Source: Patescibacteria group bacterium (lineage in GTDB: Bacteria; Patescibacteriota; Minisyncoccia; Phycocordibacterales; JAACPR01). From it: a stretch of DNA of 64,000 nucleotides. Numbering within the stretch: the stretch's first letter is position 1; every line of letters begins with the position of its first letter. The stretch lies in NCBI GenBank assembly GCA_022711495.1, contig JAKLEX010000001.1:370171-434170 (forward strand), in the 5' to 3' direction. A program made the translations under genes and the position numbers. This document shows, one piece after another, positions 1 to 64,000 of the stretch. The notes under the pieces were generated by a model. It saw nothing but the letters and a program-made list of their open reading frames with translations, was not told where the DNA came from and made no database searches.

Positions 1-1182
1 TGGGTTTTGACTGAATTTAAGAAAGATTCCGGCATTGATATCTCCAAAGATCCATTGGCTTTGCAAAGACTGGACGAAGCGGCTGAAAAAGCCAAAATTG
101 AGCTTTCAAGCTCCTTGGAAAGCGAGATCAACCTACCATTTATCACCTCTGACTCAAACGGTCCAAAACATCTGTTAATTAAATTAAAGAGATCAAAACT
201 GGAGGAGCTCGCTGAAGAGTTTATTGAAAGATCCGTAGAAATCACCAGACGGGCAATGGAAGCTTCGCCTTTTAAGATGTCCGAGATTGACGAAATCGTC
301 TTAGTCGGCGGGCAGACCAGAATGCCTAAGATCCAGGAAGAGGTTAAAAAATTATTCGGCGGAAAAGAACCTAACAAATCAATAAATCCCGATGAAGTTG
401 TCGCTGTCGGCGCAGCTTTACAGGGAGGAATTTTACAGGGCGATGTCAAAGACGTTCTTTTACTTGATGTCATACCTTTATCTTTGGGCATTGAAACGAT
501 GGGCGGCGTAGCGACAAAATTAATCGAAAAGAACACCACTATTCCAGCCAGCAAATCTCAGATCTTTTCCACCGCAGCGGATAATCAAACACAAGTCGAA
601 ATCCACATCGTTCAAGGAGAAAGAGCCATGGCCGCGGATAACAAATCTTTAGGTCGGTTTATCTTGGACGGTATTCCGCCAGCACCTCGTGGCATGCCTC
701 AAATTGAAGTCACCTTTGATATTGACGTCAACGGCATTTTAAATGTCACAGCCAAAGATAAGGCCACAAATAAGGCTCAATCTATAAGGATTGAGGCTCG
801 ATCTGGCCTATCTGAATCCGACATCAAAAAGATGCAAAAAGACGCCGAGGCGCACGAAGACGAAGACAAAAAAAAGAAGGGGTTGGTTGAAGCAAAAAAT
901 TTGGCGGAACAGATGGCTTATACAGCAGAAAAAGCTCTAAAGGACAGCGGCGACAAGGTTCCTGCTGAAATAAAAACTTCCATAGAAAATAAAGTCAAGA
1001 AACTCCGAGAGGTTTCCGGTAAAGACAACTTGGAAGATATAAAAACCGCGACGACTGAACTTTCGGCGGAAATGCAGAAAATTGGCGAAGCGATCAACAA
1101 GGCGTCCAAGAACTCTTCAAAAAAATCTGACGACGATCAAAAAGGAGACGATGTCCGAGACGCGGAAGTTGATAACAAATAA
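1..1182 (+). CDS. dnaK: Molecular chaperone DnaK (Hsp70), C-terminal ~390 aa; 5' end lies outside the window
   Basis: Translation contains Hsp70 substrate-binding and lid motifs ([43 protein letters not shown]) and an acidic C-terminal tail. The ORF runs to the window edge. Confidence 0.9.
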
Positions 1183-1187
1183 ACAAC

Positions 1188-2075
1188 TTGGGAAAAGACT
1201 ATTATAAAACTTTGGGAATAGATAAAACCGCGAGTAAAGATGAAATAAAAAAGGCCTTTAGAAAACTTGCTCACAAATATCATCCGGACAAGAAAGACGG
1301 CGACGAGAAAAAATTTAAAGAAGTCAATGAGGCCTATAATATTTTATCTGACGATCAGAAGAGGGCGCAATACGATCAGTTTGGACAAACCTTTGACACG
1401 AGTGGCGGCGGTTTCAACCAAGCTGGTTTTGGCGGTTTTGATTTCTCGGCTTTCAATCGTGGATTTGGTTCGGCCGGGCAATCTTTTGAATTTGATTTAA
1501 ATGATATCCTGGGAAGCTTTTTCGGCGGACAAGGATTCGGTCGGATCAAAAAAGGGGCCGATGTCACCATAGATATAGAGATTGACTTCAAGGATTCAAT
1601 CTTTGGACTAAGCCGCGAGATCCCTATCGCTTACAGAAACTCAAATAAAAAAGAAACTATTAGAATTGTAATTCCACCAGGTATAGATAACGGCGAGATG
1701 ATTAGAGTTCGGGGGAAGGGGGAATCGGTTGAAAGCGGCCGACCGGGAGATTTATACGTCAAAATCTATGTAAAACCTCACAACACTTTGCGTAAGGAGG
1801 GAAATAATTTATTTACCGAGCTGCAAATAAAATTAACAGAGGCGCTAATCGGAACTAGCCGAGAGATTGAGACTTTGGAAAAAACAAAAAGCCTTTCAGT
1901 CAAAATACCGGCCGGAATCAAACACGGGGAAATTTTAAGATTGAGAGAATTGGGCGTACCAACCGCGAGCGGCAGGCGCGGTGATCTTTTAATAAGAGTT
2001 TCCATAAAAATGCCGGAAAAATTGTCACGAGAAGCTAGGGAAGCTATAGATGTTTTGAGAAAAGAGGGTTATTAA
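1188..2075 (+). CDS. dnaJ: DnaJ-family co-chaperone, type II (J domain plus G/F-rich region plus C-terminal substrate-binding domains, no CxxCxGxG zinc finger)
   Basis: J domain with HPD motif ([10 protein letters not shown]...KYHPDK) and a Gly/Phe-rich linker. No cysteine-repeat zinc-finger segment is visible. Sits immediately downstream of dnaK. Confidence 0.8.
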
Positions 2076-2111
2076 TTCAGTTTTATTTAAAATTCAGTTA
2101 TAATATCCTGG

Positions 2112-3146
2112 ATGACAGTTCCAATAATGGTGTTTATCGTTTCTGTGACGTTTCTGGCTTCAGCCTTCTTTATTGTCATTGCCAATGTCCGCCTAATTAA
2201 GGGTGGGCTTGATAATCTAGATTTCAGAAATGTCGTAACTCAATTGGTCGCTCTGACCGCCTGGGTAGCTATTTTAAGCAAGGCCCTGTTACCAATCAAT
2301 CCAGAAAAGATTTTCTCCGATCTTTTAATCTTCGTCACTTCCTTAATCATGGGCGGGGTCTTAATTCATAACTTGTCTAAGGAAGTTATGACCAGGAAAG
2401 AGGTCAATACTTTGATAAAAAAATTAGAAGAGAATAACGATAAGTTACGGGAACTGGATGAACAAAAAAGCGAATTTGTGTCTCTGGCTTCGCATCAATT
2501 GCGCGGTCCGCTTTCAATCATTCGTGGTTATGTCTCAATGATCATTGACGGTGATTACGGCAGCTTGTCGCCCGAGTCCATGACGATTTTAAGAAGGATC
2601 TTTCAAACTTGTACTGGCATGAATTTCCTTATAAATGACTATCTTGATGTTTCAAAATTGGATAAGGGCGAAATGGAATACGTCCTGCAAGATGTAAGAG
2701 CATCGGAACTGCTGGACGAGGTCGTAAGAAATTTCGTCGGTATCGCCAAACAGAAGAACGTCTTTTTACTTAAAAAATACGCCGGGGCCGATGACAAAAT
2801 TAGAGTAGACCAAGAAAAAACCAAACAGATAATTTCAAACGTCATAGATAATTCCCTAAAGTACACAGAGGCTGGTTCGATTACGATTGATATAAAAACT
2901 AACTCAAAAAACGTCACGATTTCTATCACCGATACCGGCATTGGTATTCCAGAAAATAAACTGGTTGATATCTTCGGTAAGTTTAATCGCACGAAAGAAG
3001 CGATTAATTTAAGCGTCGTCGGCACCGGCTTGGGCTTATATGTCGCCAAAATCATGACAGAGGCACAAAACGGAAAAATCTGGGCCAAATCTGATGGAGC
3101 TGGTACCGGAGCAACCTTCTACATACAGTTCCCGCTGGCCCGATAA
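2112..3146 (+). CDS. Membrane sensor histidine kinase (N-terminal TM segments, HisKA plus HATPase_c)
   Basis: H-box SLASHQLRGPL and the N, D/G boxes (NSLKYT, DTGIGIP, GTGLGL). Three N-terminal hydrophobic helices. No response regulator gene is adjacent. Confidence 0.8.
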   Translation: MTVPIMVFIVSVTFLASAFFIVIANVRLIKGGLDNLDFRNVVTQLVALTAWVAILSKALLPINPEKIFSDLLIFVTSLIMGGVLIHNLSKEVMTRKEVNTLIKKLEENNDKLRELDEQKSEFVSLASHQLRGPLSIIRGYVSMIIDGDYGSLSPESMTILRRIFQTCTGMNFLINDYLDVSKLDKGEMEYVLQDVRASELLDEVVRNFVGIAKQKNVFLLKKYAGADDKIRVDQEKTKQIISNVIDNSLKYTEAGSITIDIKTNSKNVTISITDTGIGIPENKLVDIFGKFNRTKEAINLSVVGTGLGLYVAKIMTEAQNGKIWAKSDGAGTGATFYIQFPLAR

Positions 3147-3196
3147 TGCCTCGACGAAAGCCGTTTGGAATTAATCTTCAGATTTGATACTCTTAT

Positions 3197-4168
3197 ATGC
3201 GTATGAAGAAAATTTTAATATCCGGAGTCAAACCCACTGGCCGACCACATATCGGCAATTATTTTGGCGCCATGAAGCAATTTGTTGATATGCAAGACGA
3301 TTACGAAAGTAGTATTTTCGTGGCCGATTTGCACGCACTTACCGGAATAGATAGCGCCCAAGAACTTAAAAGCAATATCTTGGAAGAAGCTATTGATTAC
3401 CTGGCTATCGGATTAGACCCTAAAAAAGTCACTTTATTTAAACAATCCGACGTCCCACAAGTCGCGGAACTGGCTTGGATATTTGATTGTATGACGACAA
3501 TGCCATATTTGATGAGGGCTCACGCCTTCAAAGACGCCGAGGCAAAAAATAAAGACATCAATGTCGGGGTGTTTAACTACCCAATCCTCATGGCCGCCGA
3601 CATTCTCCTTAGCGATGCCGATGTCGTTCCAGTCGGTAGTGATCAAAAGCAGCACATAGAAATTACTAGAGACATCGCCGAAAAATTTAATAGATTGTTT
3701 GGAAAAACTTTTAAACTTCCCAAAGAAATAATTTTGGAGGAGTTCGCCACAGTTATTGGCACTGACGGACAGAAAATGAGTAAGAGTTATGGCAATACCA
3801 TACCTCTTTTCGCCACAACCGAAGAAATCCAAAAAGCCGTAATGAAAATTCCAACCGATTCTAAGGGGGCTAGCGATCCTAAAGACACAGACAGCATCTT
3901 GTTCAAGATTCATAAACTCTTTTTAGATCAGAAAGAACAAGTGGAACTGAAAAAGGAATATGAGCGAGGTATCAGCTATAAAGAAGCCAAAGAGAAGTTA
4001 ATAGAGTCCGCAGAAAAATTTATCGCCCCGCTTCGGGAAAGAAGGGCTTATTGGGCAAACAAGAAAGAAGAAGTTCTAAAGATATTAAAAGACGGTGGCG
4101 AAAAAGCGAATGAGCGAGCCGAAAAGATCATGACCATGGTTAGAAAAAATGTTGGCCTGACTCTTTAA
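3197..4168 (+). CDS. trpS: Tryptophanyl-tRNA synthetase
   Basis: Class I motifs: HIGN in place of HIGH (SGVKPTGRPHIGNYFG) and KMSKS (GQKMSKSYGN). Length 323 aa is typical for TrpRS. Confidence 0.9.
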   Translation: MRMKKILISGVKPTGRPHIGNYFGAMKQFVDMQDDYESSIFVADLHALTGIDSAQELKSNILEEAIDYLAIGLDPKKVTLFKQSDVPQVAELAWIFDCMTTMPYLMRAHAFKDAEAKNKDINVGVFNYPILMAADILLSDADVVPVGSDQKQHIEITRDIAEKFNRLFGKTFKLPKEIILEEFATVIGTDGQKMSKSYGNTIPLFATTEEIQKAVMKIPTDSKGASDPKDTDSILFKIHKLFLDQKEQVELKKEYERGISYKEAKEKLIESAEKFIAPLRERRAYWANKKEEVLKILKDGGEKANERAEKIMTMVRKNVGLTL

Positions 4169-4216
4169 TTTAAACCGCATTTCAGGTAAAATTGACCGAA
4201 ATTAACATAAAACAAA

Positions 4217-5509
4217 ATGAAACGAACGTACATAGAAGAAGTGAAAAATCACATAGGAAAAGAGGTCTTGATTAAAGCTTCAGTTGACACCATTCGCGAC
4301 CAAAGCAAAATCGTTTTCCTTATTCTAAGAGATGTTTCCGGGCTAATTCAGTGCGTTGTCTTAAAAGATTGCAAAGATTTTGAATCGGCCAAAAATTTGA
4401 CTGTTGAGAGCGTCGTCGCTCTTAAGGGTCGCGTTAAAGAAGAAAAACAGGCGCCTAATGGTTTTGAAATTGAAACGCTGGAAATAGAGATCTTATCTAA
4501 AGCCGACCCGGAATTGCCAATCCCGGTTAATGTTAAAAAGGGTGGGGAAGAAACAAACCAAAATTCCCGTTTTGATTATCGTTTTATTGATTTGCGCAAA
4601 CCGGAAAAAACAAAAATCTTTAAGGTCTGGACTGAACTTGAACGTGGCCTCAGAAACTATTGGGAACAAGGCAATTACACTCAAATTTATCCTCCGGCTT
4701 TAATGAATACGGCCAGCGAAACCGGGGCCTCCGTTTTTGAAGTGCAATATTTCAAAAAGAAGGCTTTTTTGGCTCAATCTCCTCAATTTTACAAACAAAT
4801 GGCAATTTCTGCCGGATTGGATAGGGTCTTTATGGTTGGTCCTGTCTTTCGCGCTGAACCGTCTTTTACCACTCGCCACCTAACAGAATTCACTGGCTGG
4901 GACTTTGAAATCGGATTCATTGATTCTCATTATGATGTCATGGATGAAGAAGAAAAAATGATTGTTGCTGGTTTCACCCAACTGAAAGAAAAGTTTCCGG
5001 AGTTGGACATTGAAATTCCCAAAACTCCTTTTCCGAGAATCCCGTTGCTTGAAGCTAAAAAGAAGCTGAAAGCCGCCGGCGTCGTCAGCGAAAGACCGGA
5101 TGATTTGTCGCCAGAAGAAGAAAGAAAAATTTCCGAACTCGTCAAAAAAGAAACGGGTAACGATTTTGTTTTCTTGACGGACTATCCTATTTCCATCAGA
5201 CCTTTTTATCACATGCGACATGAAGATAATCCGCGGCTAACCAAATCCGCTGATCTTATTTATCGCGGAGTAGAAATTACCACTTTAGCCCAGCGAGAGC
5301 ATCGCTACGAAAAATTGCTAGAACAGGCAAAAGAAAAAAAGATGGATTTGGCGGCTCTAGAAAGTTATCTGAGCTTTTTCAAATATGGTTGCGCTCCGCA
5401 CGGTGGCGGTGGAATCGGACCTAGTCGTTTCATCTCCAAAATACTTGGCTATGAGAACGTCAGAGAAGTAACCTTCTTGCCGAGAGATGTTAACCGATTG
5501 ACTCCTTAA
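4217..5509 (+). CDS. aspS: Aspartyl-tRNA synthetase, archaeal/eukaryotic type (type 2, possibly non-discriminating)
   Basis: Class II aaRS motifs (FRAEPSFTTRHLTEFTGWDFE; GCAPHGGGGIGPSRF). The C-terminal ...FLPRDVNRLTP ending is characteristic of type-2 AspRS. N-terminal OB anticodon-binding domain. Length 430 aa. Confidence 0.7.
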   Translation: MKRTYIEEVKNHIGKEVLIKASVDTIRDQSKIVFLILRDVSGLIQCVVLKDCKDFESAKNLTVESVVALKGRVKEEKQAPNGFEIETLEIEILSKADPELPIPVNVKKGGEETNQNSRFDYRFIDLRKPEKTKIFKVWTELERGLRNYWEQGNYTQIYPPALMNTASETGASVFEVQYFKKKAFLAQSPQFYKQMAISAGLDRVFMVGPVFRAEPSFTTRHLTEFTGWDFEIGFIDSHYDVMDEEEKMIVAGFTQLKEKFPELDIEIPKTPFPRIPLLEAKKKLKAAGVVSERPDDLSPEEERKISELVKKETGNDFVFLTDYPISIRPFYHMRHEDNPRLTKSADLIYRGVEITTLAQREHRYEKLLEQAKEKKMDLAALESYLSFFKYGCAPHGGGGIGPSRFISKILGYENVREVTFLPRDVNRLTP

Positions 5510-6243
5510 TGGAAGCGTTGGATTTTAAAATAAAAACGGAGACATTTGAAGGGCCGCTAGATTTGCTTTTGAATTTGATAGAAAAAAGAAAGCTGCTAAT
5601 CAATGATATTTCCTTAGCCAAAGTTACAAATGATTATATTGGCTACCTAAAAATCCACGGAGAAATGCCGATGGGGCAAAATTCTAATTTTATTTTGATT
5701 GCCGCAACCCTGTTGTTGATCAAGTCAAAGTCTCTTTTACCAACCCTTGAATTGTCCGATGAAGAAGAACAAAGCATCGGCGATCTGGAAAAAAGGTTAA
5801 AAATTTATAAAAGACTAAAAGAGGTTGAGCCACAAATTGCCGAGATGTTCTTTAAAAATCCAAGTTTCCCACGCCGACAGGTTTTATCTCATCAGATTGT
5901 CTTCGCGCCGACGAAACAAATTAATCTCAAGAGTCTTCAAGAAACAATTTCTGGAGTGCTTGACTCACTGCCAAAATTTGAAAAAGTCGCTAAAGCCATT
6001 GTCAACAAGGTTTTGAGTCTGGAAGAAATGATCGGGCGTTTAACAGAAAGAGTTAAAAAATCGTTGAAGTTAAGCTTCAAGGAATTCTCTGGTTATCATA
6101 AAAAAAATAAAATAAATATAATTGTCAGTTTCTTGGCCATGCTGGAACTCGTAAAAGAGGGTATAATTGAAACCACTCAAAAAGAGGGCGGGGAAGATAT
6201 TGAGATTCAAACACGCGAGTTTGACACGCCAAGCTATACTTAA
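5509..6243 (+). CDS. scpA: Segregation and condensation protein A
   Basis: N-terminus FEGPLDLLLNLIEKRKLLINDISLAKVT is typical of ScpA. Immediately followed by scpB. Confidence 0.85.
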   Translation: MEALDFKIKTETFEGPLDLLLNLIEKRKLLINDISLAKVTNDYIGYLKIHGEMPMGQNSNFILIAATLLLIKSKSLLPTLELSDEEEQSIGDLEKRLKIYKRLKEVEPQIAEMFFKNPSFPRRQVLSHQIVFAPTKQINLKSLQETISGVLDSLPKFEKVAKAIVNKVLSLEEMIGRLTERVKKSLKLSFKEFSGYHKKNKINIIVSFLAMLELVKEGIIETTQKEGGEDIEIQTREFDTPSYT

Positions 6244-6837
6244 ATGGACGACGGAACAATAGAAAAACAAATAGAGAGCATTTTATTTTGGAAAGCCGAA
6301 CCGGTGTCTTTTTCTGAGCTAGCCAAAATCTTGGGGATTTCCGCGGAAAGAATAAAAAGCGCCGCGCTGAATCTGGTTGAGACGACGCGAAGTAGGGGCA
6401 TGGTTGTCATTATGGGCAATGACGAACTTTCTCTGGCGACTTCTCCAGAAACTTCGGCGTTAATAGAAAAACTGCAAAAAGAAGAGCTGACCAAGGACTT
6501 GAGTCGCGCGGCGCTGGAAACCCTTAGCGTGATTCTATACAGAGGGCCAATGCGAAGATCAGAGATTGATTATGTCCGAGGAGTAAACTCCCAGTTTATT
6601 CTACGGATTTTATTGATCCGAGGCCTAATCGGGAAAAAAGTTGATGAAAAAGACGAACGGGCGTATATCTATTTCGCATCATCAGAAACTTTAGCGCACC
6701 TGGGAATCCAAAAAATTGAAGACTTGCCTCAGTTTGAAAAAGTAAACCAAGACGTCAATGCCTTTTTGGAAAGACAGCAGGCTCTTGATAGTCAGGAAAA
6801 CAAACAAGATAATGTTTCAGAGAATCCGGCAGAATAA
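6244..6837 (+). CDS. scpB: Segregation and condensation protein B
   Basis: Winged-helix ScpB signature (SILFWKAEPVSFSELAKILG...). ATG abuts the scpA stop. Confidence 0.85.
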   Translation: MDDGTIEKQIESILFWKAEPVSFSELAKILGISAERIKSAALNLVETTRSRGMVVIMGNDELSLATSPETSALIEKLQKEELTKDLSRAALETLSVILYRGPMRRSEIDYVRGVNSQFILRILLIRGLIGKKVDEKDERAYIYFASSETLAHLGIQKIEDLPQFEKVNQDVNAFLERQQALDSQENKQDNVSENPAE

Positions 6838-7762
6838 AGAAATATTATACTCCCTGGTATTGATCGTTGTGCCGGTCGCTATTCTTTTTTTGATAACGAT
6901 TTTTGTAAAGATCAGGCCAATCAGCATTGAGCCGGCTGAAATTATTCCAGAAACAGTTAAGCCAGCGGATATTTTCGGTAACGTGGAAATAGAGGCCCGC
7001 GCCGCCATCGTCAAAGACATCAACGCCGGAGAAATTTTATTTGGCAAAAACGAAAATCTCCCGCTGGCCTTGGCGTCGTTGACTAAAGTCCTGACCGCCC
7101 TAACCTTTGAAGTCAACGCGGCTGAAGAAATCATAAATATCACGTATGACGATTTAAAAGAGGAGGGAAACAGCTTACTTTATCCCGGTGAGCGGTTTTA
7201 TAAAAAAGACCTGATAGATTTCACCTTAATTACGTCTTCAAACGACGCTTCGGCCGCATTAGCAGCGAATACGCTATCAGGATCAACTAAAGAATTATCC
7301 AGCCCCAGAGAGGCTTTTGTCGATGAAATGAATCGTCTAGCAAAACTAATAGGTATGAAAAGCTCTAATTTCTCCAACGAGACTGGTCTGGATAAAAGTC
7401 CAACTTCCGCCGGCGCTTACGGCTCCGCTTCGGATATTGCCACACTGTTTGAATATATTTTAAAAAATTATCCGGAAATTTTAGAAGCAACCGGTAAGTC
7501 TATAACTACAATTCGGTCAGTCAATGGTATCGTTCATCAGGCCACCAATACGAACGAAATCATAGACAAACTTCCAAACGCCATCGCTTCCAAGACGGGA
7601 TTCACGGATATTGCCGGGGGAAATTTGGCCGTGGTAATAGACCCGGGGCTAAATCGACCAATAATTATTGTCGTCCTAGGTTCAACCGAAGAGGGGCGGT
7701 TTGCTGATGTTGAAAAATTAGCGCAAAAAACCGAAGAATATTTAAAATTATTAAGCGACTAG
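6812..7762 (+). CDS. D-alanyl-D-alanine carboxypeptidase (serine-type, PBP5/6-like, S11)
   Basis: Signal/TM N-terminus. SxxK motif ASLTKVLTA, SxN motif TSSND and a KTG motif (SKTGFT). The ORF track starts at 6758; the more plausible start is the internal Met at 6812. Confidence 0.75.
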   Translation: MFQRIRQNKEILYSLVLIVVPVAILFLITIFVKIRPISIEPAEIIPETVKPADIFGNVEIEARAAIVKDINAGEILFGKNENLPLALASLTKVLTALTFEVNAAEEIINITYDDLKEEGNSLLYPGERFYKKDLIDFTLITSSNDASAALAANTLSGSTKELSSPREAFVDEMNRLAKLIGMKSSNFSNETGLDKSPTSAGAYGSASDIATLFEYILKNYPEILEATGKSITTIRSVNGIVHQATNTNEIIDKLPNAIASKTGFTDIAGGNLAVVIDPGLNRPIIIVVLGSTEEGRFADVEKLAQKTEEYLKLLSD

Positions 7763-7815
7763 GCAAAAATTTCATATAGTAAATTGATTAAAATAAGTGT
7801 ATACTTTTCAACGCC

Positions 7816-8886
7816 ATGATTGTTGACACCATTAAGGTTATCTTGCCCGCGGCCCTGACTTTCTTTGTCGGGATCGCCATAACTCCGACAATTACCGATT
7901 TTTTGTATAGAAATAAGATGTGGAAGAAATCGGCCGGGAAAGTTGACACGGCTGGAGTAACCGCGCCAGTTTTCAATAAATTCCATAAAGATACTGAAGG
8001 AAAAACCCCAAGAATGGGAGGTATTGTCATCTGGCTAAGTGTCTTTATCGTTCTATCGGCGGTCTGGTTATCCTCCAGATTTCTGCCGTTTCAGATTTTT
8101 GATAAGCTAGATTTTCTAAGTAGAAATCAAACCTGGATTCCGGTGGCGGCAATGCTTCTGGGCGCGATTGTTGGATTAATTGATGATTTATTTGAAATAA
8201 AAGGGTGCGGAGGAAAAATCGGCGGAATCTCTTCAACAAAAAGACTTTTAATAGTTAGTCTAATCGCTCTCGGAGTCGCTTCTTGGTTTTATTTTAAACT
8301 TGACGTAGGAGCTATCGGATTGCCGATTATCGGAGAAATATCATTGGGTTGGCTTATAATTCCCGTTTTCATTCTCATAACCATAATGATTTACTCTGGC
8401 GGCGTCATTGACGGACTTGACGGACTGTCGGGAGGAATTTTTGCCATTATGTTTTCGGCTTACGGGATAATCGCTTTTACTTCAGGGCAAGTAAATCTGG
8501 CGGCGTTTTGCGCTTCTTTGGTCGGAGGAATCTTAGCTTTTACTTGGTTTAACATACCACCAGCGAGATTTTACATGACTGAGACCGGTTCAATGTCATT
8601 AACAATCGTATTGGCCATAGTGGCTTTTATGACAGACAATATCATTGGCGGCATCGGACTATTTGTGTTATTTATAATAGCTCTTCCATTAATAGCCACG
8701 GCCGGATCTTCTTTTATTCAAATAATGTCAAAAAGATACCGCGGCGGTAAAAAGGTCTTTTTGGCGGCCCCTCTTCACTATCATTTTGAAGCTTTGGGTT
8801 GGCCGGCCTACAAAGTGGTTATGCGTTATTGGATTTTGTCTATCATTTTCGCCAGCATCGGCATAATTATTGCTGTTTTATATTAG
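7816..8886 (+). CDS. mraY: Phospho-N-acetylmuramoyl-pentapeptide transferase
   Basis: Polytopic membrane protein with MraY-typical N-terminus and the conserved DD/HHH-region context (GLIDDL..., APLHYHFE). Confidence 0.9.
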   Translation: MIVDTIKVILPAALTFFVGIAITPTITDFLYRNKMWKKSAGKVDTAGVTAPVFNKFHKDTEGKTPRMGGIVIWLSVFIVLSAVWLSSRFLPFQIFDKLDFLSRNQTWIPVAAMLLGAIVGLIDDLFEIKGCGGKIGGISSTKRLLIVSLIALGVASWFYFKLDVGAIGLPIIGEISLGWLIIPVFILITIMIYSGGVIDGLDGLSGGIFAIMFSAYGIIAFTSGQVNLAAFCASLVGGILAFTWFNIPPARFYMTETGSMSLTIVLAIVAFMTDNIIGGIGLFVLFIIALPLIATAGSSFIQIMSKRYRGGKKVFLAAPLHYHFEALGWPAYKVVMRYWILSIIFASIGIIIAVLY

Positions 8887-8910
8887 AAAAAAGGTTGTTT
8901 TTCTGAGATA

Positions 8911-10026
8911 ATGTCTCCAGTTATGTGGAAGGAAAGCCCCGTAGACAAAGTCTTGCTCATAATCATTATCTCTCTGGTCACGGCCGGAATAGTAATTTAT
9001 TTATCTGCCACTCTTGGATTGCTGGCCGGCGACAGTCAAGAATATCTCTCAAAGATATTAAATCAATTCACTTTCGGTCTGATCAGCGGCGGAATTATTT
9101 GTTATCTGACTTCAAAAGTTCCATATAAGTTTTGGAGAAATTATTCTTTTTGGATCTTCCTGTTGTCACTCCTATTGACCGCCGCGGTTTTCCTACCAAA
9201 AATCGGATTAGAGGTAGCCGGCGCAAAAAGGTGGTTAATTGCCGGACCGCTGACGTTCCAGCCCGGTGAACTTTTAAAAATAGCTTATGTTATTTATGTC
9301 GCTGCCTGGCTGTCAGCCGCCAAAGAAAAAATAAAGTCCTTTCGTCACGGGACTTTACCTTTTTTAATAATTTCCGCGCTGGCCTTTGGAATTTTGCTTT
9401 TGCAGCCAGATAACGACACCATGTTGGTAATGCTCGCGGCTGGCGGAGCGATGTATTTGGTCGCCGGCGCAAATTTGAAACACGTCATCCTTGTTCTTAT
9501 TTGCGGCGCGCTTATGACAACGGCGATAGTTTTCAATAACGATTATGTCCGAGCGCGATTGGCAACCTTTATAAATCCGGCAGGAAATCCTCTAACCTCG
9601 GGATACCAACTTCAGCAATCGCTTATAGCCATCGGTTCGGGCGGATTGGCCGGACGCGGATTCGGCAAAAGCATACAGAAGTTTGATTTTCTACCGGAGC
9701 CAACCGGTGATTCTATTTTTGCCGTCATCGGAGAAGAGTTCGGTTTCGTCGGATGCGTAACGTTAGTTTTGTTATTTATCGCTCTATTAACCATAAGCGT
9801 AAAAATAAGTCTTTCATCCAAAGAAACCTTCGGTGGACTCCTTATCCTGGGACTTGGTATACTGATAGTGAGCCAGTCTTTTATAAATATGGCTTCAATG
9901 TTGGGTATTTTCCCGCTAGCCGGCTTACCGCTTTTATTTATCAGCCACGGCGGAACAGCTTTGCTTTTCACTCTGTTTGCCAGCGGCATAATGCTTAACA
10001 TTTCGCGGTTTAAACAAACAAATTAG
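8911..10026 (+). CDS. ftsW: FtsW/RodA/SpoVE family peptidoglycan glycosyltransferase (SEDS)
   Basis: About 10 TM helices with SEDS motifs (WLIAGPLTFQPGELLKIA; GIFPLAGLPLLFISHGGTALL). Lies between mraY and murG as in the dcw cluster. Confidence 0.85.
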   Translation: MSPVMWKESPVDKVLLIIIISLVTAGIVIYLSATLGLLAGDSQEYLSKILNQFTFGLISGGIICYLTSKVPYKFWRNYSFWIFLLSLLLTAAVFLPKIGLEVAGAKRWLIAGPLTFQPGELLKIAYVIYVAAWLSAAKEKIKSFRHGTLPFLIISALAFGILLLQPDNDTMLVMLAAGGAMYLVAGANLKHVILVLICGALMTTAIVFNNDYVRARLATFINPAGNPLTSGYQLQQSLIAIGSGGLAGRGFGKSIQKFDFLPEPTGDSIFAVIGEEFGFVGCVTLVLLFIALLTISVKISLSSKETFGGLLILGLGILIVSQSFINMASMLGIFPLAGLPLLFISHGGTALLFTLFASGIMLNISRFKQTN

Positions 10027-10029
10027 CTT

Positions 10030-11151
10030 ATGAAAATCGTATTCACAGGAGGAGTAACGGGCGGACATTTCTATCCGATAATCGCCGTGGCCGAAGAAAT
10101 CCGCGAGATTTGTAAACAGAAAAAACTTATAGAGCCGACTTTATATTTTTTATCACCCGCGCCCTATAACGAAAAAATTCTTTTTGACAATAAAATTATT
10201 TACAAAAAAGTTCCAGCAGGGAAGATGCGGCTTTATCCATCAATTCTGAACTTCCTGGACATATTCGTCACCGGCATCGGTTTAATAAAAGCTCTCTGGA
10301 CAATGTTCTGGATTTATCCGGACGTCGTTTTCAGCAAGGGCGGCGGCGGAAGTTTCCCGATTGTCTGGGCGTCAAATATTCTGAAAATTCCCGTGATCGT
10401 TCACGAATCCGACAGCGCGCCAGGCCGGACTAACGTCTGGGCGGCCAAGCGAGCAAAAAAAATCGCCGTTTCCTATCCCGAAGCCGCGCAATTTTTTCAA
10501 AAAGACAAAGTCGCTTGGACCGGAAATCCAATAAGAAAAAATTTGAAGGTGGCGGTCACGGAGGGAGCAAAAGAATATCTCGATCTGGAGACCAGCGTGC
10601 CGACAATCCTGATTTTGGGTGGATCGCAAGGAGCTAAAGTTATCAATGAAGTAATCACCGACGCGCTACCAGAACTTATAAAAGAATTTCAAATAATTCA
10701 TCAAGTCGGTAAAAATTCTTTCTCTGAAATAAGTGAATTATCTAAAATCATTTTACAGAATTCTCAATACGCGCACCGTTACAAACTTTTTCCATATCTA
10801 GATGACTTGGCTTTAAAAATGTCTGCCGGAGCCGCTGACCTAATTATCAGTCGGGCCGGATCTACGATCTTTGAAATCGCCAATTGGCATAAGCCGAGTA
10901 TCTTGATCCCCATCACCGAATCGCATGATGACCACCAGCGAAAAAATGCCTATATTTACGCCCGAACCGGCGCTGGCACGGTTATAGAAGAAAGCAATCT
11001 GTCAGACAGCATCTTAATAACTGAAATTAAGAGAATTTTAGACAATAAAGACATCAAGGACTCCATGATTGCCGCCGCCAGTGATTTTGCCAAACCAGAG
11101 GCGGCTTTAACAATCGCCAAAGAACTGTTGGAACTCGGTTTAAATCATTAA
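10030..11151 (+). CDS. murG: UDP-N-acetylglucosamine--N-acetylmuramyl-(pentapeptide) pyrophosphoryl-undecaprenol N-acetylglucosamine transferase
   Basis: N-terminal GGTGGHFYP motif and overall GT28 architecture. dcw-cluster context. Confidence 0.9.
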   Translation: MKIVFTGGVTGGHFYPIIAVAEEIREICKQKKLIEPTLYFLSPAPYNEKILFDNKIIYKKVPAGKMRLYPSILNFLDIFVTGIGLIKALWTMFWIYPDVVFSKGGGGSFPIVWASNILKIPVIVHESDSAPGRTNVWAAKRAKKIAVSYPEAAQFFQKDKVAWTGNPIRKNLKVAVTEGAKEYLDLETSVPTILILGGSQGAKVINEVITDALPELIKEFQIIHQVGKNSFSEISELSKIILQNSQYAHRYKLFPYLDDLALKMSAGAADLIISRAGSTIFEIANWHKPSILIPITESHDDHQRKNAYIYARTGAGTVIEESNLSDSILITEIKRILDNKDIKDSMIAAASDFAKPEAALTIAKELLELGLNH

Positions 11152-11154
11152 AAT

Positions 11155-12519
11155 ATGTTTAATTTTTTTAAAAGAAAAGTCGTTACCAGATTTCCACCAA
11201 GTCCAACTGGCTGGTTTCATATCGGCAACGCTCGAACGGCTTTATTTAATTATCTCTTCACCAAACAAAACGGCGGCGTCGTAAAATTCAGATTGGAAGA
11301 TACTGACAAAGAGAGATCCAAACCAGAATACGCCCAAGACATTCTAGAGGGCCTTAAATGGTTGGGGATAGAAATGAATTATGACAATCCCTATCGCCAA
11401 TCGGAACATGGCTCAACCTATCAAAAATACATAGAGGCGATGTTAAAAAACGGCACCGCTTATGTCTCAAAAGAAAACGCCACGGAAATGGGCCAAAGAT
11501 CTGAAGTCATCAGGCTAAAAAATCCGGGTAAGAAAATCAAATACAAAGATTTGATTCGCGGTGATATCGAAGTTGACACAACTGAACTCGGAGATTTTAT
11601 CATCGCCAAAAGCATAACTGAGCCGTTGTATCATTTGGCAGTGGTAGTTGATGATTATGAAATGGGAGTAACTCATATTATCCGCGGAGAGGACGGAATC
11701 TATAACACCCCGCGTCAGATTCTCATCCAAGAGGCCATCGGCGCGAAAAGACCATTGTACGCTCACATGCCATTTATTCTGAACGAAGACCGTTCCAAAT
11801 TGTCTAAAAGAAATCAGGGGGAAATTGTTTCCTTAAAATATTATCGGGAAAAGGGTTATCTTCCGAGCGCCCTGGTGAATTATTTGGCGATGTGCGGCTG
11901 GAATCCCGGAACCGAGCGTGAAATCTTTTCAATGGACGATTTGATCAAGAATTTTGACATCTTAAAAGTTCAAAAATCTGGAGCAATTTTCAATACGGAG
12001 AAATTAAATTGGTTCAACCGAGAGCATCTAAAATTGTTGCCGGAATCCGAATTTATTTCAGAAATAGTTAAGAGAACAAAGAAATTCAATCCCGACAAAA
12101 ATCTGATTGAAAGGTTACGCCCGATCCTCCTAGAAAGAATAAGCAAGTTTAGCGACATAGACGCTTTGATTGAAAATCAAGAAATAGATTACTTTTTCGG
12201 CGCCCCAACCTACGAGGTAAAAAAAATAATTTGGAAAGAAACAGACATCAGTACGACAATCGCCCATCTAAATAAAGCCCTTGAAAAGGTTCAGAACCTA
12301 AAAGAATATCCGACAATTGACGAAATTAAAAACTCTATCTGGGAATACGCGACGGAGAAGGGGAGAGGGGCAGTTTTATGGCCACTTAGATATTCTCTAT
12401 CCGGCAAAGAAAAATCCCCAGATCCGTTCACTTTAATCGCCGTCTTGGGAAAAACAGAGTCTATTAAACGAATTAAAGAAGCCGTGAAGAAAATAAATGA
12501 TCTGCCGAATAAAAAGTAA
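11155..12519 (+). CDS. gltX: Glutamyl-tRNA synthetase
   Basis: Class I motifs: HIGN in place of HIGH (RFPPSPTGWFHIGNARTALFNY) and KLSKR (SKLSKRNQG). Confidence 0.9.
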   Translation: MFNFFKRKVVTRFPPSPTGWFHIGNARTALFNYLFTKQNGGVVKFRLEDTDKERSKPEYAQDILEGLKWLGIEMNYDNPYRQSEHGSTYQKYIEAMLKNGTAYVSKENATEMGQRSEVIRLKNPGKKIKYKDLIRGDIEVDTTELGDFIIAKSITEPLYHLAVVVDDYEMGVTHIIRGEDGIYNTPRQILIQEAIGAKRPLYAHMPFILNEDRSKLSKRNQGEIVSLKYYREKGYLPSALVNYLAMCGWNPGTEREIFSMDDLIKNFDILKVQKSGAIFNTEKLNWFNREHLKLLPESEFISEIVKRTKKFNPDKNLIERLRPILLERISKFSDIDALIENQEIDYFFGAPTYEVKKIIWKETDISTTIAHLNKALEKVQNLKEYPTIDEIKNSIWEYATEKGRGAVLWPLRYSLSGKEKSPDPFTLIAVLGKTESIKRIKEAVKKINDLPNKK

Positions 12520-13816
12520 AAAGAAAATTCTGGCTTTAGTACTTGTTCTCATGGGCCTGATCCCTCTTATTTCAACTGCCAACAACAGAGAAATTGATTT
12601 ATTGAACGATCAAATTGAAGACAAGAGAGAAGAACTGGAAAGATTAGACGAAGAAATCGCTAAACAAAGACAAGCCCTGCAATCAGTCAGTGGGGAAGCC
12701 ACGACCTTACAAAGTAACTTGAATCAGCTGGAGGCCACGCGAAAGAAAATTCTATCGGACATAAAATATACTGAAACAAAAATTTCGGAAATTGAACTAA
12801 CCATTGATAAGATAAATCTAGAGATAAACGAAAAAGAAAAGCTCATCCAACAAAATTCCGAAGCGCTGTCAGAGTCCATCAGAAAAATTCGGCAACTGAA
12901 GGAAATTTCTTTGGTAGAACAAGTTCTAGGCTATGAGAGTTTCTCGGATTTTTGGAACGAGTTTGAACAAACGGAAACAATACAGAAAAAACTCGGCTCA
13001 GAAGTAAACACTTTGCTTAGCTTAAAAAGCGAACTAGAAAACAAGGAACAAGAGAAATCCAACGAAAAAGAAGAGCTGTCTGAACAAAAAGTGACCTTGG
13101 CCAGCAAAAAAGTCGCGGTTGAATACACGCAGGAGGAAAAAGCGGTTTTATTAAACAAAACCAAAAATCAAGAGGCCGAATACCAAAAAATCCTAAATGA
13201 AAGTCTGGAGCGCCGAAAGGCCTTCGAGGCTGAACTCCTTGAAATTGAGTCTAAATTACAAACTCTCATAGACCCCGAAGGTTACGCCTCCGCCCGAAAC
13301 GGAATCTTGGCTTGGCCGGTCTCCGGATTTAGAATAACGCAGTATTTCGGAAACACCGCCTTCGCCAAAAGCAACCCGCAATTTTATTCGTCTGGTTTCC
13401 ACAATGGCGTAGATTTGGCTGTGCCAATCGGCACAAATGTTCGGGCCGCCGCGGCAGGGAAGATAAAGGGGTTTGGCAATACGGACGCCTTTCCGGGCTG
13501 TTATTCTTGGGGTAAATGGATCTTAGTTGAGCACGAAAGCGGTTTATCCACATTATATGCCCACTTGTCAAGTATATCCGTATCAGTAGGGCAAAAGGTT
13601 AAACAGGGGGACTTGATCGGACTAAGTGGCAGTTCTGGCATAAGCACCGGACCGCATCTTCATTTCACGACTTATATCACCCAGGGTGTTCAAATTAGAA
13701 ATTACCGAGATGTCGCGCCGAAAGCTTATGGTTGCGGAGCTTATAACGTAAGCATCCCGATGGGATCTTTAAATTCTTACGTTGATCCGATGGATTATCT
13801 ACCTGAATTGAAATAA
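12497..13816 (+). CDS. Secreted M23 family metallopeptidase with long N-terminal coiled coil (EnvC/murein hydrolase activator-like)
   Basis: Signal peptide, about 230 aa of heptad-rich coiled coil, then an M23 LytM domain (HNGVDLAVPIGT..., GSSGISTGPHLHF). Confidence 0.8.
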   Translation: MICRIKSKKKILALVLVLMGLIPLISTANNREIDLLNDQIEDKREELERLDEEIAKQRQALQSVSGEATTLQSNLNQLEATRKKILSDIKYTETKISEIELTIDKINLEINEKEKLIQQNSEALSESIRKIRQLKEISLVEQVLGYESFSDFWNEFEQTETIQKKLGSEVNTLLSLKSELENKEQEKSNEKEELSEQKVTLASKKVAVEYTQEEKAVLLNKTKNQEAEYQKILNESLERRKAFEAELLEIESKLQTLIDPEGYASARNGILAWPVSGFRITQYFGNTAFAKSNPQFYSSGFHNGVDLAVPIGTNVRAAAAGKIKGFGNTDAFPGCYSWGKWILVEHESGLSTLYAHLSSISVSVGQKVKQGDLIGLSGSSGISTGPHLHFTTYITQGVQIRNYRDVAPKAYGCGAYNVSIPMGSLNSYVDPMDYLPELK

Positions 13817-13835
13817 CGAAACAAATTAAATTTAA

Positions 13836-14912
13836 ATGGCCGAGCTATTAACTTTTTCCAGAGAAACTTATAACGAGGAGATAAAAAACTTCTTGGATAA
13901 AAATTACGCACCGCTAACGCAGTATGATTTTTACGGCAATTGGCAAAAGGCCGTCGGAAGAGATGTCTATGAATTTTCAATCAGAAATTCCGCTGGAGAA
14001 CTGGTGTTGTATTCCCAAGCCATCTCAATCCCCGCAGGACTTAAGAAAAAGTTTTTATACTGCCCATATGGACCAATCATCAGTAAAAAGATCTCCGAAA
14101 ATCCGGTTAAACTAACGGAGTTACTCAATTTTTTGAACGAGAAAATCTCGACGTTTTTGAGAGAAATCGACCATTCTTTCCTTAGACTTGACTTCACCCC
14201 CAATATTGATAATTTCGCGCAAAATAGCCCAAATTTGACCCTAAAAAGGGCCCCCAAATGGTCAGAGGGGGGATCTTTCTTCCAGCCGCGACTGGAAACC
14301 GCCCTCAACCTGTCAAAAGGCGTGGACGATCTATATTCGGAGATAGATTCAAAAAACCGCTATGCCATCAGGTTGGCCGAAAGAAAGGGGATCAAAATAG
14401 AGATTATTCTAGAAAATTTCTTAACCCATTTTGAAACTTTTTATCAGATGATTAAAGATACGGCTGACAGAAACTCTTTTAATTTGCACAGCAAAAAATA
14501 TTATCTGGAAATATTCAAAGATCTGGATAAAAGAAAAAATGGTCGATTGGTTTTGGCAAAAGTGGATGAAACAATCGCTACTTGTCTTGTTTTTGTGGAT
14601 TTTAACAAGACGACGATGTTTTTACTCGGGGCTTCTTTGACTGAATTAAATAAAAAAGTTCCAACATCTCACTTGGCTCATTGGAAAAATATAGAATTCG
14701 CCAAAAAATCCGGGTTAGAAATTTATAACTTTGGCGGAATATCTAAGGAAAAATCCCGCTCGGACAGTTTGAGCGGCGTAACTATGTTTAAACGAAGATT
14801 TGGCGGATATGAAATTAAACATTCTGATTATTACGACTTAGTTGTAGACAAAATCGGCTATAGAATATTCCTATTCAAGAAATGGCTTCGCTGGCTTAAA
14901 AATCTGATATAA
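13836..14912 (+). CDS. FemAB-family protein (probable peptidoglycan interpeptide-bridge aminoacyltransferase)
   Basis: Length and residue pattern resemble FemAB/MurM. Located right after the dcw genes and the M23 peptidase. Assigned by pattern recognition only. Confidence 0.5.
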   Translation: MAELLTFSRETYNEEIKNFLDKNYAPLTQYDFYGNWQKAVGRDVYEFSIRNSAGELVLYSQAISIPAGLKKKFLYCPYGPIISKKISENPVKLTELLNFLNEKISTFLREIDHSFLRLDFTPNIDNFAQNSPNLTLKRAPKWSEGGSFFQPRLETALNLSKGVDDLYSEIDSKNRYAIRLAERKGIKIEIILENFLTHFETFYQMIKDTADRNSFNLHSKKYYLEIFKDLDKRKNGRLVLAKVDETIATCLVFVDFNKTTMFLLGASLTELNKKVPTSHLAHWKNIEFAKKSGLEIYNFGGISKEKSRSDSLSGVTMFKRRFGGYEIKHSDYYDLVVDKIGYRIFLFKKWLRWLKNLI

Positions 14913-14923
14913 TAAGAGCATCT

Positions 14924-15166
14924 ATGAAATCATTATGTGTGGCAGGGAATTCTAGGGGTTTTATAAGGTTAATAATACTTTTAATCGTTATTTTGGTGAT
15001 AGCCAGTCTGCTTGGGTTTAGTCCACAGTATGTCTGGACTAATTATTTAGCACCAATATTTGGTTTTATTTGGCGTTTAATCGTCGCGTTTGCTGGCTTC
15101 TTGGTTAAGTTACTAAAAGCTGCGGGTGAGGCCTTTGACTATCTTCTTGATTTAATTAAAAACTAG
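14924..15166 (+). CDS. Small hypothetical membrane protein (80 aa, 2 hydrophobic helices)
   Basis: ORF with two hydrophobic segments. No recognisable family. Confidence 0.35.
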   Translation: MKSLCVAGNSRGFIRLIILLIVILVIASLLGFSPQYVWTNYLAPIFGFIWRLIVAFAGFLVKLLKAAGEAFDYLLDLIKN

Positions 15167-15223
15167 CGCCTTTCGGGCTTTCTCATATATAGTGTCGCAA
15201 AAGGTATATTGTGCGACGTTATA

Positions 15224-15736
15224 CTACCTTTTAGCTATCACCACCTCGCGGACATTATTCCAACAATTGGAAGAATGAACCCACGGATCTGTGCCATATT
15301 TATCGTACAAATATTTGGCGTAAGCCATATTACCTTCAAGAGAATAAATATCGTATCCGAGCATTACGGCTGTTCCTGCATGATATCGCTCGTTGATCTG
15401 CATCAAGCCAACATCGCTTGGATTAACCTTACCCCTTAAAACGCTGCCGTCAGCGTTGAATTGATAAAATTTTGATTCGCAATAAGCAATATCCACTAAC
15501 ACAGGAGTTTCGTTGAAATATTCTTCAGTCAATTGCTTTACTGTTTTAATAGCAGGATCAATCGTTTCGTCATAAAAATCCATATCAAAATCCGTTTGCC
15601 CAAGCCAATCGGACACTCCATTCGGCTCCGAAAGCAGGTTAATCCCCTGTCTCGTGTCTACGACAGGAGTAAGAATATTTTGGTTCAATATCAGGCTATC
15701 AGTCGTCTGACTGGTCGCGCTAGCAACTGAAGTCAT
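15224..15736 (-). CDS. Lytic transglycosylase-like (SLT domain) protein, probably secreted
   Basis: Catalytic E-S context (CESKF) plus the GLMQIN motif typical of the SLT lysozyme-like fold. The upstream in-frame sequence (KFIIQIALGLSL-) looks like a signal peptide but has no ATG, so the start is uncertain. Confidence 0.55.
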   Translation of the reverse strand: MTSVASATSQTTDSLILNQNILTPVVDTRQGINLLSEPNGVSDWLGQTDFDMDFYDETIDPAIKTVKQLTEEYFNETPVLVDIAYCESKFYQFNADGSVLRGKVNPSDVGLMQINERYHAGTAVMLGYDIYSLEGNMAYAKYLYDKYGTDPWVHSSNCWNNVREVVIAKR

Positions 15737-15966
15737 TAAAGATAACCCTAGAGCAATTTGTATAATAAATTTTTATTAATTTTAATCTGCGCGCAAGACA
15801 TCGTTACAGAAATCGCAGGTTCTGGGCAGAATCCGGTTTACTGGGCCTAGAACTAAAAAACTCAAGCATTCGCCTGAGTTACATCTCATATTCTAGCACG
15901 GGTTGCCCAAATTTGTCAAATGTTATAATCGCCTTATTTATAGCCCTATAATAGGCATATTTAAAC

Positions 15967-16332
15967 CTACTCGCAGTTTGCCGCCAGCGTATATCCGGCC
16001 CCTTCGGCGGCCTCAATCGTCGAAAAATATATCTTATTTTCATTTTTGATCCGATTGGCGCCTGAACAATGGACAAAATAGTATTTTTTACCATTCTTTG
16101 AGGCCACAATATTCCCTCCCCCTGTTGCAACTAACTCCTTCTCTGGATTTAAAATATTCGGATAAAAGTTCTTTATTATCTCAATTTCCGGCGGAGTTTT
16201 TATTCGAAGAAGGAGAAATACTCCTAAAACATCGACCATAATCAGGAATGAGGCAAAAAAGACGGTTATTTTAGCCAAAATCAAGCGGCCTGCCCGGCTC
16301 TTGATTTTTTCCTTGATTTGTTCTAAACTCAC
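15967..16332 (-). CDS. Membrane-anchored protein with C-terminal Ada-like metal-binding-type domain
   Basis: N-terminal TM helix. C-terminal YYFVHCSGANRIKNENKIYFSTIEAAEGAGYTLAANC resembles the Ada N-terminal Zn-binding domain pattern (FC..C...EN..FF....A...GFRPC..C) but with fewer Cys. Tentative. Confidence 0.45.
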   Translation of the reverse strand: MSLEQIKEKIKSRAGRLILAKITVFFASFLIMVDVLGVFLLLRIKTPPEIEIIKNFYPNILNPEKELVATGGGNIVASKNGKKYYFVHCSGANRIKNENKIYFSTIEAAEGAGYTLAANCE

Positions 16333-16382
16333 AGGACAAATTATTATCAGATGGATTTAAAATTTGATTAAAATTATTAATT

Positions 16383-16655
16383 ATGTCACACGTTAAAGCC
16401 GCCGGTTCAACCAAAAACTTACGAGACTCCAATCCCAAATATCTTGGCGTCAAACTTTATGATGGTGAAAAAGCCAATATTGGCAATATAATCGTTCGCC
16501 AGAGAGGAACCCGCGTTCTGCCTGGAAAAAATGTCAGAATGGGCAAAGATCATACTATTTACGCGATGAAAAACGGCAAAGTGAAGTTCTCACAAAAGAG
16601 ACAAACTCGTTACGATAATAAAATTGTCTCCAAGAGGGTTGCTAGTGTCGTTTAA
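16383..16655 (+). CDS. rpmA: 50S ribosomal protein L27
   Basis: [24 protein letters not shown]...QRGT... is the canonical L27 signature. Confidence 0.9.
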
Positions 16656-16673
16656 TTTTATTGTTCCCTACTT

Positions 16674-17117
16674 TTACTGGTCGGCGATAACTTTTAGGAG
16701 GATTTGTACTTTCTTTCCATAAGCTTCAATCGGAACGGAAAAATCGCCAGTTGCTCTTATGGGGTTCTCCAAATTGATCCAATCTTCACTTATATTTATT
16801 TTCAAGTCGCCAATGGCGTCGGCGATTTCTTTTAGATGCACTTGAGCAAAAAGATGACCCTTGTCATTAGCTTTGGCTTTAATGATAATTTCTCGTCCGG
16901 CGAGCTTATCTAGCAAATCGTGCGCTTTAGCATGCAAAGTTTCCGCCTTCTTGATCCTATTATCTGTTTCAGTCTTTATTTGATTAATGGCTCCCACAGT
17001 GGCGAATTTGGCCATTTTACGAGGAATCAGAAAGTTAAGAGCGTATCCTTCATTAACGTCCTTTATCTCGTTTTTTAAACCCAATTTAGGGATATTTTGT
17101 AATAAAATCACTTTCAT
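16674..17117 (-). CDS. rplI: 50S ribosomal protein L9
   Basis: MKVILLQNIPKLG...EGYALNFLIP N-domain plus a C-domain. Length 147 aa. Confidence 0.85.
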   Translation of the reverse strand: MKVILLQNIPKLGLKNEIKDVNEGYALNFLIPRKMAKFATVGAINQIKTETDNRIKKAETLHAKAHDLLDKLAGREIIIKAKANDKGHLFAQVHLKEIADAIGDLKINISEDWINLENPIRATGDFSVPIEAYGKKVQILLKVIADQ

Positions 17118-17135
17118 AAGGTAAAGTAAACTCCT

Positions 17136-18383
17136 TTATTTATTCAATAATTTAAGAGCTTCTTCTAGTTGGTAATCAGCCAATTCCACGCCCTCTGGTG
17201 CCGAATCTACGATGATTTCCGGTTCAAGACCGCCATCGGAAATAGATTTACCATCCGGAGTCAGCCACTGGGCCGTGGTAACTTTCAGAGAGGTATCTTT
17301 TGTTATTTTTATAAGTTCTTGAACCGATCCTTTACCAAAAGTATTAGTTCCGAGAACCGTGGCAACTTTGTGTTCTTTGAGAGCGCCAGCCAAAATTTCC
17401 GAAGCCGAAGCCGAGCCGCCGTCAATTAATATAATCATTTTCAGATTATCGTTGAAAATATTGTAGCCCTTGCTTCTAAAAATCTTTTCATCGTCACCGT
17501 TTTTGAACTGTTCGCGGACAACAATTTTACCTGACGGCAAAAACCAACTGGCCAGGTCAACGGCGGCGCTTAAAAAGCCACCCGGATTGCCACGCAAATC
17601 AAGAATCAATTTATTTGTTTTGGCGGAAACAAATTCGCGCAAAGCTGAACGAAATTCTGACGTGACATTAGCGGAAAAATTGTAAAGATAAATAATAAAA
17701 ACATCATCGCGTATCTCGGTTTCAAGGGTCGGAATATTAATAATCGCTCGAGTTACCTCAATCTCCAAGGCTTCCGTCTCCCCTTCTCGGATCAATGTTA
17801 ATTTAACCTTGGTTCCCTCCGGTCCGCGGATTTTATCAACGGCCTCATCCAAAGACATGGACGCTGTTGAAATGCCATCTATGCCGGCAACAATATCGCC
17901 GGATTTAATTCCGGCTCTTTCGGCCGGAGAGTTCTTCAGCGGAGAAATCACCGTAACTAGATCATCCCTAATACCAACTTCCATGCCAATTCCGGAAAAT
18001 TCTCCCTGAATGGTCGTCTCAAACTTCTCGTTTTCTTCCGGGAGCAAAAATTCCGTATAAGGATCGTTCAGGGAATTCACCATGCCCTTGATGGCGCCAA
18101 GAACTCTGTCCGAAGAAGATACCTCCTCCGTGGAAGAAGCGGAAATAAACTTCTGATCAATCAGTTCCCAAACCTCCCAAAAATCGTCCAAATCAATCTC
18201 TTCTGAAGCCAAAACTTTACCGTCAAAATAGTCTTTGACGTCTGAGAAACCCACACCCCGACCGGACCAAAATCCGCTAGAAAAAATAATAACCGCTACC
18301 GCTCCGACGGCTCCGCACACCAGAAACTTCTTGAAGAGTCTGTTCATTGAAGTAAGTATGTCAAAAAATAATTTGAGGGTCAA
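17136..18383 (-). CDS. ctpA: Carboxyl-terminal processing protease (S41 family, PDZ-containing)
   Basis: Signal/TM N-terminus and a PDZ segment. S41 catalytic region (GNPGGFL...; TFGKGSVQ) with Ser/Lys dyad context. Confidence 0.85.
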   Translation of the reverse strand: MTLKLFFDILTSMNRLFKKFLVCGAVGAVAVIIFSSGFWSGRGVGFSDVKDYFDGKVLASEEIDLDDFWEVWELIDQKFISASSTEEVSSSDRVLGAIKGMVNSLNDPYTEFLLPEENEKFETTIQGEFSGIGMEVGIRDDLVTVISPLKNSPAERAGIKSGDIVAGIDGISTASMSLDEAVDKIRGPEGTKVKLTLIREGETEALEIEVTRAIINIPTLETEIRDDVFIIYLYNFSANVTSEFRSALREFVSAKTNKLILDLRGNPGGFLSAAVDLASWFLPSGKIVVREQFKNGDDEKIFRSKGYNIFNDNLKMIILIDGGSASASEILAGALKEHKVATVLGTNTFGKGSVQELIKITKDTSLKVTTAQWLTPDGKSISDGGLEPEIIVDSAPEGVELADYQLEEALKLLNK

Positions 18384-18412
18384 ACAAAAATCATGTGGTA
18401 TAATTACCCTAA

Positions 18413-19336
18413 ATGATCTACGAATATAAACATAAAAATATCACTTGGGTGGATTTGGAAAATCCAACAACGGAAGAAATCAAAAACATTGCTGACCGTT
18501 TTGATATTGACCCGATGGTCGCCGGAGAATTGTTGATTCCGACCTTGCGATCGCGCGTTGACTATTACAAAGACTATATTTATTTGATCCTCCTCTTCCC
18601 TATTTCAAGCGCCTCTTCAATAGAAAATTCGAACGAAAAGGTTCAGGAAGTTGATTTTATTATCGGGGAAAAATTTATCATAACCACCCGTTACAGCGCC
18701 GTTGATGCCCTTCTGGAATTTTCAAAAGTATTTGAGGTTCACTCCATTCTTAACAAGGGCAACATGTCAAACCACGCCGGTTATATCTTTTATTACATGC
18801 TTCAGTTTCTTTACAAATCACTCCTCAATCGTCTGGCCAATATCAGAGACCTGTTGTCCGATATTGAAAACAAGATCTTTTCCGGAAATGAAAAAACTAT
18901 GGTCAAGGAAATATCTAAAATTGACAGATTTCTGTTAAATTATTCGGAGTGCACTTCGTTGCATAAAGACGTATTAGAGTCTTTTTCGGTAGTCGGTGAA
19001 AAGTTTTTCAAAGACGATTTTAGTTATTATCTGCACAGCATTATCGGCGAGTATCTAAAAGTTAAAAACGAGATGACCGGCATCAAGGAATATCTGGCTG
19101 AACTACGCAACACAAACGATTCTTTGCTCTCAACAAAACAAAACGAGATTATGAAAGTTTTGACGGTTATAAACTTTATTTTCTTGCCGTTAGCCTTAAT
19201 CGCCGCGTTGTTCAACATGAACACTGAGACTCTGCCGATCGTCGGAGCGCCGAATGATTTTTACATAATTCTCGGCGTCATGGCGGTTTTAACTATCTTG
19301 ATGTTTCTATATTTCAAACGAAAAAAGTGGTTATAG
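18413..19336 (+). CDS. corA: CorA-family divalent cation transporter
   Basis: Cytoplasmic N-domain plus two C-terminal TM helices. FNMN in place of the canonical GMN motif immediately after TM1. Confidence 0.75.
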   Translation: MIYEYKHKNITWVDLENPTTEEIKNIADRFDIDPMVAGELLIPTLRSRVDYYKDYIYLILLFPISSASSIENSNEKVQEVDFIIGEKFIITTRYSAVDALLEFSKVFEVHSILNKGNMSNHAGYIFYYMLQFLYKSLLNRLANIRDLLSDIENKIFSGNEKTMVKEISKIDRFLLNYSECTSLHKDVLESFSVVGEKFFKDDFSYYLHSIIGEYLKVKNEMTGIKEYLAELRNTNDSLLSTKQNEIMKVLTVINFIFLPLALIAALFNMNTETLPIVGAPNDFYIILGVMAVLTILMFLYFKRKKWL

Positions 19337-19337
19337 A

Positions 19338-20747
19338 ATGAAAATATATCTGCAAAATAATTTAACTGGTAAAAAAGAGGTTTTTAAACCGGTTCATAGA
19401 CATTTTTTTAGAAAAAATGAGGTGCGAATGTACAACTGCGGACCAACGGTTTATTCACAAAGTCATATTGGTCACGCTCGCCCTTATGTTTTTGCTGATC
19501 TATTACACAGACTATTCAGATACGCTGGTTATCTAGTAACTCAAGTCGTAAATATTACCGATGTTGGACACCTCGTCTCCGATGCTGATAGCGGAGAAGA
19601 TAAGGTAGAAAAAGCCGCTAAGGAAACCGGGCAAAAAGCCAAGGAGATTACTGAAAAATACACTTCCCTATTCTTTGATGACTTGAAGGAGTTAAACATA
19701 GATATCTCAAAAATTATTTTTCCGCGCGCCACGGAAAATATCGCCGAACAGATTCAGATGGTTCAAGAGTTAGAGAAAAAAGGTTTTACTTACAAAACTT
19801 CCGATGGAATTTATTACGATACGACAAAATTTTCCGACTATGGAAAATTGGGCAAAGTTAATATCGTCGGTCTTAAAGAAGGTGCTAGGGTAGAGATTAA
19901 CGACGAAAAGAAAAATCCTAGTGATTTTGCTCTTTGGAAATTTTCTAAACCAGGTGAAAAGCGTGAGCAAGAATGGGATTCACCATGGGGCATCGGTTTT
20001 CCGGGTTGGCATATAGAATGTTCGGCCATGTCAAAGAAATATCTGGGGCAGCCGTTTGATATTCACACCGGCGGAATTGATCACGTTCAAATTCATCACA
20101 ACAACGAGATCGCTCAATCCGAAGGGGCTTACGGTAAAGCACAGGCCAATTATTGGTTGCACTGCGGATTTATTTTAATTAATGGGCAAAAAATTTCAAA
20201 GTCACTAAACAACGCCATTTATTTGAGCGATCTGAAAAAAATAGGCATGAGTGCTTTGTCATACCGATACTGGCTTTTGACTTCGCATTATTCAACTCTG
20301 GTTAATTTTACCGAAGAGGCTTTGAGATCAGCAGATACGGCCTTTAGAAGATTAATAAGTAAATTTACTGGGGCTCAGAAAGGAAAAATCAATAGAGATT
20401 ACTTAGCTAAAATTGTAGAAAAAATCGGCGACGATTTAAATACGCCAGAAGCGATCGCAATTATTTGGAGCATGATTAAAGATGAAAACATCACGAGAGA
20501 AGACGCGTATGCAACTCTTTTGGAGGCCGACAAGATTCTTGGCCTAGATATTGAAAATACCATAAAAGGAATTCGAGAGGCGTCATTTAGACAGATTCCG
20601 AGAGAAATATTAGATTTGGGGGTAAAATATAACGAAGCAAAGCGCCGTAAAGACTACAATTCTTCTGACAAAATTAGACAAAACATCATCGATAAGGGTT
20701 ATAGAATATCTGATTATAAGGATGGGTACAGAATAGAAAAGATATAG
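19338..20747 (+). CDS. cysS: Cysteinyl-tRNA synthetase
   Basis: MYNCGPTVYSQSHIGHAR (HIGH) and KISKS (KMSKS-type). Zinc-binding Cys/His positions of CysRS are present. Confidence 0.9.
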   Translation: MKIYLQNNLTGKKEVFKPVHRHFFRKNEVRMYNCGPTVYSQSHIGHARPYVFADLLHRLFRYAGYLVTQVVNITDVGHLVSDADSGEDKVEKAAKETGQKAKEITEKYTSLFFDDLKELNIDISKIIFPRATENIAEQIQMVQELEKKGFTYKTSDGIYYDTTKFSDYGKLGKVNIVGLKEGARVEINDEKKNPSDFALWKFSKPGEKREQEWDSPWGIGFPGWHIECSAMSKKYLGQPFDIHTGGIDHVQIHHNNEIAQSEGAYGKAQANYWLHCGFILINGQKISKSLNNAIYLSDLKKIGMSALSYRYWLLTSHYSTLVNFTEEALRSADTAFRRLISKFTGAQKGKINRDYLAKIVEKIGDDLNTPEAIAIIWSMIKDENITREDAYATLLEADKILGLDIENTIKGIREASFRQIPREILDLGVKYNEAKRRKDYNSSDKIRQNIIDKGYRISDYKDGYRIEKI

Positions 20748-20839
20748 TCTATTATTAGTCGCTTTCTCCACAAAATGTTCACCTCTCCCACAGGTCTCCG
20801 AATCTTTTTTACTGTTTTTTATGATAACCTTATACTTAC

Positions 20840-22207
20840 ATGGCAACAAACAAACTAAGAATTCCTCCCCAAAGCGTTGAAAGCGAGATGGCTCTGCTGG
20901 GTTCTGTTATGTTACGTCCAGAATCAATTAATGAAGTTTTGGACATCATTCATCCGGAATCTTTTTATTCCGATCGGCACCGAAAGATTTTTGAAACGAT
21001 GATAGAACTTCTATCAAAATCAACTCCCATTGACCTGGTTTCCCTATCAAGCCGGCTCAAAGAAAAAAAAGTATTAGACCAGGTCGGCGGAAAAAGTTAT
21101 CTTTCCGAAATAATTGAATCGGTCCCCTCTTCGGCCAACATCGTCCACTACGCCAATATTGTCGCCAAAAAAGCCACGGCTCGAAATTTAATCAACGCCG
21201 CCGAAGAAATCGGGGCCATGAGTTATGACGAAATTCATGAACTTGACGTCTTGCTTGATGAAGCCGAAAAAAGAATCTTCAAGGTTACCAATAAGACCAG
21301 CAAGAAAAGTTTCATAGAACTGAAAGACACTCTCGGCGACGCCTGGGAAAGAATTGATAAGTTGCACAAAACAAAAGATTCTCTGCGAGGAGTTCCAACG
21401 GGATTTAAATGTTTGGATACAAAATTAGCCGGATTCCAAAAATCAGATTTAGTAATTTTAGCCGCCAGACCTTCAATGGGGAAAACTTCATTGGCTCTAG
21501 ATATCGCCAGACACGCGGCGGTGGAATATAAGGTCCCAACCCTGATTTTCTCTCTAGAAATGAGCGCCCAGCAATTAATTGACAGAATGTTGGCGGCTCA
21601 AGCGCAAGTTGACGCTTGGAAATTAAGAACCGGAAAATTGACCAACGAAGAGGACTTTAACCGAATTCGCGATTCTCTAGACGTCTTGTCTAACGCGCCG
21701 ATTTTTGTTGACGACAAGCCAGGAAATAACGCTCTGTCTATGCGTTCAACTGCGCGCCGCTTAAAAAGCGAAAAAGAACTTGGTCTTATAATCGTGGATT
21801 ATTTGCAGTTGATGACTCCGACTAATCTAAAAAGTTCTGAAAATATGGTTCAGCAAGTTACGGAAATATCTCGTTCATTAAAGAGCTTGGCACGAGAACT
21901 AGATATCCCTGTTATTGCCCTTTCTCAACTATCAAGAGCCGTGGAACAGCGTGGTGGCAAACCAAGACTTTCCGACTTGCGAGATTCCGGCTCAATTGAA
22001 CAGGATGCTGATGTGGTTATGTTCATCCACCGTGACGACAAGTATCATGAAAATTCCGATAAACCAAATATTGCCGAAATTTTGATAGAGAAACACCGAA
22101 ATGGCCCGACCGGCCGAGTGGAATTATATTTTGACGAGAAAAAATCAACCTTTATTGAGATTGACGCGGCCGATCACGGCCAGATGCCTGACTTGGATGA
22201 CAATTAA
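20840..22207 (+). CDS. dnaB: Replicative DNA helicase DnaB
   Basis: N-terminal DnaB domain (PPQSVESEMALLGSVML) and a RecA-like Walker A (ARPSMGKTSLAL). Length 455 aa. Confidence 0.9.
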   Translation: MATNKLRIPPQSVESEMALLGSVMLRPESINEVLDIIHPESFYSDRHRKIFETMIELLSKSTPIDLVSLSSRLKEKKVLDQVGGKSYLSEIIESVPSSANIVHYANIVAKKATARNLINAAEEIGAMSYDEIHELDVLLDEAEKRIFKVTNKTSKKSFIELKDTLGDAWERIDKLHKTKDSLRGVPTGFKCLDTKLAGFQKSDLVILAARPSMGKTSLALDIARHAAVEYKVPTLIFSLEMSAQQLIDRMLAAQAQVDAWKLRTGKLTNEEDFNRIRDSLDVLSNAPIFVDDKPGNNALSMRSTARRLKSEKELGLIIVDYLQLMTPTNLKSSENMVQQVTEISRSLKSLARELDIPVIALSQLSRAVEQRGGKPRLSDLRDSGSIEQDADVVMFIHRDDKYHENSDKPNIAEILIEKHRNGPTGRVELYFDEKKSTFIEIDAADHGQMPDLDDN

Positions 22208-22210
22208 TTT

Positions 22211-22831
22211 ATGAACATTATAGAAGATCTGATAGAGATTTTTAGAAAGTTTCCCGGCGTTGGTCCGCGACAAGCCGAAAGGTTTGTGTATTATCTGCTT
22301 AGGCAGAAAAAAGATTATCTTAAAAAGATTTCGTCGCTTCTTCCCCATCTGAATGAAAAAATACAAACCTGCCGATTATGCCAACGTTTTTATCTGTCAG
22401 AAAACGCAAAAAATGACCTTTGCGATATCTGTCTTGACGGAAACCGCGATTCTAAAATACTGATGATCGTCGGACAGGATGTTGACCTGCAAGCAATTGA
22501 ACGAAGCCGCAATTTCAATGGCAGATATTTTGTTCTTGGCGGATTGGTACCGGTTTTGGAAAAAAACGTGGAAAATAGGATCCGTTTAGCTGAACTCAAA
22601 AAAAGTCTTGAGGGGAGAAATAAAAAAGATAATCTGCAAGAAATAATACTGGCTTTAGACGCCAACCCAGAGGGAGAAAACACAACAAGCATCATCAAAA
22701 AAGAAATAGAAAAATTTACCGAGAAAAATAATATAAAAATTTCAGTACTAGGGCGCGGATTGTCCACCGGAACAGAACTGGAGTATTCCGATTCGGAGAC
22801 GATAAAAAACGCTCTTAAAAATAGATTTTAA
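22211..22831 (+). CDS. recR: Recombination protein RecR
   Basis: HhH N-terminus (FPGVGPRQAERF), C4 zinc finger (CRLCQ...CDIC) and a Toprim domain. Confidence 0.9.
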   Translation: MNIIEDLIEIFRKFPGVGPRQAERFVYYLLRQKKDYLKKISSLLPHLNEKIQTCRLCQRFYLSENAKNDLCDICLDGNRDSKILMIVGQDVDLQAIERSRNFNGRYFVLGGLVPVLEKNVENRIRLAELKKSLEGRNKKDNLQEIILALDANPEGENTTSIIKKEIEKFTEKNNIKISVLGRGLSTGTELEYSDSETIKNALKNRF

Positions 22832-22834
22832 TAC

Positions 22835-25800
22835 TCAATACCCCACATTAATCGTAGTTTTGAACGTCTGAACAACTGGACTGCCGACATAATTAGGCCC
22901 AGTGTGTTCCAGTCTAAGAATAATTTCAACTTGTCCCCTGTCGCTGCCAACCGGAGTTAGATTTCTAAAACTGGCGTATTGGACTTGAACATCTCTGGAG
23001 GTCAAACGTCTAGGTTCACCGTTCCCTTCCTGAATATACAAAACCCCACCTTCAACATAGAAAACGGTCTCAACGTCATCTTTAACAAAGGTAATCGTAG
23101 ATATACCCACCTGGGACAAAACGGTTGAGCCCCAGACAGACAAAGGATCTCTCAAAAAAGTAGTTTCGTGTTCATCTGCCAAAACAACGCTAGAAGTTCC
23201 GTCTAGTCCAAGTTTTATTGTCTTTCCGACAGAATCATATTCTCCCATTTCTTCCTGAAGAGAATATTCCGGATATACGCAAAGAACTTGGCCTTCTGGA
23301 ATCTCAACGGAATCTGAAAATTCAGCTGTACCACTAGCGTCATCAAGATCAACGGCCACGCCAAAAGGACTATCTTCGTCAAAACTTTCAACTTCAGCGG
23401 AGCTTTCTGGGCAAACAGACGAAGATGTTCCTGTCTCTAATACATAGTTCAGTTGAACATCATCAATATATTCTGGTTCTAGAGTTCCGAATTGTGTGAG
23501 AGTTATTTCTTCAATTGTGTCAGTTCCAGATTCTTTATAAAAGACAAAGGCACCATCAAGAGCAACATCAGCGTCCCCCGGATCAATTGCCGTCACGTGA
23601 CGACCGACGGTGGTGGCAATTAGGTTGCCTGTAGAAATTGAAGTTATGTCCCAGTTTATGTTATTGCCACTATCAAGACCGGTCGTCTCAATTACCAAGA
23701 CGTTAATGTTATTAGAATCCTGAACATCAACATAAGTTATGGCTCGAACACCTTGTGGGTCAATACTCCATTGTGTATCGGGAGTTGAAGATCTTAACAT
23801 CAGTAAATTAGATTCGTCAGAGCCAGACATGGTGGTGGTGCCAGCAACAGTGTATGTGCTTCCAGCGGTAAATGTCGCGGTCGTTGGTGTAGTTGTGGCT
23901 ATAATATTTAGATTTTGATAGGACCACGCCGGATTGATTGTCAGGGTATCCGAACCGCTGTATTCAACAGTAGAGCCGGTGTTCATGGTAACTGAACCAG
24001 TGACAGTTTCGGCACCGGTGAGACGTAGAGTGCCGCCGGATTGTGAAAAGCCACCATTGAACGTCGCGTTGACGCCGTTTAAGTCAACAACGCCAGTAGA
24101 AAGATTTAGGCCGTAACCGGCGAGGGCCTTTAGCCATGTGACCGTCCCGGAACCAGTCAGAGTTATGGTGGCCGATTCATTATTAAGGGTGGTCTTTGGC
24201 ATGTAGGCTCCAGCGGCAATATTTACACTTTGAGCTTCACCTCCATCAATGAGGAAACCAATTTTATAATAAGTGGTATTTACCCCATCAAATGTTGAGT
24301 TGACGACAACCGGACCTTCGGCGTTGAAAGTCGCGTCACCGGCACTAATTTTATAAAATCTCCCATTAGTTAGGGTCGTCGTGGCATTAACAATAAAGGG
24401 ATAGTTGTTCGCTAATGTTAATTGGACGTTGTTATCTTTATTAAACTCAAATTCATAAAACTCCACCGTGTCATCAGTGGTGAATGCCGCATTGGTGGCC
24501 CCGCTGATTATGACTTTCCCGTTGTTATGATCAAAAAAACCATCATCAGAAACAATGAGGCTGCCAGTGAGAGTCAGCAGATCTGATGGCGCTAAAAATG
24601 TCCCGCTTGAAATAGTGAGACTATTTAACGATTCATTGGGTGCGGTGGAATTTGTGAAAGAGCCGCCGGTAATTTCAAATGTTCCTCCGGCCCTGATCGT
24701 ACCGGAACCGCCAATAAAGGTCCCACCACTCTGCGAAAATCCGCCTGTAAAGACGGCATTTACACCATTTAGGTCAACCGTTCCATTTTGAATATATAGA
24801 CCGTAGCCTGTTGCTCCTGGCCATGTAGTAGTTCCGGAACCAGTTAGGGTTATGGTGGTTAACTCATTATTAAGCGTAGTTCTTGGCATATAGGCTCCAG
24901 CAGGCAAATTAAAACTCTGATCTACTTCCCCATCAATTAGAAAATTAACTCTATAATAAGATGTATTTACCCCATCAAATGTTGAGTTGACGACAACCGG
25001 ACCTTCGGCGTTGAAAGTCGCGTCACCGGCACTAATTTTATAAAATCTCCCATTAGTTAGGGTCGTCGTGGCATTAACAATAAAGGGATAGTTGTTCGCT
25101 AATGTTAATTGGACGTTGTTATCTTTATTAAACTCAAATTCATAAAACTCCACCGTGTCATCAGTGGTGAATGCCGCATTGGTGGCCCCGCTGATTATGA
25201 CTTTCCCGTTGTTATGATCAAAAAAACCATCATCAGAAACAATGAGGCTGCCAGTGAGAGTCAGCAGATCTGATGGCGCTAAAAATGTCCCGCTTGAAAT
25301 AGTGAGACTATTTAACGATTCATTGGGTGCGGTGGAATTTGTGAAAGAGCCGCCGGTAATTTCAAATGTTCCTCCGGCCCTGATCGTACCGGAACCGCCA
25401 ATAAAGGTCCCACCACTCTGCGAAAATCCGCCTGTAAAGACGGCATTTACACCATTTAGGTCAACCGTTCCATTTTGAATATATAGACCGTAGCCTGTTG
25501 CTCCTGGCCATGTAGTAGTTCCGGAACCAGTTAGGGTTATGGTGGTTAACTCATTATTAAGCGTAGTTCTTGGCATATAGGCTCCAGCAGGCAAATTAAA
25601 ACTCTGATCTACTTCCCCATCAATGAGGAAGTTAACGGCCGGAAAGTTTGATCTAACCCCATCAAATGTTGAGTTGACTACTATGGGACCCTCGGCCTTA
25701 ACAGTAGACATTGATCCGCTACTGTGAAATCGACCATCGGTTAATGTGGTTGTTGCTTTAACAGTGAAGAGATCTCCAGTGGCCAACACTAAATACGCCC

Positions 25801-26272
25801 CATTGGTCTTACTAAACTCAAACTCATAGAAATCTACACCGGCAGGTGGGGCATCAAAAGTCGCGCTACCACCGCTGGCGATAATTTTACCGCTATTATG
25901 GTCGAAAGCATCTTCTTCAACAATTGTAAAATTTCCGGAAATAGTCAGGGTATTCCCTGTCCCCGGAGCCGTGAACGTCCCTGTATATCCGGCCTGCATT
26001 GTCAGAGAGGCAATAGACCAGCTACCAGTAGAAGTGGCATCATTGGTACAAGACGAGGTGAAATAAACGGCATCGCTAGCACCCGGAACAGATGCGCCAC
26101 CGCTAACGCCGCAATCATTTGCCGCTGTTGACCAGTTAGCCGAATCCAAGACATCACCACCATCAGAGCCAACCCAGTAACGACTGGCCGCCTGACCAGT
26201 TTTGGCAAAAGCAAAAAGAAAAAGCGCGACCACTAGAAACTTAAATAGTTTTCTAAAGTTCATTATAAACAA
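22835..26272 (-). CDS. Large secreted repeat-containing surface protein (1145 aa; Thr/Gly/Asn-rich, likely beta-solenoid/adhesin-like)
   Basis: N-terminal signal peptide (MFIMNFRKLFKFLVVALFLFAFAKTGQAAS). About 3.5 copies of a ~229-aa repeat, two of them identical. Composition is typical of beta-helix adhesins. No LPXTG motif was seen. Confidence 0.7.
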   Translation of the reverse strand: MFIMNFRKLFKFLVVALFLFAFAKTGQAASRYWVGSDGGDVLDSANWSTAANDCGVSGGASVPGASDAVYFTSSCTNDATSTGSWSIASLTMQAGYTGTFTAPGTGNTLTISGNFTIVEEDAFDHNSGKIIASGGSATFDAPPAGVDFYEFEFSKTNGAYLVLATGDLFTVKATTTLTDGRFHSSGSMSTVKAEGPIVVNSTFDGVRSNFPAVNFLIDGEVDQSFNLPAGAYMPRTTLNNELTTITLTGSGTTTWPGATGYGLYIQNGTVDLNGVNAVFTGGFSQSGGTFIGGSGTIRAGGTFEITGGSFTNSTAPNESLNSLTISSGTFLAPSDLLTLTGSLIVSDDGFFDHNNGKVIISGATNAAFTTDDTVEFYEFEFNKDNNVQLTLANNYPFIVNATTTLTNGRFYKISAGDATFNAEGPVVVNSTFDGVNTSYYRVNFLIDGEVDQSFNLPAGAYMPRTTLNNELTTITLTGSGTTTWPGATGYGLYIQNGTVDLNGVNAVFTGGFSQSGGTFIGGSGTIRAGGTFEITGGSFTNSTAPNESLNSLTISSGTFLAPSDLLTLTGSLIVSDDGFFDHNNGKVIISGATNAAFTTDDTVEFYEFEFNKDNNVQLTLANNYPFIVNATTTLTNGRFYKISAGDATFNAEGPVVVNSTFDGVNTTYYKIGFLIDGGEAQSVNIAAGAYMPKTTLNNESATITLTGSGTVTWLKALAGYGLNLSTGVVDLNGVNATFNGGFSQSGGTLRLTGAETVTGSVTMNTGSTVEYSGSDTLTINPAWSYQNLNIIATTTPTTATFTAGSTYTVAGTTTMSGSDESNLLMLRSSTPDTQWSIDPQGVRAITYVDVQDSNNINVLVIETTGLDSGNNINWDITSISTGNLIATTVGRHVTAIDPGDADVALDGAFVFYKESGTDTIEEITLTQFGTLEPEYIDDVQLNYVLETGTSSSVCPESSAEVESFDEDSPFGVAVDLDDASGTAEFSDSVEIPEGQVLCVYPEYSLQEEMGEYDSVGKTIKLGLDGTSSVVLADEHETTFLRDPLSVWGSTVLSQVGISTITFVKDDVETVFYVEGGVLYIQEGNGEPRRLTSRDVQVQYASFRNLTPVGSDRGQVEIILRLEHTGPNYVGSPVVQTFKTTINVGY
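24278..25624. repeat. Perfect tandem duplication inside the surface-protein gene: two ~660 bp copies with 687 bp period (229 codons)
   Basis: Nucleotide stretches starting near 24283 and 24970 are identical for about 660 bp. The two identical antisense ORF-track entries 24555..24791 and 25242..25478 are offset by exactly 687 nt. Boundaries are approximate. Confidence 0.85.
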
Positions 26273-26333
26273 ATTATACCAAAATATTGGCTCGAAAAAA
26301 CCGGCATTTCGCCGGTTCTGGGGATTGGATTTA

Positions 26334-26747
26334 TTAGGAGATCTTTAAGATTTTAACCTTAGTGAAGGGCTGACGATGGCCATTTTTCTTAAAATATCGA
26401 CTTTTGGCTTTGTAGTGAATGACGGTGATTTTTTTGTCTCTACCGTTTTCAAGAATTTCAGCGGAGACGCTGTTTTTCAGGATTGGCGCACCGATCTCAA
26501 CTTTATCGCCGTCAGCGGTTAATAAAACTTCATCAAAAGAAACTTTGCCGGCTTTAACCAACTTGTCAGAGATTTTTTCAACTTTGATTATATCTCCCTC
26601 ACGAACAAAATATTGTTTAGCGCCGGTTTGAATAACGGCCGATTTATTAGGCGACGCCTCCATTGCAGATGGAGATTTTTTCGCTACCTTGACTGATTTA
26701 TTGGCTTTTGCGGTTGTTTGAGGTTTTGTTTCCATGTAGACAGACAT
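26334..26747 (-). CDS. rplU: 50S ribosomal protein L21 (with Lys-rich N-terminal extension, or a later start)
   Basis: Core IQTGAKQYFVREGDIIKVEKI...ILKNSVSAEILENGRDKKITVIHYKAKSRYFKKNGHRQPFTKVKI matches the L21 signature. The first ~30 aa are basic and low-complexity. Confidence 0.8.
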   Translation of the reverse strand: MSVYMETKPQTTAKANKSVKVAKKSPSAMEASPNKSAVIQTGAKQYFVREGDIIKVEKISDKLVKAGKVSFDEVLLTADGDKVEIGAPILKNSVSAEILENGRDKKITVIHYKAKSRYFKKNGHRQPFTKVKILKIS

Positions 26748-26809
26748 ATTACACGGAACTTTCTAGTTTAGCAAGACCCCCAAGATAGGCCCCCTTATCC
26801 ATTTTATCC

Positions 26810-27898
26810 TTATTCAATATCTGGTCCGGCAATCTCTAACGGTTCTATTTTACCGCCTCTGGCGGCAATCCGGACGACATCTTTGTCAATCTTTTTAAAT
26901 TCTTTATAAGCGCCGTTGTAAGTGTTGACCGTCGTGTCCAAGTGCCCGCCTAGTTTCTTCAAAAAACTGTCGTAACTTGTGATGTGTTTCGCTAGAGACT
27001 CAACATTTTTGCGAATCTCCTTGGCTGATTCTTCAATCTGCATAGCGCGCAATCCCTGCAGAACAGTTTGCAGATAAGCCAAAAAACTGGTCGGAGAAAC
27101 GATGATGACGTGCTTTTCTTTAAAAGCGTATTCAATCAAATCGCGAGTGGCGACTTTTGTCGTGCCAACTTTATTAACCAAGAGATCATAATAAATGGCT
27201 TCCGATGGAATAAACATGAAAGCGAAATCCATTGTGCCTTCCGTCGGTCGGATATATTTAGCCGTTTCATCAATCCGACGCTTTAAATCTTCCTTAAAGA
27301 CCTTTTCAAACTGCTCCCGGACATTAGCATCGCGAGTTTCAAGAATTTTCTGATAATTTTCCAGAGAAAATTTTGAGTCAATCGGGACAATCTTGTCTTT
27401 AACAAAAACAACCGCGTCAACATTTTCGCCGTTTTTGAATCTATATTGCATTTCATACATTCCCGGACCCAAAACATTTTTTAAAGTCTCCTCCAAAAAA
27501 TATTCGCCCAGAATTCCCCGCTGTTTCGGATTGGTCAAAGTGTCCTGTAATTGCTTAAGTTGATCGGAAAAACTTAAAACTTGTTTATTAGTTTCATCTA
27601 GTCGCGTTAATTTTTCCGTCATCTCTCGAATAATCTTTTTTGATTCTTCATTGACGTTGCCAATAGTTTTTTGCGATTCAGTAGATTGAAATTTTATTGA
27701 TTCCAGCATCTCCTTGCGGGACTCGCCCAATTTTTGATCAACCGTCCGACCCAAATCGTTCAGGTGTTGTAAGAGCAAATTAAGGCTGACTTCATTAGTA
27801 GTTTTTTTTCTATTTAAGATTATCAAAATTAAAAGAACAATAGCCGTGATACTGACAACGGCTAGAAATATTACTAAAACTAGCAAGATAGATTCCAT
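26810..27898 (-). CDS. rmuC: DNA recombination protein RmuC family
   Basis: N-terminal TM helix, long coiled coil, and a C-terminal RmuC nuclease-like region (FAFMFIPSEAIYYDLL). Confidence 0.75.
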   Translation of the reverse strand: MESILLVLVIFLAVVSITAIVLLILIILNRKKTTNEVSLNLLLQHLNDLGRTVDQKLGESRKEMLESIKFQSTESQKTIGNVNEESKKIIREMTEKLTRLDETNKQVLSFSDQLKQLQDTLTNPKQRGILGEYFLEETLKNVLGPGMYEMQYRFKNGENVDAVVFVKDKIVPIDSKFSLENYQKILETRDANVREQFEKVFKEDLKRRIDETAKYIRPTEGTMDFAFMFIPSEAIYYDLLVNKVGTTKVATRDLIEYAFKEKHVIIVSPTSFLAYLQTVLQGLRAMQIEESAKEIRKNVESLAKHITSYDSFLKKLGGHLDTTVNTYNGAYKEFKKIDKDVVRIAARGGKIEPLEIAGPDIE

Positions 27899-27943
27899 CG
27901 GGCTTTATTATAACATGGCAGATGTGCTAAAATAGCTCTTATT

Positions 27944-28396
27944 ATGACGATTCAAGAAAATATCAAAGAGGGCGTAAAAAGCGCCATGAAAGCGCGCGAC
28001 GAGATAAGATTATTGGCTTTAAGGGGCTTATCGGCAGCATTTGTCAATGAGCTAGTCGCCCTAAGGAGAAAGCCGACTGAATTATTGGCCGACCAAGAGG
28101 CCCTGACGGTTATTATGCGCGCGGCAAAACAGCGAAAGGACTCTATTGAGCAATTTGAAAAAGGCGGGCGACAAGATCTAGTTGATAAAGAAAGGGCCGA
28201 ATTAAAAGTTATTGAAGAATTTCTGCCAAAACTGATGACTGAAGAGGAAATCAAAAAATTTGTTCTGGCCAAAAAAGAAGAGCTAAAAATCACCAGCAAA
28301 GAACAACTGGGGAAATTTATGGGTGCGGTGATGGCCGGTTTGAAAGGAAAAGCCGATGGTGCTTTAGTCAAAAAGATTGTTGAAGAAGCCTTATAA
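27944..28396 (+). CDS. GatB/YqeY domain protein
   Basis: EIRLLALRGLSAAF...LVDKERAELKVIEEFLP...GKFMGAVMAGLKGKADG is the typical YqeY pattern. Confidence 0.8.
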   Translation: MTIQENIKEGVKSAMKARDEIRLLALRGLSAAFVNELVALRRKPTELLADQEALTVIMRAAKQRKDSIEQFEKGGRQDLVDKERAELKVIEEFLPKLMTEEEIKKFVLAKKEELKITSKEQLGKFMGAVMAGLKGKADGALVKKIVEEAL

Positions 28397-28401
28397 GATA
28401 G

Positions 28402-29244
28402 CTACTTCAATTTTTTCAACTCTAGACACATAAATAGTGGAAACTCCCTTCTGGCGGAATCTTCGGCTCTTGATCTTTGCCCTGGTTCGCTTTTTTTATG
28501 AGAAATCCATTCTTCTATTTTAGAAATAACCAGTGAATTTTTAGCGAAAATTTTGGAATAATCTTGGAGGGAACGATGGAATGACCAGGTCATTTTATTT
28601 TCAGAAGATCTCACCGGCGATTTCTCGTCAAATCTTCTGGCAGTCTGCCCCGGATTCATATTTATGGGAATTTCAACTTGGCTTAGATAAAGGTCAACTT
28701 TTCTGGATTGAATTTTCTTTTTGTCGTCGTAGATCCAGTCGCTGTGTTGCGGAATACGAAAGGCCGGATGATTTAAGACGATATAAATCCGACCGGTTTC
28801 TTTTAATAATCTAGATAAATTTCTGGCTACCGCCGGAAGATTCTTGATATTCTGCAAGGCCAGAATAACCGTAATAACGTCAAAGGTCTTTCCGAGCAAA
28901 ATTGTCTCGTCGCCAGCCGACGCGACGAGGTAATTAATTTGAGAGTTTTTTCTCTTAGCCAAAGCTATCAATTCCCCGCTTACGTCCACGCCAGTAAGAT
29001 TTTTAGAAAAGGTAGAAAGTTTTTCAAGGAAAAAACCTTGGCCACAACCTAGTTCCAGCAACGATTCGTCTGGTTTTAAATTAATCAGACGTAGTAAATT
29101 CGGCATGATAACTTTAGCGTGATAGGTGTCGGCCTCGCTTAAGTGTTGATCATACCAATCCGCAACGTTACCCCAGCTTGTTTTTTGGCTTGAGTTTCTA
29201 TTTCGCTCTGTTCTACCCCAGTTCTTTCTTCCTTTTTTGTCCAT
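28402..29244 (-). CDS. Class I SAM-dependent methyltransferase with basic N-terminal tail
   Basis: Motif I LELGCGQGFF and a following acidic motif (TGVDVS). Substrate unknown. Confidence 0.7.
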   Translation of the reverse strand: MDKKGRKNWGRTERNRNSSQKTSWGNVADWYDQHLSEADTYHAKVIMPNLLRLINLKPDESLLELGCGQGFFLEKLSTFSKNLTGVDVSGELIALAKRKNSQINYLVASAGDETILLGKTFDVITVILALQNIKNLPAVARNLSRLLKETGRIYIVLNHPAFRIPQHSDWIYDDKKKIQSRKVDLYLSQVEIPINMNPGQTARRFDEKSPVRSSENKMTWSFHRSLQDYSKIFAKNSLVISKIEEWISHKKSEPGQRSRAEDSARREFPLFMCLELKKLK

Positions 29245-29296
29245 AAATCAGATATTAACATAACTATAATTTTGTCGTAATATTGGAGCTACTTGT

Positions 29297-31447
29297 ATGA
29301 AAAAAGATAATTCGCTGAAAAAGTTTGATTCACCCTATAACCCACAGAGTACTGAACAAGAAATCTACAAAATGTGGGAAAAAAGCGGCTATTTTAACCC
29401 TGATAAGCTGCCTAGAAGTCATAAAGAGCCATATTGCATAATCATGCCTCCGCCTAACGCCAATGGGCGCTTACACGCCGGTCACGGCTTAGATATGACC
29501 TTGAAAGATATTGATATCCGCTTTCAGAGAATGAATGGCAAGAAAGTTCTATTCCTGCCTGGAGCGGATCACGCCGGCTTTGAAACCCAAATGGTTTTTG
29601 AGAAAAAGATCAGCAAAGAGGGTCGTTCAAGATTTCACATGTCAAATGAAGAGCTCTACAAAGAAATCTGGGACTTCACCATGGAAAATAAGAAGGTCAT
29701 GGAAGATGACATCCGCCGACTCGGAACTTCCTGTGATTGGTCTCGTAAAAAATTCACTTTGGATAAAGAGGCCGTCCAGACAGCACAAGATACTTTCATA
29801 AAAATGTATAACGATGGCCTGGTCTATCGTGGAGAAAGAATCGTTAATTGGAATCCAAAGTTTCAGACTTCCCTTTCCGATATTGAAACTGAATTTATTG
29901 AACAAACCGATCCCTTTTATTATTTCAAATACGGACCGTTTGTCATCGGAACCGTTCGTCCTGAAACTAAATTCGGCGATAAATATGTCGTCATGCATCC
30001 GGACGATAAACGCTACGCGCAATATAAACACGGACAAAAAATTGATTTGGAATGGATAAATGGACCAATAACCGCAACAATCATCAAAGATAAATCCATT
30101 GACATGGAATTCGGAACCGGCGTCATGACTATTACCCCTTGGCATTCTGGAGTTGATTTTGAAATCGCTGAAAGACACGGTTTGGATAAAGAGCAGATCA
30201 TTGATTGGGACGGTCGGCTTTTGCCAATTGCTGGTGAATTTGCCGGCATGAAGATTTTAGAAGCCAGGCCAAAAATAGTTGAAAAATTAAGACAAAAGGG
30301 TTTGCTTGAAAAGGTTGACGAAAAATACGTTCACGCCGTGGCCGTTTGCGAAAGAACTGGTGCGCCGATTGAGCCGCAAATTAAAAAACAGTGGTTCGTC
30401 AAAATGAAACCGCTAGCGGAAAAAGTCATTGAATCGGTTGAAAATAAAAACGAAATTAATATTTTGCCAGATTATCAGAAAAAGATTCTACTTCACTGGA
30501 TGCACAATACCCTTGATTGGAATATTTCACGTCAGATTGTTTGGGGCATTCCGATTCCGGCTTGGTTTAAAAATGGAGAAGCTGGCAATGGTGATGAAGT
30601 TCGAGTCGGACACAAATCACCCGGCAAAGGTTGGACTAAAGATCCGGACACTTTTGATACTTGGTTTTCATCTGGACAGTGGCCTCTTTTAACTCTGGGT
30701 TATCCAAAAAGTAGAGATTTAAAAACTTATTATCCGACAAGTTTAATGGAGACTGGAACTGATCTAGTCTTTAAATGGGTACCAAGAATGATTATGTTCG
30801 GTTTGTATTTGGCTGGTGAAATTCCTTTCAAAAACATTTACTTCCACGGCATGGTTAATGACGCCAAGAATCAAAAGATGAGCAAATCCAAAGGTAACGC
30901 CATCAGTCCAATTGAAATGATTGAGAAGTTCGGCACTGACGCCTTGCGAATGGCTCTGGTTATTGGAAATCCGCCGGGTGGCAGTGTTCCTCTTTCCGAA
31001 GCCAGAATCAAGGGTTACAAACACTTTGCCAATAAAGTTTGGAATATCGCGCGATTTGTTTTGAACAACATACAAGATTTGAAAACAAAATCGGCGCCAG
31101 AAATTGTGGCGAAGGACCAGAAATATCTTGAGGAAATTCGCGCCGTCATTAATGAGATTACCAAAAATTTTGGCGAGTTCCGCTACGATTTGGCGGCGGA
31201 TAAAATCTATCATTATATCTGGCACACTTTTGCCGATAGTATTTTGGAAGACAGTAAGAAATATTTGTCTGGTGAAGATGCTGTAGCAAAAAAATCAACG
31301 CAATGGATGCTGTACGATATTTTGGCAACTTCGCTAAAACTTCTCCATCCGTTTATGCCTTTTGTTACAGAAGAAATTTGGAAAGATATCCCCGAGGGCG
31401 CACTCAAAAAGAGCAAAATTTTGATGATTGAAAAGTGGCCGGAGTAA
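29297..31447 (+). CDS. valS: Valyl-tRNA synthetase (short form lacking the C-terminal coiled coil)
   Basis: PPPNANGRLHAGHG, GADHAGFETQMVFEKK and KMSKSKGN motifs. DTWFSSGQWPLLTLGYP matches the ValRS editing/catalytic junction. Confidence 0.9.
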   Translation: MKKDNSLKKFDSPYNPQSTEQEIYKMWEKSGYFNPDKLPRSHKEPYCIIMPPPNANGRLHAGHGLDMTLKDIDIRFQRMNGKKVLFLPGADHAGFETQMVFEKKISKEGRSRFHMSNEELYKEIWDFTMENKKVMEDDIRRLGTSCDWSRKKFTLDKEAVQTAQDTFIKMYNDGLVYRGERIVNWNPKFQTSLSDIETEFIEQTDPFYYFKYGPFVIGTVRPETKFGDKYVVMHPDDKRYAQYKHGQKIDLEWINGPITATIIKDKSIDMEFGTGVMTITPWHSGVDFEIAERHGLDKEQIIDWDGRLLPIAGEFAGMKILEARPKIVEKLRQKGLLEKVDEKYVHAVAVCERTGAPIEPQIKKQWFVKMKPLAEKVIESVENKNEINILPDYQKKILLHWMHNTLDWNISRQIVWGIPIPAWFKNGEAGNGDEVRVGHKSPGKGWTKDPDTFDTWFSSGQWPLLTLGYPKSRDLKTYYPTSLMETGTDLVFKWVPRMIMFGLYLAGEIPFKNIYFHGMVNDAKNQKMSKSKGNAISPIEMIEKFGTDALRMALVIGNPPGGSVPLSEARIKGYKHFANKVWNIARFVLNNIQDLKTKSAPEIVAKDQKYLEEIRAVINEITKNFGEFRYDLAADKIYHYIWHTFADSILEDSKKYLSGEDAVAKKSTQWMLYDILATSLKLLHPFMPFVTEEIWKDIPEGALKKSKILMIEKWPE

Positions 31448-31477
31448 CTTCGGTATTATAAATTTTCGCGTGACAAT

Positions 31478-32104
31478 TTAATCCATTGCCTCCGCTTCAA
31501 CTATCCACCTCTCTTCCCTAGCACCAAAGGTATTACAAGTTGAAATGGTTAATTTTTTAATATCGCTGTTAAATTTGATCAGCGCTTCATTCTCGTCAAC
31601 TAGACTGACTTTCGTGACTTTATAAAAATAATTGCTGCCGTTGGCAATCAGTTGGATTACATCACCTTCATCTAATTTATATAAATTATTAAAAACTTTG
31701 AGAGCAGAGCCCTGCGCGTTTAGATACAAATCAGCACTATGGCCAAAAATAAAGATATTGCCGTTTTCCACCGAACCGGAGCCAGGATAATGCACCGGGC
31801 CTTGGCTTAAATGAACATCAAGCTCCGCGACATTAAAAGTATCCGGCTGCTGAATTTTAGCGCCAATCCCCAATTTGCTGATAATAATTTCATCCGGACG
31901 AGTGTAAGTTCCAGTAAACCCGCCTTGAGAATAGTCAAACGGCTGACCGATTATTCCCGGAGCTTTATGAAAAAAATAATCGTATAAGCTTAAGCTTTTG
32001 GGCGCCAAGCCGGAGAGAGAAAAAACAACAAGAGAGACAACAAAGACAACGAGAAATATTTTTAGAAAAACCAGCTGTTTGTGATGGTTTGTGTTTTCTA
32101 TCAT
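31478..32104 (-). CDS. Sortase family transpeptidase
   Basis: N-terminal TM anchor. Conserved His (IFGHS), the catalytic Cys motif LTISTC and a downstream Arg (EERW). Confidence 0.7.
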   Translation of the reverse strand: MIENTNHHKQLVFLKIFLVVFVVSLVVFSLSGLAPKSLSLYDYFFHKAPGIIGQPFDYSQGGFTGTYTRPDEIIISKLGIGAKIQQPDTFNVAELDVHLSQGPVHYPGSGSVENGNIFIFGHSADLYLNAQGSALKVFNNLYKLDEGDVIQLIANGSNYFYKVTKVSLVDENEALIKFNSDIKKLTISTCNTFGAREERWIVEAEAMD

Positions 32105-32193
32105 GTTATTGTCGTTTATTATACACGAAGGATAAACGGCGTAATAGATTTGAACTCGACAGATTAAATTTTAGACGTTATTATAAACCAACC

Positions 32194-32277
32194 GCGCAGA
32201 TGGCAGAGTGGTCAATTGCATCAGACTGTAAATCTGACGCCCTAAGGGCTCCGGGGGTTCAAATCCCTCTCTGCGCA
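32194..32277 (+). tRNA. tRNA-Tyr (anticodon GTA), type II with long variable arm
   Basis: Folded by eye. Acceptor GCGCAGA/TCTGCGC, D arm GCAGAGTGG, anticodon stem TCAGA/TCTGA with loop CTGTAAA, T arm GGGGGTTCAAATCCCTC. No encoded CCA. Confidence 0.85.
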
Positions 32278-32300
32278 CAAGAACATACTCGGCTTGTAGC

Positions 32301-35006
32301 CTAAACGGTTAAGGTTTCCTTTTCAGTCTTTTTCTCAGAGAAATTCAGAATTTTCTTTCCTCTCTTAACATCAAAGGAAAAATCTTTATCTTTAATCACC
32401 ACGGTTACCGCATCTCCTTCAACGAGTTCCCTTTTAATAATTAACTGTGCTAGCGGATTTAGAATCTTGTCTTGAATTAAGCGACGCAATGGTCGAGCTC
32501 CATAATGCGGATCATATCCGTCTTTAGCCAAAAGCGTCAAAGTTTCTACGGAAACTTTTAGAGAAATTCCCTTGTCCTCCAGACGCCCCTTAACCTCGTC
32601 AATCTGAATCTGCGCGATCTTCTTGATTGATTCCTCGCTCAAAATATCAAAGATAATAATGTCGTCCAGACGATTCAAAAATTCCGGGCGGAAATGTTCT
32701 TTCAGGGCCTTCTGAACATTTTGCTTGGCATCGGCATATTGATCGCTATTGCTTTGTCCGGAAGAAAAGCCGATTTTTTCCATCTTATCAATATATTCGG
32801 CACCAATATTTGAAGTCAGAATAATCACGCTATTTTTGAAATTGACAGTTCGTCCCTTTGTATCGGTTAGACGACCGTTGTCCAAAACTTGCAATAAAAT
32901 ATTAAAGACTTCAGGATGAGCCTTTTCAATTTCATCAAATAGAATTACAGAATAAGGGCGGTGACGAACGGTTTCAGTCAAGGATCCAGATTCGTCGTAG
33001 CCGACATAGCCCGGAGGCGCGCCGATTAATTTAGAAACCGAATGTTTTTCCATGTATTCGGACATGTCAACACGGACCAACGCTTTTTCATCATTAAACA
33101 TAAATTCAGCCAAAGCCTTTGTAAGTTCGGTTTTTCCGACTCCGGTTGGGCCGAGAAAAATAAACGAACCGATCGGACGATTAGGATCAGCCACACCGGC
33201 ACGCGAACGACGAATCGTATCAGCGATTTTCCGCACAGCGGAATCCTGCCCGATAATTCTTTTCTGAATCTCATCTTCCATACGTGCCAATTTGGCCATT
33301 TCTTCTTCCAGCATCTTAGAAACCGGAATTCCGGTCCACTGTGAAACCACCGCGGCAATATCCTCTGCGGTAATTTCTTCTTTCAAAATTTGGCGCGAAC
33401 CCTGCAATTGGCGGAGTTTCTTTTCTTGAGATTTCAAATCTTTCTCCAGTTGCGGAATCAGGCCATAACGAATTTCCGCCGCTTTGGCCAGATCAGCGAT
33501 CGCTTCGGCCGATTCGGCATTTAACCGAGCAACTTCAAGTTTTGATTTAAATTCTTTAATGGCCGTAATAGCTTCCTTTTCGTTTTTCCACTTCAATTCA
33601 AGTTCTTTTATACCTTCTTTTAAATTGGCAACATCTTTCTCAATCTCTTTCAATCGGTCGCCGGTTTTCTTGGATTTTTTTGATTCCGTTTTAAGGGCTT
33701 CCCTTTCAATCTCTAGACGAGTAATTTTTCGCCGCGTACTTTCAAGTTCCGGCGGCATATTTTCTAAAGAAATTTTGAGAGTTGAGGAAGCTTCATCAAC
33801 CAAATCCACCGCTTTGTCCGGCAAGAAACGATCACTGATGTAACGACTAGACAATTCAACAGCCGCCACAATCGCCTCATCAGAGATTCGAACTCCGTGA
33901 TAAAGTTCGTACTTTTCCTTAAGGCCGCGCATAATGGAAATGGCATCTTCAATGGAAGGTTCAGAAACTAAAACCGGTTGGAAACGACGAGTCAGTGCCG
34001 CGTCTTTTTCAATATGCTTTTGATACTCTTTAAGAGTTGTTGCGCCGATAGCCTTTAGTTCTCCGCGAGCTAGAGCTGGTTTAAGCATGTTAGAGGCATC
34101 CAGAGAACCTTCAGAGGCTCCGGCTCCGGCTAGAGTGTGAATTTCATCAATAAACAAAATTATTCGGCCTTCTGATTGAACCGCTTCTTTGATGATTTTT
34201 TTCAATCGGTCCTCAAATTCGCCCCGGTATTTTGTTCCGGCCACCAACGCGCCCAAATCAAGCGAGACGAGTTCCTTGTCTTTTAACGACTCCGGCACAT
34301 CACCTTGAGCAATGCGACTGGCCAAGCCCTCAACAATAGCAGTTTTACCAACACCGGCTTCACCGATCAGAATTGGATTATTTTTAGTTCGACGCGACAG
34401 AATCTGAATCACCCGATTTATTTCTGTGTCCCGGCCAATTACCGGATCAAGTTTATTTTGAGCCGCTCGTTCCGTCAAACTTTGCGCGAATTTTCGTATG
34501 GCCTTAAGCGGTTTTGGACCTTTGGCTGAATCTTCTTTGCTGTTTCGCAATTCGTTTAAAATTTTTATGACTTCGCTTTTTTCAATTTTGAAAGTTTGTA
34601 AGATTTCTTTGGCATCGCTCCGAATTTCAAAAATAGCCAAAAATAGATGTTCAGTTGAAACAAAATTATCTCCGAGCGCGCCGGCAATTTTTATAGACTG
34701 TTCAATGACTTGGGCCAGTTCTTGAGATAAGAACATCTGGAACGATGGCGAAAGGGTTTCGCGCGATTCCGGCGACTCCAAAGATTCAAGTACTGTGTCG
34801 GTCATCAAAATAGAATCCACTCCGATTCTATCCAGAATTGAAACGACCATACTTTCATCCTGCATAATTAGCGCCGCCAATAGATGAATCGGATTAACGT
34901 GATTTTGACCGCGCTCAACCGCCAGTTCGTGGGCTGATTTTATGGCTTCGCGGGCCTTTAGTGTAAATTTGTTAAATGAAGGCATCATAGATACTATTCT
35001 ATACAA
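32301..35006 (-). CDS. clpB: ATP-dependent chaperone ClpB (two AAA+ modules with long coiled-coil M domain)
   Basis: Clp_N repeats, Walker A GEAGVGKT and GPTGVGKT, a long middle coiled coil and the ClpB C-terminal domain. Length 901 aa. Confidence 0.9.
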
Positions 35007-35056
35007 TAATTAACCCAACTTGTAAATACGGGAAATCTGACTTTTTTCAATAACTC

Positions 35057-35905
35057 TCATTCGGTCTCCCCGGAGTTTTCAGCCAAGCCGGAACTTATAA
35101 AAGATTTTATATCAGCGGATGGCAAGAAAGCACCGGATTTTACTAGGCCTGTATTTATGCGCGCACCGAGAATTTCCCCTTTTAAATTAAGCAAGACGCT
35201 GCCAGTCAATATCTCCGGGCCGGTTACGGAAGTATTTATGGTTTTTATCAGCGTTGATGGCTGTGAATTAGGATCGGCCGGATCAGCCGGAATTTCGGCT
35301 TTATCAAGAGAAGTGATGATTCCCGTTAAAACATAGTTGCTGCTCTGGCCGGACAGTGCAATAACTGATTGCCCAAGCTTGACGCCCTGAGAATCACCGA
35401 ACGCGGCTGGCACAAAGGTCTCGGTATTTTCTCCCTTGATTTTCAAGACGGCAAAGGGATTATTTGATTCGCGGAAGAATAATTCCAAATCTTTTTCTCC
35501 AGTTGAATAAACCCCAACATAAGTGGCGCCTTTGAATAGACCAGCGGCATCAGCCAAGATATCTCCCCCGCCGGAAATAACGATACCCATAGATACGAAA
35601 GCCTTATTGCCGCCAGACTTCGTATAAATACGAACAAGACTGTCAGAATTTTTCTGAACCGCGTCTATGGTCAAATCTTCGGCGTTAACCACGACCGTTT
35701 CCACGATTTTCTCAACCGGTTTGTCGCCATCATCAGTTTCAATCACCCTCTCCACGGTTTTCTCCACGACGCGATTAATCGTTTGAGTAATAGGCTCCGG
35801 CGCTTTCTCCAATAAAGACACTGTTGTAATGCCTGTTGCGATTGACGTAACAAAGCTTACCAACAAAGTTAACAATACGATTTGTTGCGCGTTTAAATCA
35901 TCCAT
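35057..35905 (-). CDS. Trypsin/HtrA-like fold protein lacking the catalytic triad (probable pseudoprotease), membrane-anchored
   Basis: N-terminal TM helix. The S1C-like scaffold is recognisable (…AVLKIKGEN…, …GSVLLNLKGEILGARI), but the positions of His (TNNHV), Asp (DLAVLK) and Ser (GNSGGP) are all substituted. Confidence 0.5.
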   Translation of the reverse strand: MDDLNAQQIVLLTLLVSFVTSIATGITTVSLLEKAPEPITQTINRVVEKTVERVIETDDGDKPVEKIVETVVVNAEDLTIDAVQKNSDSLVRIYTKSGGNKAFVSMGIVISGGGDILADAAGLFKGATYVGVYSTGEKDLELFFRESNNPFAVLKIKGENTETFVPAAFGDSQGVKLGQSVIALSGQSSNYVLTGIITSLDKAEIPADPADPNSQPSTLIKTINTSVTGPEILTGSVLLNLKGEILGARINTGLVKSGAFLPSADIKSFISSGLAENSGETE

Positions 35906-35959
35906 GATTAAGAGATTATAGCTTATTCAGGCAAAAAATAAAATCTTGACTAAACGGTA

Positions 35960-37150
35960 TCATCTGGCGATTTTTGAGATAAGCCCGACGACCCTGGTTA
36001 TCTCTCGTTTTGTCGTTACTCGACCCAACGTAAAGCGCAGAGACGATTTCTCGCAACCATTATTTAAAGCGGCAACCACATAAGAACCTCCCGCATCTGA
36101 CAGATTTTTGCAGGCCGTGGTTGCGGCACAAGCAACTCCAAGAGCGTCCAATTGGATCACGGCGAACTCGGCGTTCAGGCCCGGCAAACAGATGTTGATA
36201 TTATTGGGGGTTCGCTTTTCAAAACTTCCGTTTAATTTGGCTTGCGGAACTTTTTCCTGCAAAAGTCTAAGAAAATACTTTTGCAAACTCGCCAGTCGCA
36301 CCGCTTCTTTTCCTCTAATTCGTTGAGCGATCTCCAGCGCCGTCGCGAATCCCACGATTAAAGGAACGTTCTCGGTCGCCGGTCTTAATTTAAATTCATG
36401 GCTTCCGCCGTATAAAATAGATTGTATCGGGACATAGCTTTTTACCATTAAACAGCCAACGCCTTTCGGTCCGTAGATTTTTGAACCATCAAGAGTTAGC
36501 AAATCCACATTCAATTGATCGGCGTTTATTTCCAAATAATTCGGTGCCTGACTGGCATCCGTATGCAGATAAGGATAAGAATCTTTGTCGCGGCCTTGTT
36601 TCTTCTTATACTCATCAATCACCACGCCAATTTGTCTGATTGGGAAAATCGTGCCGATTTCATTGTTAATCAGCATCACCGAAATCAAAATTGTCTCCGG
36701 TCGCAGAGCTTTTTCAACATCAGAGTCTTTGATCAAACCTTCTTTTGAAACTGGCAAATAAGTAACGTCAAAACCTTCTTTTTCCAAACGTTTAAAAGAT
36801 TCTAGAACAGCAACATGTTCTATGTTGGTAGTAATAACGTGCGGTCGGAAATTTTTATCCTCCTTTCGCAAATTTTGAGCGATTTCCCTGGCCGAGCCGA
36901 TAATCGCCAAGTTATCACTTTCCGTGCCGCTACCAGTGAAGATTACTTCGGCCGGTTTAACCTGAAGAATTTGAGAGGCTTTTTTTCTGGCCAGATTTAC
37001 CGCTTTCCGCGCCAAAACACCCTCAGTATAGAGAGCCGACGGATTATGAAAAGCCGAGGCAAAAAATGGCTTCATGGCCCTAACCACCCGGCGATCAGTC
37101 GGCGTGGTTGAAGCATAATCCATAAATATCCTTTGGGTTTTTCCGAACAT
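35960..37150 (-). CDS. iscS: Cysteine desulfurase (class V aminotransferase, IscS/NifS family)
   Basis: MDYASTTP N-terminus, the PLP-lysine region (…DGSKIYGPKGVG) and a Cys-containing loop near the C-terminus. Confidence 0.85.
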   Translation of the reverse strand: MFGKTQRIFMDYASTTPTDRRVVRAMKPFFASAFHNPSALYTEGVLARKAVNLARKKASQILQVKPAEVIFTGSGTESDNLAIIGSAREIAQNLRKEDKNFRPHVITTNIEHVAVLESFKRLEKEGFDVTYLPVSKEGLIKDSDVEKALRPETILISVMLINNEIGTIFPIRQIGVVIDEYKKKQGRDKDSYPYLHTDASQAPNYLEINADQLNVDLLTLDGSKIYGPKGVGCLMVKSYVPIQSILYGGSHEFKLRPATENVPLIVGFATALEIAQRIRGKEAVRLASLQKYFLRLLQEKVPQAKLNGSFEKRTPNNINICLPGLNAEFAVIQLDALGVACAATTACKNLSDAGGSYVVAALNNGCEKSSLRFTLGRVTTKREITRVVGLISKIAR

Positions 37151-37172
37151 GGTTATATAATGTTAAATCACA

Positions 37173-37655
37173 ATGGTGAACTTTTTCAAATTGGAAATAA
37201 TCGTATATATAATATCGGTCTTATCCATAGTCTGTCTAATTTTAATCGCCTGGAATATTCGGCTGGAAATAAAAAATCGCCGACTTCTACGAGGTAAAAA
37301 CGCCAAATCGCTAGAAGACACGATAATGACTATTCAAAAAGATTTGGATAAATTCGCGGTCTTTAGAAAAGAAATAGAGGCTTATCTGACAAATATAGAA
37401 AAGCGGCTAGGAACCTGCATACGTGGAGTACAAAATATTTCTTTTAATGCTTTTCAAGGGCTGGATTCTGGCGGCCGAAGTTTCGCCTCGGCTTTTTTGG
37501 ATGAGAAAGGTGACGGAGTAATTATCTCTAGTCTACACGCCCGAGAAAGAGTTAGTATCTTTGCCAAGCAGATCAAACGATATAAATCGGAAGTGGAATT
37601 GTCAGAAGAAGAGAAAATGGCTTTGACAAAAGCAAGAGAATCATGCAGTGTTTAG
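37173..37655 (+). CDS. Hypothetical membrane-anchored protein (DUF4446-like, tentative)
   Basis: Single N-terminal TM helix followed by a ~120-aa soluble domain. The family assignment comes from memory of the pattern only. Confidence 0.35.
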   Translation: MVNFFKLEIIVYIISVLSIVCLILIAWNIRLEIKNRRLLRGKNAKSLEDTIMTIQKDLDKFAVFRKEIEAYLTNIEKRLGTCIRGVQNISFNAFQGLDSGGRSFASAFLDEKGDGVIISSLHARERVSIFAKQIKRYKSEVELSEEEKMALTKARESCSV

Positions 37656-37685
37656 TAAACAACGCGCTGGCGCTTAATTTGACCC

Positions 37686-39200
37686 ATGGAAACGAAATCA
37701 GAACAAAACTTGATAGAAAGACCTCCTGTCGTTGTCATAATGGGCCATATTGATCATGGCAAATCTACCCTATTAGACTTCATTAGAAAATCAAACATCG
37801 TAGCCAAAGAAGCTGGCGGAATCACTCAACATCTCGGCGCTTACGAAATTGAACACAAAAATTCCGACGGTGCTATTAAAAAAATCACCTTTCTGGACAC
37901 GCCCGGACACGCGGCTTTTGTCGGCGTTAGAAGTCGCGGAGCGAAAGTGGCGGATATCGCCGTTTTAATCGTTTCGGCCGAGGACGGTGTGATGCCCCAA
38001 ACATTAGAAGCTCTGGAATGTATCAAAAAAGACAATGTTCCCTATATCATTGCCATTAATAAAATCGATTCGCCAAGAGCAAGTGTAGATAAAGTCAAAA
38101 GTGATCTGATTGAAAACAACATCTATATTGAGGGCTATGGCGGAGACATTCCAGCAGTTGAAATTTCTGCCAAAACCGGAAAAAACGTTGATTATTTGCT
38201 TGATTTGATTTTGGTCGCCTCAGAAGTCGCCGGATTAAGGGCCGATCCAAAGATTGGTGCCGAGGGATTCGTCATTGAGGCGCATAAGGACAAAAACAAG
38301 GGTATTTCGGCAACTTTAGTCATCAAGAGCGGTACCTTAAATCAAGGCCAATTTATCGCTTGTCAGGAAACTTATTCTCCTGTCAGAATTTTTGAAGACC
38401 ATAACGGCAAAGCCCTGAAAACAGCAACGTTTTCCCAACCAATCAAAATCAGCGGTTGGAATGCTTTTCCGATGGTCGGAGAGATATTCAAAACTTTCAA
38501 GGACAAAAAGAGTGCTGAAAAATATTGCGAAGAAATAACGGAAAAAAATGCCGAAAAAATTAAAACCGTTGCGGTGGCAAAAACAGAAGAAGACATCTTC
38601 ACTATCCCGATTATCATCAAGGCCGACACCCACGGCTCTATTGAAGCCGTTGAGTTTGAGCTTAAAAAAATAGTCACTAAAAATTCGCGGATTGAAATTG
38701 TCTCTACCGGCACGGGTAATATAACTGAAAAGGACATTAAGGTCGCCAGCGGAAATGAAAATTCTATCGTTTTAGGATTTGGTATTGATATGGACACTCA
38801 AGCGGAAATCATGAGTCGCCGGCTTAATACTTCAGTGCAAACTTTCAAGGTAATTTACGATTTAATTGATTGGATTGAAAAAGAAATAGAAAATAAGAGA
38901 CCAAGAATTGAAGTTGATGAGGTTACCGGCAAAGCTAAGATTTTAAAAAAGTTCAACGAGAGTAAAAGTAATCAGGTACTAGGTGGACGCGTTTTACAAG
39001 GCCGAATGAAAATAAGCAATAATGTAAAAATACTTCGCCGCGGAGAAGAAATCGGCCGAGGAAAAATCAAGGAGCTGCAAAACCAAAAGGCCAAGGTTTC
39101 CGAGGTAGCTGAAGGATCAGAATTCGGTCTTTGTATTGAATCAAGAATTGAAATCGTTCCGGGCGATGAAATAGAGATTTTTGAAAAAGTTGAGAAGTAA
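37686..39200 (+). CDS. infB: Translation initiation factor IF-2 (compact form without long N-terminal domains)
   Basis: G domain begins almost at the N-terminus (VVVIMGHIDHGKSTLLD, DTPGHAAF, NKID). Followed by the beta-barrel domains. Confidence 0.9.
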   Translation: METKSEQNLIERPPVVVIMGHIDHGKSTLLDFIRKSNIVAKEAGGITQHLGAYEIEHKNSDGAIKKITFLDTPGHAAFVGVRSRGAKVADIAVLIVSAEDGVMPQTLEALECIKKDNVPYIIAINKIDSPRASVDKVKSDLIENNIYIEGYGGDIPAVEISAKTGKNVDYLLDLILVASEVAGLRADPKIGAEGFVIEAHKDKNKGISATLVIKSGTLNQGQFIACQETYSPVRIFEDHNGKALKTATFSQPIKISGWNAFPMVGEIFKTFKDKKSAEKYCEEITEKNAEKIKTVAVAKTEEDIFTIPIIIKADTHGSIEAVEFELKKIVTKNSRIEIVSTGTGNITEKDIKVASGNENSIVLGFGIDMDTQAEIMSRRLNTSVQTFKVIYDLIDWIEKEIENKRPRIEVDEVTGKAKILKKFNESKSNQVLGGRVLQGRMKISNNVKILRRGEEIGRGKIKELQNQKAKVSEVAEGSEFGLCIESRIEIVPGDEIEIFEKVEK

Positions 39201-39202
39201 AA

Positions 39203-39535
39203 ATGGTTGAGCATCCTTACAGAAAAGAAAAGATCTTAGAAATTATCAGCCGAGCAGCGGCGGAATTTATTGAAAAAGAATCAAATCGAAAATCTTTGAT
39301 CACCGTCACAAAAGTGGAGCTCTCTACTGACTTCCAAAAAGCTATAATTTTTGTTACAGTTTTCCCAGACCAGGATGAAGAAGCGGCGGTGAATTTCTTA
39401 AAAAGAAATCTGAACGAGTTCCGGGATTTCATCAAGGAAAAGACCCGTCTTCAACAAGTTCCCTGGTTTGATTTTGAGATAGATAAAGGAGAGAAAAAAC
39501 GTCAGAGAATTGAAGAGATTTCTACGGAAATCTGA
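39203..39535 (+). CDS. rbfA: Ribosome-binding factor A
   Basis: KH-like RbfA pattern (…ITVTKVELSTDFQKAIIFVTV…). Sits directly after infB. Ends in a TGA stop. Confidence 0.85.
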   Translation: MVEHPYRKEKILEIISRAAAEFIEKESNRKSLITVTKVELSTDFQKAIIFVTVFPDQDEEAAVNFLKRNLNEFRDFIKEKTRLQQVPWFDFEIDKGEKKRQRIEEISTEI

Positions 39536-39538
39536 GAT

Positions 39539-39610
39539 GGCGTGGTGGCGAAGTGGAAACGCTGCGGTCTGCAAAACCGCCATGCGCGGGTTCGATTCCC
39601 GCCCACGCCT
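39539..39610 (+). tRNA. tRNA-Cys (anticodon GCA)
   Basis: Acceptor GGCGTGG/CCACGCC, anticodon loop CTGCAAA, T arm GCGGGTTCGATTCCCGC. Begins 3 nt after the rbfA stop. Confidence 0.8.
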
Positions 39611-39661
39611 CAATAATGTTTAAACTCCCGCGCGGGAGCCGGAACATTAGAAAAAAAATAA

Positions 39662-39743
39662 GCTCGGGTGGCGGAATTGGTATACGCGCACGACTTAAAA
39701 TCGTGTCTCGCAAGGGATGCGGGTTCGACCCCCGCCCCGAGCA
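39662..39743 (+). tRNA. tRNA-Leu (anticodon TAA), type II
   Basis: Acceptor GCTCGGG/CCCGAGC, anticodon stem CACGA/TCGTG with loop CTTAAAA, long variable arm, T arm GCGGGTTCGACCCCCGC. Confidence 0.8.
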
Positions 39744-39781
39744 CAATAAAGACGAAATTATTGAGCCGTTTTTATTGAAAC

Positions 39782-39854
39782 CCGCCCATAGCTCAGTTGG
39801 TAGAGCAGTCGCCTCTTAAGCGATTGGTCGTAGGTTCGAGTCCTACTGGGCGGA
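39782..39854 (+). tRNA. tRNA-Lys (anticodon CTT)
   Basis: D arm TAGCTCAGTTGGTAGAGC, anticodon loop CTCTTAA, T arm GTAGGTTCGAGTCCTAC. Acceptor CCGCCCA/TGGGCGG gives a C1-G72 pair, so the 5' end may be off by one. Confidence 0.7.
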
Positions 39855-39919
39855 CAAAGAAAATAATGATAGGTCAGATGCGTTAACACACGGCAAGTTT
39901 ATCTCCGTCGGTTAGCCAG

Positions 39920-41209
39920 TTAGATGGAATACCTAACAACTACAATACCCGAGCCACCATTTCCGCCATTTTGTGTATACCCACCTCCTCCTCCGCCACC
40001 GCCAGTATTTGACTCACCGTTTGAAACTTCGGCTCCATCATACTGGCCACCCTGGCCACCGCCGCCCAAACCGCCATCACCATATTCAACCGTATTTGAA
40101 TCTGTACCACCGCCTCCGCCACCGCCATAATAAGTGGCTACACCGGTAATGCTAGAGGAGATTCCATCTCCACCGTCTCCTCCACCGGCATCATATAGAG
40201 CAGAGTCGCCTATTTCTCCAGCGCCTCCTCCCCCTCCGCCAGAGCCTATGCCAGGGGCGGAGTTACCACTTCCGCCATCATTTCCTTGCGCCGGAGCAAC
40301 TTCTGGAGTATTACCCAACCCACCACTGCCGCTTGAATGAGCGCCCCCGCCACCAGAACCGCCATTGCCACCATCACTATCGCCATAGCCACCACCATAC
40401 CCTCCACCCGCGGCACTGGTTGTGTCAAAAAGACTTGCACTACCGGCATTTCCTCTGGCATCTTCAACTATCGCGCCAGCTCCTCCATCACCAATTGTTA
40501 CGGAATAGTCACCGGCATCTAGAGATTCACCATCTAATTCTATGACGCCGCCACCGCCGCCACCGCCAGCAGCATGTCTTCCTCCCCCGCCACCGCCACC
40601 AACAACCAAGATATCAGCAGTTAGAGTGGTAAGAGCGGTAAATGTATCATCGGAAGTAAATGTGTGGACACAGTACGAGCCGTCTTCGGTAACAGTTCCG
40701 CCAGTAGCATAATCGGCACAGGCATCCTCCCCTCCACCCTCTTCTTCAACCAATGAAGTTGAAGTTCCAATGACAACGCCGCCTAATCCTTGTTCTTTTG
40801 AACCTGGAGCAATCAGAGCCAGCTTATTGCCAGTCTGAAGAGCTATTTCGTAATTACCACCATTTGGATTTTCTGGTAGAGCTGAAAGATAAGTTGGAAC
40901 TAGCTCAGCTGAAAGATCAACGCAATCTGGTTCTACTGTATCACCACCGGTATCGCAGATTTCTTGGAGACTGCCATCTAATCCATCCGGCCAGTCTAGT
41001 TCGTCTATATAGTATTGTTGGACAGCTTTATGAATAGCATTTAAATCACTGGCTCTTTGAGCGTTTCTGGCTTGAGCTAGTTGTCTAGAAGGATTGATGG
41101 CCACGATAACGATCGCTGCCAAAATGGCGATAATGGCGATGACCAGAAGCATTTCCAGGAGAGTGAAACCTTTTTGAGTATTTCGTTTCGATAATTGAAA
41201 GAAAGACAT
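39920..41209 (-). CDS. Type IV pilin-like protein (class III signal/N-methylation motif) with very long glycine-rich C-terminal domain
   Basis: N-terminus MSFFQLSKRNTQKGFTLLEMLLVIAIIAILAAIVIVAI is the prepilin cleavage/methylation motif plus hydrophobic alpha1 helix. A ~120-aa pilin-like head is followed by ~270 aa dominated by poly-Gly tracts (GGGGGGG…), ending …GGSGIVVVRYSI. Confidence 0.7.
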   Translation of the reverse strand: MSFFQLSKRNTQKGFTLLEMLLVIAIIAILAAIVIVAINPSRQLAQARNAQRASDLNAIHKAVQQYYIDELDWPDGLDGSLQEICDTGGDTVEPDCVDLSAELVPTYLSALPENPNGGNYEIALQTGNKLALIAPGSKEQGLGGVVIGTSTSLVEEEGGGEDACADYATGGTVTEDGSYCVHTFTSDDTFTALTTLTADILVVGGGGGGGRHAAGGGGGGGVIELDGESLDAGDYSVTIGDGGAGAIVEDARGNAGSASLFDTTSAAGGGYGGGYGDSDGGNGGSGGGGAHSSGSGGLGNTPEVAPAQGNDGGSGNSAPGIGSGGGGGGAGEIGDSALYDAGGGDGGDGISSSITGVATYYGGGGGGGTDSNTVEYGDGGLGGGGQGGQYDGAEVSNGESNTGGGGGGGGYTQNGGNGGSGIVVVRYSI

Positions 41210-41361
41210 ATAGATAACTTATTGTTATGAACCGACTTATAAAGTTTGATGTAGATATTATACTATGGGGAGAAAAAAAATAAAGTAAGTATTGTGAGTC
41301 TATTTTTGGGTTTGAATTTAGCGGTTGTTCGTGTAATATTAATAACAGGTAAATTTGTAAA

Positions 41362-41444
41362 GCGCGGGTGGCGGAATTGGCAGACGCACTTGCCTTAGGA
41401 GCAAGCGAGGTTCCCTCGTGGAGGTTCAAGTCCTCTCCCGCGCA
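41362..41444 (+). tRNA. tRNA-Leu (anticodon TAG), type II
   Basis: Acceptor GCGCGGG/CCCGCGC, anticodon stem CTTGC/GCAAG with loop CTTAGGA, variable arm CGAGGTTCCCTCGTG, T arm GGAGGTTCAAGTCCTCT. Confidence 0.8.
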
Positions 41445-41520
41445 CAAATAAACAAAGAACGTCAGCTCAAGGGCGAGCCGGCGTTTTTTGTTTTTGTGGT
41501 ATTTCTATCTGGTGCCGTAG

Positions 41521-41551
41521 TTGACAAACCGACATTATTCGTGATATAATT
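41521..41551 (+). promoter_or_regulatory. Consensus sigma70-type promoter (TTGACA, 18-nt spacer, TATAAT) upstream of the GC-rich cassette; RBS AAGGAGAAGG precedes the ATG at 41616
   Basis: Sequence gTTGACAaaccgacattattcgtgaTATAATtc read directly. Perfect -35 and -10 hexamers. Confidence 0.5.
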
Positions 41552-41615
41552 CATGCAGATTCAGAGACCCGAGCTTTAAAAGCTCAAAACAACAGTACAT
41601 TGAAAGGAGAAGGTT

Positions 41616-42707
41616 ATGAACGTCATTGGAGCTTGGATGATTGCGGGATGCATTGGAATTCTGGCGATTTTTTCGGCCCTCGTGGGCGTCGTCAAGGTTA
41701 AGGAAAATAAGCCAGTGGAACAACTGTCGCGCTGGACCTGGTTTGTCCTGTCGCGGTTGTTTGTTGGTGCCCTCGCCTATGCGGCGACCATCAATATTCT
41801 GGCAACTTTTTCCGATTCAGATCCAAACTGGGCTTGGTATTTCGGTGGGATCTTGGTCGGCCTAAGCGTTTTCGCCCTGATGATCGAATTGACGCACAAG
41901 TCTGCGCTCTTTCGATTGGCAGGTAATAAATTCGCGCTGGCCACCGATATCTTCTTTGGACGAAGGGCAACTTTCATCCGTGAAGATATGGATTGTGCCA
42001 TTCGGACTTACCGGATCTATCTCGGTGGTCTGAATGCCAAGTTCGACTGGGAGATCGTTGAAATCGTCGACGAATTCAATCGTGATGTGATCGACACGAT
42101 CTCCTCAACGGTAGAATTCGAAGACTCGCCGGGGCTACTCTCTGGTAAGTATACGCTAAGACCCGATCCGGAGAGATTGCAGTACTTCGCTGCGACGAAT
42201 GTCGATACCGCAAAAAGAGATGCTCTCCTAAAGGAGGCTTTTGGCGGCTACGTAAGAATGTACTTGAGTGATTTTCTCAAGACAAAAAAAATCGACGGGG
42301 CCATGGCCACTAAGGGCACCCTGTTCGACGAACTCCCTGAATCTGTCAAAACAGAGCTCCGACGCCAGGAAGAAAAGTACGGGGTCAAGTTAAACACCCG
42401 TATCATCGACAACATTGACTATCCGCCAGAACTGGCGAAGGTCAATGAGCAAATATCGGTGATGGCGCGGATACGAGAGATGGTTAACTTCCAGCTAGAG
42501 AGCTGGGGTAAGACCAAGGAGCAGATCGAGGGTAAGGCTGATCGGGGAAATGTCACGCCCGAAGAGCGGAAAGAAGCGGAAAGACTGGTGTTGGCGATTA
42601 CCGAACAGGTTCCGGAAAGGACACTTCGGCACATCATCGATGGGCGTCTCGACAGCAAAACGGCTGGCAAGATTATCCTGGGCATCAATAGCGGAAAGGA
42701 GGAATGA
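41616..42707 (+). CDS. Polytopic membrane protein with C-terminal SPFH/band-7-like region (tentative); GC-rich, probably horizontally acquired
   Basis: Three N-terminal hydrophobic helices. The C-terminal segment …GVKLNTRIIDNIDYPPELAKVNEQISVMARIREMV resembles the SPFH core (…GI.V..V.I.DI..P.EV..AM…). Codon composition is visibly GC-richer than the flanking genome. Confidence 0.45.
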   Translation: MNVIGAWMIAGCIGILAIFSALVGVVKVKENKPVEQLSRWTWFVLSRLFVGALAYAATINILATFSDSDPNWAWYFGGILVGLSVFALMIELTHKSALFRLAGNKFALATDIFFGRRATFIREDMDCAIRTYRIYLGGLNAKFDWEIVEIVDEFNRDVIDTISSTVEFEDSPGLLSGKYTLRPDPERLQYFAATNVDTAKRDALLKEAFGGYVRMYLSDFLKTKKIDGAMATKGTLFDELPESVKTELRRQEEKYGVKLNTRIIDNIDYPPELAKVNEQISVMARIREMVNFQLESWGKTKEQIEGKADRGNVTPEERKEAERLVLAITEQVPERTLRHIIDGRLDSKTAGKIILGINSGKEE

Positions 42708-43279
42708 TTATGGTCGAGCCTACCATTCGTAGCGTTGATAAGCGGACGATCCGTCTTTTCGTCTGGGCACCCCTCGGAGTGATCTTGGCGATAGTCGTCC
42801 TGATCACCGGCTATGTCCATCGGAGAGAAATCTCCGAGTGGATAACCGAGCTTGCTCGGGAAAAAACGGAGACGCGGCAACCTGTGGCAACACAGCCAGT
42901 CGCGCCTCAAAACCAGACGTCAGTCCCCCACCTGCGAGTCTACAACCTCGTACCGGGCGGAGACCACGTTTCGGTTCTATTCCGTGATTCCGAGAACGAT
43001 GCCCTCGCCTGGTACGGCGATGGCGGTTGTTACCAGGTTCGATACATTAAGCAAGACGGAATGACCTGGAACGCACCGGGCTGTATGCCGGGTGGTTGGA
43101 TCTGGGCAATCCCAGGAATCCATTGGCAAACGGTTTACCAATGGATTGGGGAACCGCTGGCCATACAGTTCAGGGTTCCGGCAACCAGGATAGAAAAGTC
43201 CTGGGGACGCAGGGTTGAGAAACCCTGCGCGCCAGTGACGCTTCACGTATCGCTGAAACCGATACGAGATCCGTCCTGA
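42704..43279 (+). CDS. Hypothetical membrane-anchored protein (1 TM plus Trp/Gly/Cys-rich ~140-aa domain), translationally coupled to the upstream gene
   Basis: ATGA overlap with the preceding ORF. TM helix FVWAPLGVILAIVVLITGYV. No recognisable family. GC-rich like its partner. Confidence 0.45.
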   Translation: MIMVEPTIRSVDKRTIRLFVWAPLGVILAIVVLITGYVHRREISEWITELAREKTETRQPVATQPVAPQNQTSVPHLRVYNLVPGGDHVSVLFRDSENDALAWYGDGGCYQVRYIKQDGMTWNAPGCMPGGWIWAIPGIHWQTVYQWIGEPLAIQFRVPATRIEKSWGRRVEKPCAPVTLHVSLKPIRDPS

Positions 43280-43302
43280 CAACAAAACGACAAGTAGTAA
43301 CC

Positions 43303-43338
43303 CAAAAGGCTCCGAGAGAGATTCCCGGAGCCTTTTTT
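43303..43338. terminator. Rho-independent terminator (bidirectional hairpin between the convergent cassette and pilin-array operons)
   Basis: aaaaGGCTCCGagagagattcCCGGAGCCtttttt: GC stem flanked by an A-tract and a T-tract. Confidence 0.7.
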
Positions 43339-43411
43339 ATTTTGACCCTACTTCAATCTGTGGAGAGTGAGTTATGAGACTATCAAATCTCCCGCCCTAA
43401 TTTTATCCGTC

Positions 43412-43657
43412 TTATCCGTAAATTGTATCCAGGGCCAATTTGATTATGCCGAAAACCGATACCATGATCAGCATTCCGATGAGCCCCCAGATTATGTGGC
43501 GGCGACCAGTTTCTCGAGCTTCTGGATTGCTAGCGCCCTTGATATAGTTGAAAATTCCCCACAAGAAAACAACCAGGGCTACGGCAAAAAGCAACCTTAT
43601 CAAGGGGTTAACAATAACAGAGGCGATCTTTGACAGAAAACTGTCTACTGACGACAT
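43412..43657 (-). CDS. VirB2/TrbC-like (T4SS-pilin-like) small two-helix membrane protein, paralog 1 of 6
   Basis: 81 aa. Hydrophobic helix, then …FLWGIFNYIKGASNPEARETGRRHIIWGLIGMLIMVSVFG…, the two-TM hairpin with charged loop shared by all six paralogs. Confidence 0.6.
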   Translation of the reverse strand: MSSVDSFLSKIASVIVNPLIRLLFAVALVVFLWGIFNYIKGASNPEARETGRRHIIWGLIGMLIMVSVFGIIKLALDTIYG

Positions 43658-43689
43658 AGAAGTATTTTAAGACTATTCCCAATTCTACT

Positions 43690-44028
43690 TTAGTTTGGAA
43701 TACCAGGAACATTAATTCCGCTTGTTCCGCCAGCATCAATATCCAAGGTGTCGCTTAGTAATTCAACCAATCCCCAGACAGAAACCATGACGAATAGAAC
43801 AATAATTCCGTAAATCATCACGTATCTGGCCTCCTTTCTCTTGTCATCATCCGTGGCAATAATGTATTGCAAAATTCCCCAGATGAAAACGATGACGGCG
43901 ATACCAATAACCAAAGGAATAAGAGCATCAATAATTGACTTGATCTTATCAATCACCCCTTCTATTCCGCTGGCCGCCAAAGCGACTACTGGAAACAAAG
44001 AAACCGCTAAACCTGAAATATATTTCAT
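43690..44028 (-). CDS. VirB2/TrbC-like (T4SS-pilin-like) small membrane protein, paralog 2 of 6 (with signal peptide)
   Basis: Signal peptide MKYISGLAVSLFPVVALAAS. Core …FIWGILQYIIATDDDKRKEARYVMIYGIIVLFVMVSVWGLVELL. Confidence 0.6.
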   Translation of the reverse strand: MKYISGLAVSLFPVVALAASGIEGVIDKIKSIIDALIPLVIGIAVIVFIWGILQYIIATDDDKRKEARYVMIYGIIVLFVMVSVWGLVELLSDTLDIDAGGTSGINVPGIPN

Positions 44029-44135
44029 AATTATAATCTTTAAATTTAAAAACTATTAATTAAACGATTAATAGCTATACGAGTATTATACATCAAAAGC
44101 CCAGTTAAAAACACAAGGTCCTGTGGATTTAAAAA

Positions 44136-44399
44136 CTAATAGGTAATCTGCGGAATACCGAAATTAAAGCCAAAACTATTGCTTAACATCTGGAGAATTC
44201 CCCAGACAGAAGTCATGACAAATAGCCCAATTATTCCGGCTATAATATAAGAAATGCTCTCTTTTCTCTTGTTTTCATCGTCAGAATTGAAGATATAAGC
44301 TATCAGGCCGTAAACAAAGACAAATAGAGATAGCGCGATAATGACCGTCACGATCTTGTTGCTGTAAGTTATAAGACGATTTATTAGTGTCGCGAACAT
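44136..44399 (-). CDS. VirB2/TrbC-like (T4SS-pilin-like) small membrane protein, paralog 3 of 6
   Basis: Core …FVYGLIAYIFNSDDENKRKESISYIIAGIIGLFVMTSVWGILQML. Confidence 0.6.
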   Translation of the reverse strand: MFATLINRLITYSNKIVTVIIALSLFVFVYGLIAYIFNSDDENKRKESISYIIAGIIGLFVMTSVWGILQMLSNSFGFNFGIPQITY

Positions 44400-44404
44400 G
44401 TTTA

Positions 44405-44710
44405 TTATTTTAATATTAAATTTTGTACTGATTGAGTTTGTGAGTTGGTAATATTGGCATCAGTAATACCCAGAGTTCCCTTCACCAGGGCGACCAAACC
44501 CCAAACAGAGACCATGACGAACAAAGTTATCAGCCCAAAGATTATGACCTTGGTTGAACTTTGTCGACTCTCCGCGTCTTTTGATACAACATATTTGAAA
44601 ATCCCATATATAAAAGCTAAAGTCGCAATGCTAATCAACAGACCCATCAAGCCAGATGAGCCGCCGCTACCGGAAAGAAAATTGATGATTTTACTTAATA
44701 GATTGTCCAT
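44405..44710 (-). CDS. VirB2/TrbC-like (T4SS-pilin-like) small membrane protein, paralog 4 of 6
   Basis: Core …FIYGIFKYVVSKDAESRQSSTKVIIFGLITLFVMVSVWGLVALV. Confidence 0.6.
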   Translation of the reverse strand: MDNLLSKIINFLSGSGGSSGLMGLLISIATLAFIYGIFKYVVSKDAESRQSSTKVIIFGLITLFVMVSVWGLVALVKGTLGITDANITNSQTQSVQNLILK

Positions 44711-44716
44711 GTGTTT

Positions 44717-45103
44717 TTAACTTTGGAGACCCTCAACTCCCAATTCCCCGGCGGTTTCTATGATGATATTGCTGATGGCCTGTGCGCCCAACAATACAAT
44801 CGCGCCAATAACCGTCCAGAAAAAGACGCTTTTGGCTTTTCTGATTGCCTCTTCGTTGCCCTGCGCGGTGACGAATAAGAATCCGGCGTAAATTATGGCC
44901 AAGACCACAAAGATGGCGCCAACTTTGGCGAAGACGCCTAGAATAACTCCCACTAGTTGTTGTAAGCTGCCAACTTTTGAGATCGGGTTTTGCAAACCGC
45001 TACTGCCGGCCGGGGTCTGAACACTACCATCTTGAGCGAGAACAATGCTCGGTAACAATCCCGAGACAAAAGTCGTAAGCGAATATTTTAAGTATCTGAA
45101 CAT
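44717..45103 (-). CDS. VirB2/TrbC-like (T4SS-pilin-like) membrane protein, paralog 5 of 6 (longer, with signal peptide)
   Basis: Signal peptide MFRYLKYSLTTFVSGLLPSIVLA. Core …LAIIYAGFLFVTAQGNEEAIRKAKSVFFWTVIGAIVLLGAQAISNIII matches the Gram-positive/CPR T4SS-pilin consensus as I recall it (…GGFQYITSAGD..K…A…IGLV…). The ORF track starts at 45154; I trimmed to the internal Met. Confidence 0.6.
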   Translation of the reverse strand: MFRYLKYSLTTFVSGLLPSIVLAQDGSVQTPAGSSGLQNPISKVGSLQQLVGVILGVFAKVGAIFVVLAIIYAGFLFVTAQGNEEAIRKAKSVFFWTVIGAIVLLGAQAISNIIIETAGELGVEGLQS

Positions 45104-45116
45104 GTTAATGGTTTTA

Positions 45117-45506
45117 TTATCTAATAAATTTGTTATACAGCGACACGATATCACCTTTCAAGCCAAACGCGGCGGCGATTAAATCAACAATCAAGAAACT
45201 GCCAACGGCTAGTAGAAAGCCTATTAGTATGTTTGAGAAAACCGAATGAGCCTTTGAGATTTTGCCCGAATCGCCGCCAGCCGACAGATATAAAAATCCA
45301 GCCCAAGCAAAGCCGATGGCCGATAGAACCATTCCTAATTTCAGGACATAGGCGATAACATCGCGGATCATCTGCCCTAGAGCGTAAAAGTTACATTTTT
45401 CTGGATCAGTACATGGAACAAGGCCGGCCGAGGCGATGTTCACCCAAAAAATAAACAACGCCAGGACAAATGTGGAGGCCAAAACTGTTTTTAAAAGCGA
45501 TTTCAT
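45117..45506 (-). CDS. VirB2/TrbC-like (T4SS-pilin-like) membrane protein, paralog 6 of 6 (with signal peptide and Cys pair)
   Basis: Signal peptide, then a CTDPEKC pair. Core …SAIGFAWAGFLYLSAGGDSGKISKAHSVFSNILIGFLLAVGSFLIV. Confidence 0.6.
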   Translation of the reverse strand: MKSLLKTVLASTFVLALFIFWVNIASAGLVPCTDPEKCNFYALGQMIRDVIAYVLKLGMVLSAIGFAWAGFLYLSAGGDSGKISKAHSVFSNILIGFLLAVGSFLIVDLIAAAFGLKGDIVSLYNKFIR

Positions 45507-46804
45507 TCAAATAAAGTTAATAGCTCGGCGCTGGCCCGGTCAACTGCGGCAGAAACATTCTGAAAACCAGACACCACTGATTCTATCATCTTTTTAAAGA
45601 TATTGTCAGTCTCTTCCCTATCTGGATCAAGAAAGATTTTTGATATTAGGGCCGAGCGGCGGAAAACATCCATATATGAAAGTGACGAGAAATTTTCATC
45701 AATATCTCGGCGAACCGGCGCGATTTGTAGAACGTTTGAAAGTATCTTAATGGCTTCCGGACTAGTTATCTTGACTAGGGTTGTGAAGGCATTAGAGATG
45801 TTCTGTGACCGACTTAAAATGGCGGCAAATTGCATCTTGCCGATCGTTGAATTGGCTATGCTTGACCTTGATTGAGGCAAGACGGAAACATCAAAATTTA
45901 GATTCGGATTTTTTTGTAATAATTGTCTCCTTTCATCGGCAAAACCGAAGTAAAAAGCTAAATCGCCAGCAATGAAAGCTTCCTCTGAATTTGGCATGGC
46001 CTTATTCCAAGAATAGACATCTTTTGTCGGATTGGAGAATTGGGCATAGAAATTAAGCGCCGTGTCGGCTGGCCGCAAGGTAAAACCAAACTGATCAGAA
46101 AGGGCCGAATAATATTTCTTCTTAACCGGATCGCGGAAAATCACATTATTGCCGGCCTGTTGAATCAAAGAGAGCAAAATGTCTTTGGCGGATTTGATGT
46201 TATCGTACTCGCCGAAAGCGACGGCCGAGCGGCTAATGTTACCTTTTGAATCTTTCTTGACGATCCTCGGAACCAAAGAAAGAAAATCATCCCAATATTT
46301 TGGAGAAGCGGTAATGCCTTCGTTGTTTAAAATTGTTCGATTCCAATACAAAACAAGCGGATTTATGGCAATCGGGAATCCTAAAAGTCCATCTTCGCGC
46401 AACAAGACCTCAGACGCCTCTATAAAATTATCTTTGAATTGCTTTTGGGTGTAATAGTCATAGCCGATCAAAAATAGTTTATTTTCGTGCTTCAAGAGCG
46501 TGTCATCGGTCAAAAAGACCGCGTCCGGCGCCGTATCCGACGCCAGGGCCTCTATCAATTCCTGTTCAAAAACACCCTCGTCAAATTCCTGATAGATGAT
46601 ATTGACTGAATTTTTCTCCAGAGAATTCATCTCTTCTTGAAATTGGGCGATGGCTTCCGCCGGTAAAGTTCCCCAGATTTTCACCGGCGCCGACACTTGC
46701 TGATTTTTACTTTTTTGGGCAGCAAAGACAATTACGCCGGCGACAATTATCACGACCATGACTCCCAACAAAATTATTTGAAACAAAGAAAGTTTTTTAT
46801 TCAT
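45503..46804 (-). CDS. Membrane-anchored extracellular solute-binding-fold protein (ABC-type SBP family 1-like), no cognate permease or ATPase nearby
   Basis: N-terminal TM anchor, then …VKIWGTLPAE…NSVNIIYQEF…LASDTAPDAVFLTDD… resembling sugar-type SBPs. ATGA-type overlaps with both the upstream methyltransferase and the downstream pilin paralog 6. Confidence 0.55.
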   Translation of the reverse strand: MNKKLSLFQIILLGVMVVIIVAGVIVFAAQKSKNQQVSAPVKIWGTLPAEAIAQFQEEMNSLEKNSVNIIYQEFDEGVFEQELIEALASDTAPDAVFLTDDTLLKHENKLFLIGYDYYTQKQFKDNFIEASEVLLREDGLLGFPIAINPLVLYWNRTILNNEGITASPKYWDDFLSLVPRIVKKDSKGNISRSAVAFGEYDNIKSAKDILLSLIQQAGNNVIFRDPVKKKYYSALSDQFGFTLRPADTALNFYAQFSNPTKDVYSWNKAMPNSEEAFIAGDLAFYFGFADERRQLLQKNPNLNFDVSVLPQSRSSIANSTIGKMQFAAILSRSQNISNAFTTLVKITSPEAIKILSNVLQIAPVRRDIDENFSSLSYMDVFRRSALISKIFLDPDREETDNIFKKMIESVVSGFQNVSAAVDRASAELLTLFE

Positions 46805-47331
46805 GAGGTTCTAAATATCATTCCATAATGGTGATCGCCAACTTTAATATCTCTGTCAAATTTGAATCCGGCGTTTTCAAACATCGTTCTGGCCACGTCG
46901 GGTCTTATAACCACATCGGGGCTGGGGCCGATTCCGCCGAATGAGTCCGTCCAATCTATAACCAAAATTTTTCCGCTTTTTGGATTAAGAATTCTTTTGG
47001 CTTCGGCCACGAAGGATTCTGGCTTTTCCAATTGAAACAAAGTATTGACGACAACCGCCCGATCAACGGAGAAATCTCGCAAAGTTGTTCCTTTCAATTC
47101 GTCTAAATCGCCCCAAATTATTTCAACGTTGTGTAGACCGCGGTTTTCAGCTTCGGTTTTAAGCTTATTTAACAAGTCTTTCTGGACATCAACGGAATAG
47201 ACTTTCCCACCCGGGCCAACTTTTTCCGATAATATAAAAGTATAAAAACCCGTGCCTGATCCAAGGTCGGCCACGGTCATTCCAGGATCAATATGAAATT
47301 GTTCTAGATTTGTTGCCGGATCTGAAAACAT
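46801..47331 (-). CDS. Small class I SAM-dependent methyltransferase (176 aa)
   Basis: Motif I VADLGSGTGFYT with an acidic residue after beta2 (VYSVDVQ). First gene of the pilin-array operon. Confidence 0.7.
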   Translation of the reverse strand: MFSDPATNLEQFHIDPGMTVADLGSGTGFYTFILSEKVGPGGKVYSVDVQKDLLNKLKTEAENRGLHNVEIIWGDLDELKGTTLRDFSVDRAVVVNTLFQLEKPESFVAEAKRILNPKSGKILVIDWTDSFGGIGPSPDVVIRPDVARTMFENAGFKFDRDIKVGDHHYGMIFRTS

Positions 47332-47430
47332 TGGTTCAATTATACATCAAATCCTTTCAGGCAAGTAGGGCAATTACTCACAGCGCTTATAAGTTGACGC
47401 CGATGAAACATTTGCAAGATTTAGGAACGT

Positions 47431-49914
47431 TTACAAAGTCACAAGCGAAGCAATATTATCACCGGCACGCAATTTCATGACTCTAACTCCTTGAGTCTGG
47501 CGACCGAGGATTGGTATTTCATCCACATCAACTCGGATAACCTGGCCCTTTTTGGACATAGCCACGATTTCGTCAGTGAGTTCCGTGACAACAGCGGCGG
47601 AAATGATTTTTCCGATTTTATCGGTGACTTTCGCCGTTTTTATTCCGGATCCGCCACGTTTTTGAACTTTATATTCTTCAAGCGGGGTCTGTTTGGCAAA
47701 ACCATTCTGTGAAAAGACCAAAAGATTATTATTTTTTTCTTGCTTACTGACAGTTAGAGAAACCACGACCCGGTCCTTAGGAGAAATCTTTATGCCACGA
47801 ACACCAGCCGCGCCCCTACCCATTTCTCGAATATCTGATTCTTTGAATCGAATTGACTGACCGAGATTCGTCACGACAACCACCGTATCGTCTTTGGCTA
47901 CAAAGTGTGCCGAGATCAACTTGTCATCGCCCTTAAGCTTGATAGCGATAATACCGCTGCGTCTGACATCCGCGAAACTTTCGGCGTCAACTTTTTTGGT
48001 CACGCCCTGCCCCGTCATCATCATAACGGAAAGACTTGGCATCTTCTTTAATTCTTTCGGCACGGCTAAGACGGAAGTGATCTTCTCTTCCGGAGAGATA
48101 GACAAAAAGTTCATGATAGATTTTCCTTTGGTGGCGCGCTTTCCTTCCGGTAGATCATACATTTTGATTTGATAAACCTTTCCTTTGTCAGTGAAGAATA
48201 ATAAATCGCTGTGAGTTGTCGTATATATTAGAGTGTTAACAAAATCTTCTTCTTTAGTGTCCAAATCAATGACTCCGACGCCGCCACGTCTTTGTTTACG
48301 ATATTCATCGGGATTGGTTCGTTTGATATAGCCGCCGTTCGTCATAACCAAAACGCTTTCTTCATCAGGGACAATGTCTTCCATAGAAATGTTCTTTACG
48401 CCCCCGGCAATTATTTTTGTCTGTCGCTCATCGGCGTACTTTTGCCTGATATCTGACAATTCTTTTTTAATTAAATTACGCATTTTGGCCTCGCTCTTTA
48501 GCAGGGCTTCCAGTTCGGCGATTAATTTCTCAACCTGCAACAACTCGTCTTCAATCTTCTTTCGTTCAAGACCGGCCAGTCTCTGAAGTTTCATCTCCAA
48601 TATGGCCGTGGCTTGAAGTTCGCTGAACTTAAACTTGCTCATCAAGTTGGCGTGAGCCGTAGGGGTGTCTTTGGAGGCCTTAATCAATTTTATAATTTCA
48701 TCAATATGATCAAGGGCCTTTTTTAGACCAAGCAAGATATGCTCGCGCGCTTTGGCTTTGGCCAGATCAAATTTTGTTCGACGAGTGACGACTTCAAAAC
48801 GATGCGCGATAAATTCGTCTAAAATAGACTTGAGACCGAGAGTCTGAGGCACGCCGTCAACTAGCGCCACCATGTTGTAGTGAAAGGCTTCTTCAAGTTG
48901 AGTGTGCTTGTAAATGTAGTTGAGAATACTTTGTGGATGAGCGTTTGATTTTACGTCAATGACGACCCTGATTTCGTCGGTTGATTCATCGCGCAAACCT
49001 TTTATGCCCTCAACCTTCTTCTGCGAATGCAGTTCGGCGATTTTAGCGATAAGATCGGATTTGTTAACTCTATAAGGTATAGAAGTAATAATGATCTGGC
49101 TGTTTCCGCTCTTATCCTCAACGATTTCAGCTTCTCCTCGGCAAACTACTCCGCCACGTCCAGAAGCGTATGCGGTGTAAATATCTTTTTTATCAAAAGC
49201 CAATCCGCCCGTTGGAAAATCCGGCCCCTTAACAAATTGCAACAATTCTTCAGTGCTAGCTTTCGGGTTATCAATCAAATGAACAGTGGCATCAATTATT
49301 TCGCCCAAATTATGTGGCGGAATATTCGTGGCCATACCGACCGCGATTCCCAGAGTTCCGTTCAATAAAAGATTCGGAACGTTTGAAGGTAAAACAACCG
49401 GTTCCTTTTTGGTCGCGTCAAAGTTTTGGCGAAAATTAACTGTATCTTTTTCCAAATCGCTTAGTAGCTCTTCGGAAAGTTTGCTCATCTTGGCCTCCGT
49501 ATAACGATAGGCAGCTGGCGGATCGCCGTCTATAGAACCAAAGTTACCTTGTCCGATAACCAACGGATAGCGCATGGAAAACGGCTGAGCCATTTTAACC
49601 ATGGCGTCATAAACAGCCACGTCGCCGTGCGGGTGATAGTTACCAATGACATCTCCAACTACCGTGGCCGATTTTTTAAATTTAGCGGTGGCAGTTAAAT
49701 TCATCCGGCTCATTGAAAATAGAATTCTTCGATGAACCGGCTTCAGACCATCGCGGACATCGGGAAGCGCCCGCATGGTGATAACCGACATGGCATAATC
49801 AAGATAAGACTTTTTTACTTCTTCGCTGATTGGAGAAATAATCGGCGGATTTGTTGAGCTAGCTGACGGATTAGGTTTGCTATCTTCGCTTTTCTTGTCG
49901 ATATTTTTTGCCAT
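47431..49914 (-). CDS. gyrA: DNA gyrase subunit A
   Basis: [27 protein letters not shown] with the active-site Tyr region. C-terminal beta-pinwheel repeats. Length 827 aa. Confidence 0.95.
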
Positions 49915-49987
49915 ATTTAAAAACGCTTTTATTCGCGTGTTGCGTCAATTATAGCATGATTCAGCTCCAAACTCAAATGAAAATTGG

Positions 49988-50200
49988 CTAATTAAAGATG
50001 GATTTAAAGCTTGAAAATAAGGATTTTATGGGGGTAATGACGGAGTTCTTTTCTTCAGAAAGAGAGCCCAGATCAAATGAATAAAAAGTGGCAATAAACC
50101 AGATAAGACAAAGAGCGGCCGTTATAATAAAAGCGACGGCAAAAGCAAATTGTTGCTTTTCGGAGTTGCTTTTTTGACGAATTTTTTCTAAAAACTTCAT
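49988..50200 (-). CDS. Small hypothetical membrane protein (70 aa)
   Basis: Single hydrophobic helix. No family recognised. Confidence 0.3.
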   Translation of the reverse strand: MKFLEKIRQKSNSEKQQFAFAVAFIITAALCLIWFIATFYSFDLGSLSEEKNSVITPIKSLFSSFKSIFN

Positions 50201-50208
50201 CAGATTTA

Positions 50209-50838
50209 TTATCTAAGAACAACGATCTCGCCCTCTTTTCCTTCCAAATCCTTCTTCTTGACGGTTAGTTTTTCCAACGGTTTTAAGTTTTCTTCTCCGG
50301 CCTCTTTTAAGAAACGTTTCAGGGCATCTTTTTTACCAATATCGCCGTAATGAATAGGGATAATTATTCTCGGTTCCCTTTTGACCGCCAGTTGATAAGC
50401 TTCCTCTGGTTCCAGCACTCCTTCGCCGCCGATTGGCACAAAGATAATATCCAAATCGCCGAATTCTTCTTTAATTTCCGGAGACAAGTCAGTTTCCGAC
50501 AGTGCCCCTAGAAAAGCCACGTTTATACCGTCAATCTGAAAAACGTACACGGTGTTCACCCTCTCTTCTCCTCCGTAGCGAGTTTTGGTTGGAAAACCGC
50601 GAATAAACATTTCCTTAACCTCATATTCTCCCGGACCGGTTATAGCAAAAGGAATTTGTTCGCTACGTGTTGCGTTTTCAATTCCATTAAAGTCCGGGTG
50701 GTTGGTCGTAACTAAAACAATATCGGATCCGAAACTGGTCGTGGAGTATTTTGATTTTTTGCTAGGAGGATTTATGGCGATCGTGATGTTGCCCTGAGTG
50801 ATCTTAACCAACTCCGCGCCGTCGTAATTTATAACCAT
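50209..50838 (-). CDS. MBL-fold metal-dependent hydrolase (UPF0173-like)
   Basis: MVINYDGAELVKITQGNITIAINP… matches the UPF0173 beta-lactamase-fold family. The ORF-track N-terminal extension (to 51129) is low-complexity and overlaps the divergent rpsA upstream region, so I start at the internal Met. Confidence 0.65.
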   Translation of the reverse strand: MVINYDGAELVKITQGNITIAINPPSKKSKYSTTSFGSDIVLVTTNHPDFNGIENATRSEQIPFAITGPGEYEVKEMFIRGFPTKTRYGGEERVNTVYVFQIDGINVAFLGALSETDLSPEIKEEFGDLDIIFVPIGGEGVLEPEEAYQLAVKREPRIIIPIHYGDIGKKDALKRFLKEAGEENLKPLEKLTVKKKDLEGKEGEIVVLR

Positions 50839-50995
50839 ACGCCGAGGATTATAACAGATTGGTTTACAAATTGCGAAAACGTAGTATACTCTCCCAAGTC
50901 CTTTATTATCAGCACTAGAAGTTTGTAGTAACCTCGCCGGCAATGACAGAAAGGCTTGACGCGATAGAAAATGAACCGGCGAACCTGCAAACTTT

Positions 50996-52108
50996 TTGCA
51001 TTTAATGGATACAAAAAAAATAACGAAGTTAACCAAGGAAGAAGAAAAAGCGCTTGATTTTATAGAGAAGTTACCTAATCCGCCACAGGTCGGTGGTTTA
51101 GTTGAAGGTCCAGTAATCGCTGTCGCCAAGGCGGCGGTTTATATTGATTTAAGGCCCTTCGGGACAGGAATTATCATGGGGCGAGAATACATAATCGCTC
51201 GTGATTTAATCCGAAAGATTCGGATCGGTGACATGATCACGGCAAAAGTCGCCGACACTTTAAATCCCGACGGATACATAGAGTTGTCTCTAAAAGAAGC
51301 CAAGCAGGCCTTGATTTGGGACGAGGTTGAGGAAGCCATAAAATTAAAGACAACCCTGGAACTTCCGGTTCAGGACGCCAACAAAGGAGGTCTTTTGATG
51401 TCTTGGCAAGGCATTCAAGGATTTTTACCGGCTTCGCAACTTAAACCTGAAAATTATCCGCGGGTTATGGACGGCGACAAAGTAAAGATTCTTGAAGAAT
51501 TGAAAAAGCTGGTTGGGCAAAAATTAAACGTGACTATTATCGGCGCGACACCGAATGATGGAAAATTAATCTTTTCGGAAAAAAGCGCCATCGAACCGGG
51601 AGGCGCGGGCGCAGAAAAAGTTTCAACCGAGCAATACAAACCTGGCGATATTTTGGATGGTGAAGTCACGGGCGTTGTGGACTTTGGTATCTTCGTCAAG
51701 ATTGGCAAAAATTTGGAAGGCCTGGTTCATATCTCCGAAATTGATTGGTCGTTAGTGGAGAATCCGCGTGAATACGTTACTATCGGCGAGAAAGTAAAGG
51801 TAAAAGTCATTGAGGTCAAAGATGGCAAGGTTTCTTTGTCCATAAAAGCCCTCAAAGAAAATCCTTGGGTAGCTGCCGGTAAGAAATATAAAAAGGGATT
51901 GGTGGTTAAGGGGCTGGTCATCAAGTACAACAAACACGGCGCGCTAGTTTCCATTGAAGAGGGCGTGGCTGGATTAGTCCATGTTTCAGAGTTTGAAAAT
52001 TTAACAGAGTTAAAAGACAAACTTGAATTAGGAAAGGTCTACGATTTCAAAATCACTCTATTTGAAGCTAAAGATCAGAAGATGACTCTGACTCCAAAAA
52101 TAGATTAA
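50996..52108 (+). CDS. rpsA: 30S ribosomal protein S1-like (four S1 domains)
   Basis: Four repeats of the S1 OB fold (…GDMITAKV…, …GGLLMSWQGIQGFLPASQL…, …GEVTGVVDFGIFVKI…, …GLVIKYNKHGALVSI…). Confidence 0.75.
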   Translation: MHLMDTKKITKLTKEEEKALDFIEKLPNPPQVGGLVEGPVIAVAKAAVYIDLRPFGTGIIMGREYIIARDLIRKIRIGDMITAKVADTLNPDGYIELSLKEAKQALIWDEVEEAIKLKTTLELPVQDANKGGLLMSWQGIQGFLPASQLKPENYPRVMDGDKVKILEELKKLVGQKLNVTIIGATPNDGKLIFSEKSAIEPGGAGAEKVSTEQYKPGDILDGEVTGVVDFGIFVKIGKNLEGLVHISEIDWSLVENPREYVTIGEKVKVKVIEVKDGKVSLSIKALKENPWVAAGKKYKKGLVVKGLVIKYNKHGALVSIEEGVAGLVHVSEFENLTELKDKLELGKVYDFKITLFEAKDQKMTLTPKID

Positions 52109-52111
52109 GTA

Positions 52112-52699
52112 TTAGTTAAATTTATTCATCGCCAAAAGATAACCGTCGGTGACTATAGTCTCAATAGAATCGACGGTTTTCTTTTTTATTTTTTTAAGAA
52201 TCTCTTGCTCCTTGCTTGAAAATTTACCGAGAACATGCGCAACCACGGCTTTTTCACCGCTCGGTTTTTTGATTTTCCCCATTCCGGTTGTCGGCGAAAT
52301 ACCGATCTTTATTCTCGGAAAAGCCTCGGTTTTGACGGCCCTGATGACCGATTCCACTCCCCGATGTCCGCCGCTGCTTTTATTGAAAACAATTTTTGAC
52401 GAGCCTACTCCCATATCAAGCTCGTCGTGAATCACGACCATATCCAGAGCTTTTTTCTTATTATTTATAAATTTCTTGAGGGCTAGACCAGAATTGTTCA
52501 TGTAAGTATCTGGCAAGATAAGCAGAACTTTTTCTCTGCCGATCTTCCCTTCTGAAAGACTGGCACAGACTTTCTTGTCATAAACAAAATCATCAAACTT
52601 AAATTTTTTAATTAAACTTCTGACAATGTCTCGCCCGATATTGTGACGAGTCTCTTCGTATCTTTCGCTAGGGTTTCCTAGACCAATAACAAATTTCAT
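52112..52699 (-). CDS. pth: Peptidyl-tRNA hydrolase
   Basis: MKFVIGLGNPSERYEETRHNIG… is the canonical Pth N-terminus. The ORF track extends 12 codons further upstream. Confidence 0.85.
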   Translation of the reverse strand: MKFVIGLGNPSERYEETRHNIGRDIVRSLIKKFKFDDFVYDKKVCASLSEGKIGREKVLLILPDTYMNNSGLALKKFINNKKKALDMVVIHDELDMGVGSSKIVFNKSSGGHRGVESVIRAVKTEAFPRIKIGISPTTGMGKIKKPSGEKAVVAHVLGKFSSKEQEILKKIKKKTVDSIETIVTDGYLLAMNKFN

Positions 52700-52726
52700 G
52701 AAAACGATTATAAATTTTGAAATAAC

Positions 52727-53332
52727 TTGTGTCAAACGGTTTTATGGATTAAAATGACCAGCAAACAGATGAGCGACGATCCTAAAATCAAAACCAAAGC
52801 CTCCGGAATAAAAGATTTTATCAGCTTTATTGTCATAACGGCCATCGTGGTTTTACCGATCCGCATATTTGTGGCCCAACCTTTCGTAGTCAGCGGCTCA
52901 TCCATGTCCCCAACTTTTGAGAATGGCGAGTACCTCATCGTGGATCAACTCTCTTATAATTTTTCCGAACCGGCGCGCGGAGACGTCATAATTTTCAGAT
53001 ACCCGATTAACCCTGAAAAATTTTTCATCAAACGAATAATCGGTCTGCCGGGCGATACCGTGAAAATAGATGGAAATGAAGTTCTTATTAAAAACGCGGC
53101 AAATCCAGAAGGAATTAGCCTGGATCAATCCTTCGTGGTTTTTTCTCAAGAAACTTCACTGGAGATCACGCTGGCGGACGATAATTATTTCGTCATGGGA
53201 GATAATCGAGCGGCCAGTCTTGATTCACGGTCCTGGGGACCGTTGAAAAGAGATTTAATCGTCGGCAGGGCTTTTATCAGATTGTGGCCATTTAATAAAA
53301 TTGATTATTTGCCGGGTGGATTTTTATATTAA
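52727..53332 (+). CDS. lepB: Signal peptidase I
   Basis: SPase I boxes: VSGSSMSPTF (catalytic Ser), RGDVIIFRYP, and FIKRIIGLPGD with the catalytic Lys region. An alternative start lies at 52754. Confidence 0.85.
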   Translation: MCQTVLWIKMTSKQMSDDPKIKTKASGIKDFISFIVITAIVVLPIRIFVAQPFVVSGSSMSPTFENGEYLIVDQLSYNFSEPARGDVIIFRYPINPEKFFIKRIIGLPGDTVKIDGNEVLIKNAANPEGISLDQSFVVFSQETSLEITLADDNYFVMGDNRAASLDSRSWGPLKRDLIVGRAFIRLWPFNKIDYLPGGFLY

Positions 53333-53336
53333 AAAC

Positions 53337-54518
53337 ATGAAAAGCAGAAAAAATAAAACGCAAAAACGAGCAAAAAAGATACTGGAAGCGGAGGTGGTGG
53401 CTAGATATTTTGGCTTCGTCAGAGAAGCGCCGGGGGCCGTAACAAAAGAAGATGTCAGATCCGTCGACGGAAATTGTAGGGAAAAAAACTATCTTGATGA
53501 CAACCTCTTCTCTGCCGAGGAAATCTTGGCTCAGGTAAGAAAATATCGTGATGACGAGAAAGAAACAATAGAGCCAAAATTACTTTATTTCACCGGCTCA
53601 GTCACGGGCCCACATCGCAAACACAGAAAATCTGGCAATAACGAAATAATCAATTTGCACATGATTAATGTCTCCGAAAGTATCGCCGAAGCGACATTGA
53701 TTAAAACCGCGCAAGCGATTTTGGCCGATGCCGGCATCAAAAAAATTCTAGTGAAAATAAACGATGTCGGCGATAAAGACTCTCAGGGCGCCTTTATCCG
53801 CGAAGCCACGAGTTATTACAGAAAAAACAGCGATGAGTTAAACACGCATTGCCGACAACTTTTCAAAGAAAGTCTGTATTCATTAATGAGTCGCGGAAAA
53901 AATCAATGTCTGGAACTTCATAAATCCGCGCCGAAACCGATGGATTATCTTGACGAAGACGCTAGAAAAAAATTCGGTGAGACCTTGGAGTTTCTGGAAA
54001 CCCTGGATATATTTTACGAAATAGATCCGATGCTAATCGGCGATCCAAATTATTCCACACACACAGTTTTTGAAATCATCAATCAAGAAGACGGTAGCGT
54101 TGTGGCCGCTGGATCAAGATACGATTCTCTGGCCAGAAAATACGGGCTAAAGAAAGATATCCCGTCTGTCGGCATGGTTATATATCTGCCAAAACCTAAA
54201 ATGTCGTCAGAAAAAATACTCAAAAAAGTTGATAAGGCACGGTTTTTCTTTTTGCAGATAAGTTATGAGGCCAAATTGAAATGTCTTTCAATCATAGACG
54301 AATTGCGACATGCTCATTTGCCCGTTCTGCATAAAATTTACCGAGACAAACTGTCTGTTCAGATTGCCGCGGCCAAAAAGACCAATGTTGATTATCTGAT
54401 CATCATGGGACAAAAAGAGGCTCTGGATGATGAGTTGATTTTAAGAGATAAAGAAAACCGCTCACAGCAGATTGTCAGGCGAGCCGATTTGATTGGCCGG
54501 CTGAAAAAACTTAAATAA
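53337..54518 (+). CDS. hisS: Histidyl-tRNA synthetase-like class II aaRS (divergent N-terminal or motif-2 region) with C-terminal class II anticodon-binding domain
   Basis: Motif-3-like FEIINQEDGSVVAAGSRYDSLARKYG (compare GGRYDGL) and an anticodon-binding domain (…DYLIIMGQKEALDDELILRDKE…). The N-terminal third does not match the canonical HisRS motif 1/2 well. Confidence 0.6.
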   Translation: MKSRKNKTQKRAKKILEAEVVARYFGFVREAPGAVTKEDVRSVDGNCREKNYLDDNLFSAEEILAQVRKYRDDEKETIEPKLLYFTGSVTGPHRKHRKSGNNEIINLHMINVSESIAEATLIKTAQAILADAGIKKILVKINDVGDKDSQGAFIREATSYYRKNSDELNTHCRQLFKESLYSLMSRGKNQCLELHKSAPKPMDYLDEDARKKFGETLEFLETLDIFYEIDPMLIGDPNYSTHTVFEIINQEDGSVVAAGSRYDSLARKYGLKKDIPSVGMVIYLPKPKMSSEKILKKVDKARFFFLQISYEAKLKCLSIIDELRHAHLPVLHKIYRDKLSVQIAAAKKTNVDYLIIMGQKEALDDELILRDKENRSQQIVRRADLIGRLKKLK

Positions 54519-54572
54519 AATCCACGGCGTGTATTGCCACTTTTAAGGCTCTGTGGTAGTCTTATTCCCACT

Positions 54573-54818
54573 ATGGCGACCAACGTAGAACTGCAAAAAG
54601 GTAAAAATGAAAGCAATTTAAACCTGCTTAAAAGATTCGGACGAAAAGTCCAAGAAGCTGGCGTCCTCCAATATAAGAGAAGCATCCGCTACGCCGAGAG
54701 AGAACAATCGCCTTACACCAGAAAGAAAAAGAGATTAAGCTCAATCAAGAGAAAGGTTGAGGTAGAAAAATTGATCAAGCTCGGAAAAATCACTCCTCGC
54801 GTCAAAGGCCGACGATAA
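54573..54818 (+). CDS. rpsU: 30S ribosomal protein S21
   Basis: …LKRFGRKVQEAGVLQYKRSIRYAEREQSPYTRKKKR… is the S21 pattern. The ORF-track start at 54534 is probably too early. Confidence 0.65.
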   Translation: MATNVELQKGKNESNLNLLKRFGRKVQEAGVLQYKRSIRYAEREQSPYTRKKKRLSSIKRKVEVEKLIKLGKITPRVKGRR

Positions 54819-55205
54819 ATGTTCCAGATTAAGAAACTTTTCAAGAAACCGCTCCCAAAGCCCTTTTCTCACTATAGAAAAATCGCTGAAGCAATATTGG
54901 GCAAAGCTTTTGAGCTATCTCTGGTCTTTATTTCGAAAAAAGAGTCAAAAAAACTTAATAAAAAATTTCGTCACAAAAATAAAGTAGCGAACGTTTTGAG
55001 TTTCCAATTAGGCAAAAATTACGGGGAGATTTTTATAACTATTGAGCGTGCGGAAGACGAAGCAAAAAAGTTTGAAATGAGCACGGCGGTTTACATTGAC
55101 TATTTACTGATCCACGGAGCTTTACATCTTCTGGGACTGGATCATGGAAAAAAAATGGAAAGAGCCGAAAACAAGTTTTTGACGACTTATTCACATACAA
55201 AATAA
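54819..55205 (+). CDS. ybeY: rRNA maturation endoribonuclease YbeY
   Basis: HGALHLLGLDH metal-binding motif. Length 128 aa. Confidence 0.85.
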   Translation: MFQIKKLFKKPLPKPFSHYRKIAEAILGKAFELSLVFISKKESKKLNKKFRHKNKVANVLSFQLGKNYGEIFITIERAEDEAKKFEMSTAVYIDYLLIHGALHLLGLDHGKKMERAENKFLTTYSHTK

Positions 55206-55245
55206 ACGATTTTGGAGTATAATACAGGAACTACATTAATATTTT

Positions 55246-56469
55246 ATGAGCAGAAAGAGCATCGTTGGATTAGATATTGGTACATATCAAGTAAAGGTCG
55301 TGGTGGCCGAACAAAATGACGATGCTCATTCGTTGCCAAAAATAATTGGGGTCGGTCACGCCGAATCTAAGGGACTTCGTCACGGTTACATTATCAATCA
55401 GACTGACGCCATTCGCAGTATCAGAAAAGCTATCAGACAAGCGGAAAAATCCAGCAATGTAAAAATAGAAAGGGCCTACGTTTCTATCGGCGGAATTGGA
55501 CTTTCCAGTTACGTGTCCGAAGGATCGGTGATGATCTCACGTGCTGATAATGAAATAACTGAGCTTGATTTGGAAAAAGTCGGGCGAAATAGTCAGGACA
55601 ATATTCCTAAGAATGTTATTCAGAATAAGCGCATAATTCATCAAATTCCGATTGAATACAAAATTGACGGCAAGGCTATTCTTGGGAAAAACCCAGTCGG
55701 ATTAAAGGCCGTTAAACTTGAAGTGAAGACTTTGTTTATCACCTCTTTGATTCATCATTTTCAGGAAATAATTCAGACGGTGGGAAATGCCGGAATAGAA
55801 ATAAGTGATGTTATGGCCGCACCATTAGCCGCCGGGTTAGTAACACTATCAAAGGCAGAAAAGATCGCCGGCTGTGTTTTGGCGAACATCGGTTCGGAAA
55901 CCGTGTCTATTATCGTTTATGAGGATGATTTGCCGATATCTATGGAAGTTTTCCCTATCGGTTCCAACGATATCACCAACGACATCGCCCTCGGATTAAA
56001 AATTTCTCTTGAAGACGCCGAAAAAATCAAAAAAGAACATAATGACAGTTTCGCTTATCCGGATCTGCCGAAGAAAAAATTACAGGAAATAATCTCCGCC
56101 AGATTTTCTGACATCTTTGAATTGATTGACGCACATTTAAAAAAGAATGGTAAAAGCGGTTTACTACCAGCAGGCATTGTCATCACTGGTGGCGGCGCCG
56201 GCATAGTCAATATCGCCGATTTGGCCAAAATCACCATGAAGCTCCCCTCAAAGGTGGCGGATCTTAAAGAAGACAACGAAGATTTTAAAAAAATTGTTGG
56301 CAATCAGAACATCAAAGTAAAAGATGCAACCTGGTCAGTGGCTTACGGCTTGTGCGTTTTCGGACTTTATGCTGACAACGAAGGCAGTATTGGCAATGTC
56401 GGCGGCATAAAATTAATCAAAAAGATCATACAAAAAATTAGCCAATGGTTTAGGAAGTTTTTGCCATAG
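55246..56469 (+). CDS. ftsA: Cell division protein FtsA
   Basis: Actin-fold N-terminus IVGLDIGTYQVKVVVAE and overall FtsA domain order. Directly upstream of ftsZ. Confidence 0.85.
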   Translation: MSRKSIVGLDIGTYQVKVVVAEQNDDAHSLPKIIGVGHAESKGLRHGYIINQTDAIRSIRKAIRQAEKSSNVKIERAYVSIGGIGLSSYVSEGSVMISRADNEITELDLEKVGRNSQDNIPKNVIQNKRIIHQIPIEYKIDGKAILGKNPVGLKAVKLEVKTLFITSLIHHFQEIIQTVGNAGIEISDVMAAPLAAGLVTLSKAEKIAGCVLANIGSETVSIIVYEDDLPISMEVFPIGSNDITNDIALGLKISLEDAEKIKKEHNDSFAYPDLPKKKLQEIISARFSDIFELIDAHLKKNGKSGLLPAGIVITGGGAGIVNIADLAKITMKLPSKVADLKEDNEDFKKIVGNQNIKVKDATWSVAYGLCVFGLYADNEGSIGNVGGIKLIKKIIQKISQWFRKFLP

Positions 56470-56600
56470 ATTCGGCTGCCACTTGCTACTGCTTTCTGGA
56501 CTTGCCTGTTTTGGACTTTAAGTCTAATATGTAGGGCACTTATTGTATTGAGGAAATAAGGGGAATTATTAGGTATTTTATTGATTAATATATTAGAAAT

Positions 56601-57719
56601 ATGCCGCAAGTTAAACCAGAAATTGAGACTATCGCCCGAATTAAAGTTATCGGAGTTGGGGGCTCGGGAAAGAACGCCATTGAGCACATGTATAACTCAA
56701 AGATCCGGGGAGTTGAGTTCGTTGTCGTAAACACCGACGCTCAAGACCTGCACAGTTCTCAGGCCAAGAAAAAAATTCACATTGGCAAAAACTTAACCAA
56801 AGGATTGGGAACGGGAATGAATCCAGAGTTGGGTCGTCGCGCCGTAGAAGAAACCAAAGAAGAGGTTCAGGAAACGCTTAAAAACTCTGACATGATTTTC
56901 ATCACCGGAGGTTTGGGTGGTGGAACTTGTTCTGGAGCCAGTCCGGTTATCGCTCAAATGGCCAAAGAATCCGGCGCCTTGACTGTCGCCGTCGTAACTA
57001 AACCTTTCTTCTTTGAAGGACGACAAAGAATGAGAATCGCCGAAGATTCCCTGGAGGAATTAAGAAAAGAAGTTGACGCGATTATCGTCATTCCAAACGA
57101 TCGCCTTCTAAGCAACATCTCCAAAGAGACAACGATTTACAACGCGTTCGCCATGTGCGACGACGTTCTCAAACAATCGGTTGAGGGCATCTCTGATTTG
57201 ATCACAACTCCGGGCTTGATTAATACAGACTTTGCCGATATCAAGGCAATCTTGAAAGACGCCGGTTCGGCTCTTATGGGCATTGGTATCGCTAGCGGAG
57301 AAAAGCGCGCGGAAGAAGCGGCTAAAATGGCCATCAATTCCCCTCTATTGGACATCTCCATCAATGGCGCTCGAGGAATTCTATTCTCTATCGCCGGTGG
57401 CGAAGACTTGACCATGTTTGAAGTTCAAGAAGCGGCTAAAATAATCACCGAATCAATGGATCCGGACGCGAAAGTCATTTTCGGTACAGTTAAAGACGAT
57501 AAACTAAAGAAGGGTGATATCAAGATAACGATCATTGCTTCTGGTTTTCCGGAGAATTCTCCAAAAAAATCTTTATTTGGCGGAAGTAAAGAAGAATCAA
57601 GAAAAGAACCAAAAATCGCTGAGGTTGATTCAGACAAAGAAAAGAAAAGTAAGAAAGAAGACGATGACGATGAGTGGGGCGCGATTCCGGCTTTCTTGAG
57701 AAGAAGTAAAGTTAAGTAG
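56601..57719 (+). CDS. ftsZ: Cell division protein FtsZ
   Basis: IKVIGVGGSGKNAIEHM, the GGGTGSG-type loop (GGLGGGTCSGASP), a T7 loop and a C-terminal acidic tail with the conserved terminal peptide. Confidence 0.95.
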   Translation: MPQVKPEIETIARIKVIGVGGSGKNAIEHMYNSKIRGVEFVVVNTDAQDLHSSQAKKKIHIGKNLTKGLGTGMNPELGRRAVEETKEEVQETLKNSDMIFITGGLGGGTCSGASPVIAQMAKESGALTVAVVTKPFFFEGRQRMRIAEDSLEELRKEVDAIIVIPNDRLLSNISKETTIYNAFAMCDDVLKQSVEGISDLITTPGLINTDFADIKAILKDAGSALMGIGIASGEKRAEEAAKMAINSPLLDISINGARGILFSIAGGEDLTMFEVQEAAKIITESMDPDAKVIFGTVKDDKLKKGDIKITIIASGFPENSPKKSLFGGSKEESRKEPKIAEVDSDKEKKSKKEDDDDEWGAIPAFLRRSKVK

Positions 57720-57733
57720 AACACGGGAAAGAC

Positions 57734-58657
57734 ATGTATGATTTAATTATCCTCGGCGGCGGACCGGCAGGAACAGCAGCTGCCGTTTATGCCGCGCGGA
57801 AACAATTAAAAACCGCGCTAATTACCAAAAGTTTTGGTGGCCAAAGCATTAATTCTCTTCAAATTGAAAACTGGATCGGTGAAATTAAAATCAGCGGACT
57901 GGAGCTGGCAAAGAAATTTGAGAAACACATTGAATCGTGCGCTGGAAAAACTTTGGAGATTAAAAAGAGTGAAGAAGTAAAAGATCTCAAAAAGTCAGCC
58001 GATGGGTTTGAGGTTAAAACGCAGAAACACAGCTATTCAACAAAAACTATTTTGATCGCTTCCGGAGCTAATCGCAGGAAGTTGCCGGCGAAAAACGCCG
58101 ACAAATTTGAAAATCTGGGGCTAACTTATTGTGCTACTTGCGACGGTCCATTATTTAAAAATCAAGTTGTAGCCGTTGTCGGAGGCGGCAATTCGGCGGT
58201 TGAGACAGCGATGCAGCTTCTTTCCTACACACAGAAAGTGTATCTATTTCACCGAGAAAAAGTTTTGAAAGCCGACCCGATTTCCGTGGAAGCCATAAAA
58301 CATGACCCTAAACTAGAAATTATTCATCGTTCTGAAGTCACAGAAGTTTTGGGTGACAAAATGGTCAGCGGAATTAAAATCAAAAATCTAGACGATAATT
58401 CTGAAAAAGAAATCGCAGTAAACGGGATCTTTGTTGAGATTGGATCAGTGCCGGCAATAGACTTCGCTGGAAATTTAATAAAATTAGCGGCTGAAAATAC
58501 CATAGAAATTGATCCTTGGACACAACAGACTTCCGTACCGGGAATTTGGGCGGCCGGAGACGTAACTAACGCCAAATATCACCAAAACAACATCGCCGCC
58601 GGTGATGCCATAAAAGCGATTGAGGACATTTTTAATTACGTTAAGAAAAAGCAGTAA
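57734..58657 (+). CDS. trxB: Thioredoxin-disulfide reductase
   Basis: FAD motif YDLIILGGGPAGTAAAVYAAR. Redox-active CATCDGPLF. Confidence 0.9.
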   Translation: MYDLIILGGGPAGTAAAVYAARKQLKTALITKSFGGQSINSLQIENWIGEIKISGLELAKKFEKHIESCAGKTLEIKKSEEVKDLKKSADGFEVKTQKHSYSTKTILIASGANRRKLPAKNADKFENLGLTYCATCDGPLFKNQVVAVVGGGNSAVETAMQLLSYTQKVYLFHREKVLKADPISVEAIKHDPKLEIIHRSEVTEVLGDKMVSGIKIKNLDDNSEKEIAVNGIFVEIGSVPAIDFAGNLIKLAAENTIEIDPWTQQTSVPGIWAAGDVTNAKYHQNNIAAGDAIKAIEDIFNYVKKKQ

Positions 58658-58660
58658 AGA

Positions 58661-59311
58661 CTACTTGGCGTTTAAAATTTTATTAATTCTAGCAACAGCC
58701 AAGGGCTGATTCATTCTGCCGTGTCCAACCGGATAATGCGTCGGATATACACGATATTTGGAGGAACCGATCTCTAAAATTTCAAAATTGTTTTTATGCT
58801 GACCAACTGAAATTGATTTTCCTAGAATAATTGAACTTACTTGGTTGCCAAAAGTAACGATGTGTTTAGGTCTAATGACGGCGATTTCCTCTTTCATAAG
58901 AGATAAATATTCTTTAAAAATCTGATCCTTCAGCGGACGCGCGTCAATTTGCGTACACTTGGCTAGATTCGTGACGTAGATTTTACGATCAGCCAAATAA
59001 CAATAAAGATTTTCCGAAAATTCCGGCGTCCACTGTCTTGGCGACGCGGATTGGATCAAACCAAGCAGCTTTTTTGGTATTAGTCCCAGTTCAAAAAACA
59101 GCGCCCAAATGTTTTTAGTTCCAAGCCACGGAGCTCGAATTCCTCGCCAACTTTTAACTGACGAAACGTTCCGGCCGGTTGGGTTCATAAAAATGAACAT
59201 TATTTTTGGTCGTTTTATACAGCCAGCGCCATAAATAGAACAAAGAGAGCTGTGGCCGTGGATTTTGTGAAGCCGATCAAATTTTTTGTTTAATTTAGTT
59301 ATCTGCATCAA
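58661..59311 (-). CDS. Uracil-DNA glycosylase superfamily-like protein (divergent motifs)
   Basis: UDG-fold landmarks: …IMFIFMNPTGRN… (motif A region), …VTNLAKC… and a C-terminal …THYPVGHG… (motif B-like HPS). Family not assignable by eye. Confidence 0.5.
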   Translation of the reverse strand: MMQITKLNKKFDRLHKIHGHSSLCSIYGAGCIKRPKIMFIFMNPTGRNVSSVKSWRGIRAPWLGTKNIWALFFELGLIPKKLLGLIQSASPRQWTPEFSENLYCYLADRKIYVTNLAKCTQIDARPLKDQIFKEYLSLMKEEIAVIRPKHIVTFGNQVSSIILGKSISVGQHKNNFEILEIGSSKYRVYPTHYPVGHGRMNQPLAVARINKILNAK

Positions 59312-59588
59312 AAAAATCTTTTAACGAAATCACTTGGATTCCCTTTTCTTCTATTTCTTTTTTAGACCAAAAAACTGATAGATCATCAATTTTCCACTTT
59401 CCGACAAAACCGACCGTCTTTTTCATCTCACGACCGGTATATTTTTTAGTTTTCGGATCCCATTCTTTTAAGATAAGCATGTCCCCTTCCTCTATCTCAA
59501 AATCATTTAGACGCAATTCAAATGTCTTATCGCCATTTAAAATCTTTTCAAAATATTCCGGCCAAGTTTTCTTTTCAATAATTCGCAT
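59295..59588 (-). CDS. ASCH/DUF3850-like small protein
   Basis: MRIIEKKTWPEYFEKILNGDKTFELRLNDFEIEEGDMLILKEW… resembles ASCH-type beta-barrel proteins. The ORF track starts 20 codons earlier. Confidence 0.45.
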   Translation of the reverse strand: MRIIEKKTWPEYFEKILNGDKTFELRLNDFEIEEGDMLILKEWDPKTKKYTGREMKKTVGFVGKWKIDDLSVFWSKKEIEEKGIQVISLKDFFDADN

Positions 59589-59644
59589 GCGGAAATTATA
59601 GCAAGAAAAAACCCGAGCCGTTTTGCGGTTCGGGTTATACATAA

Positions 59645-60658
59645 TCATGCCTCCCTTTCCACCCTGGTTCTATACTGCTGGGTATTTGTCAGGATCTCGG
59701 CGGTCGTATCGGCATAACGAAGCAGAATTTGAGCGGCTTCGCGAAATATCTGTTCCATGGCTGTCGTAGCCGGTCTTTTGTGCTTTTGGAAGTAACGATA
59801 TATCGTCGGGGTCAGCTGGAAATCCTCGAGTTTCATAACGAGAGCGCGAACTCGAGGAACCAAAGCCCGGAACGATTTATCATCATCGGAGGCTTTTTTC
59901 TCCCGCGGCGGTTTCTTCCCCCTCAACGACAGCCGCAAGAATTTCCCCTCGGAAATTAACCGGCGGAGCATCTCGTTGAGAACAACCGGGCTTGTCCCCT
60001 GCGCCCTCTCTTTCTCAATCTGCTGGAAAAGTTTCAACTGCTCGACCTCGGTCTTAAGCGTTGATAAACGCAAGGCCGCGGAAAAACTGATCCGATCCCT
60101 TTCAGGAGTCGGCGGATCAAGTTTCGCCAAAATGTCTGGGTGAAGTCTGGCCAGAGAAGTATAGTTGAGAACCCAACTTATCTTCTTGCCCACCGCCACG
60201 GCAATTTGATCGGCGGACATTAAGTTGGCCCGCAGAGCAATAACTGCTTTGATCTTTTCCTGGTGAGTGTGGTCAATCCGATTGAAGTTGGATATCAAAG
60301 ACAGCAGATGTTGCTGATTGAAGTCCTTTACCTGACAGATGATTATACGAATCGTCTTCAGGCCAGCCTGTTTAATGGCTCGCCAGCGCCTTTCACCGTC
60401 AATGAGTTCGTACTTCGCCCCATTGAGAGACTGCTGGAACTTTATGACCAAAACCGGCTGGGCTTGACCATTAGTTTTAATGCTTCCGGCCAAAGCCGTA
60501 AGTTCGTCCGGATCAAAATACATCCGCGGCTGATCCTTGAGCGGCGTAATTTCATCAACCGGCACCGTTAAAACCCGATTCTCCTCAACAACGAACCCGG
60601 CGTCAATCAACTGTTTCCGCGTCGCTTCCGACTTGTCCATCTGATTGCTATTTTTCAC
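59645..60658 (-). CDS. ParB/Srx-like nuclease-domain protein (337 aa) on a GC-richer islet
   Basis: ParB N-terminal-type motif …YELIDGERRWRAIKQAGLKTIRIII…, an HTH-like middle and an uncharacterised basic C-terminal domain. Visibly higher GC than neighbours. Confidence 0.55.
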   Translation of the reverse strand: MKNSNQMDKSEATRKQLIDAGFVVEENRVLTVPVDEITPLKDQPRMYFDPDELTALAGSIKTNGQAQPVLVIKFQQSLNGAKYELIDGERRWRAIKQAGLKTIRIIICQVKDFNQQHLLSLISNFNRIDHTHQEKIKAVIALRANLMSADQIAVAVGKKISWVLNYTSLARLHPDILAKLDPPTPERDRISFSAALRLSTLKTEVEQLKLFQQIEKERAQGTSPVVLNEMLRRLISEGKFLRLSLRGKKPPREKKASDDDKSFRALVPRVRALVMKLEDFQLTPTIYRYFQKHKRPATTAMEQIFREAAQILLRYADTTAEILTNTQQYRTRVEREA

Positions 60659-60775
60659 CTTAATTCTCCTCTTTGTTTTTCAAGAACTTCCTGCGCTATA
60701 AATTACACTTTTAATCGGAAAAAGCAACCAAGAAAAAACACCATCGCCGCGATGGTGTTTGCAACATAAGACTGT

Positions 60776-61189
60776 TCAAATCGTTTTGACTACCGCTGCC
60801 CTGGCAGTTTTGGCGGCCGTGGCGGTTTCCCTTGCCGCATCCAGATCCGCTTGAGCGCGGGCCATCAGATAAGCAGAGATAAGTTCGCGATGAGCCCAGA
60901 TAGTATCCTCAAACGCCCGGAGAAAGTGGCAGGGACAATTAATGACAGTTTGCTTGCCATCAACAGTTCCCCAGGAAACATACCCATCGGAATGGCAGAT
61001 GTATTTGTCGGGATTGACTGCCCGTTTCCTTTCCAGGTCGTCAAGCTCTCCCGGTTCCATATCCGGGCTGTCGTCGTAGTAATGAATTCTTCCGCACTGC
61101 TGACAATCAACCACCAAACTGCCCGATTCAGGAACCAATTCCTTGATCGTATCCGACGGTTGCCTTTTTGAAAAGACCTTCATCCTCAT
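60776..61189 (-). CDS. Hypothetical Cys-rich protein (putative zinc ribbon: CQQCG…CHSDG…CPCH), Ala-rich C-terminal helix
   Basis: ORF on the same GC-rich islet as the ParB-like gene. Cys and His spacing suggests metal binding. No family recognised. Confidence 0.4.
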   Translation of the reverse strand: MRMKVFSKRQPSDTIKELVPESGSLVVDCQQCGRIHYYDDSPDMEPGELDDLERKRAVNPDKYICHSDGYVSWGTVDGKQTVINCPCHFLRAFEDTIWAHRELISAYLMARAQADLDAARETATAAKTARAAVVKTI

Positions 61190-61255
61190 CTCCTTTGGTT
61201 AGAGTTTCACTGAAAGATCCTGCTAGGTTCTTATTATCAAATAAGAGTGGTGGTG

Positions 61256-62299
61256 TCAAATAAGTTTTTTAAGTTTTAAAAGCGGAATTTTTACAAGTTT
61301 AGACACTCCTTCTCTGACAACTATCGGTAATACGATCTTATCACCAACGAGCTTCTTGTCCTTTAGAACTGCTTTCCAATCAGCTTTATATTTATCAGTA
61401 AAACCTATTCCGAGTATTCCATAAAGATTCAATAGATTTTCCCGAACGTAAGGCTTTGTCAATTTAAGTCGTTCCGCAATTTCTAATTCCTTCACCATAC
61501 CGATCAAGACGGCTCTGCCGTGACTAATTTTGTATTTGAGTTCAATGGCATGGCCGATCGTATGACCGAAATTTAATACTTGCCTTACTCCTTTATCTTT
61601 TTCGTCTTTGGATACATAAAAATACTTAGCCTTGATAGATTTTTTAATAATTTTATGTAATTTTTTACTTCTACTTAAAGTAGAGACAGACTCTTTTCTC
61701 AAGAGAGATAGGATTGATTTGTCCTTTATCAAACCCACCTTAATGATTTCACCTAGTCCACCGATTATCTGTTCTAAACCATTAGAATTAATGGCCTCCC
61801 CATCAATAATAGTGGCAATGGCTGGGTAAAATGAACCAATCTGATTCTTTGCATTTTCAAAGTCAATTCCTGTTTTCCCGCCATGCGAACTGTCTACTTG
61901 AGCGAGAAGCGTAGTTGGAACATTTATGTATTTAATTCCTCGAAGATAAATTGACGCGGCAAAGCCAGCAGAATCTCCTACGGTACCACCGCCGACGGCG
62001 ATCACAAGAGCCTGTCTGTCCAAGCCTAAGTGTAAAAATTTTTTCAGTAACTTTTCTATTGATCGCCAACTCTTGGCCTTTTCTCCATCGGGAATAATGA
62101 TCACGGGCATATTTTTAAAGAAACGATCAAAAATATCCCTCAACCTTAATTGAACATTTGCCGAAGTTATAAGAACTACCTTAGACGGACCGTCTTTTTC
62201 AATTAATTTATTTATCGCCTTGAGGTTGTATAAAACACCATGATTCCTTTTTGGAACTTTTGATTTGGTCATATTTCGACTACTCAACTTTACTCCCAT
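61256..62299 (-). CDS. 3-dehydroquinate synthase family protein (DHQS-like sugar-phosphate cyclase; true substrate uncertain)
   Basis: Gly-rich NAD loop VGGGTVGDSAGFAAS, and …DSSHGGKTGIDF… and …NFGHTIGHAIE… metal-binding His motifs typical of the DHQS superfamily. No other shikimate genes in the window. Confidence 0.6.
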   Translation of the reverse strand: MGVKLSSRNMTKSKVPKRNHGVLYNLKAINKLIEKDGPSKVVLITSANVQLRLRDIFDRFFKNMPVIIIPDGEKAKSWRSIEKLLKKFLHLGLDRQALVIAVGGGTVGDSAGFAASIYLRGIKYINVPTTLLAQVDSSHGGKTGIDFENAKNQIGSFYPAIATIIDGEAINSNGLEQIIGGLGEIIKVGLIKDKSILSLLRKESVSTLSRSKKLHKIIKKSIKAKYFYVSKDEKDKGVRQVLNFGHTIGHAIELKYKISHGRAVLIGMVKELEIAERLKLTKPYVRENLLNLYGILGIGFTDKYKADWKAVLKDKKLVGDKIVLPIVVREGVSKLVKIPLLKLKKLI

Positions 62300-62488
62300 T
62301 TTGATTTTAAGTCGATATTTTTTCAGAACCCCAAGAAAGGCCTTACGACGAGGACTTTATTATAGAAAATAATTAAAAAGTAATTTTATCGATCTTTGTG
62401 AGCCTAATCGAGATGGGGCCCTAACTCACTAAGCCCCGTAATAACATTATGAGACTGCTAATGAAAACGATTCGACCCTTCTCTAGCA

Positions 62489-62935
62489 CTAGAAAAAAAC
62501 ACTCACAATAATAGCGATTACCGCCAACAGCAAGGTTCTGAAATTCTGTATTCTTTCTCTTTTTCTATCTAAAGTTCTATCTATAATTTCAATATATTTA
62601 GAAGCTTCTTGTATGCTTTTTGATATGGCAGGTTGGAATTGAAAGTAACTAGCAATATCTTGTGGATTATTTTCTAATCCTTCAAATAGATCATCTGGTG
62701 TTTCAAGCTTTTTAACAATTGCATAAAAATTTTTGGATACCTCTTCATAACGATTCTCTAAAATAGATAAGTGTTTAGAAAAAATAGGAAATTTTATTCT
62801 ATACTTCTGAACATCAATAAGTAACTCTTTGAGATTTTTGGAGACAGGAAAAAGTTCATCTTTTACAGCATCCAACATCCTTTTCGCACCTTCTGAGAGA
62901 GGTATTTTTCTTTGTTGATTTCTACTATTGTCCAT
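62489..62935 (-). CDS. Hypothetical tail-anchored protein (helical; C-terminal TM helix)
   Basis: Likely start MDNSRNQQ. C-terminal LLLAVIAIIVSVFF anchor. No family recognised. Confidence 0.35.
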   Translation of the reverse strand: MDNSRNQQRKIPLSEGAKRMLDAVKDELFPVSKNLKELLIDVQKYRIKFPIFSKHLSILENRYEEVSKNFYAIVKKLETPDDLFEGLENNPQDIASYFQFQPAISKSIQEASKYIEIIDRTLDRKRERIQNFRTLLLAVIAIIVSVFF

Positions 62936-62969
62936 AATACTTTTCGAGTGCTCGAACGGCGCTCGACAC

Positions 62970-62989
62970 TGTGACCCTACGCGGAATCG
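62970..62989. repeat. 20-nt direct repeat of the tRNA-Glu 3' end (tgtgaccctacgcggaatcg), second copy at 63159..63178; att-like scar
   Basis: Exact 20-nt match read from the sequence. The downstream copy is the last 18 nt of tRNA-Glu plus 2 flanking nt. Confidence 0.6.
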
Positions 62990-63127
62990 GTCACAGGTTC
63001 TCAATAATTATAGTCGCTCGGTCTATTAAATCAAAGTCGCCCTCGCTCCTTAATTATTGGACCCGCGACCCCGCCTCACTCGCTTCGCTCGTTCCGGCTT
63101 TCGATCCCGCTGGACCCACACAAAAAA

Positions 63128-63156
63128 CACCGCAGACAAGCTGCGGCATTTTTGTG
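63128..63156. terminator. Bidirectional Rho-independent terminator, immediately 3' of tRNA-Glu on the minus strand
   Basis: aaaaaacaCCGCAGacaagCTGCGGcattttt: hairpin with an A-tract on one side and a T-tract on the other. Confidence 0.65.
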
Positions 63157-63160
63157 CGTG

Positions 63161-63232
63161 TGACCCTACGCGGAATCGAACCGCGCTTCCAAGCTTGAAA
63201 AGCTTGTGTCCTAACCGATAGACGATAGGGCC
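63161..63232 (-). tRNA. tRNA-Glu (anticodon TTC)
   Basis: Reverse complement folds as acceptor GGCCCTA/TAGGGTC (one G-U pair), anticodon stem CAAGC/GCTTG with loop TTTTCAA, T arm GCGCGGTTCGATTCCGCG. Confidence 0.75.
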
Positions 63233-63294
63233 GAGGTTTCAAAAATATATCAAGATTTTCAGAAAAAGGCAAAAATGCTATTGTTTAAAGTTAC

Positions 63295-63383
63295 GGAGAG
63301 GTGGCAGAGTGGTTGAATGCACCGGTTTCGAAAACCGGCAAGTCCAAAAGGCTTCGGGAGTTCGAATCTCCCCCTCTCCGCCA
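63295..63383 (+). tRNA. tRNA-Ser (anticodon CGA), type II, CCA encoded
   Basis: Acceptor GGAGAGG/CCTCTCC, D arm GCAGAGTGG, anticodon stem CCGGT/ACCGG with loop TTCGAAA, long variable arm, T arm GGGAGTTCGAATCTCCC, terminal GCCA. Confidence 0.8.
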
Positions 63384-63466
63384 AAATTGACACAAACTAG
63401 CTCAAGAGATAGGATTCCGAATGGAATAAGTAGTTTCAACAACGATTCAAACAAAAGGAGGAAGCC

Positions 63467-63940
63467 ATGTCTCGCGCTGATATTCACGATTGGTTTCGCG
63501 CTAAAATGAAAGAGCACCGCTTTTTCGTCGGTTTCTGGATTGCTCTCTTCGCCTTGGGCATTATCGCGCTTATCGCGAATTTGTCCGTCGCGCTTGAGCT
63601 CCAGGCGATCTCGGAAATTGAAAGCTGGTCTCCCAAGACTGTTCAGATGTATTGTAACGCTCTTCTGTGGATCACGCTGATATCGTTGGTTTATCATGCC
63701 AAATATCGCGACAAGTATCGTGGGCCGGCGGCGGCGATTGATACGGCCTTTTTTGCCGTGATGTTGCTGGGCACGTTCATTGAAGTCCCGGGGCTTAGCT
63801 CAATCAATACCCTGTTATGCGTGGCCATTTCTGCCGGTTTAATCTGCTGTGGCTACCGCAAACTGCTGGAAGTTCGCGGGTCAAGACGAAAGTTCTCGGA
63901 TCCGTGGCCGCAAAACGGATTTGATGACAACGGTCTATGA
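63467..63940 (+). CDS. Hypothetical polytopic membrane protein (157 aa), GC-rich, immediately downstream of tRNA-Ser
   Basis: RBS AAAAGGAGGAAG before the ATG. Four hydrophobic helices. Composition visibly GC-richer than the core genome. Confidence 0.4.
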   Translation: MSRADIHDWFRAKMKEHRFFVGFWIALFALGIIALIANLSVALELQAISEIESWSPKTVQMYCNALLWITLISLVYHAKYRDKYRGPAAAIDTAFFAVMLLGTFIEVPGLSSINTLLCVAISAGLICCGYRKLLEVRGSRRKFSDPWPQNGFDDNGL

Positions 63941-64000
63941 TTTGGATCCGCCGCCACTTCTTCCCATCGCCCAAAGGAGCAATCCGTCCTTTGGGTGATT

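Follow-up and report, generated by a model that had tools for sequence, protein, structure and literature searches.

The window analysed here, a stretch of 64,000 nucleotides from a metagenome-assembled genome (MAG) of Candidatus Paceibacterota, an uncultured ultra-small (CPR) bacterium, carries on its minus strand a gene for a putatively secreted repeat protein (Table 1). The product is deposited at NCBI as HRY30962.1 and HRZ34573.1, each labeled 'hypothetical protein' of Candidatus Paceibacterota. The length of 1145 aa given in the preliminary description can be reached from a TTG codon at 26272, but the ATG at 26263 is the likelier start, giving the 1142 aa of the NCBI, JGI, and ENA records. 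The gene is flanked by the housekeeping genes recR, dnaB, cysS, rplU, rmuC, and valS, whose order is conserved in three lineages, and the only GC anomaly found is that of the Gly/Thr-rich coding sequence. Since the repeat gene is on the minus strand, rplU (26334–26747) lies upstream of it rather than following it as had been stated. The neighborhood, formerly called odd, is in fact kept as rmuC–rplU–[gene] in two diverged relatives. A terminator-like hairpin (dG −18.2 kcal/mol, z = −2.8) and a TGnTATAAT box stand in the 70-nt intergenic region between rplU and the repeat gene.

Table 1. Coordinates of the repeat gene, its modules, and its upstream elements in the window (amino acids counted from the ATG).
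Feature	Position	Strand	Remarks
CDS of putatively secreted repeat protein, 1142 aa	22835..26263	-	ATG 26263, stop codon 22835-22837
Putative Sec-type signal peptide, aa 1-25	26189..26263	-	MNFRKLFKFLVVALFLFAFAKTGQA followed by AS; read from sequence
N-terminal module (RYWVG...ANWS...), aa 26-82	26018..26188	-	common to many other large extracellular proteins
Diverged old partial unit, aa 83-213	25625..26017	-	44-48% identity to C-terminal half of full units
Perfect repeat copy 1 (gene order), 662 nt, aa 214-434	24963..25624	-	most of unit A (24938-25624)
Junction of perfect copies, 25 nt, aa 435-442, SYYRVNFL	24938..24962	-	comparison with paralogous 25 nt
Perfect repeat copy 2, 662 nt, aa 443-663	24276..24937	-	most of unit B (24251-24937)
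Diverged old partial unit, aa 672-787	23903..24250	-	56-60% identity to N-terminal half of full units
Cap module, aa 788-875	23639..23902	-	...LMLRSSTPDTQWSIDPQGVRAITYVDVQDSNN...GNNINWD; up to 23 occurrences in giant homologues
C-terminal module, aa 876-1142, two beta-sandwich domains	22838..23638	-	invariant Cys951, Cys995
Terminator-like hairpin after rplU	26295..26319	-	9-bp stem, GAAAU loop, U run
Extended -10-like box TGGTATAAT	26273..26281	-	consensus match only; ends 9 nt before ATG

The protein is built as a cassette of putative signal peptide, N-terminal module, a passenger of ~229-aa super-repeats, cap, and C-terminal module. In the putative signal peptide, a basic n-region, a hydrophobic core, and a GQA/AS site can be discerned, while a lipobox and a prepilin motif were not found; residues 1–23 had pLDDT values below 50 in the AlphaFold model, and homologues share this N-terminal layout. 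The class III signal peptide model N_methyl (PF07963) gave no match, the N-terminus being apparently of Sec type. A true pilin-like gene is present elsewhere in the window, at 39920–41209. The mature protein is ~117 kDa with a pI of 4.05; Thr, Gly, and Ser are abundant in it, and Cys occurs only 4 times.

Homologue searches retrieved 1,337 representative clusters at E ≤ 1e-3, of which 567 remained at the stricter cut-off of E ≤ 1e-10. The family layout consists of a signal peptide, an 'RYWxG...NWS' module, super-repeats of 140–260 aa, and a cap module, into which the repeat protein fits, and 187 of the 199 homologues examined proved to contain repeat units. Matches of some homologues, such as P0006, P0088, and P0094, were confined to residues 3–110 of the query, and P0057 likewise has the N-terminal module. 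T9SS, SLH, TPS, PATR, and LamG domains, all of them extracellular, occur among the homologues. Searches of Pfam, NCBIfam, and PDB gave no match for the repeat protein, hits to FliW, DUF5013, and FwdC in Pfam/NCBIfam being below cut-off and spurious, and no Pfam model covered the cap module. No PDB sequence was matched by the protein or by a profile of the C-terminal module, for the profile not even at E = 10. This C-terminal module ends ≤15 residues from the C-terminus in every homologue that carries it, and Cys86 and Cys130 of its alignment A2, corresponding to Cys951 and Cys995, are invariant. It is also paired with other passengers such as LamG; its profile retrieved 14 unnamed short proteins, and P0124 consists of a signal peptide plus this module alone.

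AlphaFold models were all-beta; pLDDT was 77.9 in the full-length model and 84.7 in that of the C-terminal module. Foldseek against PDB produced no convincing match (TM ≤ 0.23 for the full length and ≤ 0.35 for the C-terminal module), and low-TM matches to sialidase, Fab, integrin, and pilin were judged generic beta-sandwich noise. Based on the strand pattern and weak matches to viral beta-helix and tail-fibre models, the super-repeat passenger is probably elongated and beta-solenoid-like.

That two adjacent units are identical, as the preliminary description had noted, was borne out: in the short-read metagenome assemblies from which both identity and copy number are derived, perfect copies 1 and 2 form one exact 662-nt run at an offset of 687 nt. 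Both copies lie in the same reading frame (phase 0), and the identical blocks correspond to aa 217–437 and aa 446–666 in the earlier 1145-aa numbering. The two identical 78-aa open reading frames on the plus strand (24555–24791 and 25242–25478) do exist; they were rejected as genes, being mere shadows of the repeat. Tandem Repeats Finder reported no repeat, because the 687-nt period exceeds its maximum of 500. Regarding the unit count, the length of 229 aa stands, but the number is about 3.3 and not ~3.5: one partial unit (aa 20/83–213), two full units of 229 aa that are 98% identical, and a second partial unit (aa 672–787/815). The statement that the older copies have diverged agrees with the identities of these partial units to the full ones (Table 1).

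The origin of the identity was examined at the junction between the perfect copies. Compared with the paralogous 25 nt that follow copy 2, the junction differs at 8 of 25 positions (3 synonymous and 5 non-synonymous), while no mismatch occurs in the 662 nt inside the copies (Fisher p = 9e-13), indicating gene conversion of older units rather than a fresh duplication. That the junction arose by crossover, as a chimera of the sequences bordering a one-copy form, was also considered and was rejected on sequence comparison, which implies that the two-unit state is ancestral and a shorter, 913-aa form is derived. Therefore, of the recent expansion or gene conversion proposed earlier, the recent origin of the identity is retained and gene conversion is better supported than fresh duplication.

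Comparison with relatives placed this pattern in a wider context. P0052 and P0056 are orthologues at the same rmuC–rplU–X locus, align across nearly the whole protein length, and have an equal unit count; the full order rmuC–rplU–X–recR is shared with orthologues. The locus is conserved and the repeat protein diverges fast, as neighboring genes are 67–88% identical to their counterparts in the relative L007, vs. 37% for the repeat protein. Identities among units within a protein were 98% (repeat protein), 88/77% (P0052), 74/64/62% (P0055), and 53% (P0056), compared with 26–46% between proteins. Units are thus far more alike within than between proteins, and they evolve in concert in several lineages. 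The L007 orthologue has perfect tracts of its own, two at an offset of 684 (590 and 173 nt) and a further one of 296 nt shared by non-adjacent units; near-identical large units were also seen in other homologues. Two such genes lie side by side in L007. Scans of metagenomes gave no match to the C-terminal alignment, and for the full protein one distant match to the cap module and no further strains; a GTDB genome scan gave only two distant Treponema matches, again to the cap module, and the genome studied here was not among its matches.

Public assemblies of the same population gave three outcomes for the gene: 1142 aa, 913 aa, and a contig stopping 107 nt into the repeat. The 913-aa form is exactly one 687-nt period shorter, with all other bases identical over 22.7 kb. 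The two contigs concerned, of 95,342 and 96,029 bp, differ by exactly 687 nt and place the gene at an equal offset, suggesting that they derive from the same or sister read sets put through different assemblers. The '46 SNPs' counted by blastn when the one-copy contig was aligned with its two-copy counterpart proved to be an alignment-overlap artefact, the sequences being identical once one period was removed. No independent strain marker was found among the assemblies that differ in copy number, their DNA being otherwise identical. The JGI, ENA (SPAdes-style name), and NCBI records contain an identical two-copy form. These assemblies demonstrate that the repeat is an assembly hazard, as had been cautioned. 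The true number of units could be greater than two, and the one-copy form may be present in real cells.

Taken together, we consider it rather probable that the gene encodes a Sec-exported, all-beta surface-protein cassette whose diverged central units were homogenised by recombination within the gene. Two central units, previously separate and already diverged, would have undergone a recent homologous recombination (gene conversion, or an equivalent double unequal exchange) in which 662 nt of one were replaced by those of the other, and the 25-nt junction would be the sole stretch left diverged after the overwriting. The resulting 662-bp perfect direct repeat could serve as a substrate for RecA-type unequal exchange; a single crossover would remove exactly 687 nt and yield the 913-aa form, so that cells could differ in passenger length. 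If a single 687-nt unit had instead been freshly duplicated in tandem, through unequal crossing-over or slippage and with no prior two-unit state, an in-frame 687-nt period with 662 nt perfect would also result, and a 14-nt identity (TTCCTCATTGATGG) between the regions flanking the repeat could have mediated such an event. This origin predicts, however, that the junction equals the sequence after copy 2 or that before copy 1, whereas the junction departs from the former as described above, and even more from the latter, against no mismatch in 662 nt; moreover, an equal number of units is already present in P0052 and P0056. A fresh duplication is therefore very unlikely. The pattern might alternatively be an artefact of assembly, the true locus having a different copy number or two slightly diverged units; assemblers would then have collapsed one unit, giving the 913-aa form, or merged near-identical paths, so that a single sequence was written twice and looks perfectly repeated. 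The three outcomes for one population, the contigs that differ by one period in otherwise identical DNA, a k-mer coverage of only ~7.5x (taken from the name of one contig), and short reads below the 662-nt length of the repeat all point in this direction. On the other hand, the 25-nt junction is beyond an assembler's invention and needs at least two units, the identical two-copy form recurs in the JGI, ENA, and NCBI records, and a contig that breaks off 107 nt into the repeat is to be expected where the border of the repeat forms a real branch. Further, the orthologue from an unrelated sample has similar perfect tracts broken by diverged patches, and bubble-merging itself presupposes nearly identical units. 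An artefact is accordingly judged unlikely, and homogenisation of older units is retained.

Regarding the function of the protein, we infer that it is located at the cell surface with an adhesive or envelope role and that the C-terminal module would hold or assemble it at the envelope. A search for a sortase partner had been recommended, and a sortase gene does lie 5 kb off, yet a pattern scan found no LPXTG, hydrophobic segment, and charged tail near the C-terminus, which ends ...QTFKTTINVGY. No beta-barrel translocator or TPS domain was matched in Pfam or NCBIfam at E up to 1. The T9SS C-terminal sorting domain Por_Secre_tail is absent from the repeat protein and present in the distant homologues P0011, P0020, P0046, P0047, and P0049. 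The suggested phase variation was not borne out, as neither a homopolymer of 8 or more nor a short-unit repeat occurs in or upstream of the gene.

Rather than a host or substrate adhesin, the protein might be the major S-layer-like envelope protein of the lineage, with the C-terminal module bound to the wall and the repeats exposed. Its size, acidity, Thr/Gly/Ser-rich composition, and low Cys content would suit this role, although such features are unspecific. In addition, it occupies a conserved housekeeping locus as a single orthologue by position, diverges much faster than its neighbors, and has its own strong -10-like box (by consensus match) directly after rplU. Its layout, a conserved C-terminal module joined to a variable rest, is also reminiscent of S-layer proteins of the Lactobacillus type, and the existence of P0124, with this module and a signal peptide alone, would fit such a role. 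However, SLH, CWB2, and other known S-layer domains had no Pfam or NCBIfam match in the repeat protein (SLH was found in one distant homologue, P0022), and two such genes adjoin in L007. This role is thus possible but fairly unlikely. A phage-derived tail-fibre or tailspike gene inside a prophage is suggested by the best fold matches in a viral library, which were uncharacterised Caudovirales proteins and 'parallel beta-helix repeat' models with E down to 2e-9, and by phage tail-fibre chains among the weak PDB matches. Those fold matches had TM ≤ 0.27 with very large rmsd, however, and the housekeeping flanks in conserved order in three lineages, the putative Sec signal peptide, and the unremarkable GC outside the Gly/Thr-rich coding sequence make a phage origin extremely unlikely.

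The repeat protein was then compared with known systems. The alpha C/Rib proteins of group B Streptococcus, SasG/Aap, Esp, and Bap are repeat surface proteins of Gram-positive bacteria. They have an N-terminal signal peptide, long in-frame repeats identical in nucleotides, and a terminal LPXTG sorting signal for attachment by sortase; their units are Ig-like, Rib, or G5 domains of 80–130 aa that evolve in concert, the proteins diverge quickly between lineages, and the number of units shifts by homologous recombination, with variation documented between isolates. The present protein shares a putative signal peptide, long nucleotide-identical in-frame repeats, concerted evolution of units, and rapid divergence, but it has neither LPXTG nor a hydrophobic tail, its 229-aa unit lacks a Pfam match and looks multi-rung beta in the model, and repeat-number variation here is between assemblies only. 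Similar to the beta-helical adhesins of diderms (PATR autotransporters, FHA/HMW1, and chlamydial Pmp), it has a long Gly/Thr/Asn-rich passenger of short strands; the cap-module homologues P0014 and P0021 sit in PATR or TPS proteins, and its model matches viral parallel beta-helix models weakly in fold. It differs from them in having no beta-barrel translocator, TPS domain, or PATR match, and Foldseek retrieved no solved beta-helix for it. An outer membrane is generally considered absent from CPR bacteria. With S-layer proteins it has in common an acidic, low-Cys, Thr/Ser/Gly-rich composition, a putative signal peptide, one conserved end with a variable rest, and fast evolution, but a known S-layer domain is missing. 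A hypervariable repeat surface gene of Gracilibacterium has perfect repeats of a 9-nt unit at which short-read assembly was broken or confused (PMC6851277). Like that gene and Mycoplasma Vsa/Vlp, size-variable surface proteins from bacteria that are wall-less or have reduced genomes, the repeat gene belongs to a small-genome, host-dependent organism and encodes a perfect-repeat surface protein for which length variation is expected. In contrast, Vsa/Vlp units of tens of nucleotides and the 9-nt units of Gracilibacterium change by slippage, while a 687-nt unit needs homologous recombination, and the repeat protein is not a lipoprotein.

Keeping units identical by within-gene recombination is ordinary for surface proteins, and the concerted evolution of long units is already well known in other bacteria. 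For one population, public records contain the gene in a 913-aa, an 1142-aa, and a truncated version, which calls for caution in comparing MAGs and in counting 'strains'. The family comprises more than 1,300 clusters, is described by no domain database, and has a C-terminal module that is always terminal. CPR (Patescibacteria) cells are regarded as living attached to other microorganisms, and we know of almost no characterisation of their surface proteins, pili aside; the repeat gene provides a concrete candidate that is fast-evolving, putatively secreted, and at a conserved locus. A broader proposal, which we regard as quite unlikely, is that rmuC–rplU–X–recR is the principal surface-display locus of Paceibacterota, with a fixed frame for export and attachment, made up of the signal peptide with the N-module and the undescribed C-terminal two-beta-sandwich module, and exchangeable passengers tuned by recombination. 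If true, the passengers would be beta-solenoid super-repeats here and LamG in the neighboring paralogue of a relative, their length and sequence would be adjusted by frequent gene conversion and unequal exchange, both inside single genes and from one of these genes to another, and CPR bacteria would possess a recombination-driven system of surface variation with a new anchoring module.

The minus-strand ORF of the repeat protein was confirmed, while its length is probably 1142 aa rather than the 1145 aa of the preliminary description, as NCBI, JGI and ENA place the start codon at the ATG at 26263; residues of the protein are numbered here from this ATG. Self-comparison of the window at offset 687 identified a single exact 662-nt run, which is in frame (aa 217–437 = aa 446–666 in the 1145-aa numbering) and confirms the ~660-bp perfect duplication of 687-bp period described before. 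Tandem Repeats Finder reported no repeat in the window, because its period limit of 500 is below 687. The 229-aa units are present as described, although they amount to ~3.3 altogether instead of 3.5. The two identical 78-aa ORFs listed earlier do occur on the opposite strand, but merely shadow the duplicated coding sequence and do not merit annotation as genes.

Features of the repeat gene, its protein and the window (nucleotide positions in the window; aa, residues of the repeat protein)
Feature	Position	Strand	Remark
rpmA (L27)	16383–16655	+	usual rplU partner; ~10 kb from rplU, other strand, not adjacent
recR	end 22831	+	convergent, 3 nt before repeat-gene stop codon
Repeat-gene stop codon	22835–22837	-	
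Repeat gene, ORF	22835–26272	-	
Perfect copy 2	24276–24937	-	identical to copy 1
Junction	24938–24962	-	25 nt between copies
Perfect copy 1	24963–25624	-	identical to copy 2
78-aa ORFs	24555–24791; 25242–25478	+	identical
rplU	26334–26747	-	137 aa; gene callers differ, 133 or 137 aa
Sortase gene	31478–32104	-	
tRNA genes	39539–39854; 41362–41444		flank pilin-like gene
Type IV pilin-like gene	39920–41209	-	429 aa; N_methyl + Gly_rich_2
ORFs near pilin-like gene	41616–42707; 42704–43279		no Pfam match
N-terminal module	aa 3–110		HMMER matches
Diverged partial unit	aa 83–213		44–48% identical to full units
Unit A	aa 214–442		full unit
Unit B	aa 443–671		221 residues same as in unit A
Diverged partial unit	aa 672–787		56–60% identity
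Super-repeat region	between N-terminal and cap modules		HMMER matches
Cap module	about aa 725–875		up to 23 recurrences in giant proteins
C-terminal module	aa 876–1142		HMMER matches

The junction between the perfect copies, numbered in gene order, carries 8 differences (3 synonymous, 5 non-synonymous) from the paralogous 25 nt after copy 2, and is even more unlike the 25 nt before copy 1. With 0/662 differences in the copies vs. 8/25 in the junction (p = 9e-13), random mutation after a simple duplication was ruled out, and recent homogenization, proposed before as recent expansion or ongoing gene conversion, was borne out. Nor is the junction a chimera of its flanks, the product to be expected had unequal crossing-over taken place in an ancestor with one unit. 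The simplest reading is that two older, diverged units were already present, and that a recent conversion tract then homogenized 662 nt of them. Conversion of older units agrees with the orthologues P0052 and P0056 (loci L007 and L008 of two relatives), which have the same unit number as the repeat protein, and with unit identities within proteins (98% in the repeat protein, 88/77% in P0052, 74/64/62% in the homologue P0055 and 53% in P0056), the between-protein values of 26–46% being far lower. It also agrees with the orthologue in L007, which comes from an unrelated sample and has a mosaic of perfect tracts of its own: 590 nt and 173 nt between adjacent units and 296 nt between non-adjacent ones, with diverged patches in between.

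Two neighboring L007 genes (5951–7936 and 8001–11552) encode an identical last 156 aa, and their 3′ 471 nt differ at just 7 sites, all synonymous, with an abrupt border, which indicates gene conversion between them. Judged from these near-identical 3′ ends and the L007 tracts, recombination-driven homogenization is a habit of the locus and the family. The second L007 gene, between rplU and the orthologue, encodes P0057 (661 aa), which shares the signal peptide, the N-module and the C-terminal module and carries LamG as its passenger. L007 1–206 encodes a further LamG domain, there joined to a pilin-type protein with an N_methyl motif, so LamG appears on both pilin-like proteins and C-terminal-module carriers in this lineage. 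In the window itself, the stretch around the pilin-like gene (40000–44000) has a GC of 0.48–0.49 vs. 0.40–0.43 elsewhere.

The window was 100% identical over 23.4 kb to one ENA contig and one JGI contig, and exact look-ups assigned its proteins to a Candidatus Paceibacterota MAG. Assemblies of the same population contained two perfect copies (1142 aa; JGI 3300010429, ENA ERZ795054 and two NCBI records), one copy (913 aa, P0001; ENA ERZ27257455 and one further contig), or a contig stopping 107 nt into the repeat (JGI 3300025902; sole mismatch 5 nt from its end), which bears out the assembly hazard. With one 687-nt period removed, one-copy and two-copy loci were identical at all 22,742 positions, which hold no independent marker of separate strains, and the ENA contigs of the two forms differ by exactly 687 nt, the gene offset being the same in both. 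A real deletion may account for the one-copy form, as a single crossover between the two copies yields precisely that product, or, equally, an assembler may have collapsed the repeat; a similar assembly problem was described in another CPR surface gene (PMC6851277). Wherever assembled, the junction proves at least two units, and there may be more, as short reads limit the count.

The preliminary description placed rplU after the repeat gene and considered the neighborhood odd. However, the minus-strand orientation of the gene puts rplU upstream, preceded by rmuC, with recR converging on the 3′ end, and two diverged relatives have the orthologue in the same place (rmuC-rplU-(LamG gene)-P0052-recR-dnaB in L007, JGI 3300076802; rmuC-rplU-P0056 in L008, ENA). 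A prophage origin was rejected on the basis of this housekeeping synteny. The recR gap leaves no space for a terminator on either side, and RplU has ~30 extra N-terminal residues compared with the 115–116 aa of the two relatives. A 9-bp GC-rich hairpin (dG -18.2 kcal/mol, z = -2.8) trailed by a U run lies between rplU and the repeat gene, and 9 nt separate the ATG from a TGGTATAAT box upstream, so that the repeat gene seems to be transcribed as a separate unit. Proteins flanking it are 67–88% identical between the window and L007, while the repeat protein itself, at just 37% identity, evolves far more rapidly than its neighbors.

The mature protein (~117 kDa, pI 4.05) contains 13.8% Thr, 11.6% Gly and four Cys. 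As the proposed structure prediction, its full-length AlphaFold model (pLDDT 77.9, pTM 0.45) was all-beta with ~24 short strands per unit, and the C-terminal module (pLDDT 84.7) formed two beta-sandwich domains. The partner sortase sought earlier has a candidate gene in the window, but a motif scan found no LPXTG motif or hydrophobic tail in the repeat protein, which is not a classical sortase substrate; a crude scan of the window ORFs for both features likewise gave no convincing substrate. Phase variation was not supported, as neither the gene nor its vicinity contained homopolymer or short-repeat tracts.

Pfam, NCBIfam and PDB sequence searches with the repeat protein gave no meaningful match, and an exhaustive HMMER search found 1,337 representative clusters at E ≤ 1e-3 (567 at E ≤ 1e-10), with modular matches falling on separate parts of the protein. 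Homologues share a plan of a signal peptide, then "RYW/TWxGG...NWS", then repeated 140–260-aa units; some have T9SS, SLH or DUF2341 domains at the end, or PATR or TPS domains inside, all of which mark extracellular proteins. The C-terminal module, with two invariant cysteines, lies ≤15 residues from the C-terminus in all homologues that have it, is also joined to LamG passengers (P0071, P0080, P0057), and with a signal peptide alone makes up P0124. A single-sequence search with the C-terminal 267 aa gave zero matches, its own cluster included, and is no proof of absence, whereas full-length and profile queries both gave matches. The phenomenon is familiar in kind; the protein family in which it occurs is undescribed, and the phylum poorly known.

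The best-supported view is that the beta-rich protein is secreted, exposed at the surface and diverging rapidly, and that intragenic recombination shapes its passenger in length and sequence. From the domain partners in the family, adhesion to a host or substrate may reasonably be inferred, while an S-layer-like envelope role would accord about as well with the protein's composition, its single conserved locus and the conservation of its C-terminal module.

Follow-up and report, generated by a model that had tools for sequence, protein, structure and literature searches.

The region between rbfA and gyrA is probably a conserved core block of Paceibacteria (Patescibacteria/CPR) that carries a resident, fast-evolving SPFH operon; one pilin gene has been gained within the block, and the GC excess of the operon has probably arisen in situ. 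The block lies within the window, the 64,000-nucleotide stretch of DNA that was analyzed. A first-pass annotation had described its 8 kb as a variable surface island at a tRNA integration hotspot; the features that it listed were all confirmed in place (Table 1). The gene order is rbfA, tRNA-Cys, tRNA-Leu(UAA), tRNA-Lys(CUU), a Gly-rich pilin-like gene, tRNA-Leu(UAG), and a GC-rich two-gene cassette (ORF363 and ORF191), followed by six VirB2-like pilin paralogs, a solute-binding protein (SBP) gene, a methyltransferase gene, and gyrA. The rbfA gene is the final protein gene of a DUF4446-infB-rbfA unit. We read the block as infB-rbfA, four co-oriented tRNA genes, a self-contained two-gene operon, and a convergent gyrA-methyltransferase-SBP-six-pilin operon.

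Table 1. Features of the region, with positions numbered along the window.
Feature	Position	Strand	Basis or remark
rbfA	39203..39535	+	TIGR00082 rbfA 4.5e-14; syntenic in relatives
tRNA-Cys(GCA)	39539-39611	+	ARAGORN, Rfam
tRNA-Leu(UAA)	39662-39744	+	ARAGORN, Rfam; position conserved in relatives
tRNA-Lys(CUU)	39782-39855	+	ARAGORN, Rfam; position conserved in relatives
~1.4-kb species-specific insertion	39860..41282		versus 95-bp L010 spacer; boundaries approximate
Gly-rich type IV pilin-like gene, 429 aa	39920..41209	-	prepilin N-terminus and Gly_rich_2 C-terminal domain
Ancestral spacer 5' of tRNA-Leu(UAG)	41283..41361	+	aligns with L010 spacer; conserved GTGTAATAT motif
tRNA-Leu(UAG)	41362-41445	+	ARAGORN, Rfam; adjoins slot in relatives
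Sigma-70 consensus promoter of SPFH operon	41521..41550	+	TTGACA-18 nt-TATAAT with TG
ORF363, divergent SPFH/Band-7 membrane protein	41616..42707	+	3 N-terminal TM helices
ORF191, single-pass membrane protein, beta-rich ectodomain	42704..43279	+	one predicted TM helix
14-bp-stem hairpin	43304..43336		inverted repeat I19, 93% complementary, 5-nt loop; between convergent SPFH and pilin operons
Six VirB2-like (PF18895 T4SS_pilin) paralogs	43412..45506	-	Pfam; paralogy by tblastn
VirB2-like array members	43412-43657, 43690-44028, 44136-44399, 44405-44710, 44717-45154, 45117-45506	-	
Membrane-anchored solute-binding-protein-like gene	45503..46804	-	SBP_bac_1 4.9e-11; syntenic in nearly all relatives
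SAM-dependent methyltransferase, 176 aa	46801..47331	-	NCBIfam and Pfam methyltransferase matches; syntenic in relatives
gyrA	47431..49914	-	anchor for synteny comparison (80 loci, 64-91% identity)

Synteny was examined by tblastn and ARAGORN at 80 genome loci anchored on gyrA, 32 of which reach the tRNAs. The order rbfA-Cys-Leu(UAA)-Lys-Leu(UAG)-[slot]-pilins-SBP-methyltransferase-gyrA, in which the slot is the position of the two-gene cassette, is found in these 32 loci (23 in canonical orientation) and is replicated in eight metagenome loci anchored on rbfA and in congener loci L169-L172. Judged by this order, which extends to more than 40 Paceibacteria relatives, the block from infB-rbfA through the four tRNAs, two-gene slot, pilin array, SBP, and methyltransferase to gyrA is core genome. 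The rbfA-to-gyrA comparison that the first-pass annotation had proposed speaks against an island where gene order is concerned, and only the Gly-rich pilin gene is species-specific; variability holds for the spacer between tRNA-Lys and tRNA-Leu(UAG), which gains genes, but not for the remainder, syntenic in the 32 genome and eight metagenome loci. The suggestion that the tRNA cluster is an integration target found no counterpart in the region, where no integrase, att-type repeats, or tRNA fragment duplication was detected; phage and plasmid matches were likewise absent. The locus resembles tRNA-associated genomic islands and integrative elements in having variable DNA beside and between tRNA genes and in the differing small cargo, including homing-endonuclease-like genes, of the relatives' spacers. 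However, it lacks an integrase, a duplicated tRNA 3' end, and flanking direct repeats; each insert is one gene of 0.3-3 kb, and the 8 kb belong largely to the core genome. The arrangement is identical in 13 of 13 public contigs of this species, and the identity of the locus in all of them provides no support for ongoing exchange.

The four tRNAs score 55-73 bits against Rfam (gathering score 29). As the first-pass annotation reported, tRNA-Cys(GCA) lies 3 nt past the rbfA stop (TGA at 39533-39535; tRNA from 39539). This gap is exactly 3 nt in congener loci L169, L171, and L172 and 6 nt in L010. Cotranscription of tRNA-Cys with infB-rbfA, as had been suggested, is plausible because the 3-nt junction, conserved in the L169-L172 loci, is too short to house a promoter. 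The tRNAs adjoining rbfA would then be processed from the infB-rbfA transcript, while tRNA-Leu(UAG) would have a separate promoter of its own. The GTGTAATAT motif in the spacer upstream of tRNA-Leu(UAG), found in L171 too, may be an extended -10 element of such a promoter.

Comparison with relatives shows the Gly-rich pilin-like gene to be the sole recent gain at the locus in this genome, located in the tRNA-Lys/tRNA-Leu(UAG) spacer. The final ~80 nt 5' of tRNA-Leu(UAG) align with the L010 spacer, and the remainder is missing from L010; no direct repeats between the flanks of the insertion and no tRNA fragments were found. The gene is absent from the tRNA cluster and slot of all relatives in the genome and metagenome scans and of congener loci L169-L172. 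Among the congeners, L169 and L010 have no gene in this spacer (72-95 bp), and L171/L172 have an unrelated 90-aa ORF; in more distant relatives, it contains LAGLIDADG homing-endonuclease-like genes. These data support the spacer as a small gene-gain site. The encoded protein matches N_methyl (6.9e-9) and Gly_rich_2 (2.4e-20) in Pfam as well as TIGR02532 (1.8e-8), and it carries a prepilin cleavage/methylation N-terminus (G|FTLLE). It belongs to a large modular family in which a conserved pilin head of ~150 aa is combined with swapped C-terminal domains (Gly_rich_2, LamG). A prepilin N-terminus and a multi-paralog family are shared with the modular type IV pilins of CPR (T4P in Saccharibacteria, bioRxiv 10.1101/2024.11.25.624915). 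Unlike those, the gene has no pilus assembly genes nearby, occupies a tRNA-cluster site unique to this species, and encodes a C-terminal domain strongly resembling phage protein family phrog_2295 (2.8e-58).

The composition of the region is not uniform, as the first-pass annotation had suspected: GC is 0.49-0.56 across 39.5-43.5 kb versus a window mean of 0.42. Codon-position analysis resolves the rise into two different phenomena, the amino acid makeup of the Gly-rich pilin and the synonymous sites of ORF363 and ORF191. The high GC of the pilin gene (0.505; GC1 0.64, GC2 0.55) reflects glycine and alanine codons, with GC3 only 0.326. By contrast, ORF363 and ORF191 have GC3 values of 0.60 and 0.615 (z +2.7 and +2.95; n = 66 ORFs), which is a genuine synonymous-site anomaly. 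The same excess is seen in relatives. Across 68 slot genes at 37 loci, the median GC3 z is 2.65, and 57% are the top-GC3 gene of their own locus; the excess is positive in 33 of the 37 loci (Wilcoxon p 1.6e-8, a value that overstates independence because the loci are related). Slot GC3 follows host GC3 with a slope of 1.02 and an intercept of +0.12 (r 0.72; 37 loci). Over 44 loci, dGC1, dGC2, and dGC3 are +0.023, +0.041, and +0.127, with a GC3 excess in 40, and dGC1 correlates with dGC3 (r 0.73). Pilins, SBP, methyltransferase, gyrA, infB, and rbfA deviate from the locus mean GC3 by -0.019 to +0.018, versus +0.13 for the slot pair. The GC excess in slot intergenic DNA is small and nonsignificant (+0.04, p 0.11), and the L055-L059 and L082 lineages show no GC3 excess in the slot. 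Because positional homologues carry the same excess, tracking host GC3 at a slope of ~1, and the neighbors do not, these comparisons indicate that the GC3 anomaly belongs to a resident module throughout the lineage and does not stem from recent import.

ORF363 and ORF191 overlap by 4 nt, stop to start. Both are near-orphans among 5.8e9 proteins: ORF363 matches only itself, and ORF191 only itself and its L010 homologue. An AF2 model of ORF363 (pLDDT 67) was searched against the PDB with Foldseek, and every one of the top 17 matches (E 1e-5 to 9e-3) is a prohibitin, stomatin, HflK/C, or flotillin. ORF363 itself gives no Pfam Band_7 match at E<=0.01; its congener homologue P0003 has a precomputed Band_7 match, and an HMM of the ORF363 family matches L010 (2e-152) and L011 (9e-11), the latter of which also matches Band_7. 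This medium-confidence model, together with the relatives, shows ORF363 to be a predicted divergent SPFH/Band-7 membrane scaffold protein. The ORF191 model (pLDDT 57) yields no fold match. The hairpin downstream is likely a bidirectional terminator. As in known prokaryotic SPFH systems (stomatin/prohibitin/flotillin/HflKC) with partners such as NfeD (PMC2636767; PMC4208085), there is an N-terminal membrane anchor, an SPFH fold, a long helix, and a translationally coupled membrane-protein partner. In contrast to those systems, NfeD is not the partner here (none of 33 partners matches any NfeD family), and ORF363 has diverged so far that Pfam misses it. In the literature found, neither an extreme evolutionary rate nor a GC3 excess across a whole lineage is reported for SPFH operons.

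The slot is usually occupied: the distance from the pilins to the first tRNA is at least 1.8 kb in 24 of 32 loci, and the slot is empty or rearranged in the other eight. Genes at the ORF363 position match Band_7 in 21 of 34 cases; the remaining 13 do not, and other families never recur. At the ORF191 position, every gene (33/33) encodes at least one TM helix, but families and sizes vary widely and none is common to all, so that calling these partners the same module is a positional claim. Alignments between slot occupants by hhalign reach probabilities of 30-84%, the highest being for the ORF363 family versus cluster 1; homology across all occupants is thus only partly demonstrated by profile comparison. 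Among four congeners, the SPFH proteins are 33-43% identical and the partners 25-34%, versus 75-91% for rbfA and 81-86% for infB, and the divergence of the pair is roughly tree-like. Farther out, identity in the slot does not correlate with that of gyrA (rho -0.06), whereas SBP identity does (rho 0.74). Nucleotide identity breaks sharply at the slot edges, going from 0.78-0.81 down to 0.41-0.52 and then up to 0.64-0.66. These comparisons show that the SPFH pair diverges far faster than its neighbors.

The first-pass annotation took the cassette and the Gly-rich pilin for recent foreign DNA and the whole 8 kb for an island, a view that we regard as highly improbable. It would account for the outlying GC3 and near-orphan status of ORF363 and ORF191, the position of the cassette beside tRNA-Leu(UAG), the absence of the pilin from the spacer in all relatives, and the other selfish genes (LAGLIDADG) found there. 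However, cassette homologues with the same GC3 excess occur in most relatives, including all three other congeners, where they diverge in a roughly tree-like manner, and random donors would not produce the observed tracking of host GC3. Recent import of the cassette is largely refuted by these observations. The cassette also matches nothing in phages, plasmids, PHROG, or PADLOC, hallmarks of integration are lacking, the GC of the pilin stems from its amino acids, and the tRNA cluster and pilin array are syntenic core genome. A mobile SPFH-plus-partner cassette with its own higher GC, circulating among related Paceibacteria and repeatedly refilling the slot, is an unlikely alternative on balance. 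Such a cassette would bring its own promoter and terminator, and its integration would act in trans or proceed through homologous recombination within the conserved flanks formed by the tRNAs and pilins. The self-contained transcription unit, the decoupling from gyrA, the disparate partners, and the sharp slot edges are consistent with it, but the tree-like divergence among congeners is not, and a slope of ~1 would require exchange restricted to hosts of similar composition. Searches for cassette-end motifs, an integrase, and copies among viral or plasmid records were negative.

Selection on codon usage or mRNA properties in a very highly expressed SPFH operon could also raise GC3, and we consider this similarly doubtful. 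The excess is greatest at third positions, and the SPFH promoter matches the consensus at 12 of 12 positions, the top site in the 10.6 kb scanned, with another 12/12 match, likewise with TG, upstream of the L010 homologue; about half of the relatives have TG-extended -10 motifs 5' of their slot genes. However, promoter scores 5' of slot genes are no better than those of the gyrA-upstream control; GC1 and GC2 are raised as well, with dGC1 following dGC3; and infB, S1, clpB, and gyrA, which are expected to be well expressed, show no comparable excess. A GC3 excess of +0.2 to +0.35 also far exceeds the usual effects of translational selection. We favor a resident module whose persistent GC excess would come from a local in situ process and not from a foreign origin. 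GC-biased gene conversion at an often-recombining locus is the leading, though unproven, guess for that process. Recombining bacterial genes are reported to have raised GC3, for which biased gene conversion is the hypothesis (PMC4450053); the local GC rise, strongest at synonymous sites in an AT-rich genomic background, is similar here. In contrast to that enrichment, the present excess involves one gene pair only and is conserved across a whole class, and the neighboring pilins, which evolve equally fast, lack the excess.

We propose that the SPFH protein would form an oligomeric membrane scaffold around the variable partner and that diversifying pressure at the cell surface may act on the pair. 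A functional tie between the SPFH protein and the adjacent VirB2-like surface-filament genes would explain the conserved adjacency of slot and pilins. The latter are small two-TM ORFs with low mutual identity (30-42%). Four of them pass PF18895 (33.1, 36.1, 28.8, and 27.8 bits; gathering 26.6), a fifth falls below at 21.4 bits, and the sixth has no Pfam match yet is a paralog by tblastn. With the Gly-rich N_methyl gene, they confirm the two kinds of pilin-like genes noted at first pass. Start/stop overlaps couple the SBP gene to the upstream methyltransferase and the downstream first pilin. VirB2-like arrays of 2-11 genes with ~25% identity are known in CPR, with emphasis on those close to virB4 and those of Microgenomates and Saccharibacteria (bioRxiv 10.1101/2025.01.22.634366), and a pilin series is essential in Ca. 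Southlakia epibionticum (PMC10633639). The present array shares with these known arrays (PF18895/PF04956) tandem two-TM paralogs of low mutual identity. It differs in that the scanned ORFs of the window include no VirB4 or other T4SS gene and in its fixed place downstream of gyrA-methyltransferase-SBP across Paceibacteria, where relatives carry arrays of 4-9 pilin copies.

The 8 kb between rbfA and gyrA (39536-47331) had been read in the first-pass annotation as an integration or accessory hotspot forming a variable surface island. Its inventory of parts holds up. tRNA-Cys begins at 39539, the claimed 3 nt past the rbfA stop codon (last base 39535); ARAGORN and Rfam agree on all four tRNA genes; and two kinds of pilin-like gene are present, namely a prepilin/Gly_rich_2 gene and VirB2-like (PF18895) ORFs. 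Past tRNA-Leu(UAG), the plus-strand genes ORF363 and ORF191 are convergent with six small ORFs encoding proteins with two transmembrane (TM) segments. Upstream of these six pilins, on the same strand, lie genes for an SBP_bac_1 solute-binding protein (SBP) and a small SAM methyltransferase, followed by gyrA.

Features of the rbfA-gyrA block, in window coordinates
Feature	Position	Strand	Remark
tRNA-Cys(GCA)	39539-39611		ARAGORN, Rfam
tRNA-Leu(UAA)	39662-39744		ARAGORN, Rfam
tRNA-Lys(CUU)	39782-39855		ARAGORN, Rfam
Gly-rich pilin	39920-41209	-	429 aa
Gly-rich domain of the pilin	39920-40900	-	
tRNA-Leu(UAG)	41362-41445		ARAGORN, Rfam
Promoter of the SPFH pair, TTGACA-18-TGn-TATAAT	41521-41550		perfect consensus; best site in 10.6 kb scanned
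ORF363 (SPFH protein)	41616-42707	+	
ORF191 (partner)	42704-43279	+	
Hairpin, 14-bp stem	43304-43336		between SPFH pair and convergent pilin operon

Gene order was compared in a set of one genome per species (GTDB), in which a GyrA scan yielded 80 loci at 64-91% identity that were annotated by tblastn of window proteins and by ARAGORN. Almost all of these loci have the order pth-S1-MBL-gyrA-methyltransferase-SBP-(4-9 VirB2-like pilins). The 32 loci that are long enough continue from the pilins through tRNA-Leu(UAG), tRNA-Lys, tRNA-Leu(UAA), tRNA-Cys, rbfA, infB, DUF4446, an aminotransferase gene, and clpB; orientation is exactly that of the window in 23, and the remaining 9 contain local tRNA inversions. 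An independent, RbfA-anchored scan of metagenome contigs recovered the same arrangement in 8 further loci. In most loci, 1-170 nt separate tRNA-Cys from rbfA; the gap is 6 nt in L010 and exactly 3 nt in three congener loci of the group L169-L172. Because this order is conserved in both genome and metagenome loci, the tRNA cluster, pilin array, SBP, and methyltransferase are core, syntenic genes of the class and not accessory ones. Conserved order between rbfA and gyrA was the outcome that the first-pass annotation had itself named as speaking against an island, and most of the island disappears with it.

Integration targeted to tRNA genes also finds no support. Scanned ORFs of at least 81 aa in 39.2-47.3 kb gave no match to an integrase, transposase, or recombinase family, a repeat search found no repeats of at least 8 nt between the insert flanks, and a k-mer search for tRNA fragments found no 11-mer of tRNA-Lys or tRNA-Leu(UAG) elsewhere in the region. 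The region shares presence/absence polymorphism with a tRNA-targeted integrative element, confined here to spacers, but differs from one in having neither integrase nor att repeats. Among the relatives, only the spacer between tRNA-Lys and tRNA-Leu(UAG) and some of the other gaps between tRNAs are polymorphic in this way, whereas the array of pilins, the SBP, and the methyltransferase are not. The varying contents of that spacer do bear out gene gain between tRNAs on a small scale. Look-ups of the exact ORF363 and rbfA sequences gave 13 contigs in each case, drawn from several digester metagenomes and identical in gene order, and these same-species contigs differ only in gene-call starts and in assembly breaks within the glycine-rich gene. 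No strain-level variants of the locus were found, as the look-ups gave identical arrangements and the metagenome rbfA scan gave only relatives at no more than 54% identity. The hotspot reading thus mostly over-interprets a block of conserved core genes. Its true remainder is one single-gene insertion together with some small-scale spacer variability, and the unexpected residue is an SPFH-partner operon that is fixed in position, hyper-divergent, and GC3-enriched. Two other candidates were rejected: a diversity-generating (DGR) target, with no long near-identical template/variable repeat pair in 39-48 kb and no RT domain match, and a defense system, with PADLOC blank for the SPFH/partner pairs of the window, L010, L071, and L022, as well as for the pilin and SBP.

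In most relatives, tRNA-Lys and tRNA-Leu(UAG) lie 15-270 bp apart. The nearest congeners have a spacer of 95 bp (L010), 72 bp (L169), and 336 bp (L171 and L172), as against 1506 bp in the window, where it holds the Gly-rich pilin. Alignment with the L010 spacer identifies the final ~80 nt before tRNA-Leu(UAG), including a conserved GTGTAATAT motif, as ancestral and ~1.4 kb as inserted DNA. In distant relatives, the same or neighboring spacers carry genes for LAGLIDADG-type homing endonucleases, methyltransferases, OMP decarboxylase, and a vault-protein-like product. A 90-aa ORF (MYRKPYTIEEIKKNYPDKARS...), unrelated to the pilin, occupies the spacer in L171 (1269-1541) and L172 (804-1076). Free-standing LAGLIDADG_3 ORFs forming one BLAST cluster lie in the tRNA-Leu(UAG)/tRNA-Lys gap of L047 (19286-19930), L049 (17565-18386), and L064 (19469-20104) and in the tRNA-Cys/rbfA gap of L072 (19638-20366); the matches in L047 and L049 are at about 1e-8. 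The tRNA cluster of L054 includes a gene (18139-21153) for a 1004-aa protein with the Major Vault Protein domains MVP_shoulder (3.5e-18) and Vault_3 (1e-8); the MVP shoulder has an SPFH-like fold. Where relatives have tRNA-Lys(CUU), ARAGORN calls in L082 (12537-12610) a tRNA with anticodon UUA ("tRNA-Stop"), which may be a suppressor or recoding tRNA or else a miscall.

The Gly-rich pilin combines a prepilin N-terminus with a C-terminal Gly_rich_2 domain. Its N-terminus is that of a type IV pilin or pseudopilin (PF07963 N_methyl, 6.9e-9; TIGR02532, 1.8e-8), with the motif KGFTLLEMLLVIAIIAILAAIV followed by a hydrophobic helix. Its GC of 0.505 (GC1 0.64, GC2 0.55, GC3 0.326, z -1.7) is explained by glycine and alanine codons and is uninformative on origin. 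The family is very large in Paceibacteria, with a conserved head of ~150 aa and interchangeable C-terminal domains (Gly_rich_2, LamG). A paralog 84% identical in the N-terminal part is presumably encoded in the same genome. The Gly-rich domain matches phrog_2295 at 2.8e-58 (residues 103-429 on profile positions 521-848 of 1183), which suggests that pilins and viral fiber-like proteins may have such a domain in common; the search of the phage collection gave no match for this pilin, where a low-complexity filter probably hides the Gly-rich part. Short-read assemblies made independently break within the gene (L004, 1-357; the end of L168, Logan SRR5007150), which contains GGN-rich internal repeats of families D1-D6. 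These breaks are assembly fragility and no evidence of structural variation.

Of the six ORFs of the array, four exceed the PF18895 (T4SS_pilin) gathering score and a fifth matches below threshold, and tblastn paralogy connects all six, which are small two-TM proteins of the PF18895/PF04956 type. Arrays of 2-11 VirB2-like genes are described in CPR bacteria (bioRxiv 10.1101/2025.01.22.634366), and VirB2-like pilins are essential in Ca. Southlakia (PMC10633639). The window array is of the same kind, yet no virB4 adjoins it: the window ORFs scanned include no VirB4-type T4SS cluster, the array is flanked by the SBP, methyltransferase, gyrA, and the SPFH pair, and the other large window ORFs scanned are housekeeping genes.

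In NCBI, ORF363 carries a hypothetical-protein annotation in a Candidatus Paceibacterota MAG, and neither it nor ORF191 matches Pfam or NCBIfam; for ORF363, this includes the SPFH profile PF01145 (Band_7) at E<=0.01. When 1.84 billion representatives were searched in full with phmmer, nine relatives came up, 21-35% identical. An AlphaFold (AF2) model built on those nine as the alignment has a pLDDT of 67, with residues 150-330 at 70-88, and shows the SPFH alpha/beta fold with a long helix after it. Its best 17 Foldseek matches in the PDB are all prohibitin, stomatin, HflK/C, or flotillin (probability 0.99-1.00, E 1e-5 to 9e-3). Three hydrophobic helices within residues 1-94 form an N-terminal membrane anchor. 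P0003, one of the nine relatives (genome L006), is encoded between tRNA-Leu(UAG) and the pilins and has a precomputed Band_7 match; the L011 gene matches both the ORF363-family HMM (9e-11) and Band_7 (5e-5). Among genes at the ORF363 position, 21 of 34 match Band_7 (best 8e-13), with no other recurring family. An iterative HMM search seeded by ORF363 did not expand among slot proteins, and profile-profile comparison of these proteins gave moderate support. On the strength of the Foldseek matches of the model and the Band_7 match of P0003, we conclude that ORF363 is a membrane protein with a divergent SPFH domain and three TM helices at its N-terminus.

The slot that holds this pair, from tRNA-Leu(UAG) to the last pilin, varies in length between 58 bp and 4.9 kb, and 24 of 32 loci have one of 1.8 kb or more. 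It usually contains two co-oriented genes in the orientation of ORF363 and ORF191. All 33 proteins at the ORF191 position are membrane proteins with 1-6 predicted TM helices and no common family. The pair is like SPFH-NfeD operons in logic; it differs in its partner, as none of the 33 matches an NfeD Pfam family. The two reading frames overlap by 4 nt at the ORF363 stop, and the ORF191 product combines a single TM helix with a beta-rich ectodomain. Its family is an orphan, with the L010 partner as sole detectable homologue, and its AF2 model (pLDDT 57, low confidence, Foldseek matches meaningless) yields no fold match of any use.

Divergence was tabulated as amino acid identity among four congeners (window, L010, L169, and L171). 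It is 81-86% for infB, 75-91% for rbfA, 55-72% for the terminal pilin, 33-43% for the SPFH protein, and 25-34% for its partner; the SPFH pair ranks among the block's fastest-evolving genes. Aligned with L010, the window has a nucleotide identity of 0.78-0.81 for rbfA and the tRNAs, 0.64-0.66 for the first pilin, and 0.41-0.52 for the slot. Every gene places the window as the outgroup, and therefore slot divergence is fast yet roughly tree-like. For more distant pairs, slot-protein identity does not correlate with GyrA identity (rho -0.06), as against rho 0.74 for the SBP, a decoupling compatible with saturation or exchange.

By codon position in 66 non-overlapping ORFs of the window, GC3 is truly atypical in ORF363 (0.60, z +2.7) and ORF191 (0.615, z +2.95), and seen alone this synonymous-site anomaly would suggest import. 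The same excess recurs across the lineage. In relatives, slot genes exceed the GC3 of the other ORFs of their own 22-kb locus in 87% of 68 cases and are the single top gene in 57% (median z 2.65). The excess is positive in 33 of 37 loci (Wilcoxon p 1.6e-8), is present in 4/4 congeners, and is reproduced in metagenome loci (for example, host 0.175 vs slot 0.44-0.51 in L124); the lineages L055-L059 and L082 do not have it. Mean shifts over 44 loci are +0.023 in GC1, +0.041 in GC2, and +0.127 in GC3, with the GC1 and GC3 shifts correlated. Pilins, SBP, methyltransferase, gyrA, infB, and rbfA lie no more than 0.02 off the locus mean. The composition is a conserved property of a resident module. 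Atypical GC beside a tRNA gene is routinely taken as horizontal transfer, an inference that fails here because dozens of species show the same anomaly at this position. The host background itself differs widely, genome-wide, between close relatives: mean GC3 is ~0.43 in the window genome vs ~0.21-0.23 in L010, the closest sequenced relative (GyrA 91%).

Several processes could produce the excess. We favor a local, in situ one. Frequent recombination at the locus with GC-biased gene conversion would be our first choice because recombining bacterial genes are reported to have raised GC3 (PMC4450053) and Patescibacteria are naturally competent (PMC10633639). The identical same-species contigs lend no support to recombination at the locus. 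It is also possible that the slot is filled by a circulating cassette. Regressed per locus on host GC3, slot GC3 has a slope of 1.02, an intercept of +0.12, and r of 0.72, and a slope near 1 makes arbitrary donors unlikely. Phage or plasmid origin of the ORF363/ORF191 cassette was rejected, with 0 tblastn matches in 50,697 phage records and 0 blastn matches in 72,556 plasmids; a PHROGs search gave a single marginal match to a TM segment. Codon selection under very high expression is a further possibility. The promoter of the pair is matched identically (12/12) upstream of the L010 homologue, and promoter strength was rejected as a general explanation, as upstream scores of slot genes are distributed like the gyrA-upstream control. 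If recombination does drive the excess, such enrichment would allow recombination hotspots to be recognized from sequence alone in uncultured, AT-rich lineages.

The adjacency also allows a tentative account of expression and function. Read-through from infB-rbfA would yield a transcript from which the three rbfA-proximal tRNAs are processed; no promoter-like site lies in the final 400 nt of that operon. tRNA-Leu(UAG) may be transcribed from the conserved -10-like motif upstream of it. The SPFH protein may be a membrane scaffold for its variable partner and may cooperate with the adjacent VirB2-like filament genes. These roles are suggested by the class-wide conserved adjacency, the general role of SPFH proteins, and a report that places T4SS components in SPFH-containing membrane fractions (PMC8656257). 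The tRNAs, SPFH pair, VirB2-like array, SBP, and methyltransferase point to a surface or host-interface gene set previously undescribed as a unit; our literature search turned up neither a paper that connects SPFH proteins to Patescibacteria nor a report of a conserved GC-rich hypervariable slot. The full proposal, that the ultrasmall, episymbiotic Paceibacteria keep a hyper-evolving SPFH-partner module at one fixed address between tRNA cluster and VirB2-like array, that its GC reflects unusually frequent local homologous exchange with GC-biased repair, and that it serves as a surface or host-interface diversification slot coupled to the pilins, is speculative, and we consider it rather unlikely to hold in its entirety.

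Elsewhere in the window, a second compositionally patchy spot (59645-63940) adjoins tRNA-Glu/tRNA-Ser (63160-63383). GC3-rich there are a ParB_N-like gene (59645-60658, 0.59), an ORF of unknown function (60776-61189, 0.54), and an ORF at 63467-63940 (0.60); GC3-poor are a DHQ-synthase gene (61256-62299, 0.33) and an ORF at 62489-63004 (0.27). A 1145-aa minus-strand ORF (22835-26272) amid housekeeping genes has no significant Pfam domain and an unusually high GC2 of 0.475. IF-2 (37686-39200) is only 504 aa long and covers positions 79-581 of the 587-position TIGR00487 model; it lacks the N-terminal extension that many bacteria have.

Follow-up and report, generated by a model that had tools for sequence, protein, structure and literature searches.

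The window analysed here is 64,000 nucleotides long and contains, in its second half, a single protein-coding gene set into an array of four tRNA genes. The features of this locus are as follows.

39539 to 39855, plus strand: tRNA-Cys(gca), tRNA-Leu(taa) and tRNA-Lys(ctt), which form the left portion of an array of four tRNA genes kept in relatives
39866 to 41330, no strand: insertion of about 1.46 kb specific to the lineage, containing nothing but the pilin gene and the region upstream of it (blastn against L008, L009, L010 and L011)
39920 to 41209, minus strand: coding sequence of the bimodular pilin, 429 aa plus stop, ATG start
41257 to 41262, minus strand: candidate −10 box, a perfect TATAAT, 47 nt upstream of the ATG
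41331 to 41339, plus strand: GTGTAATAT motif, 22 nt upstream of tRNA-Leu(tag)
41362 to 41445, plus strand: tRNA-Leu(tag), the fourth member of the array

ARAGORN and Rfam agreed on all four tRNA genes, and the gene lies between the tRNA-Cys/Leu/Lys cluster and tRNA-Leu(tag), as a sequence-only reading of this DNA had reported. The array was uninterrupted in three of four related genomes, where 57–95 bp separate tRNA-Lys from tRNA-Leu(tag), and the fourth held unrelated cargo at the same site. The pilin gene is therefore a lineage-specific insertion, and the earlier description of it as an accessory gene at this site was correct. Similarity to the relatives in blastn ended at 39856–39865 and resumed at the promoter-like motif preceding tRNA-Leu(tag) and at the tRNA itself. 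The same or a near-identical GTGTAATAT motif was present before tRNA-Leu(tag) in all four relatives, which suggests that it is a putative −10 element belonging to this tRNA gene. If so, the insertion would fall between two transcription units.

No recombinase, integrase or transposase gene was found within 10 kb of the pilin gene. The 3′ end of tRNA-Leu(tag) occurred only once in the window, with no duplicate, and att-type or flanking direct repeats were not found around the insert. The locus thus shows presence/absence polymorphism only, and not the integrase and tRNA 3′ repeats of a tRNA-associated island; mobility of the gene, which had been suggested, is unproven. Codon usage looked foreign (GC3 0.60), and Shine-Dalgarno sequences were strong, in the two open reading frames just past tRNA-Leu(tag).

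The open reading frame at 39920–41209 was confirmed as originally described, with a class III signal peptide and a glycine-rich C terminus. The same protein is present at NCBI in a Candidatus Paceibacterota MAG (HRY30975.1 / HRZ34586.1, 100% match), labelled ‘prepilin-type N-terminal cleavage/methylation domain-containing protein’. A homologue search returned more than 4000 relatives, and the 90%-identity cluster of the protein had a single member sequence. The gene is one ordinary member of its class, already deposited and generically annotated. The lone TATAAT at 41257–41262 was its sole promoter-like feature, and was missed by a consensus scan, which makes it weak evidence for a promoter; the upstream region lacked both a good −35 box and a Shine-Dalgarno sequence, a situation shared by most genes of this genome.

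Low-complexity glycine runs and a local rise in GC content (0.53 at the gene against about 0.42) could point to a sequencing or assembly artefact, or to a non-functional low-complexity open reading frame. However, the rise was limited to codon positions 1 and 2 (0.70 and 0.65), with GC3 remaining at 0.33, and both this GC3 and the lack of a Shine-Dalgarno sequence are the same as in host genes. Contigs from four different samples matched the window at 100% identity over up to 21 kb, pilin gene included; the source samples are ERZ795054 and JGI 3300009776, 3300010429 and 3300025715. Glycine codon usage was mixed (GGT 39, GGC 39, GGA 27, GGG 7), and TRF and codon analysis of the gene detected no perfect trinucleotide repeat longer than 9 nt. 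No length variants of the glycine tract were seen across the independent assemblies. The four-sample identity and the mixed codons rule out an assembly artefact, and the same data dispose of the possibility that the tract is prone to slippage. With the strong family matches and confident predicted fold described below, the artefact reading is already refuted, and we assign it a negligible probability. The poly-proline open reading frames opposite the gene are frame shadows of its glycine codons.

A PilA-like pilin module

The 429-aa protein was divided into the following parts, all encoded on the minus strand.

41168 to 41209: class III leader peptide, residues 1–14, MSFFQLSKRNTQKG (sequence, PF07963 and TIGR02532)
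41108 to 41185: N-methylation / alpha1-N motif, residues 9–34, with Phe15 at +1 and Glu19 at +5
40760 to 41167: mature pilin module, residues 15–150 (AF2, PDB pilin matches, stand-alone homologues)
40712 to 40759: acidic, glycine-containing linker, residues 151–166, TSLVEEEGGGEDACAD (AF2, paralogue comparison)
39923 to 40711: C-terminal glycine-rich module, residues 167–429 (PF21722, PHROG 2295, AF2, Foldseek)

The N terminus, MSFFQLSKRNTQKG followed by FTLLEMLLVIAIIAILAAIVIVAI, has the organisation of a class III signal peptide: a basic 14-aa leader ending in Gly at −1, Phe at +1 and Glu at +5, and then a hydrophobic stretch. It matched PF07963 (N_methyl; E 6.9e-9, 35.4 bits, cut-off 21.2) and TIGR02532 (E 1.8e-8, 33.9 bits, cut-off 16.3). 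Cleavage by prepilin peptidase is predicted after Gly14.

In the AF2 model, residues 15–150 adopt a pilin fold, in which a long N-terminal alpha1 (helices 17–37 and 40–70) lies on a small beta-sheet head (strands 82–84, 121–125, 129–134 and 145–147) with a Cys85/Cys96 pair; pLDDT was mostly 82–97. Among solved pilins, the family profile matched geopilin, PilA, PilE and GspG, with E values between 1e-13 and 1e-7, over only about the first 80 profile positions, corresponding to the signal peptide and alpha1. The pilin module was 45–66% identical, over 75–95% of its length, to stand-alone PilA-like pilins of 140–190 aa, some of which are named PilA by JGI. Residues 1–150 form a complete PilA-like pilin. 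The signal peptide and pilin head proposed from the sequence were thus borne out by the PF07963 and TIGR02532 matches, the solved pilins and the model.

The match to the T2SS major pseudopilin GspG (TIGR01710) scored 44.1 bits, below its cut-off of 88.85, and the models for the competence pilins ComGC–GF scored 18.7–30.4 bits, below cut-offs of 49–80. The stalk resembles major-type (PilA-like) pilins more than known tip minor pilins, and placing the protein at a pilus tip is therefore a guess.

The glycine-rich domain and its structural relatives

The strongly glycine-rich C-terminal part was found as claimed, with 35% Gly over residues 151–429, rising to 40% over residues 196–429. There were eleven runs of three or more glycines, the longest G8, and the protein ended in GSGIVVVRYSI. 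Residues 167–429 were strongly acidic (32 D/E against 3 K/R) and included 12 Tyr. The match of this module to PF21722 (Gly_rich_2) spanned the entire domain and exceeded the curated threshold (74 bits, cut-off 24.3; profile positions 15–225 of 226, residues 196–427), and PHROG 2295 was matched at E 2.8e-58. The glycine-rich family comprises 16,916 clusters at 50% identity, and the PF21722 domain also occurs in phage proteins and in giant non-pilin proteins. The module, which had been judged far from a normal pilin head, thus belongs to an existing and very large family. Its supposed likeness to PGRS-type surface proteins is compositional only: no PE domain and no PE/PGRS family was found among the Pfam or NCBIfam matches. 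Homologue searches with the domain returned no sequence above 55% identity, either phage or cellular. To our knowledge, PF21722 domains outside phage fibres have no known ligand.

The module contains 12 glycine-dense segments. In the family alignment the glycine columns were conserved (entropy 1.0 bit), whereas the non-glycine columns were variable (2.56 bits), and insertions and deletions sat between the glycine motifs. At the DNA level the domain contained a weak family of 120–123-nt repeats with 60–70% identity, and at the protein level autocorrelation at a lag of 41 gave z=2.4; internal periodicity is suggestive at best.

AF2 modelling of the domain alone gave a pLDDT of 96.3 and a pTM of 0.93. 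The model is a beta-sandwich in which 13 beta-strands are interleaved with the 12 glycine-dense segments; the glycine runs are confident in the model and are neither helix nor strand by DSSP. The only low-confidence stretch inside the protein was the linker, residues 151–166. The glycine-rich part is thus predicted to be a compact domain, and not the flexible or beta-solenoid appendage that had been envisaged. Both a beta-solenoid and a disordered tract were rejected: the model is compact, and its fold matches are phage fibre tips, not beta-helices.

When residues 161–429 were compared with the PDB using Foldseek, the best match was the tail fibre of cyanophage Pam3 (7ypx_A; E 1.2e-5, probability 1.00, TM 0.49/0.52, 23% identity), and the second best was the tail tip of mycobacteriophage Bxb1 (9d93_Qb; E 1.3e-5, TM 0.42/0.48). 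Among viral models (BFVD), 233 matched at E<=1e-3, the best with 42% identity and an rmsd of 1.5 Å over 285 columns. By sequence alone the domain had no significant link to solved structures (Pam3, E 0.68), and the link to them is therefore by fold comparison only. On the evidence of the predicted fold, the glycine-rich module belongs to the family of domains that forms the receptor-binding tips of phage tail fibres (Pam3 gp24 type; PF21722).

The closest solved relative, Pam3 gp24 (PDB 7YPX/7YFW; PMC9608196), is a beta-sandwich with 12 glycine-rich loop motifs, in which glycines are conserved and distal residues variable. The modelled domain has the same organisation, with a beta-sandwich, 12 glycine motifs and similarity to the 7YPX fold; the sandwich of the solved protein is TNF-like. 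In the solved phage homologues the glycine motifs pack as extended polyglycine/polyproline-II-type strands in a lattice, with the variable loops distal. The two proteins differ in their setting. Pam3 gp24 is located on the phage baseplate, forms a homotrimer through an N-terminal coiled coil and needs the chaperone gp25, whereas the carrier of the domain here is a monomeric pilin. The 429-aa protein lacks a coiled-coil N-terminal domain because its carrier is a pilin, and no gp25-like gene was found adjacent to the pilin gene.

The second-best solved match, the Bxb1 tail-tip protein (PDB 9D93 chains Qa/Qb), is likewise a phage virion component and differs from the pilin in this respect. In a re-interpretation, it is a bundle of PPII helices rich in glycine (PMC13243192), and from that account chains Qa/Qb are most likely gp33, the ‘wing brush’. 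PPII bundles are described in Pam3, Bxb1 gp33/gp29, S16 gp38 and ALK (PMC13243192).

Behind the phage proteins, the next group of Foldseek matches consisted of structures of the receptor tyrosine kinases ALK/LTK (E 0.02–0.08, TM about 0.2, probability 0.1–0.9 and mostly <0.4). The glycine-rich domain of ALK/LTK is also a TNF-like sandwich carrying a lattice of glycine helices, and it binds a protein ligand; Pam3 gp24 superposes on C. elegans ALK (PMC9608196). However, the Foldseek support is weak and there is no sequence similarity, so that the likeness appears to be a weak analogy of design.

The T-even phage adhesin gp38 of Salmonella phage S16 (PDB 6F45; PF05268) follows the same concept, with conserved glycine motifs as a PGII sandwich scaffold and hypervariable distal segments that bind the receptor. 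The conservation pattern of our module, with glycines kept and the rest variable, is the same as that of gp38. Nevertheless, gp38 has 10 motifs and a beta-helix in place of the TNF-like sandwich, there was no PF05268 match at E<=1, and 6F45 was missing from both Foldseek lists. gp38 works alike but is not of the same family as the glycine-rich module.

Head exchange among related pilins

The paralogue P0007 was 84% identical to the 429-aa protein over residues 39–162, and the two sequences diverged exactly at GGGED in the linker. At a syntenic SLT–pilin–L31–RF1 locus, a Gly_rich_2 pilin (P0003) was encoded in one genome, and in another the pilin (P0059) had a head unrelated to it; homology between these two stopped where the pilin module ends. 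Other homologues of the stalk carried LamG, Fib_succ_major, PF22434 or fn3 heads, and some carried heads of unknown fold. Each genome had several paralogues that share the stalk and differ in the head. With one stalk kept and heads exchanged at the linker, these proteins would constitute a repertoire of putative adhesins. The combination of a pilin with a glycine-rich head was found in 49 of the best 120 homologues, and the 429-aa pilin, far from being unique, belongs to a large class that is uncharacterised.

Because it connects a complete PilA-like pilin to a folded head through a short linker, this protein is a ‘modular pilin’. The pilin module, the linker at residues 151–166 and the PF21722 domain together give the architecture defined by Raynaud et al. 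(2021; PMC8179133). The modular pilins of Streptococcus sanguinis described there are PilB, which bears a vWA module, and PilC, which bears a lectin one; such pilins are reported there as widespread, mediating adhesion and probably tip-exposed. Shared features are a signal peptide of class III, the small pilin module, the short linker and a bulky module of a kind not confined to pili, and the LamG (PF13385) modular pilins of CPR bacteria given in that survey are direct homologues of the stalk studied here. The module grafted here differs in being a glycine-rich beta-sandwich PF21722 domain of putative PGII type, a family not mentioned in the accessible text (PMC8179133). Adhesion is demonstrated for S. 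sanguinis PilB, whereas for the 429-aa pilin it would follow by comparison. A literature search found no paper citing PF21722/Gly_rich_2, and none that brings pilins together with polyglycine, or with both glycine-rich proteins and CPR.

The abundance of the domain family in viruses (the 233 BFVD matches and PHROG 2295) raises the alternative that the gene is phage-derived, either a tail-fibre remnant or a recently captured receptor-binding gene, with the insertion beside a tRNA as the scar of a mobile element and a product serving phage biology or exclusion. The site within the tRNA array, variable in relatives, and the two open reading frames past tRNA-Leu(tag) with their GC3 of 0.60 and strong Shine-Dalgarno sequences would fit such an origin. 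On the other hand, there was no integrase, att-type repeat or other phage gene nearby, the gene itself resembled host genes in its GC3 (0.33) and in having no Shine-Dalgarno sequence, the chromosomal paralogue P0007 shares 84% identity with its N-terminal half, and no relative of the domain exceeded 55% identity in either phages or cells. We consider this origin very improbable. Recent transfer from a phage, in particular, is unsupported, given the host-like GC3, the lack of a Shine-Dalgarno sequence and the absence of a domain homologue above 55%.

A wider proposal is that phages and ultrasmall episymbionts share one receptor-binding module, the PGII-lattice tip domain having been grafted on type IV pilins of Patescibacteria many times and swapped like a cassette at a fixed linker. 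We put this forward tentatively, as a possibility on which we would not rely. If it is true, cells would recognise their hosts with a phage-type adhesin on the end of a retractile pilus, CPR host range would be set by the hypervariable loops of the domain, as in T-even and cyanophage fibres, and the pilin-fused copies would give the fold in a monomeric form that does without a chaperone. Protein engineers take an interest in the glycine-rich lattice fold, for which a monomer fused to a soluble pilin head could be an easier model than trimeric phage fibres.

Proposed pilus display and host binding

We favour, as the probable though by no means certain reading, a bimodular (‘modular’) type IV pilin whose glycine-rich head is displayed on a pilus for partner binding. 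By analogy with the systems compared here, its likeliest function is probably that of a pilus-displayed adhesin for the host surface. In the mechanism that we envisage, prepilin peptidase would cleave the pilin after Gly14 and the type IV pilus machinery would insert the subunit in the filament through alpha1. The glycine-rich module would be shown outward, most likely at the tip or as a low-abundance subunit, and its hypervariable, acidic, Tyr-rich loops would attach to a structure on the surface of the episymbiont's partner (host) cell. The lineage keeps one pilin stalk and trades the head at the linker, this copy having entered a permissive gap in the tRNA array.

Pfam annotation identified no pilB, C, D, M, N, O or T gene in the 64-kb window, and the 20-kb surroundings of seven related pilins (P0007, P0009, P0003, P0059, P0057, P0294 and P0268) contained no pilus machinery genes. 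The pilin genes in this lineage are therefore scattered orphans. Elsewhere, pilBCDMT are described in Paceibacteria, and type IV pili are conserved across Patescibacteria and used for host binding (PMC12206443 among other sources).

Orphan pilin genes that lie among housekeeping genes, never beside machinery genes in the window and the neighbourhoods inspected, are also what would be expected of a surface-anchored binding protein. The class III signal peptide would then serve for export and anchoring only, in something like an archaeal ‘bindosome’ or a short pseudopilus and not a long retractile pilus. The weak similarity to GspG and ComG pseudopilins points the same way, and a bulky 263-aa head on a PilA-like stalk could pack poorly in a filament body. 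However, the GspG and ComG models scored far below their cut-offs, alpha1 and the pilin head are highly similar to stand-alone PilA-like pilins, and the literature describes type IV pili as well conserved in Patescibacteria and serving host binding. This alternative is unlikely in our judgement, although it carries appreciable weight.

The PilA-like (major pilin) type of the module leads to another possibility, that the protein builds a thick pilus of a separate kind as its major repeating subunit, each copy bearing a glycine-rich head and the filament being sheathed in binding domains. The linker is predicted to be flexible, and Raynaud et al. allow for a place within the filament body when the linker has enough flexibility (PMC8179133). 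The presence of several same-stalk, different-head paralogues per genome nevertheless fits interchangeable, low-abundance subunits better, and we hold a major subunit to be improbable. We know of no type IV pilus built from a 415-aa major subunit.

If the displayed-adhesin reading is correct, the large uncharacterised PF21722 family, with about 17,000 clusters at 50% identity, would gain a likely role. A whole lineage of pilins carries a domain found, in phages, at the tail-fibre tips that recognise receptors, and this pilin-borne fibre domain hints at a toolbox shared by phages and episymbionts. Swapped heads on a constant stalk are a concrete candidate for a determinant of host specificity.

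Type IV pili are the best candidates for the structures with which Patescibacteria/CPR choose and hold their hosts. The sole genetically tractable case is TM7x (Nanosynbacter lyticus), a member of a different class of Patescibacteria, in which the thin T4P-2 pilus cannot bind the host without the minor pilin PilX2, which carries an additional C-terminal domain (PMC12206443). Like the 429-aa pilin, PilX2 and PilX1 are Patescibacterial pilins with extra C-terminal domains (PMC12206443). The heads differ, those of PilX1/2 being a beta-propeller and a jelly roll, and PilX1/2 are without a predicted PilD site (PMC12206443), whereas the 429-aa pilin has a canonical one.

The pilin gene and its product

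The open reading frame described in the sequence-only reading exists exactly at the position claimed for it:

39920-41209, minus strand: bimodular pilin ORF, 429 aa, ATG start, from ORF reading of the window

The N-terminus of the encoded protein reads MSFFQLSKRNTQKG up to the predicted cleavage site and FTLLEMLLVIAIIAILAAIVIVAI after it. The leader is basic, 14 residues long and ends in Gly, and is followed by Phe at +1 and Glu at +5. The protein matched Pfam N_methyl with 35.4 bits (cut-off 21.2) and TIGR02532 with 33.9 bits (cut-off 16.3). The leader motif and these two matches bear out the class III signal peptide and pilin N-terminus that had been read from the sequence. The GspG and ComG equivalog models scored far under their cut-offs. 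When the family profile was compared by sequence with solved structures, geopilin, PilA, PilE and GspG were retrieved at E 1e-13 to 1e-7, and the AlphaFold2 model of the N-terminal part contains a long alpha1 and a small sheet. Residues 1-160, used as a lone query, retrieved stand-alone pilins of 140-190 aa with 45-66% identity over 75-95% of the query, some of them carrying the JGI label PilA. The N-terminal part is a complete PilA-like pilin, and membership in the type IV pilin class holds as far as sequence and fold reach. A linker, TSLVEEEGGGEDACAD, joins it to a phage-fibre-type domain.

Glycine makes up 35% of residues 151-429 and 40% of residues 196-429, with 11 runs of at least three Gly (the longest G8), and the protein ends in ...GSGIVVVRYSI. 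The GC content of the gene is locally raised (0.53 versus ~0.42) because codon positions 1 and 2 alone are elevated, to 0.70 and 0.65 in the Gly domain, while GC3 stays at 0.33. Contigs of four different samples (ENA ERZ795054; JGI 3300009776, 3300025715 and 3300010429) match the window with 100% identity over 11-21 kb, and three of the four contain the pilin gene. These contigs, the mixed Gly codons (GGT 39, GGC 39, GGA 27, GGG 7) and the normal GC3 rule out a sequencing or assembly artefact. The Gly tracts are not prone to slippage, a point that had also been raised: no length variants are on record, the codons are mixed, and the longest perfect trinucleotide repeat in the gene is 9 nt. TRF reported only short, low-scoring arrays, and the protein's cluster at 90% identity contains a single member sequence. 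NCBI already lists the protein (HRY30975.1/HRZ34586.1, from a Candidatus Paceibacterota MAG), annotated as 'prepilin-type N-terminal cleavage/methylation domain-containing protein'.

The glycine-rich domain and its phage relatives

The Gly-rich part is a folded domain of an already known family, Pfam PF21722 (Gly_rich_2), which matches residues 196-427 over nearly the whole profile (74 bits, cut-off 24.3). PHROG 2295, of function not known, matches the same part at E 2.8e-58. An exhaustive HMMER search with residues 161-429 yielded 16,916 clusters (50% identity) at E<=1e-3, 7,141 of them at E<=1e-10; many matches are giant proteins in which the domain occurs up to 12 times. AlphaFold2 modelled the full protein from an 83-sequence alignment with mean pLDDT 90.9, the sole internal low-confidence stretch being residues 155-160, and the domain alone with pLDDT 96.3 and pTM 0.93. 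In the domain model 13 short beta-strands alternate with long segments that DSSP assigns to neither helix nor strand, at pLDDT >93; these modelled segments look like polyglycine/polyproline-II strands.

A Foldseek search of the PDB with the domain gave four matches at E<=1e-3, all from phages: the cyanophage Pam3 tail fibre (7ypx_A, E 1.2e-5, TM 0.49/0.52, 23% identity; also 7yfw_a) and two mycobacteriophage Bxb1 tail-tip chains (9d93_Qb/Qa, E ~1e-5). The ALK/LTK glycine-rich domain came next, weakly (E 0.02-0.08). Among predicted viral structures there were 233 matches at E<=1e-3, the best (42-47% identity, rmsd 1.5-1.8 A) coming from uncultured tailed phages, cyanophage S-TIM4, Pelagibacter phage HTVC025P, Halorubrum phage HF2 and prasinoviruses.

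The Pam3 fibre domain contains 12 glycine-rich motifs in a four-layer lattice (PMC9608196), and the window protein likewise has 12 Gly-dense segments. The distal tip of the Pam3 fibre is poorly conserved, and its polar residues were proposed by the authors as receptor-binding sites; they likened the fibre to S16 gp38 and C. elegans ALK (PMC9608196). Polyproline-II helical bundles were reported in 2026 for the Pam3 fibre, Bxb1 gp33/gp29, S16 gp38 and ALK (PMC13243192). An alignment of 53 sequences shows conserved Gly columns in the domain (mean entropy 1.0 bit), variable non-Gly columns (2.56 bits) and indels that gather between the Gly motifs; a conserved scaffold with variable loops is the pattern of phage adhesins. 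By analogy, the putative function of the window protein is like that of two phage adhesins, Pam3 gp24 and S16 gp38. The protein does not belong to the gp38 family, however, since there is neither a PF05268 match nor a fold match, and with ALK/LTK it shares at most the design. The likeness to PGRS proteins that had been suggested is one of composition alone. The domain has 12 Tyr and is strongly acidic (32 D/E versus 3 K/R), which disfavours DNA binding.

Pilin stalks with different heads

The 554,705-bp contig on which the window protein is recorded also has a paralogue, P0007:

L007:9926-10852: paralogue P0007, class III signal peptide (...SQSGFTLLEMLLVIAIIAILAAIVIVAINP...) recovered by upstream ORF extension

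P0007 is 84% identical to the window protein over residues 39-162 (76.6% DNA identity in the shared part), and the two diverge exactly at the linker GGGED. Its public gene call (283 aa) begins too far downstream and misses the signal peptide. Its Cys-rich head, which comes after the shared pilin module, looks like a diverged second copy of the pilin head (30% identity to residues 49-137). The gene is followed by one for a 455-aa protein without a Pfam match, a pair syntenic with the pilin P0057 and a 458-aa protein in another genome (L018).

Stalk homologues at 55-68% identity carry other heads: LamG (PF13385), Fib_succ_major (PF09603), PF22434, fn3 or unassigned ones. The pilin position of a syntenic locus (SLT-like gene, pilin, L31, RF-1) is taken by a Gly_rich_2 pilin, P0003, in GCA_964402215 and by a 329-aa pilin with an unrelated head, P0059, in another genome; similarity between the two (56%) stops where the pilin module ends. 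A prepilin motif occurs together with multiple G5+ runs in 49 of the 120 best homologues of the full protein; the fusion is common. P0294, a stand-alone 189-aa pilin from this stalk family, is encoded in a related genome (L019:10001-12084) directly ahead of a 409-aa RVT_1 reverse transcriptase, and a second RVT_1 lies at the start of that locus. This arrangement could reflect a group II intron or a diversity-generating retroelement acting on surface proteins.

More than 1,200 modular pilins, spread over 264 architectures and many of them from CPR bacteria, are on record in the account of Raynaud et al. 2021 (PMC8179133), who argue that they are probably tip-exposed adhesins. With its PilA-like pilin, linker and phage-fibre-type domain, the window protein fits their definition. 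A literature search found no paper naming PF21722 or joining a pilin with a polyglycine-type domain. This architecture is widespread though undescribed, and the protein is a typical example of it rather than a one-off.

We propose that the Gly-rich module is displayed on a pilus and binds host surfaces. Prepilin peptidase would cleave the leader and the subunit would then enter a type IV pilus through alpha1; the Gly-rich module would be displayed, most likely at the tip or as a rare subunit; its variable distal loops would bind a surface receptor of the partner cell; and head swapping on a constant stalk would diversify specificity. This proposal is supported by the phage homologues, the modular pilin precedents, the pilBCDMT genes reported as encoded in Paceibacteria MAGs, and PilX2 of the Patescibacterium TM7x, a minor pilin with an extra C-terminal domain that is needed for host binding (PMC12206443). 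No pilus machinery genes were found in the 64-kb window or in the 20-kb neighbourhoods of seven related pilins.

The tRNA array and the surrounding DNA

The pilin gene lies within a tRNA array:

39539-39855, plus strand: tRNA-Cys, tRNA-Leu(taa) and tRNA-Lys(ctt) (ARAGORN and Rfam agree)
41331-41339: GTGTAATAT motif before tRNA-Leu(tag)
41362-41445, plus strand: tRNA-Leu(tag) (ARAGORN and Rfam agree)
L010:8393-11574, minus strand: unrelated 3.2-kb cargo in the tRNA gap of a relative, three ORFs (317, 197 and 177 aa)

Syntenic regions of four related MAGs were fetched using IF-2 as anchor (73-82% IF-2 identity). Three of these MAGs have an unbroken array of the four tRNAs, in which tRNA-Lys and tRNA-Leu(tag) are only 57-95 bp apart; the fourth has the unrelated cargo in that gap, and its 197-aa ORF encodes a NUDIX protein (E 3e-13). 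The relatives resemble the window as far as 39856-39865 and again from the tRNA. The motif GTGTAATAT is kept, identical or nearly so, before the same tRNA in all four relatives, which suggests that it is the -10 element of tRNA-Leu(tag) itself. From the uninterrupted or otherwise occupied arrays, the similarity break and the motif before the tRNA it follows that the pilin gene is a lineage-specific insertion of ~1.46 kb, on the opposite strand, in a permissive gap between transcription units.

The gene had been called accessory and possibly mobile. It is accessory, being absent from the array in relatives; as to mobility, no integrase, duplicated tRNA end or flanking repeat was found around it in the window. 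The closest relative, which lacks the gene at the array, has a Gly_rich_2 pilin elsewhere in its genome. The pilin gene has host-like GC3 and, as in most window genes, no Shine-Dalgarno sequence. In the relative L009 the 3' end of tRNA-Leu(tag) occurs a second time ~150 bp further downstream (L009:10530-10559; 93.5% identity over 31 nt). Such a copy is the kind of scar left by integrative elements and suggests that elements integrate at tRNA-Leu(tag) in this lineage.

The window consists of housekeeping DNA from a Patescibacterium with a small genome, and encodes ribosomal proteins, aminoacyl-tRNA synthetases, a short 504-aa IF-2, FtsA/Z, a sortase and tandem T4SS-pilin paralogues. Further features are:

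22835-26272, minus strand: 1145-aa ORF, 11% Gly, no Pfam family above cut-off
31478-32104, minus strand: sortase (PF04203) gene amid housekeeping genes
41616-43279, plus strand: two overlapping ORFs (363 and 191 aa) directly after tRNA-Leu(tag), no Pfam matches
43412-45103, minus strand: three to four tandem small PF18895 (T4SS_pilin) paralogues
59295-60658, minus strand: ParB_N-domain gene (GC3 0.59, GTG start, Shine-Dalgarno GAGGAG), then DUF3850 gene

The ORFs at 41616-43279 have GC3 0.60-0.61 and strong Shine-Dalgarno sequences (AAAGGAGAAGG, GGAAAGGAGGA), whereas the housekeeping genes around them have GC3 0.36-0.47 and mostly no such sequence. Judged by composition, the pair looks like a foreign islet; despite this look, a 391-aa homologue of the 363-aa ORF occupies the equivalent position in L010 (L010:12769-13944). 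The ParB_N gene, with codon usage unlike the rest of the window, may mark another acquired segment. For most housekeeping genes, and likewise for the pilin gene, the 25 nt preceding the start codon contain no recognisable Shine-Dalgarno sequence (examples are upstream of 4217, 19338, 37686, 47431-49914 and 55246).

The PF18895 paralogues belong to the conjugation-type pilins known from Patescibacteria and have no relation to the window's type IV pilin; DNA repeats lie between the copies (43771-43851 and 44199-44279, 73%). The 1145-aa ORF contains a tandem duplication, 24144-25009 versus 24831-25696, 94% identical at an offset of 687 nt. The predicted sortase fits a monoderm-type envelope and suggests that surface proteins are also displayed by a second route, independent of pili.
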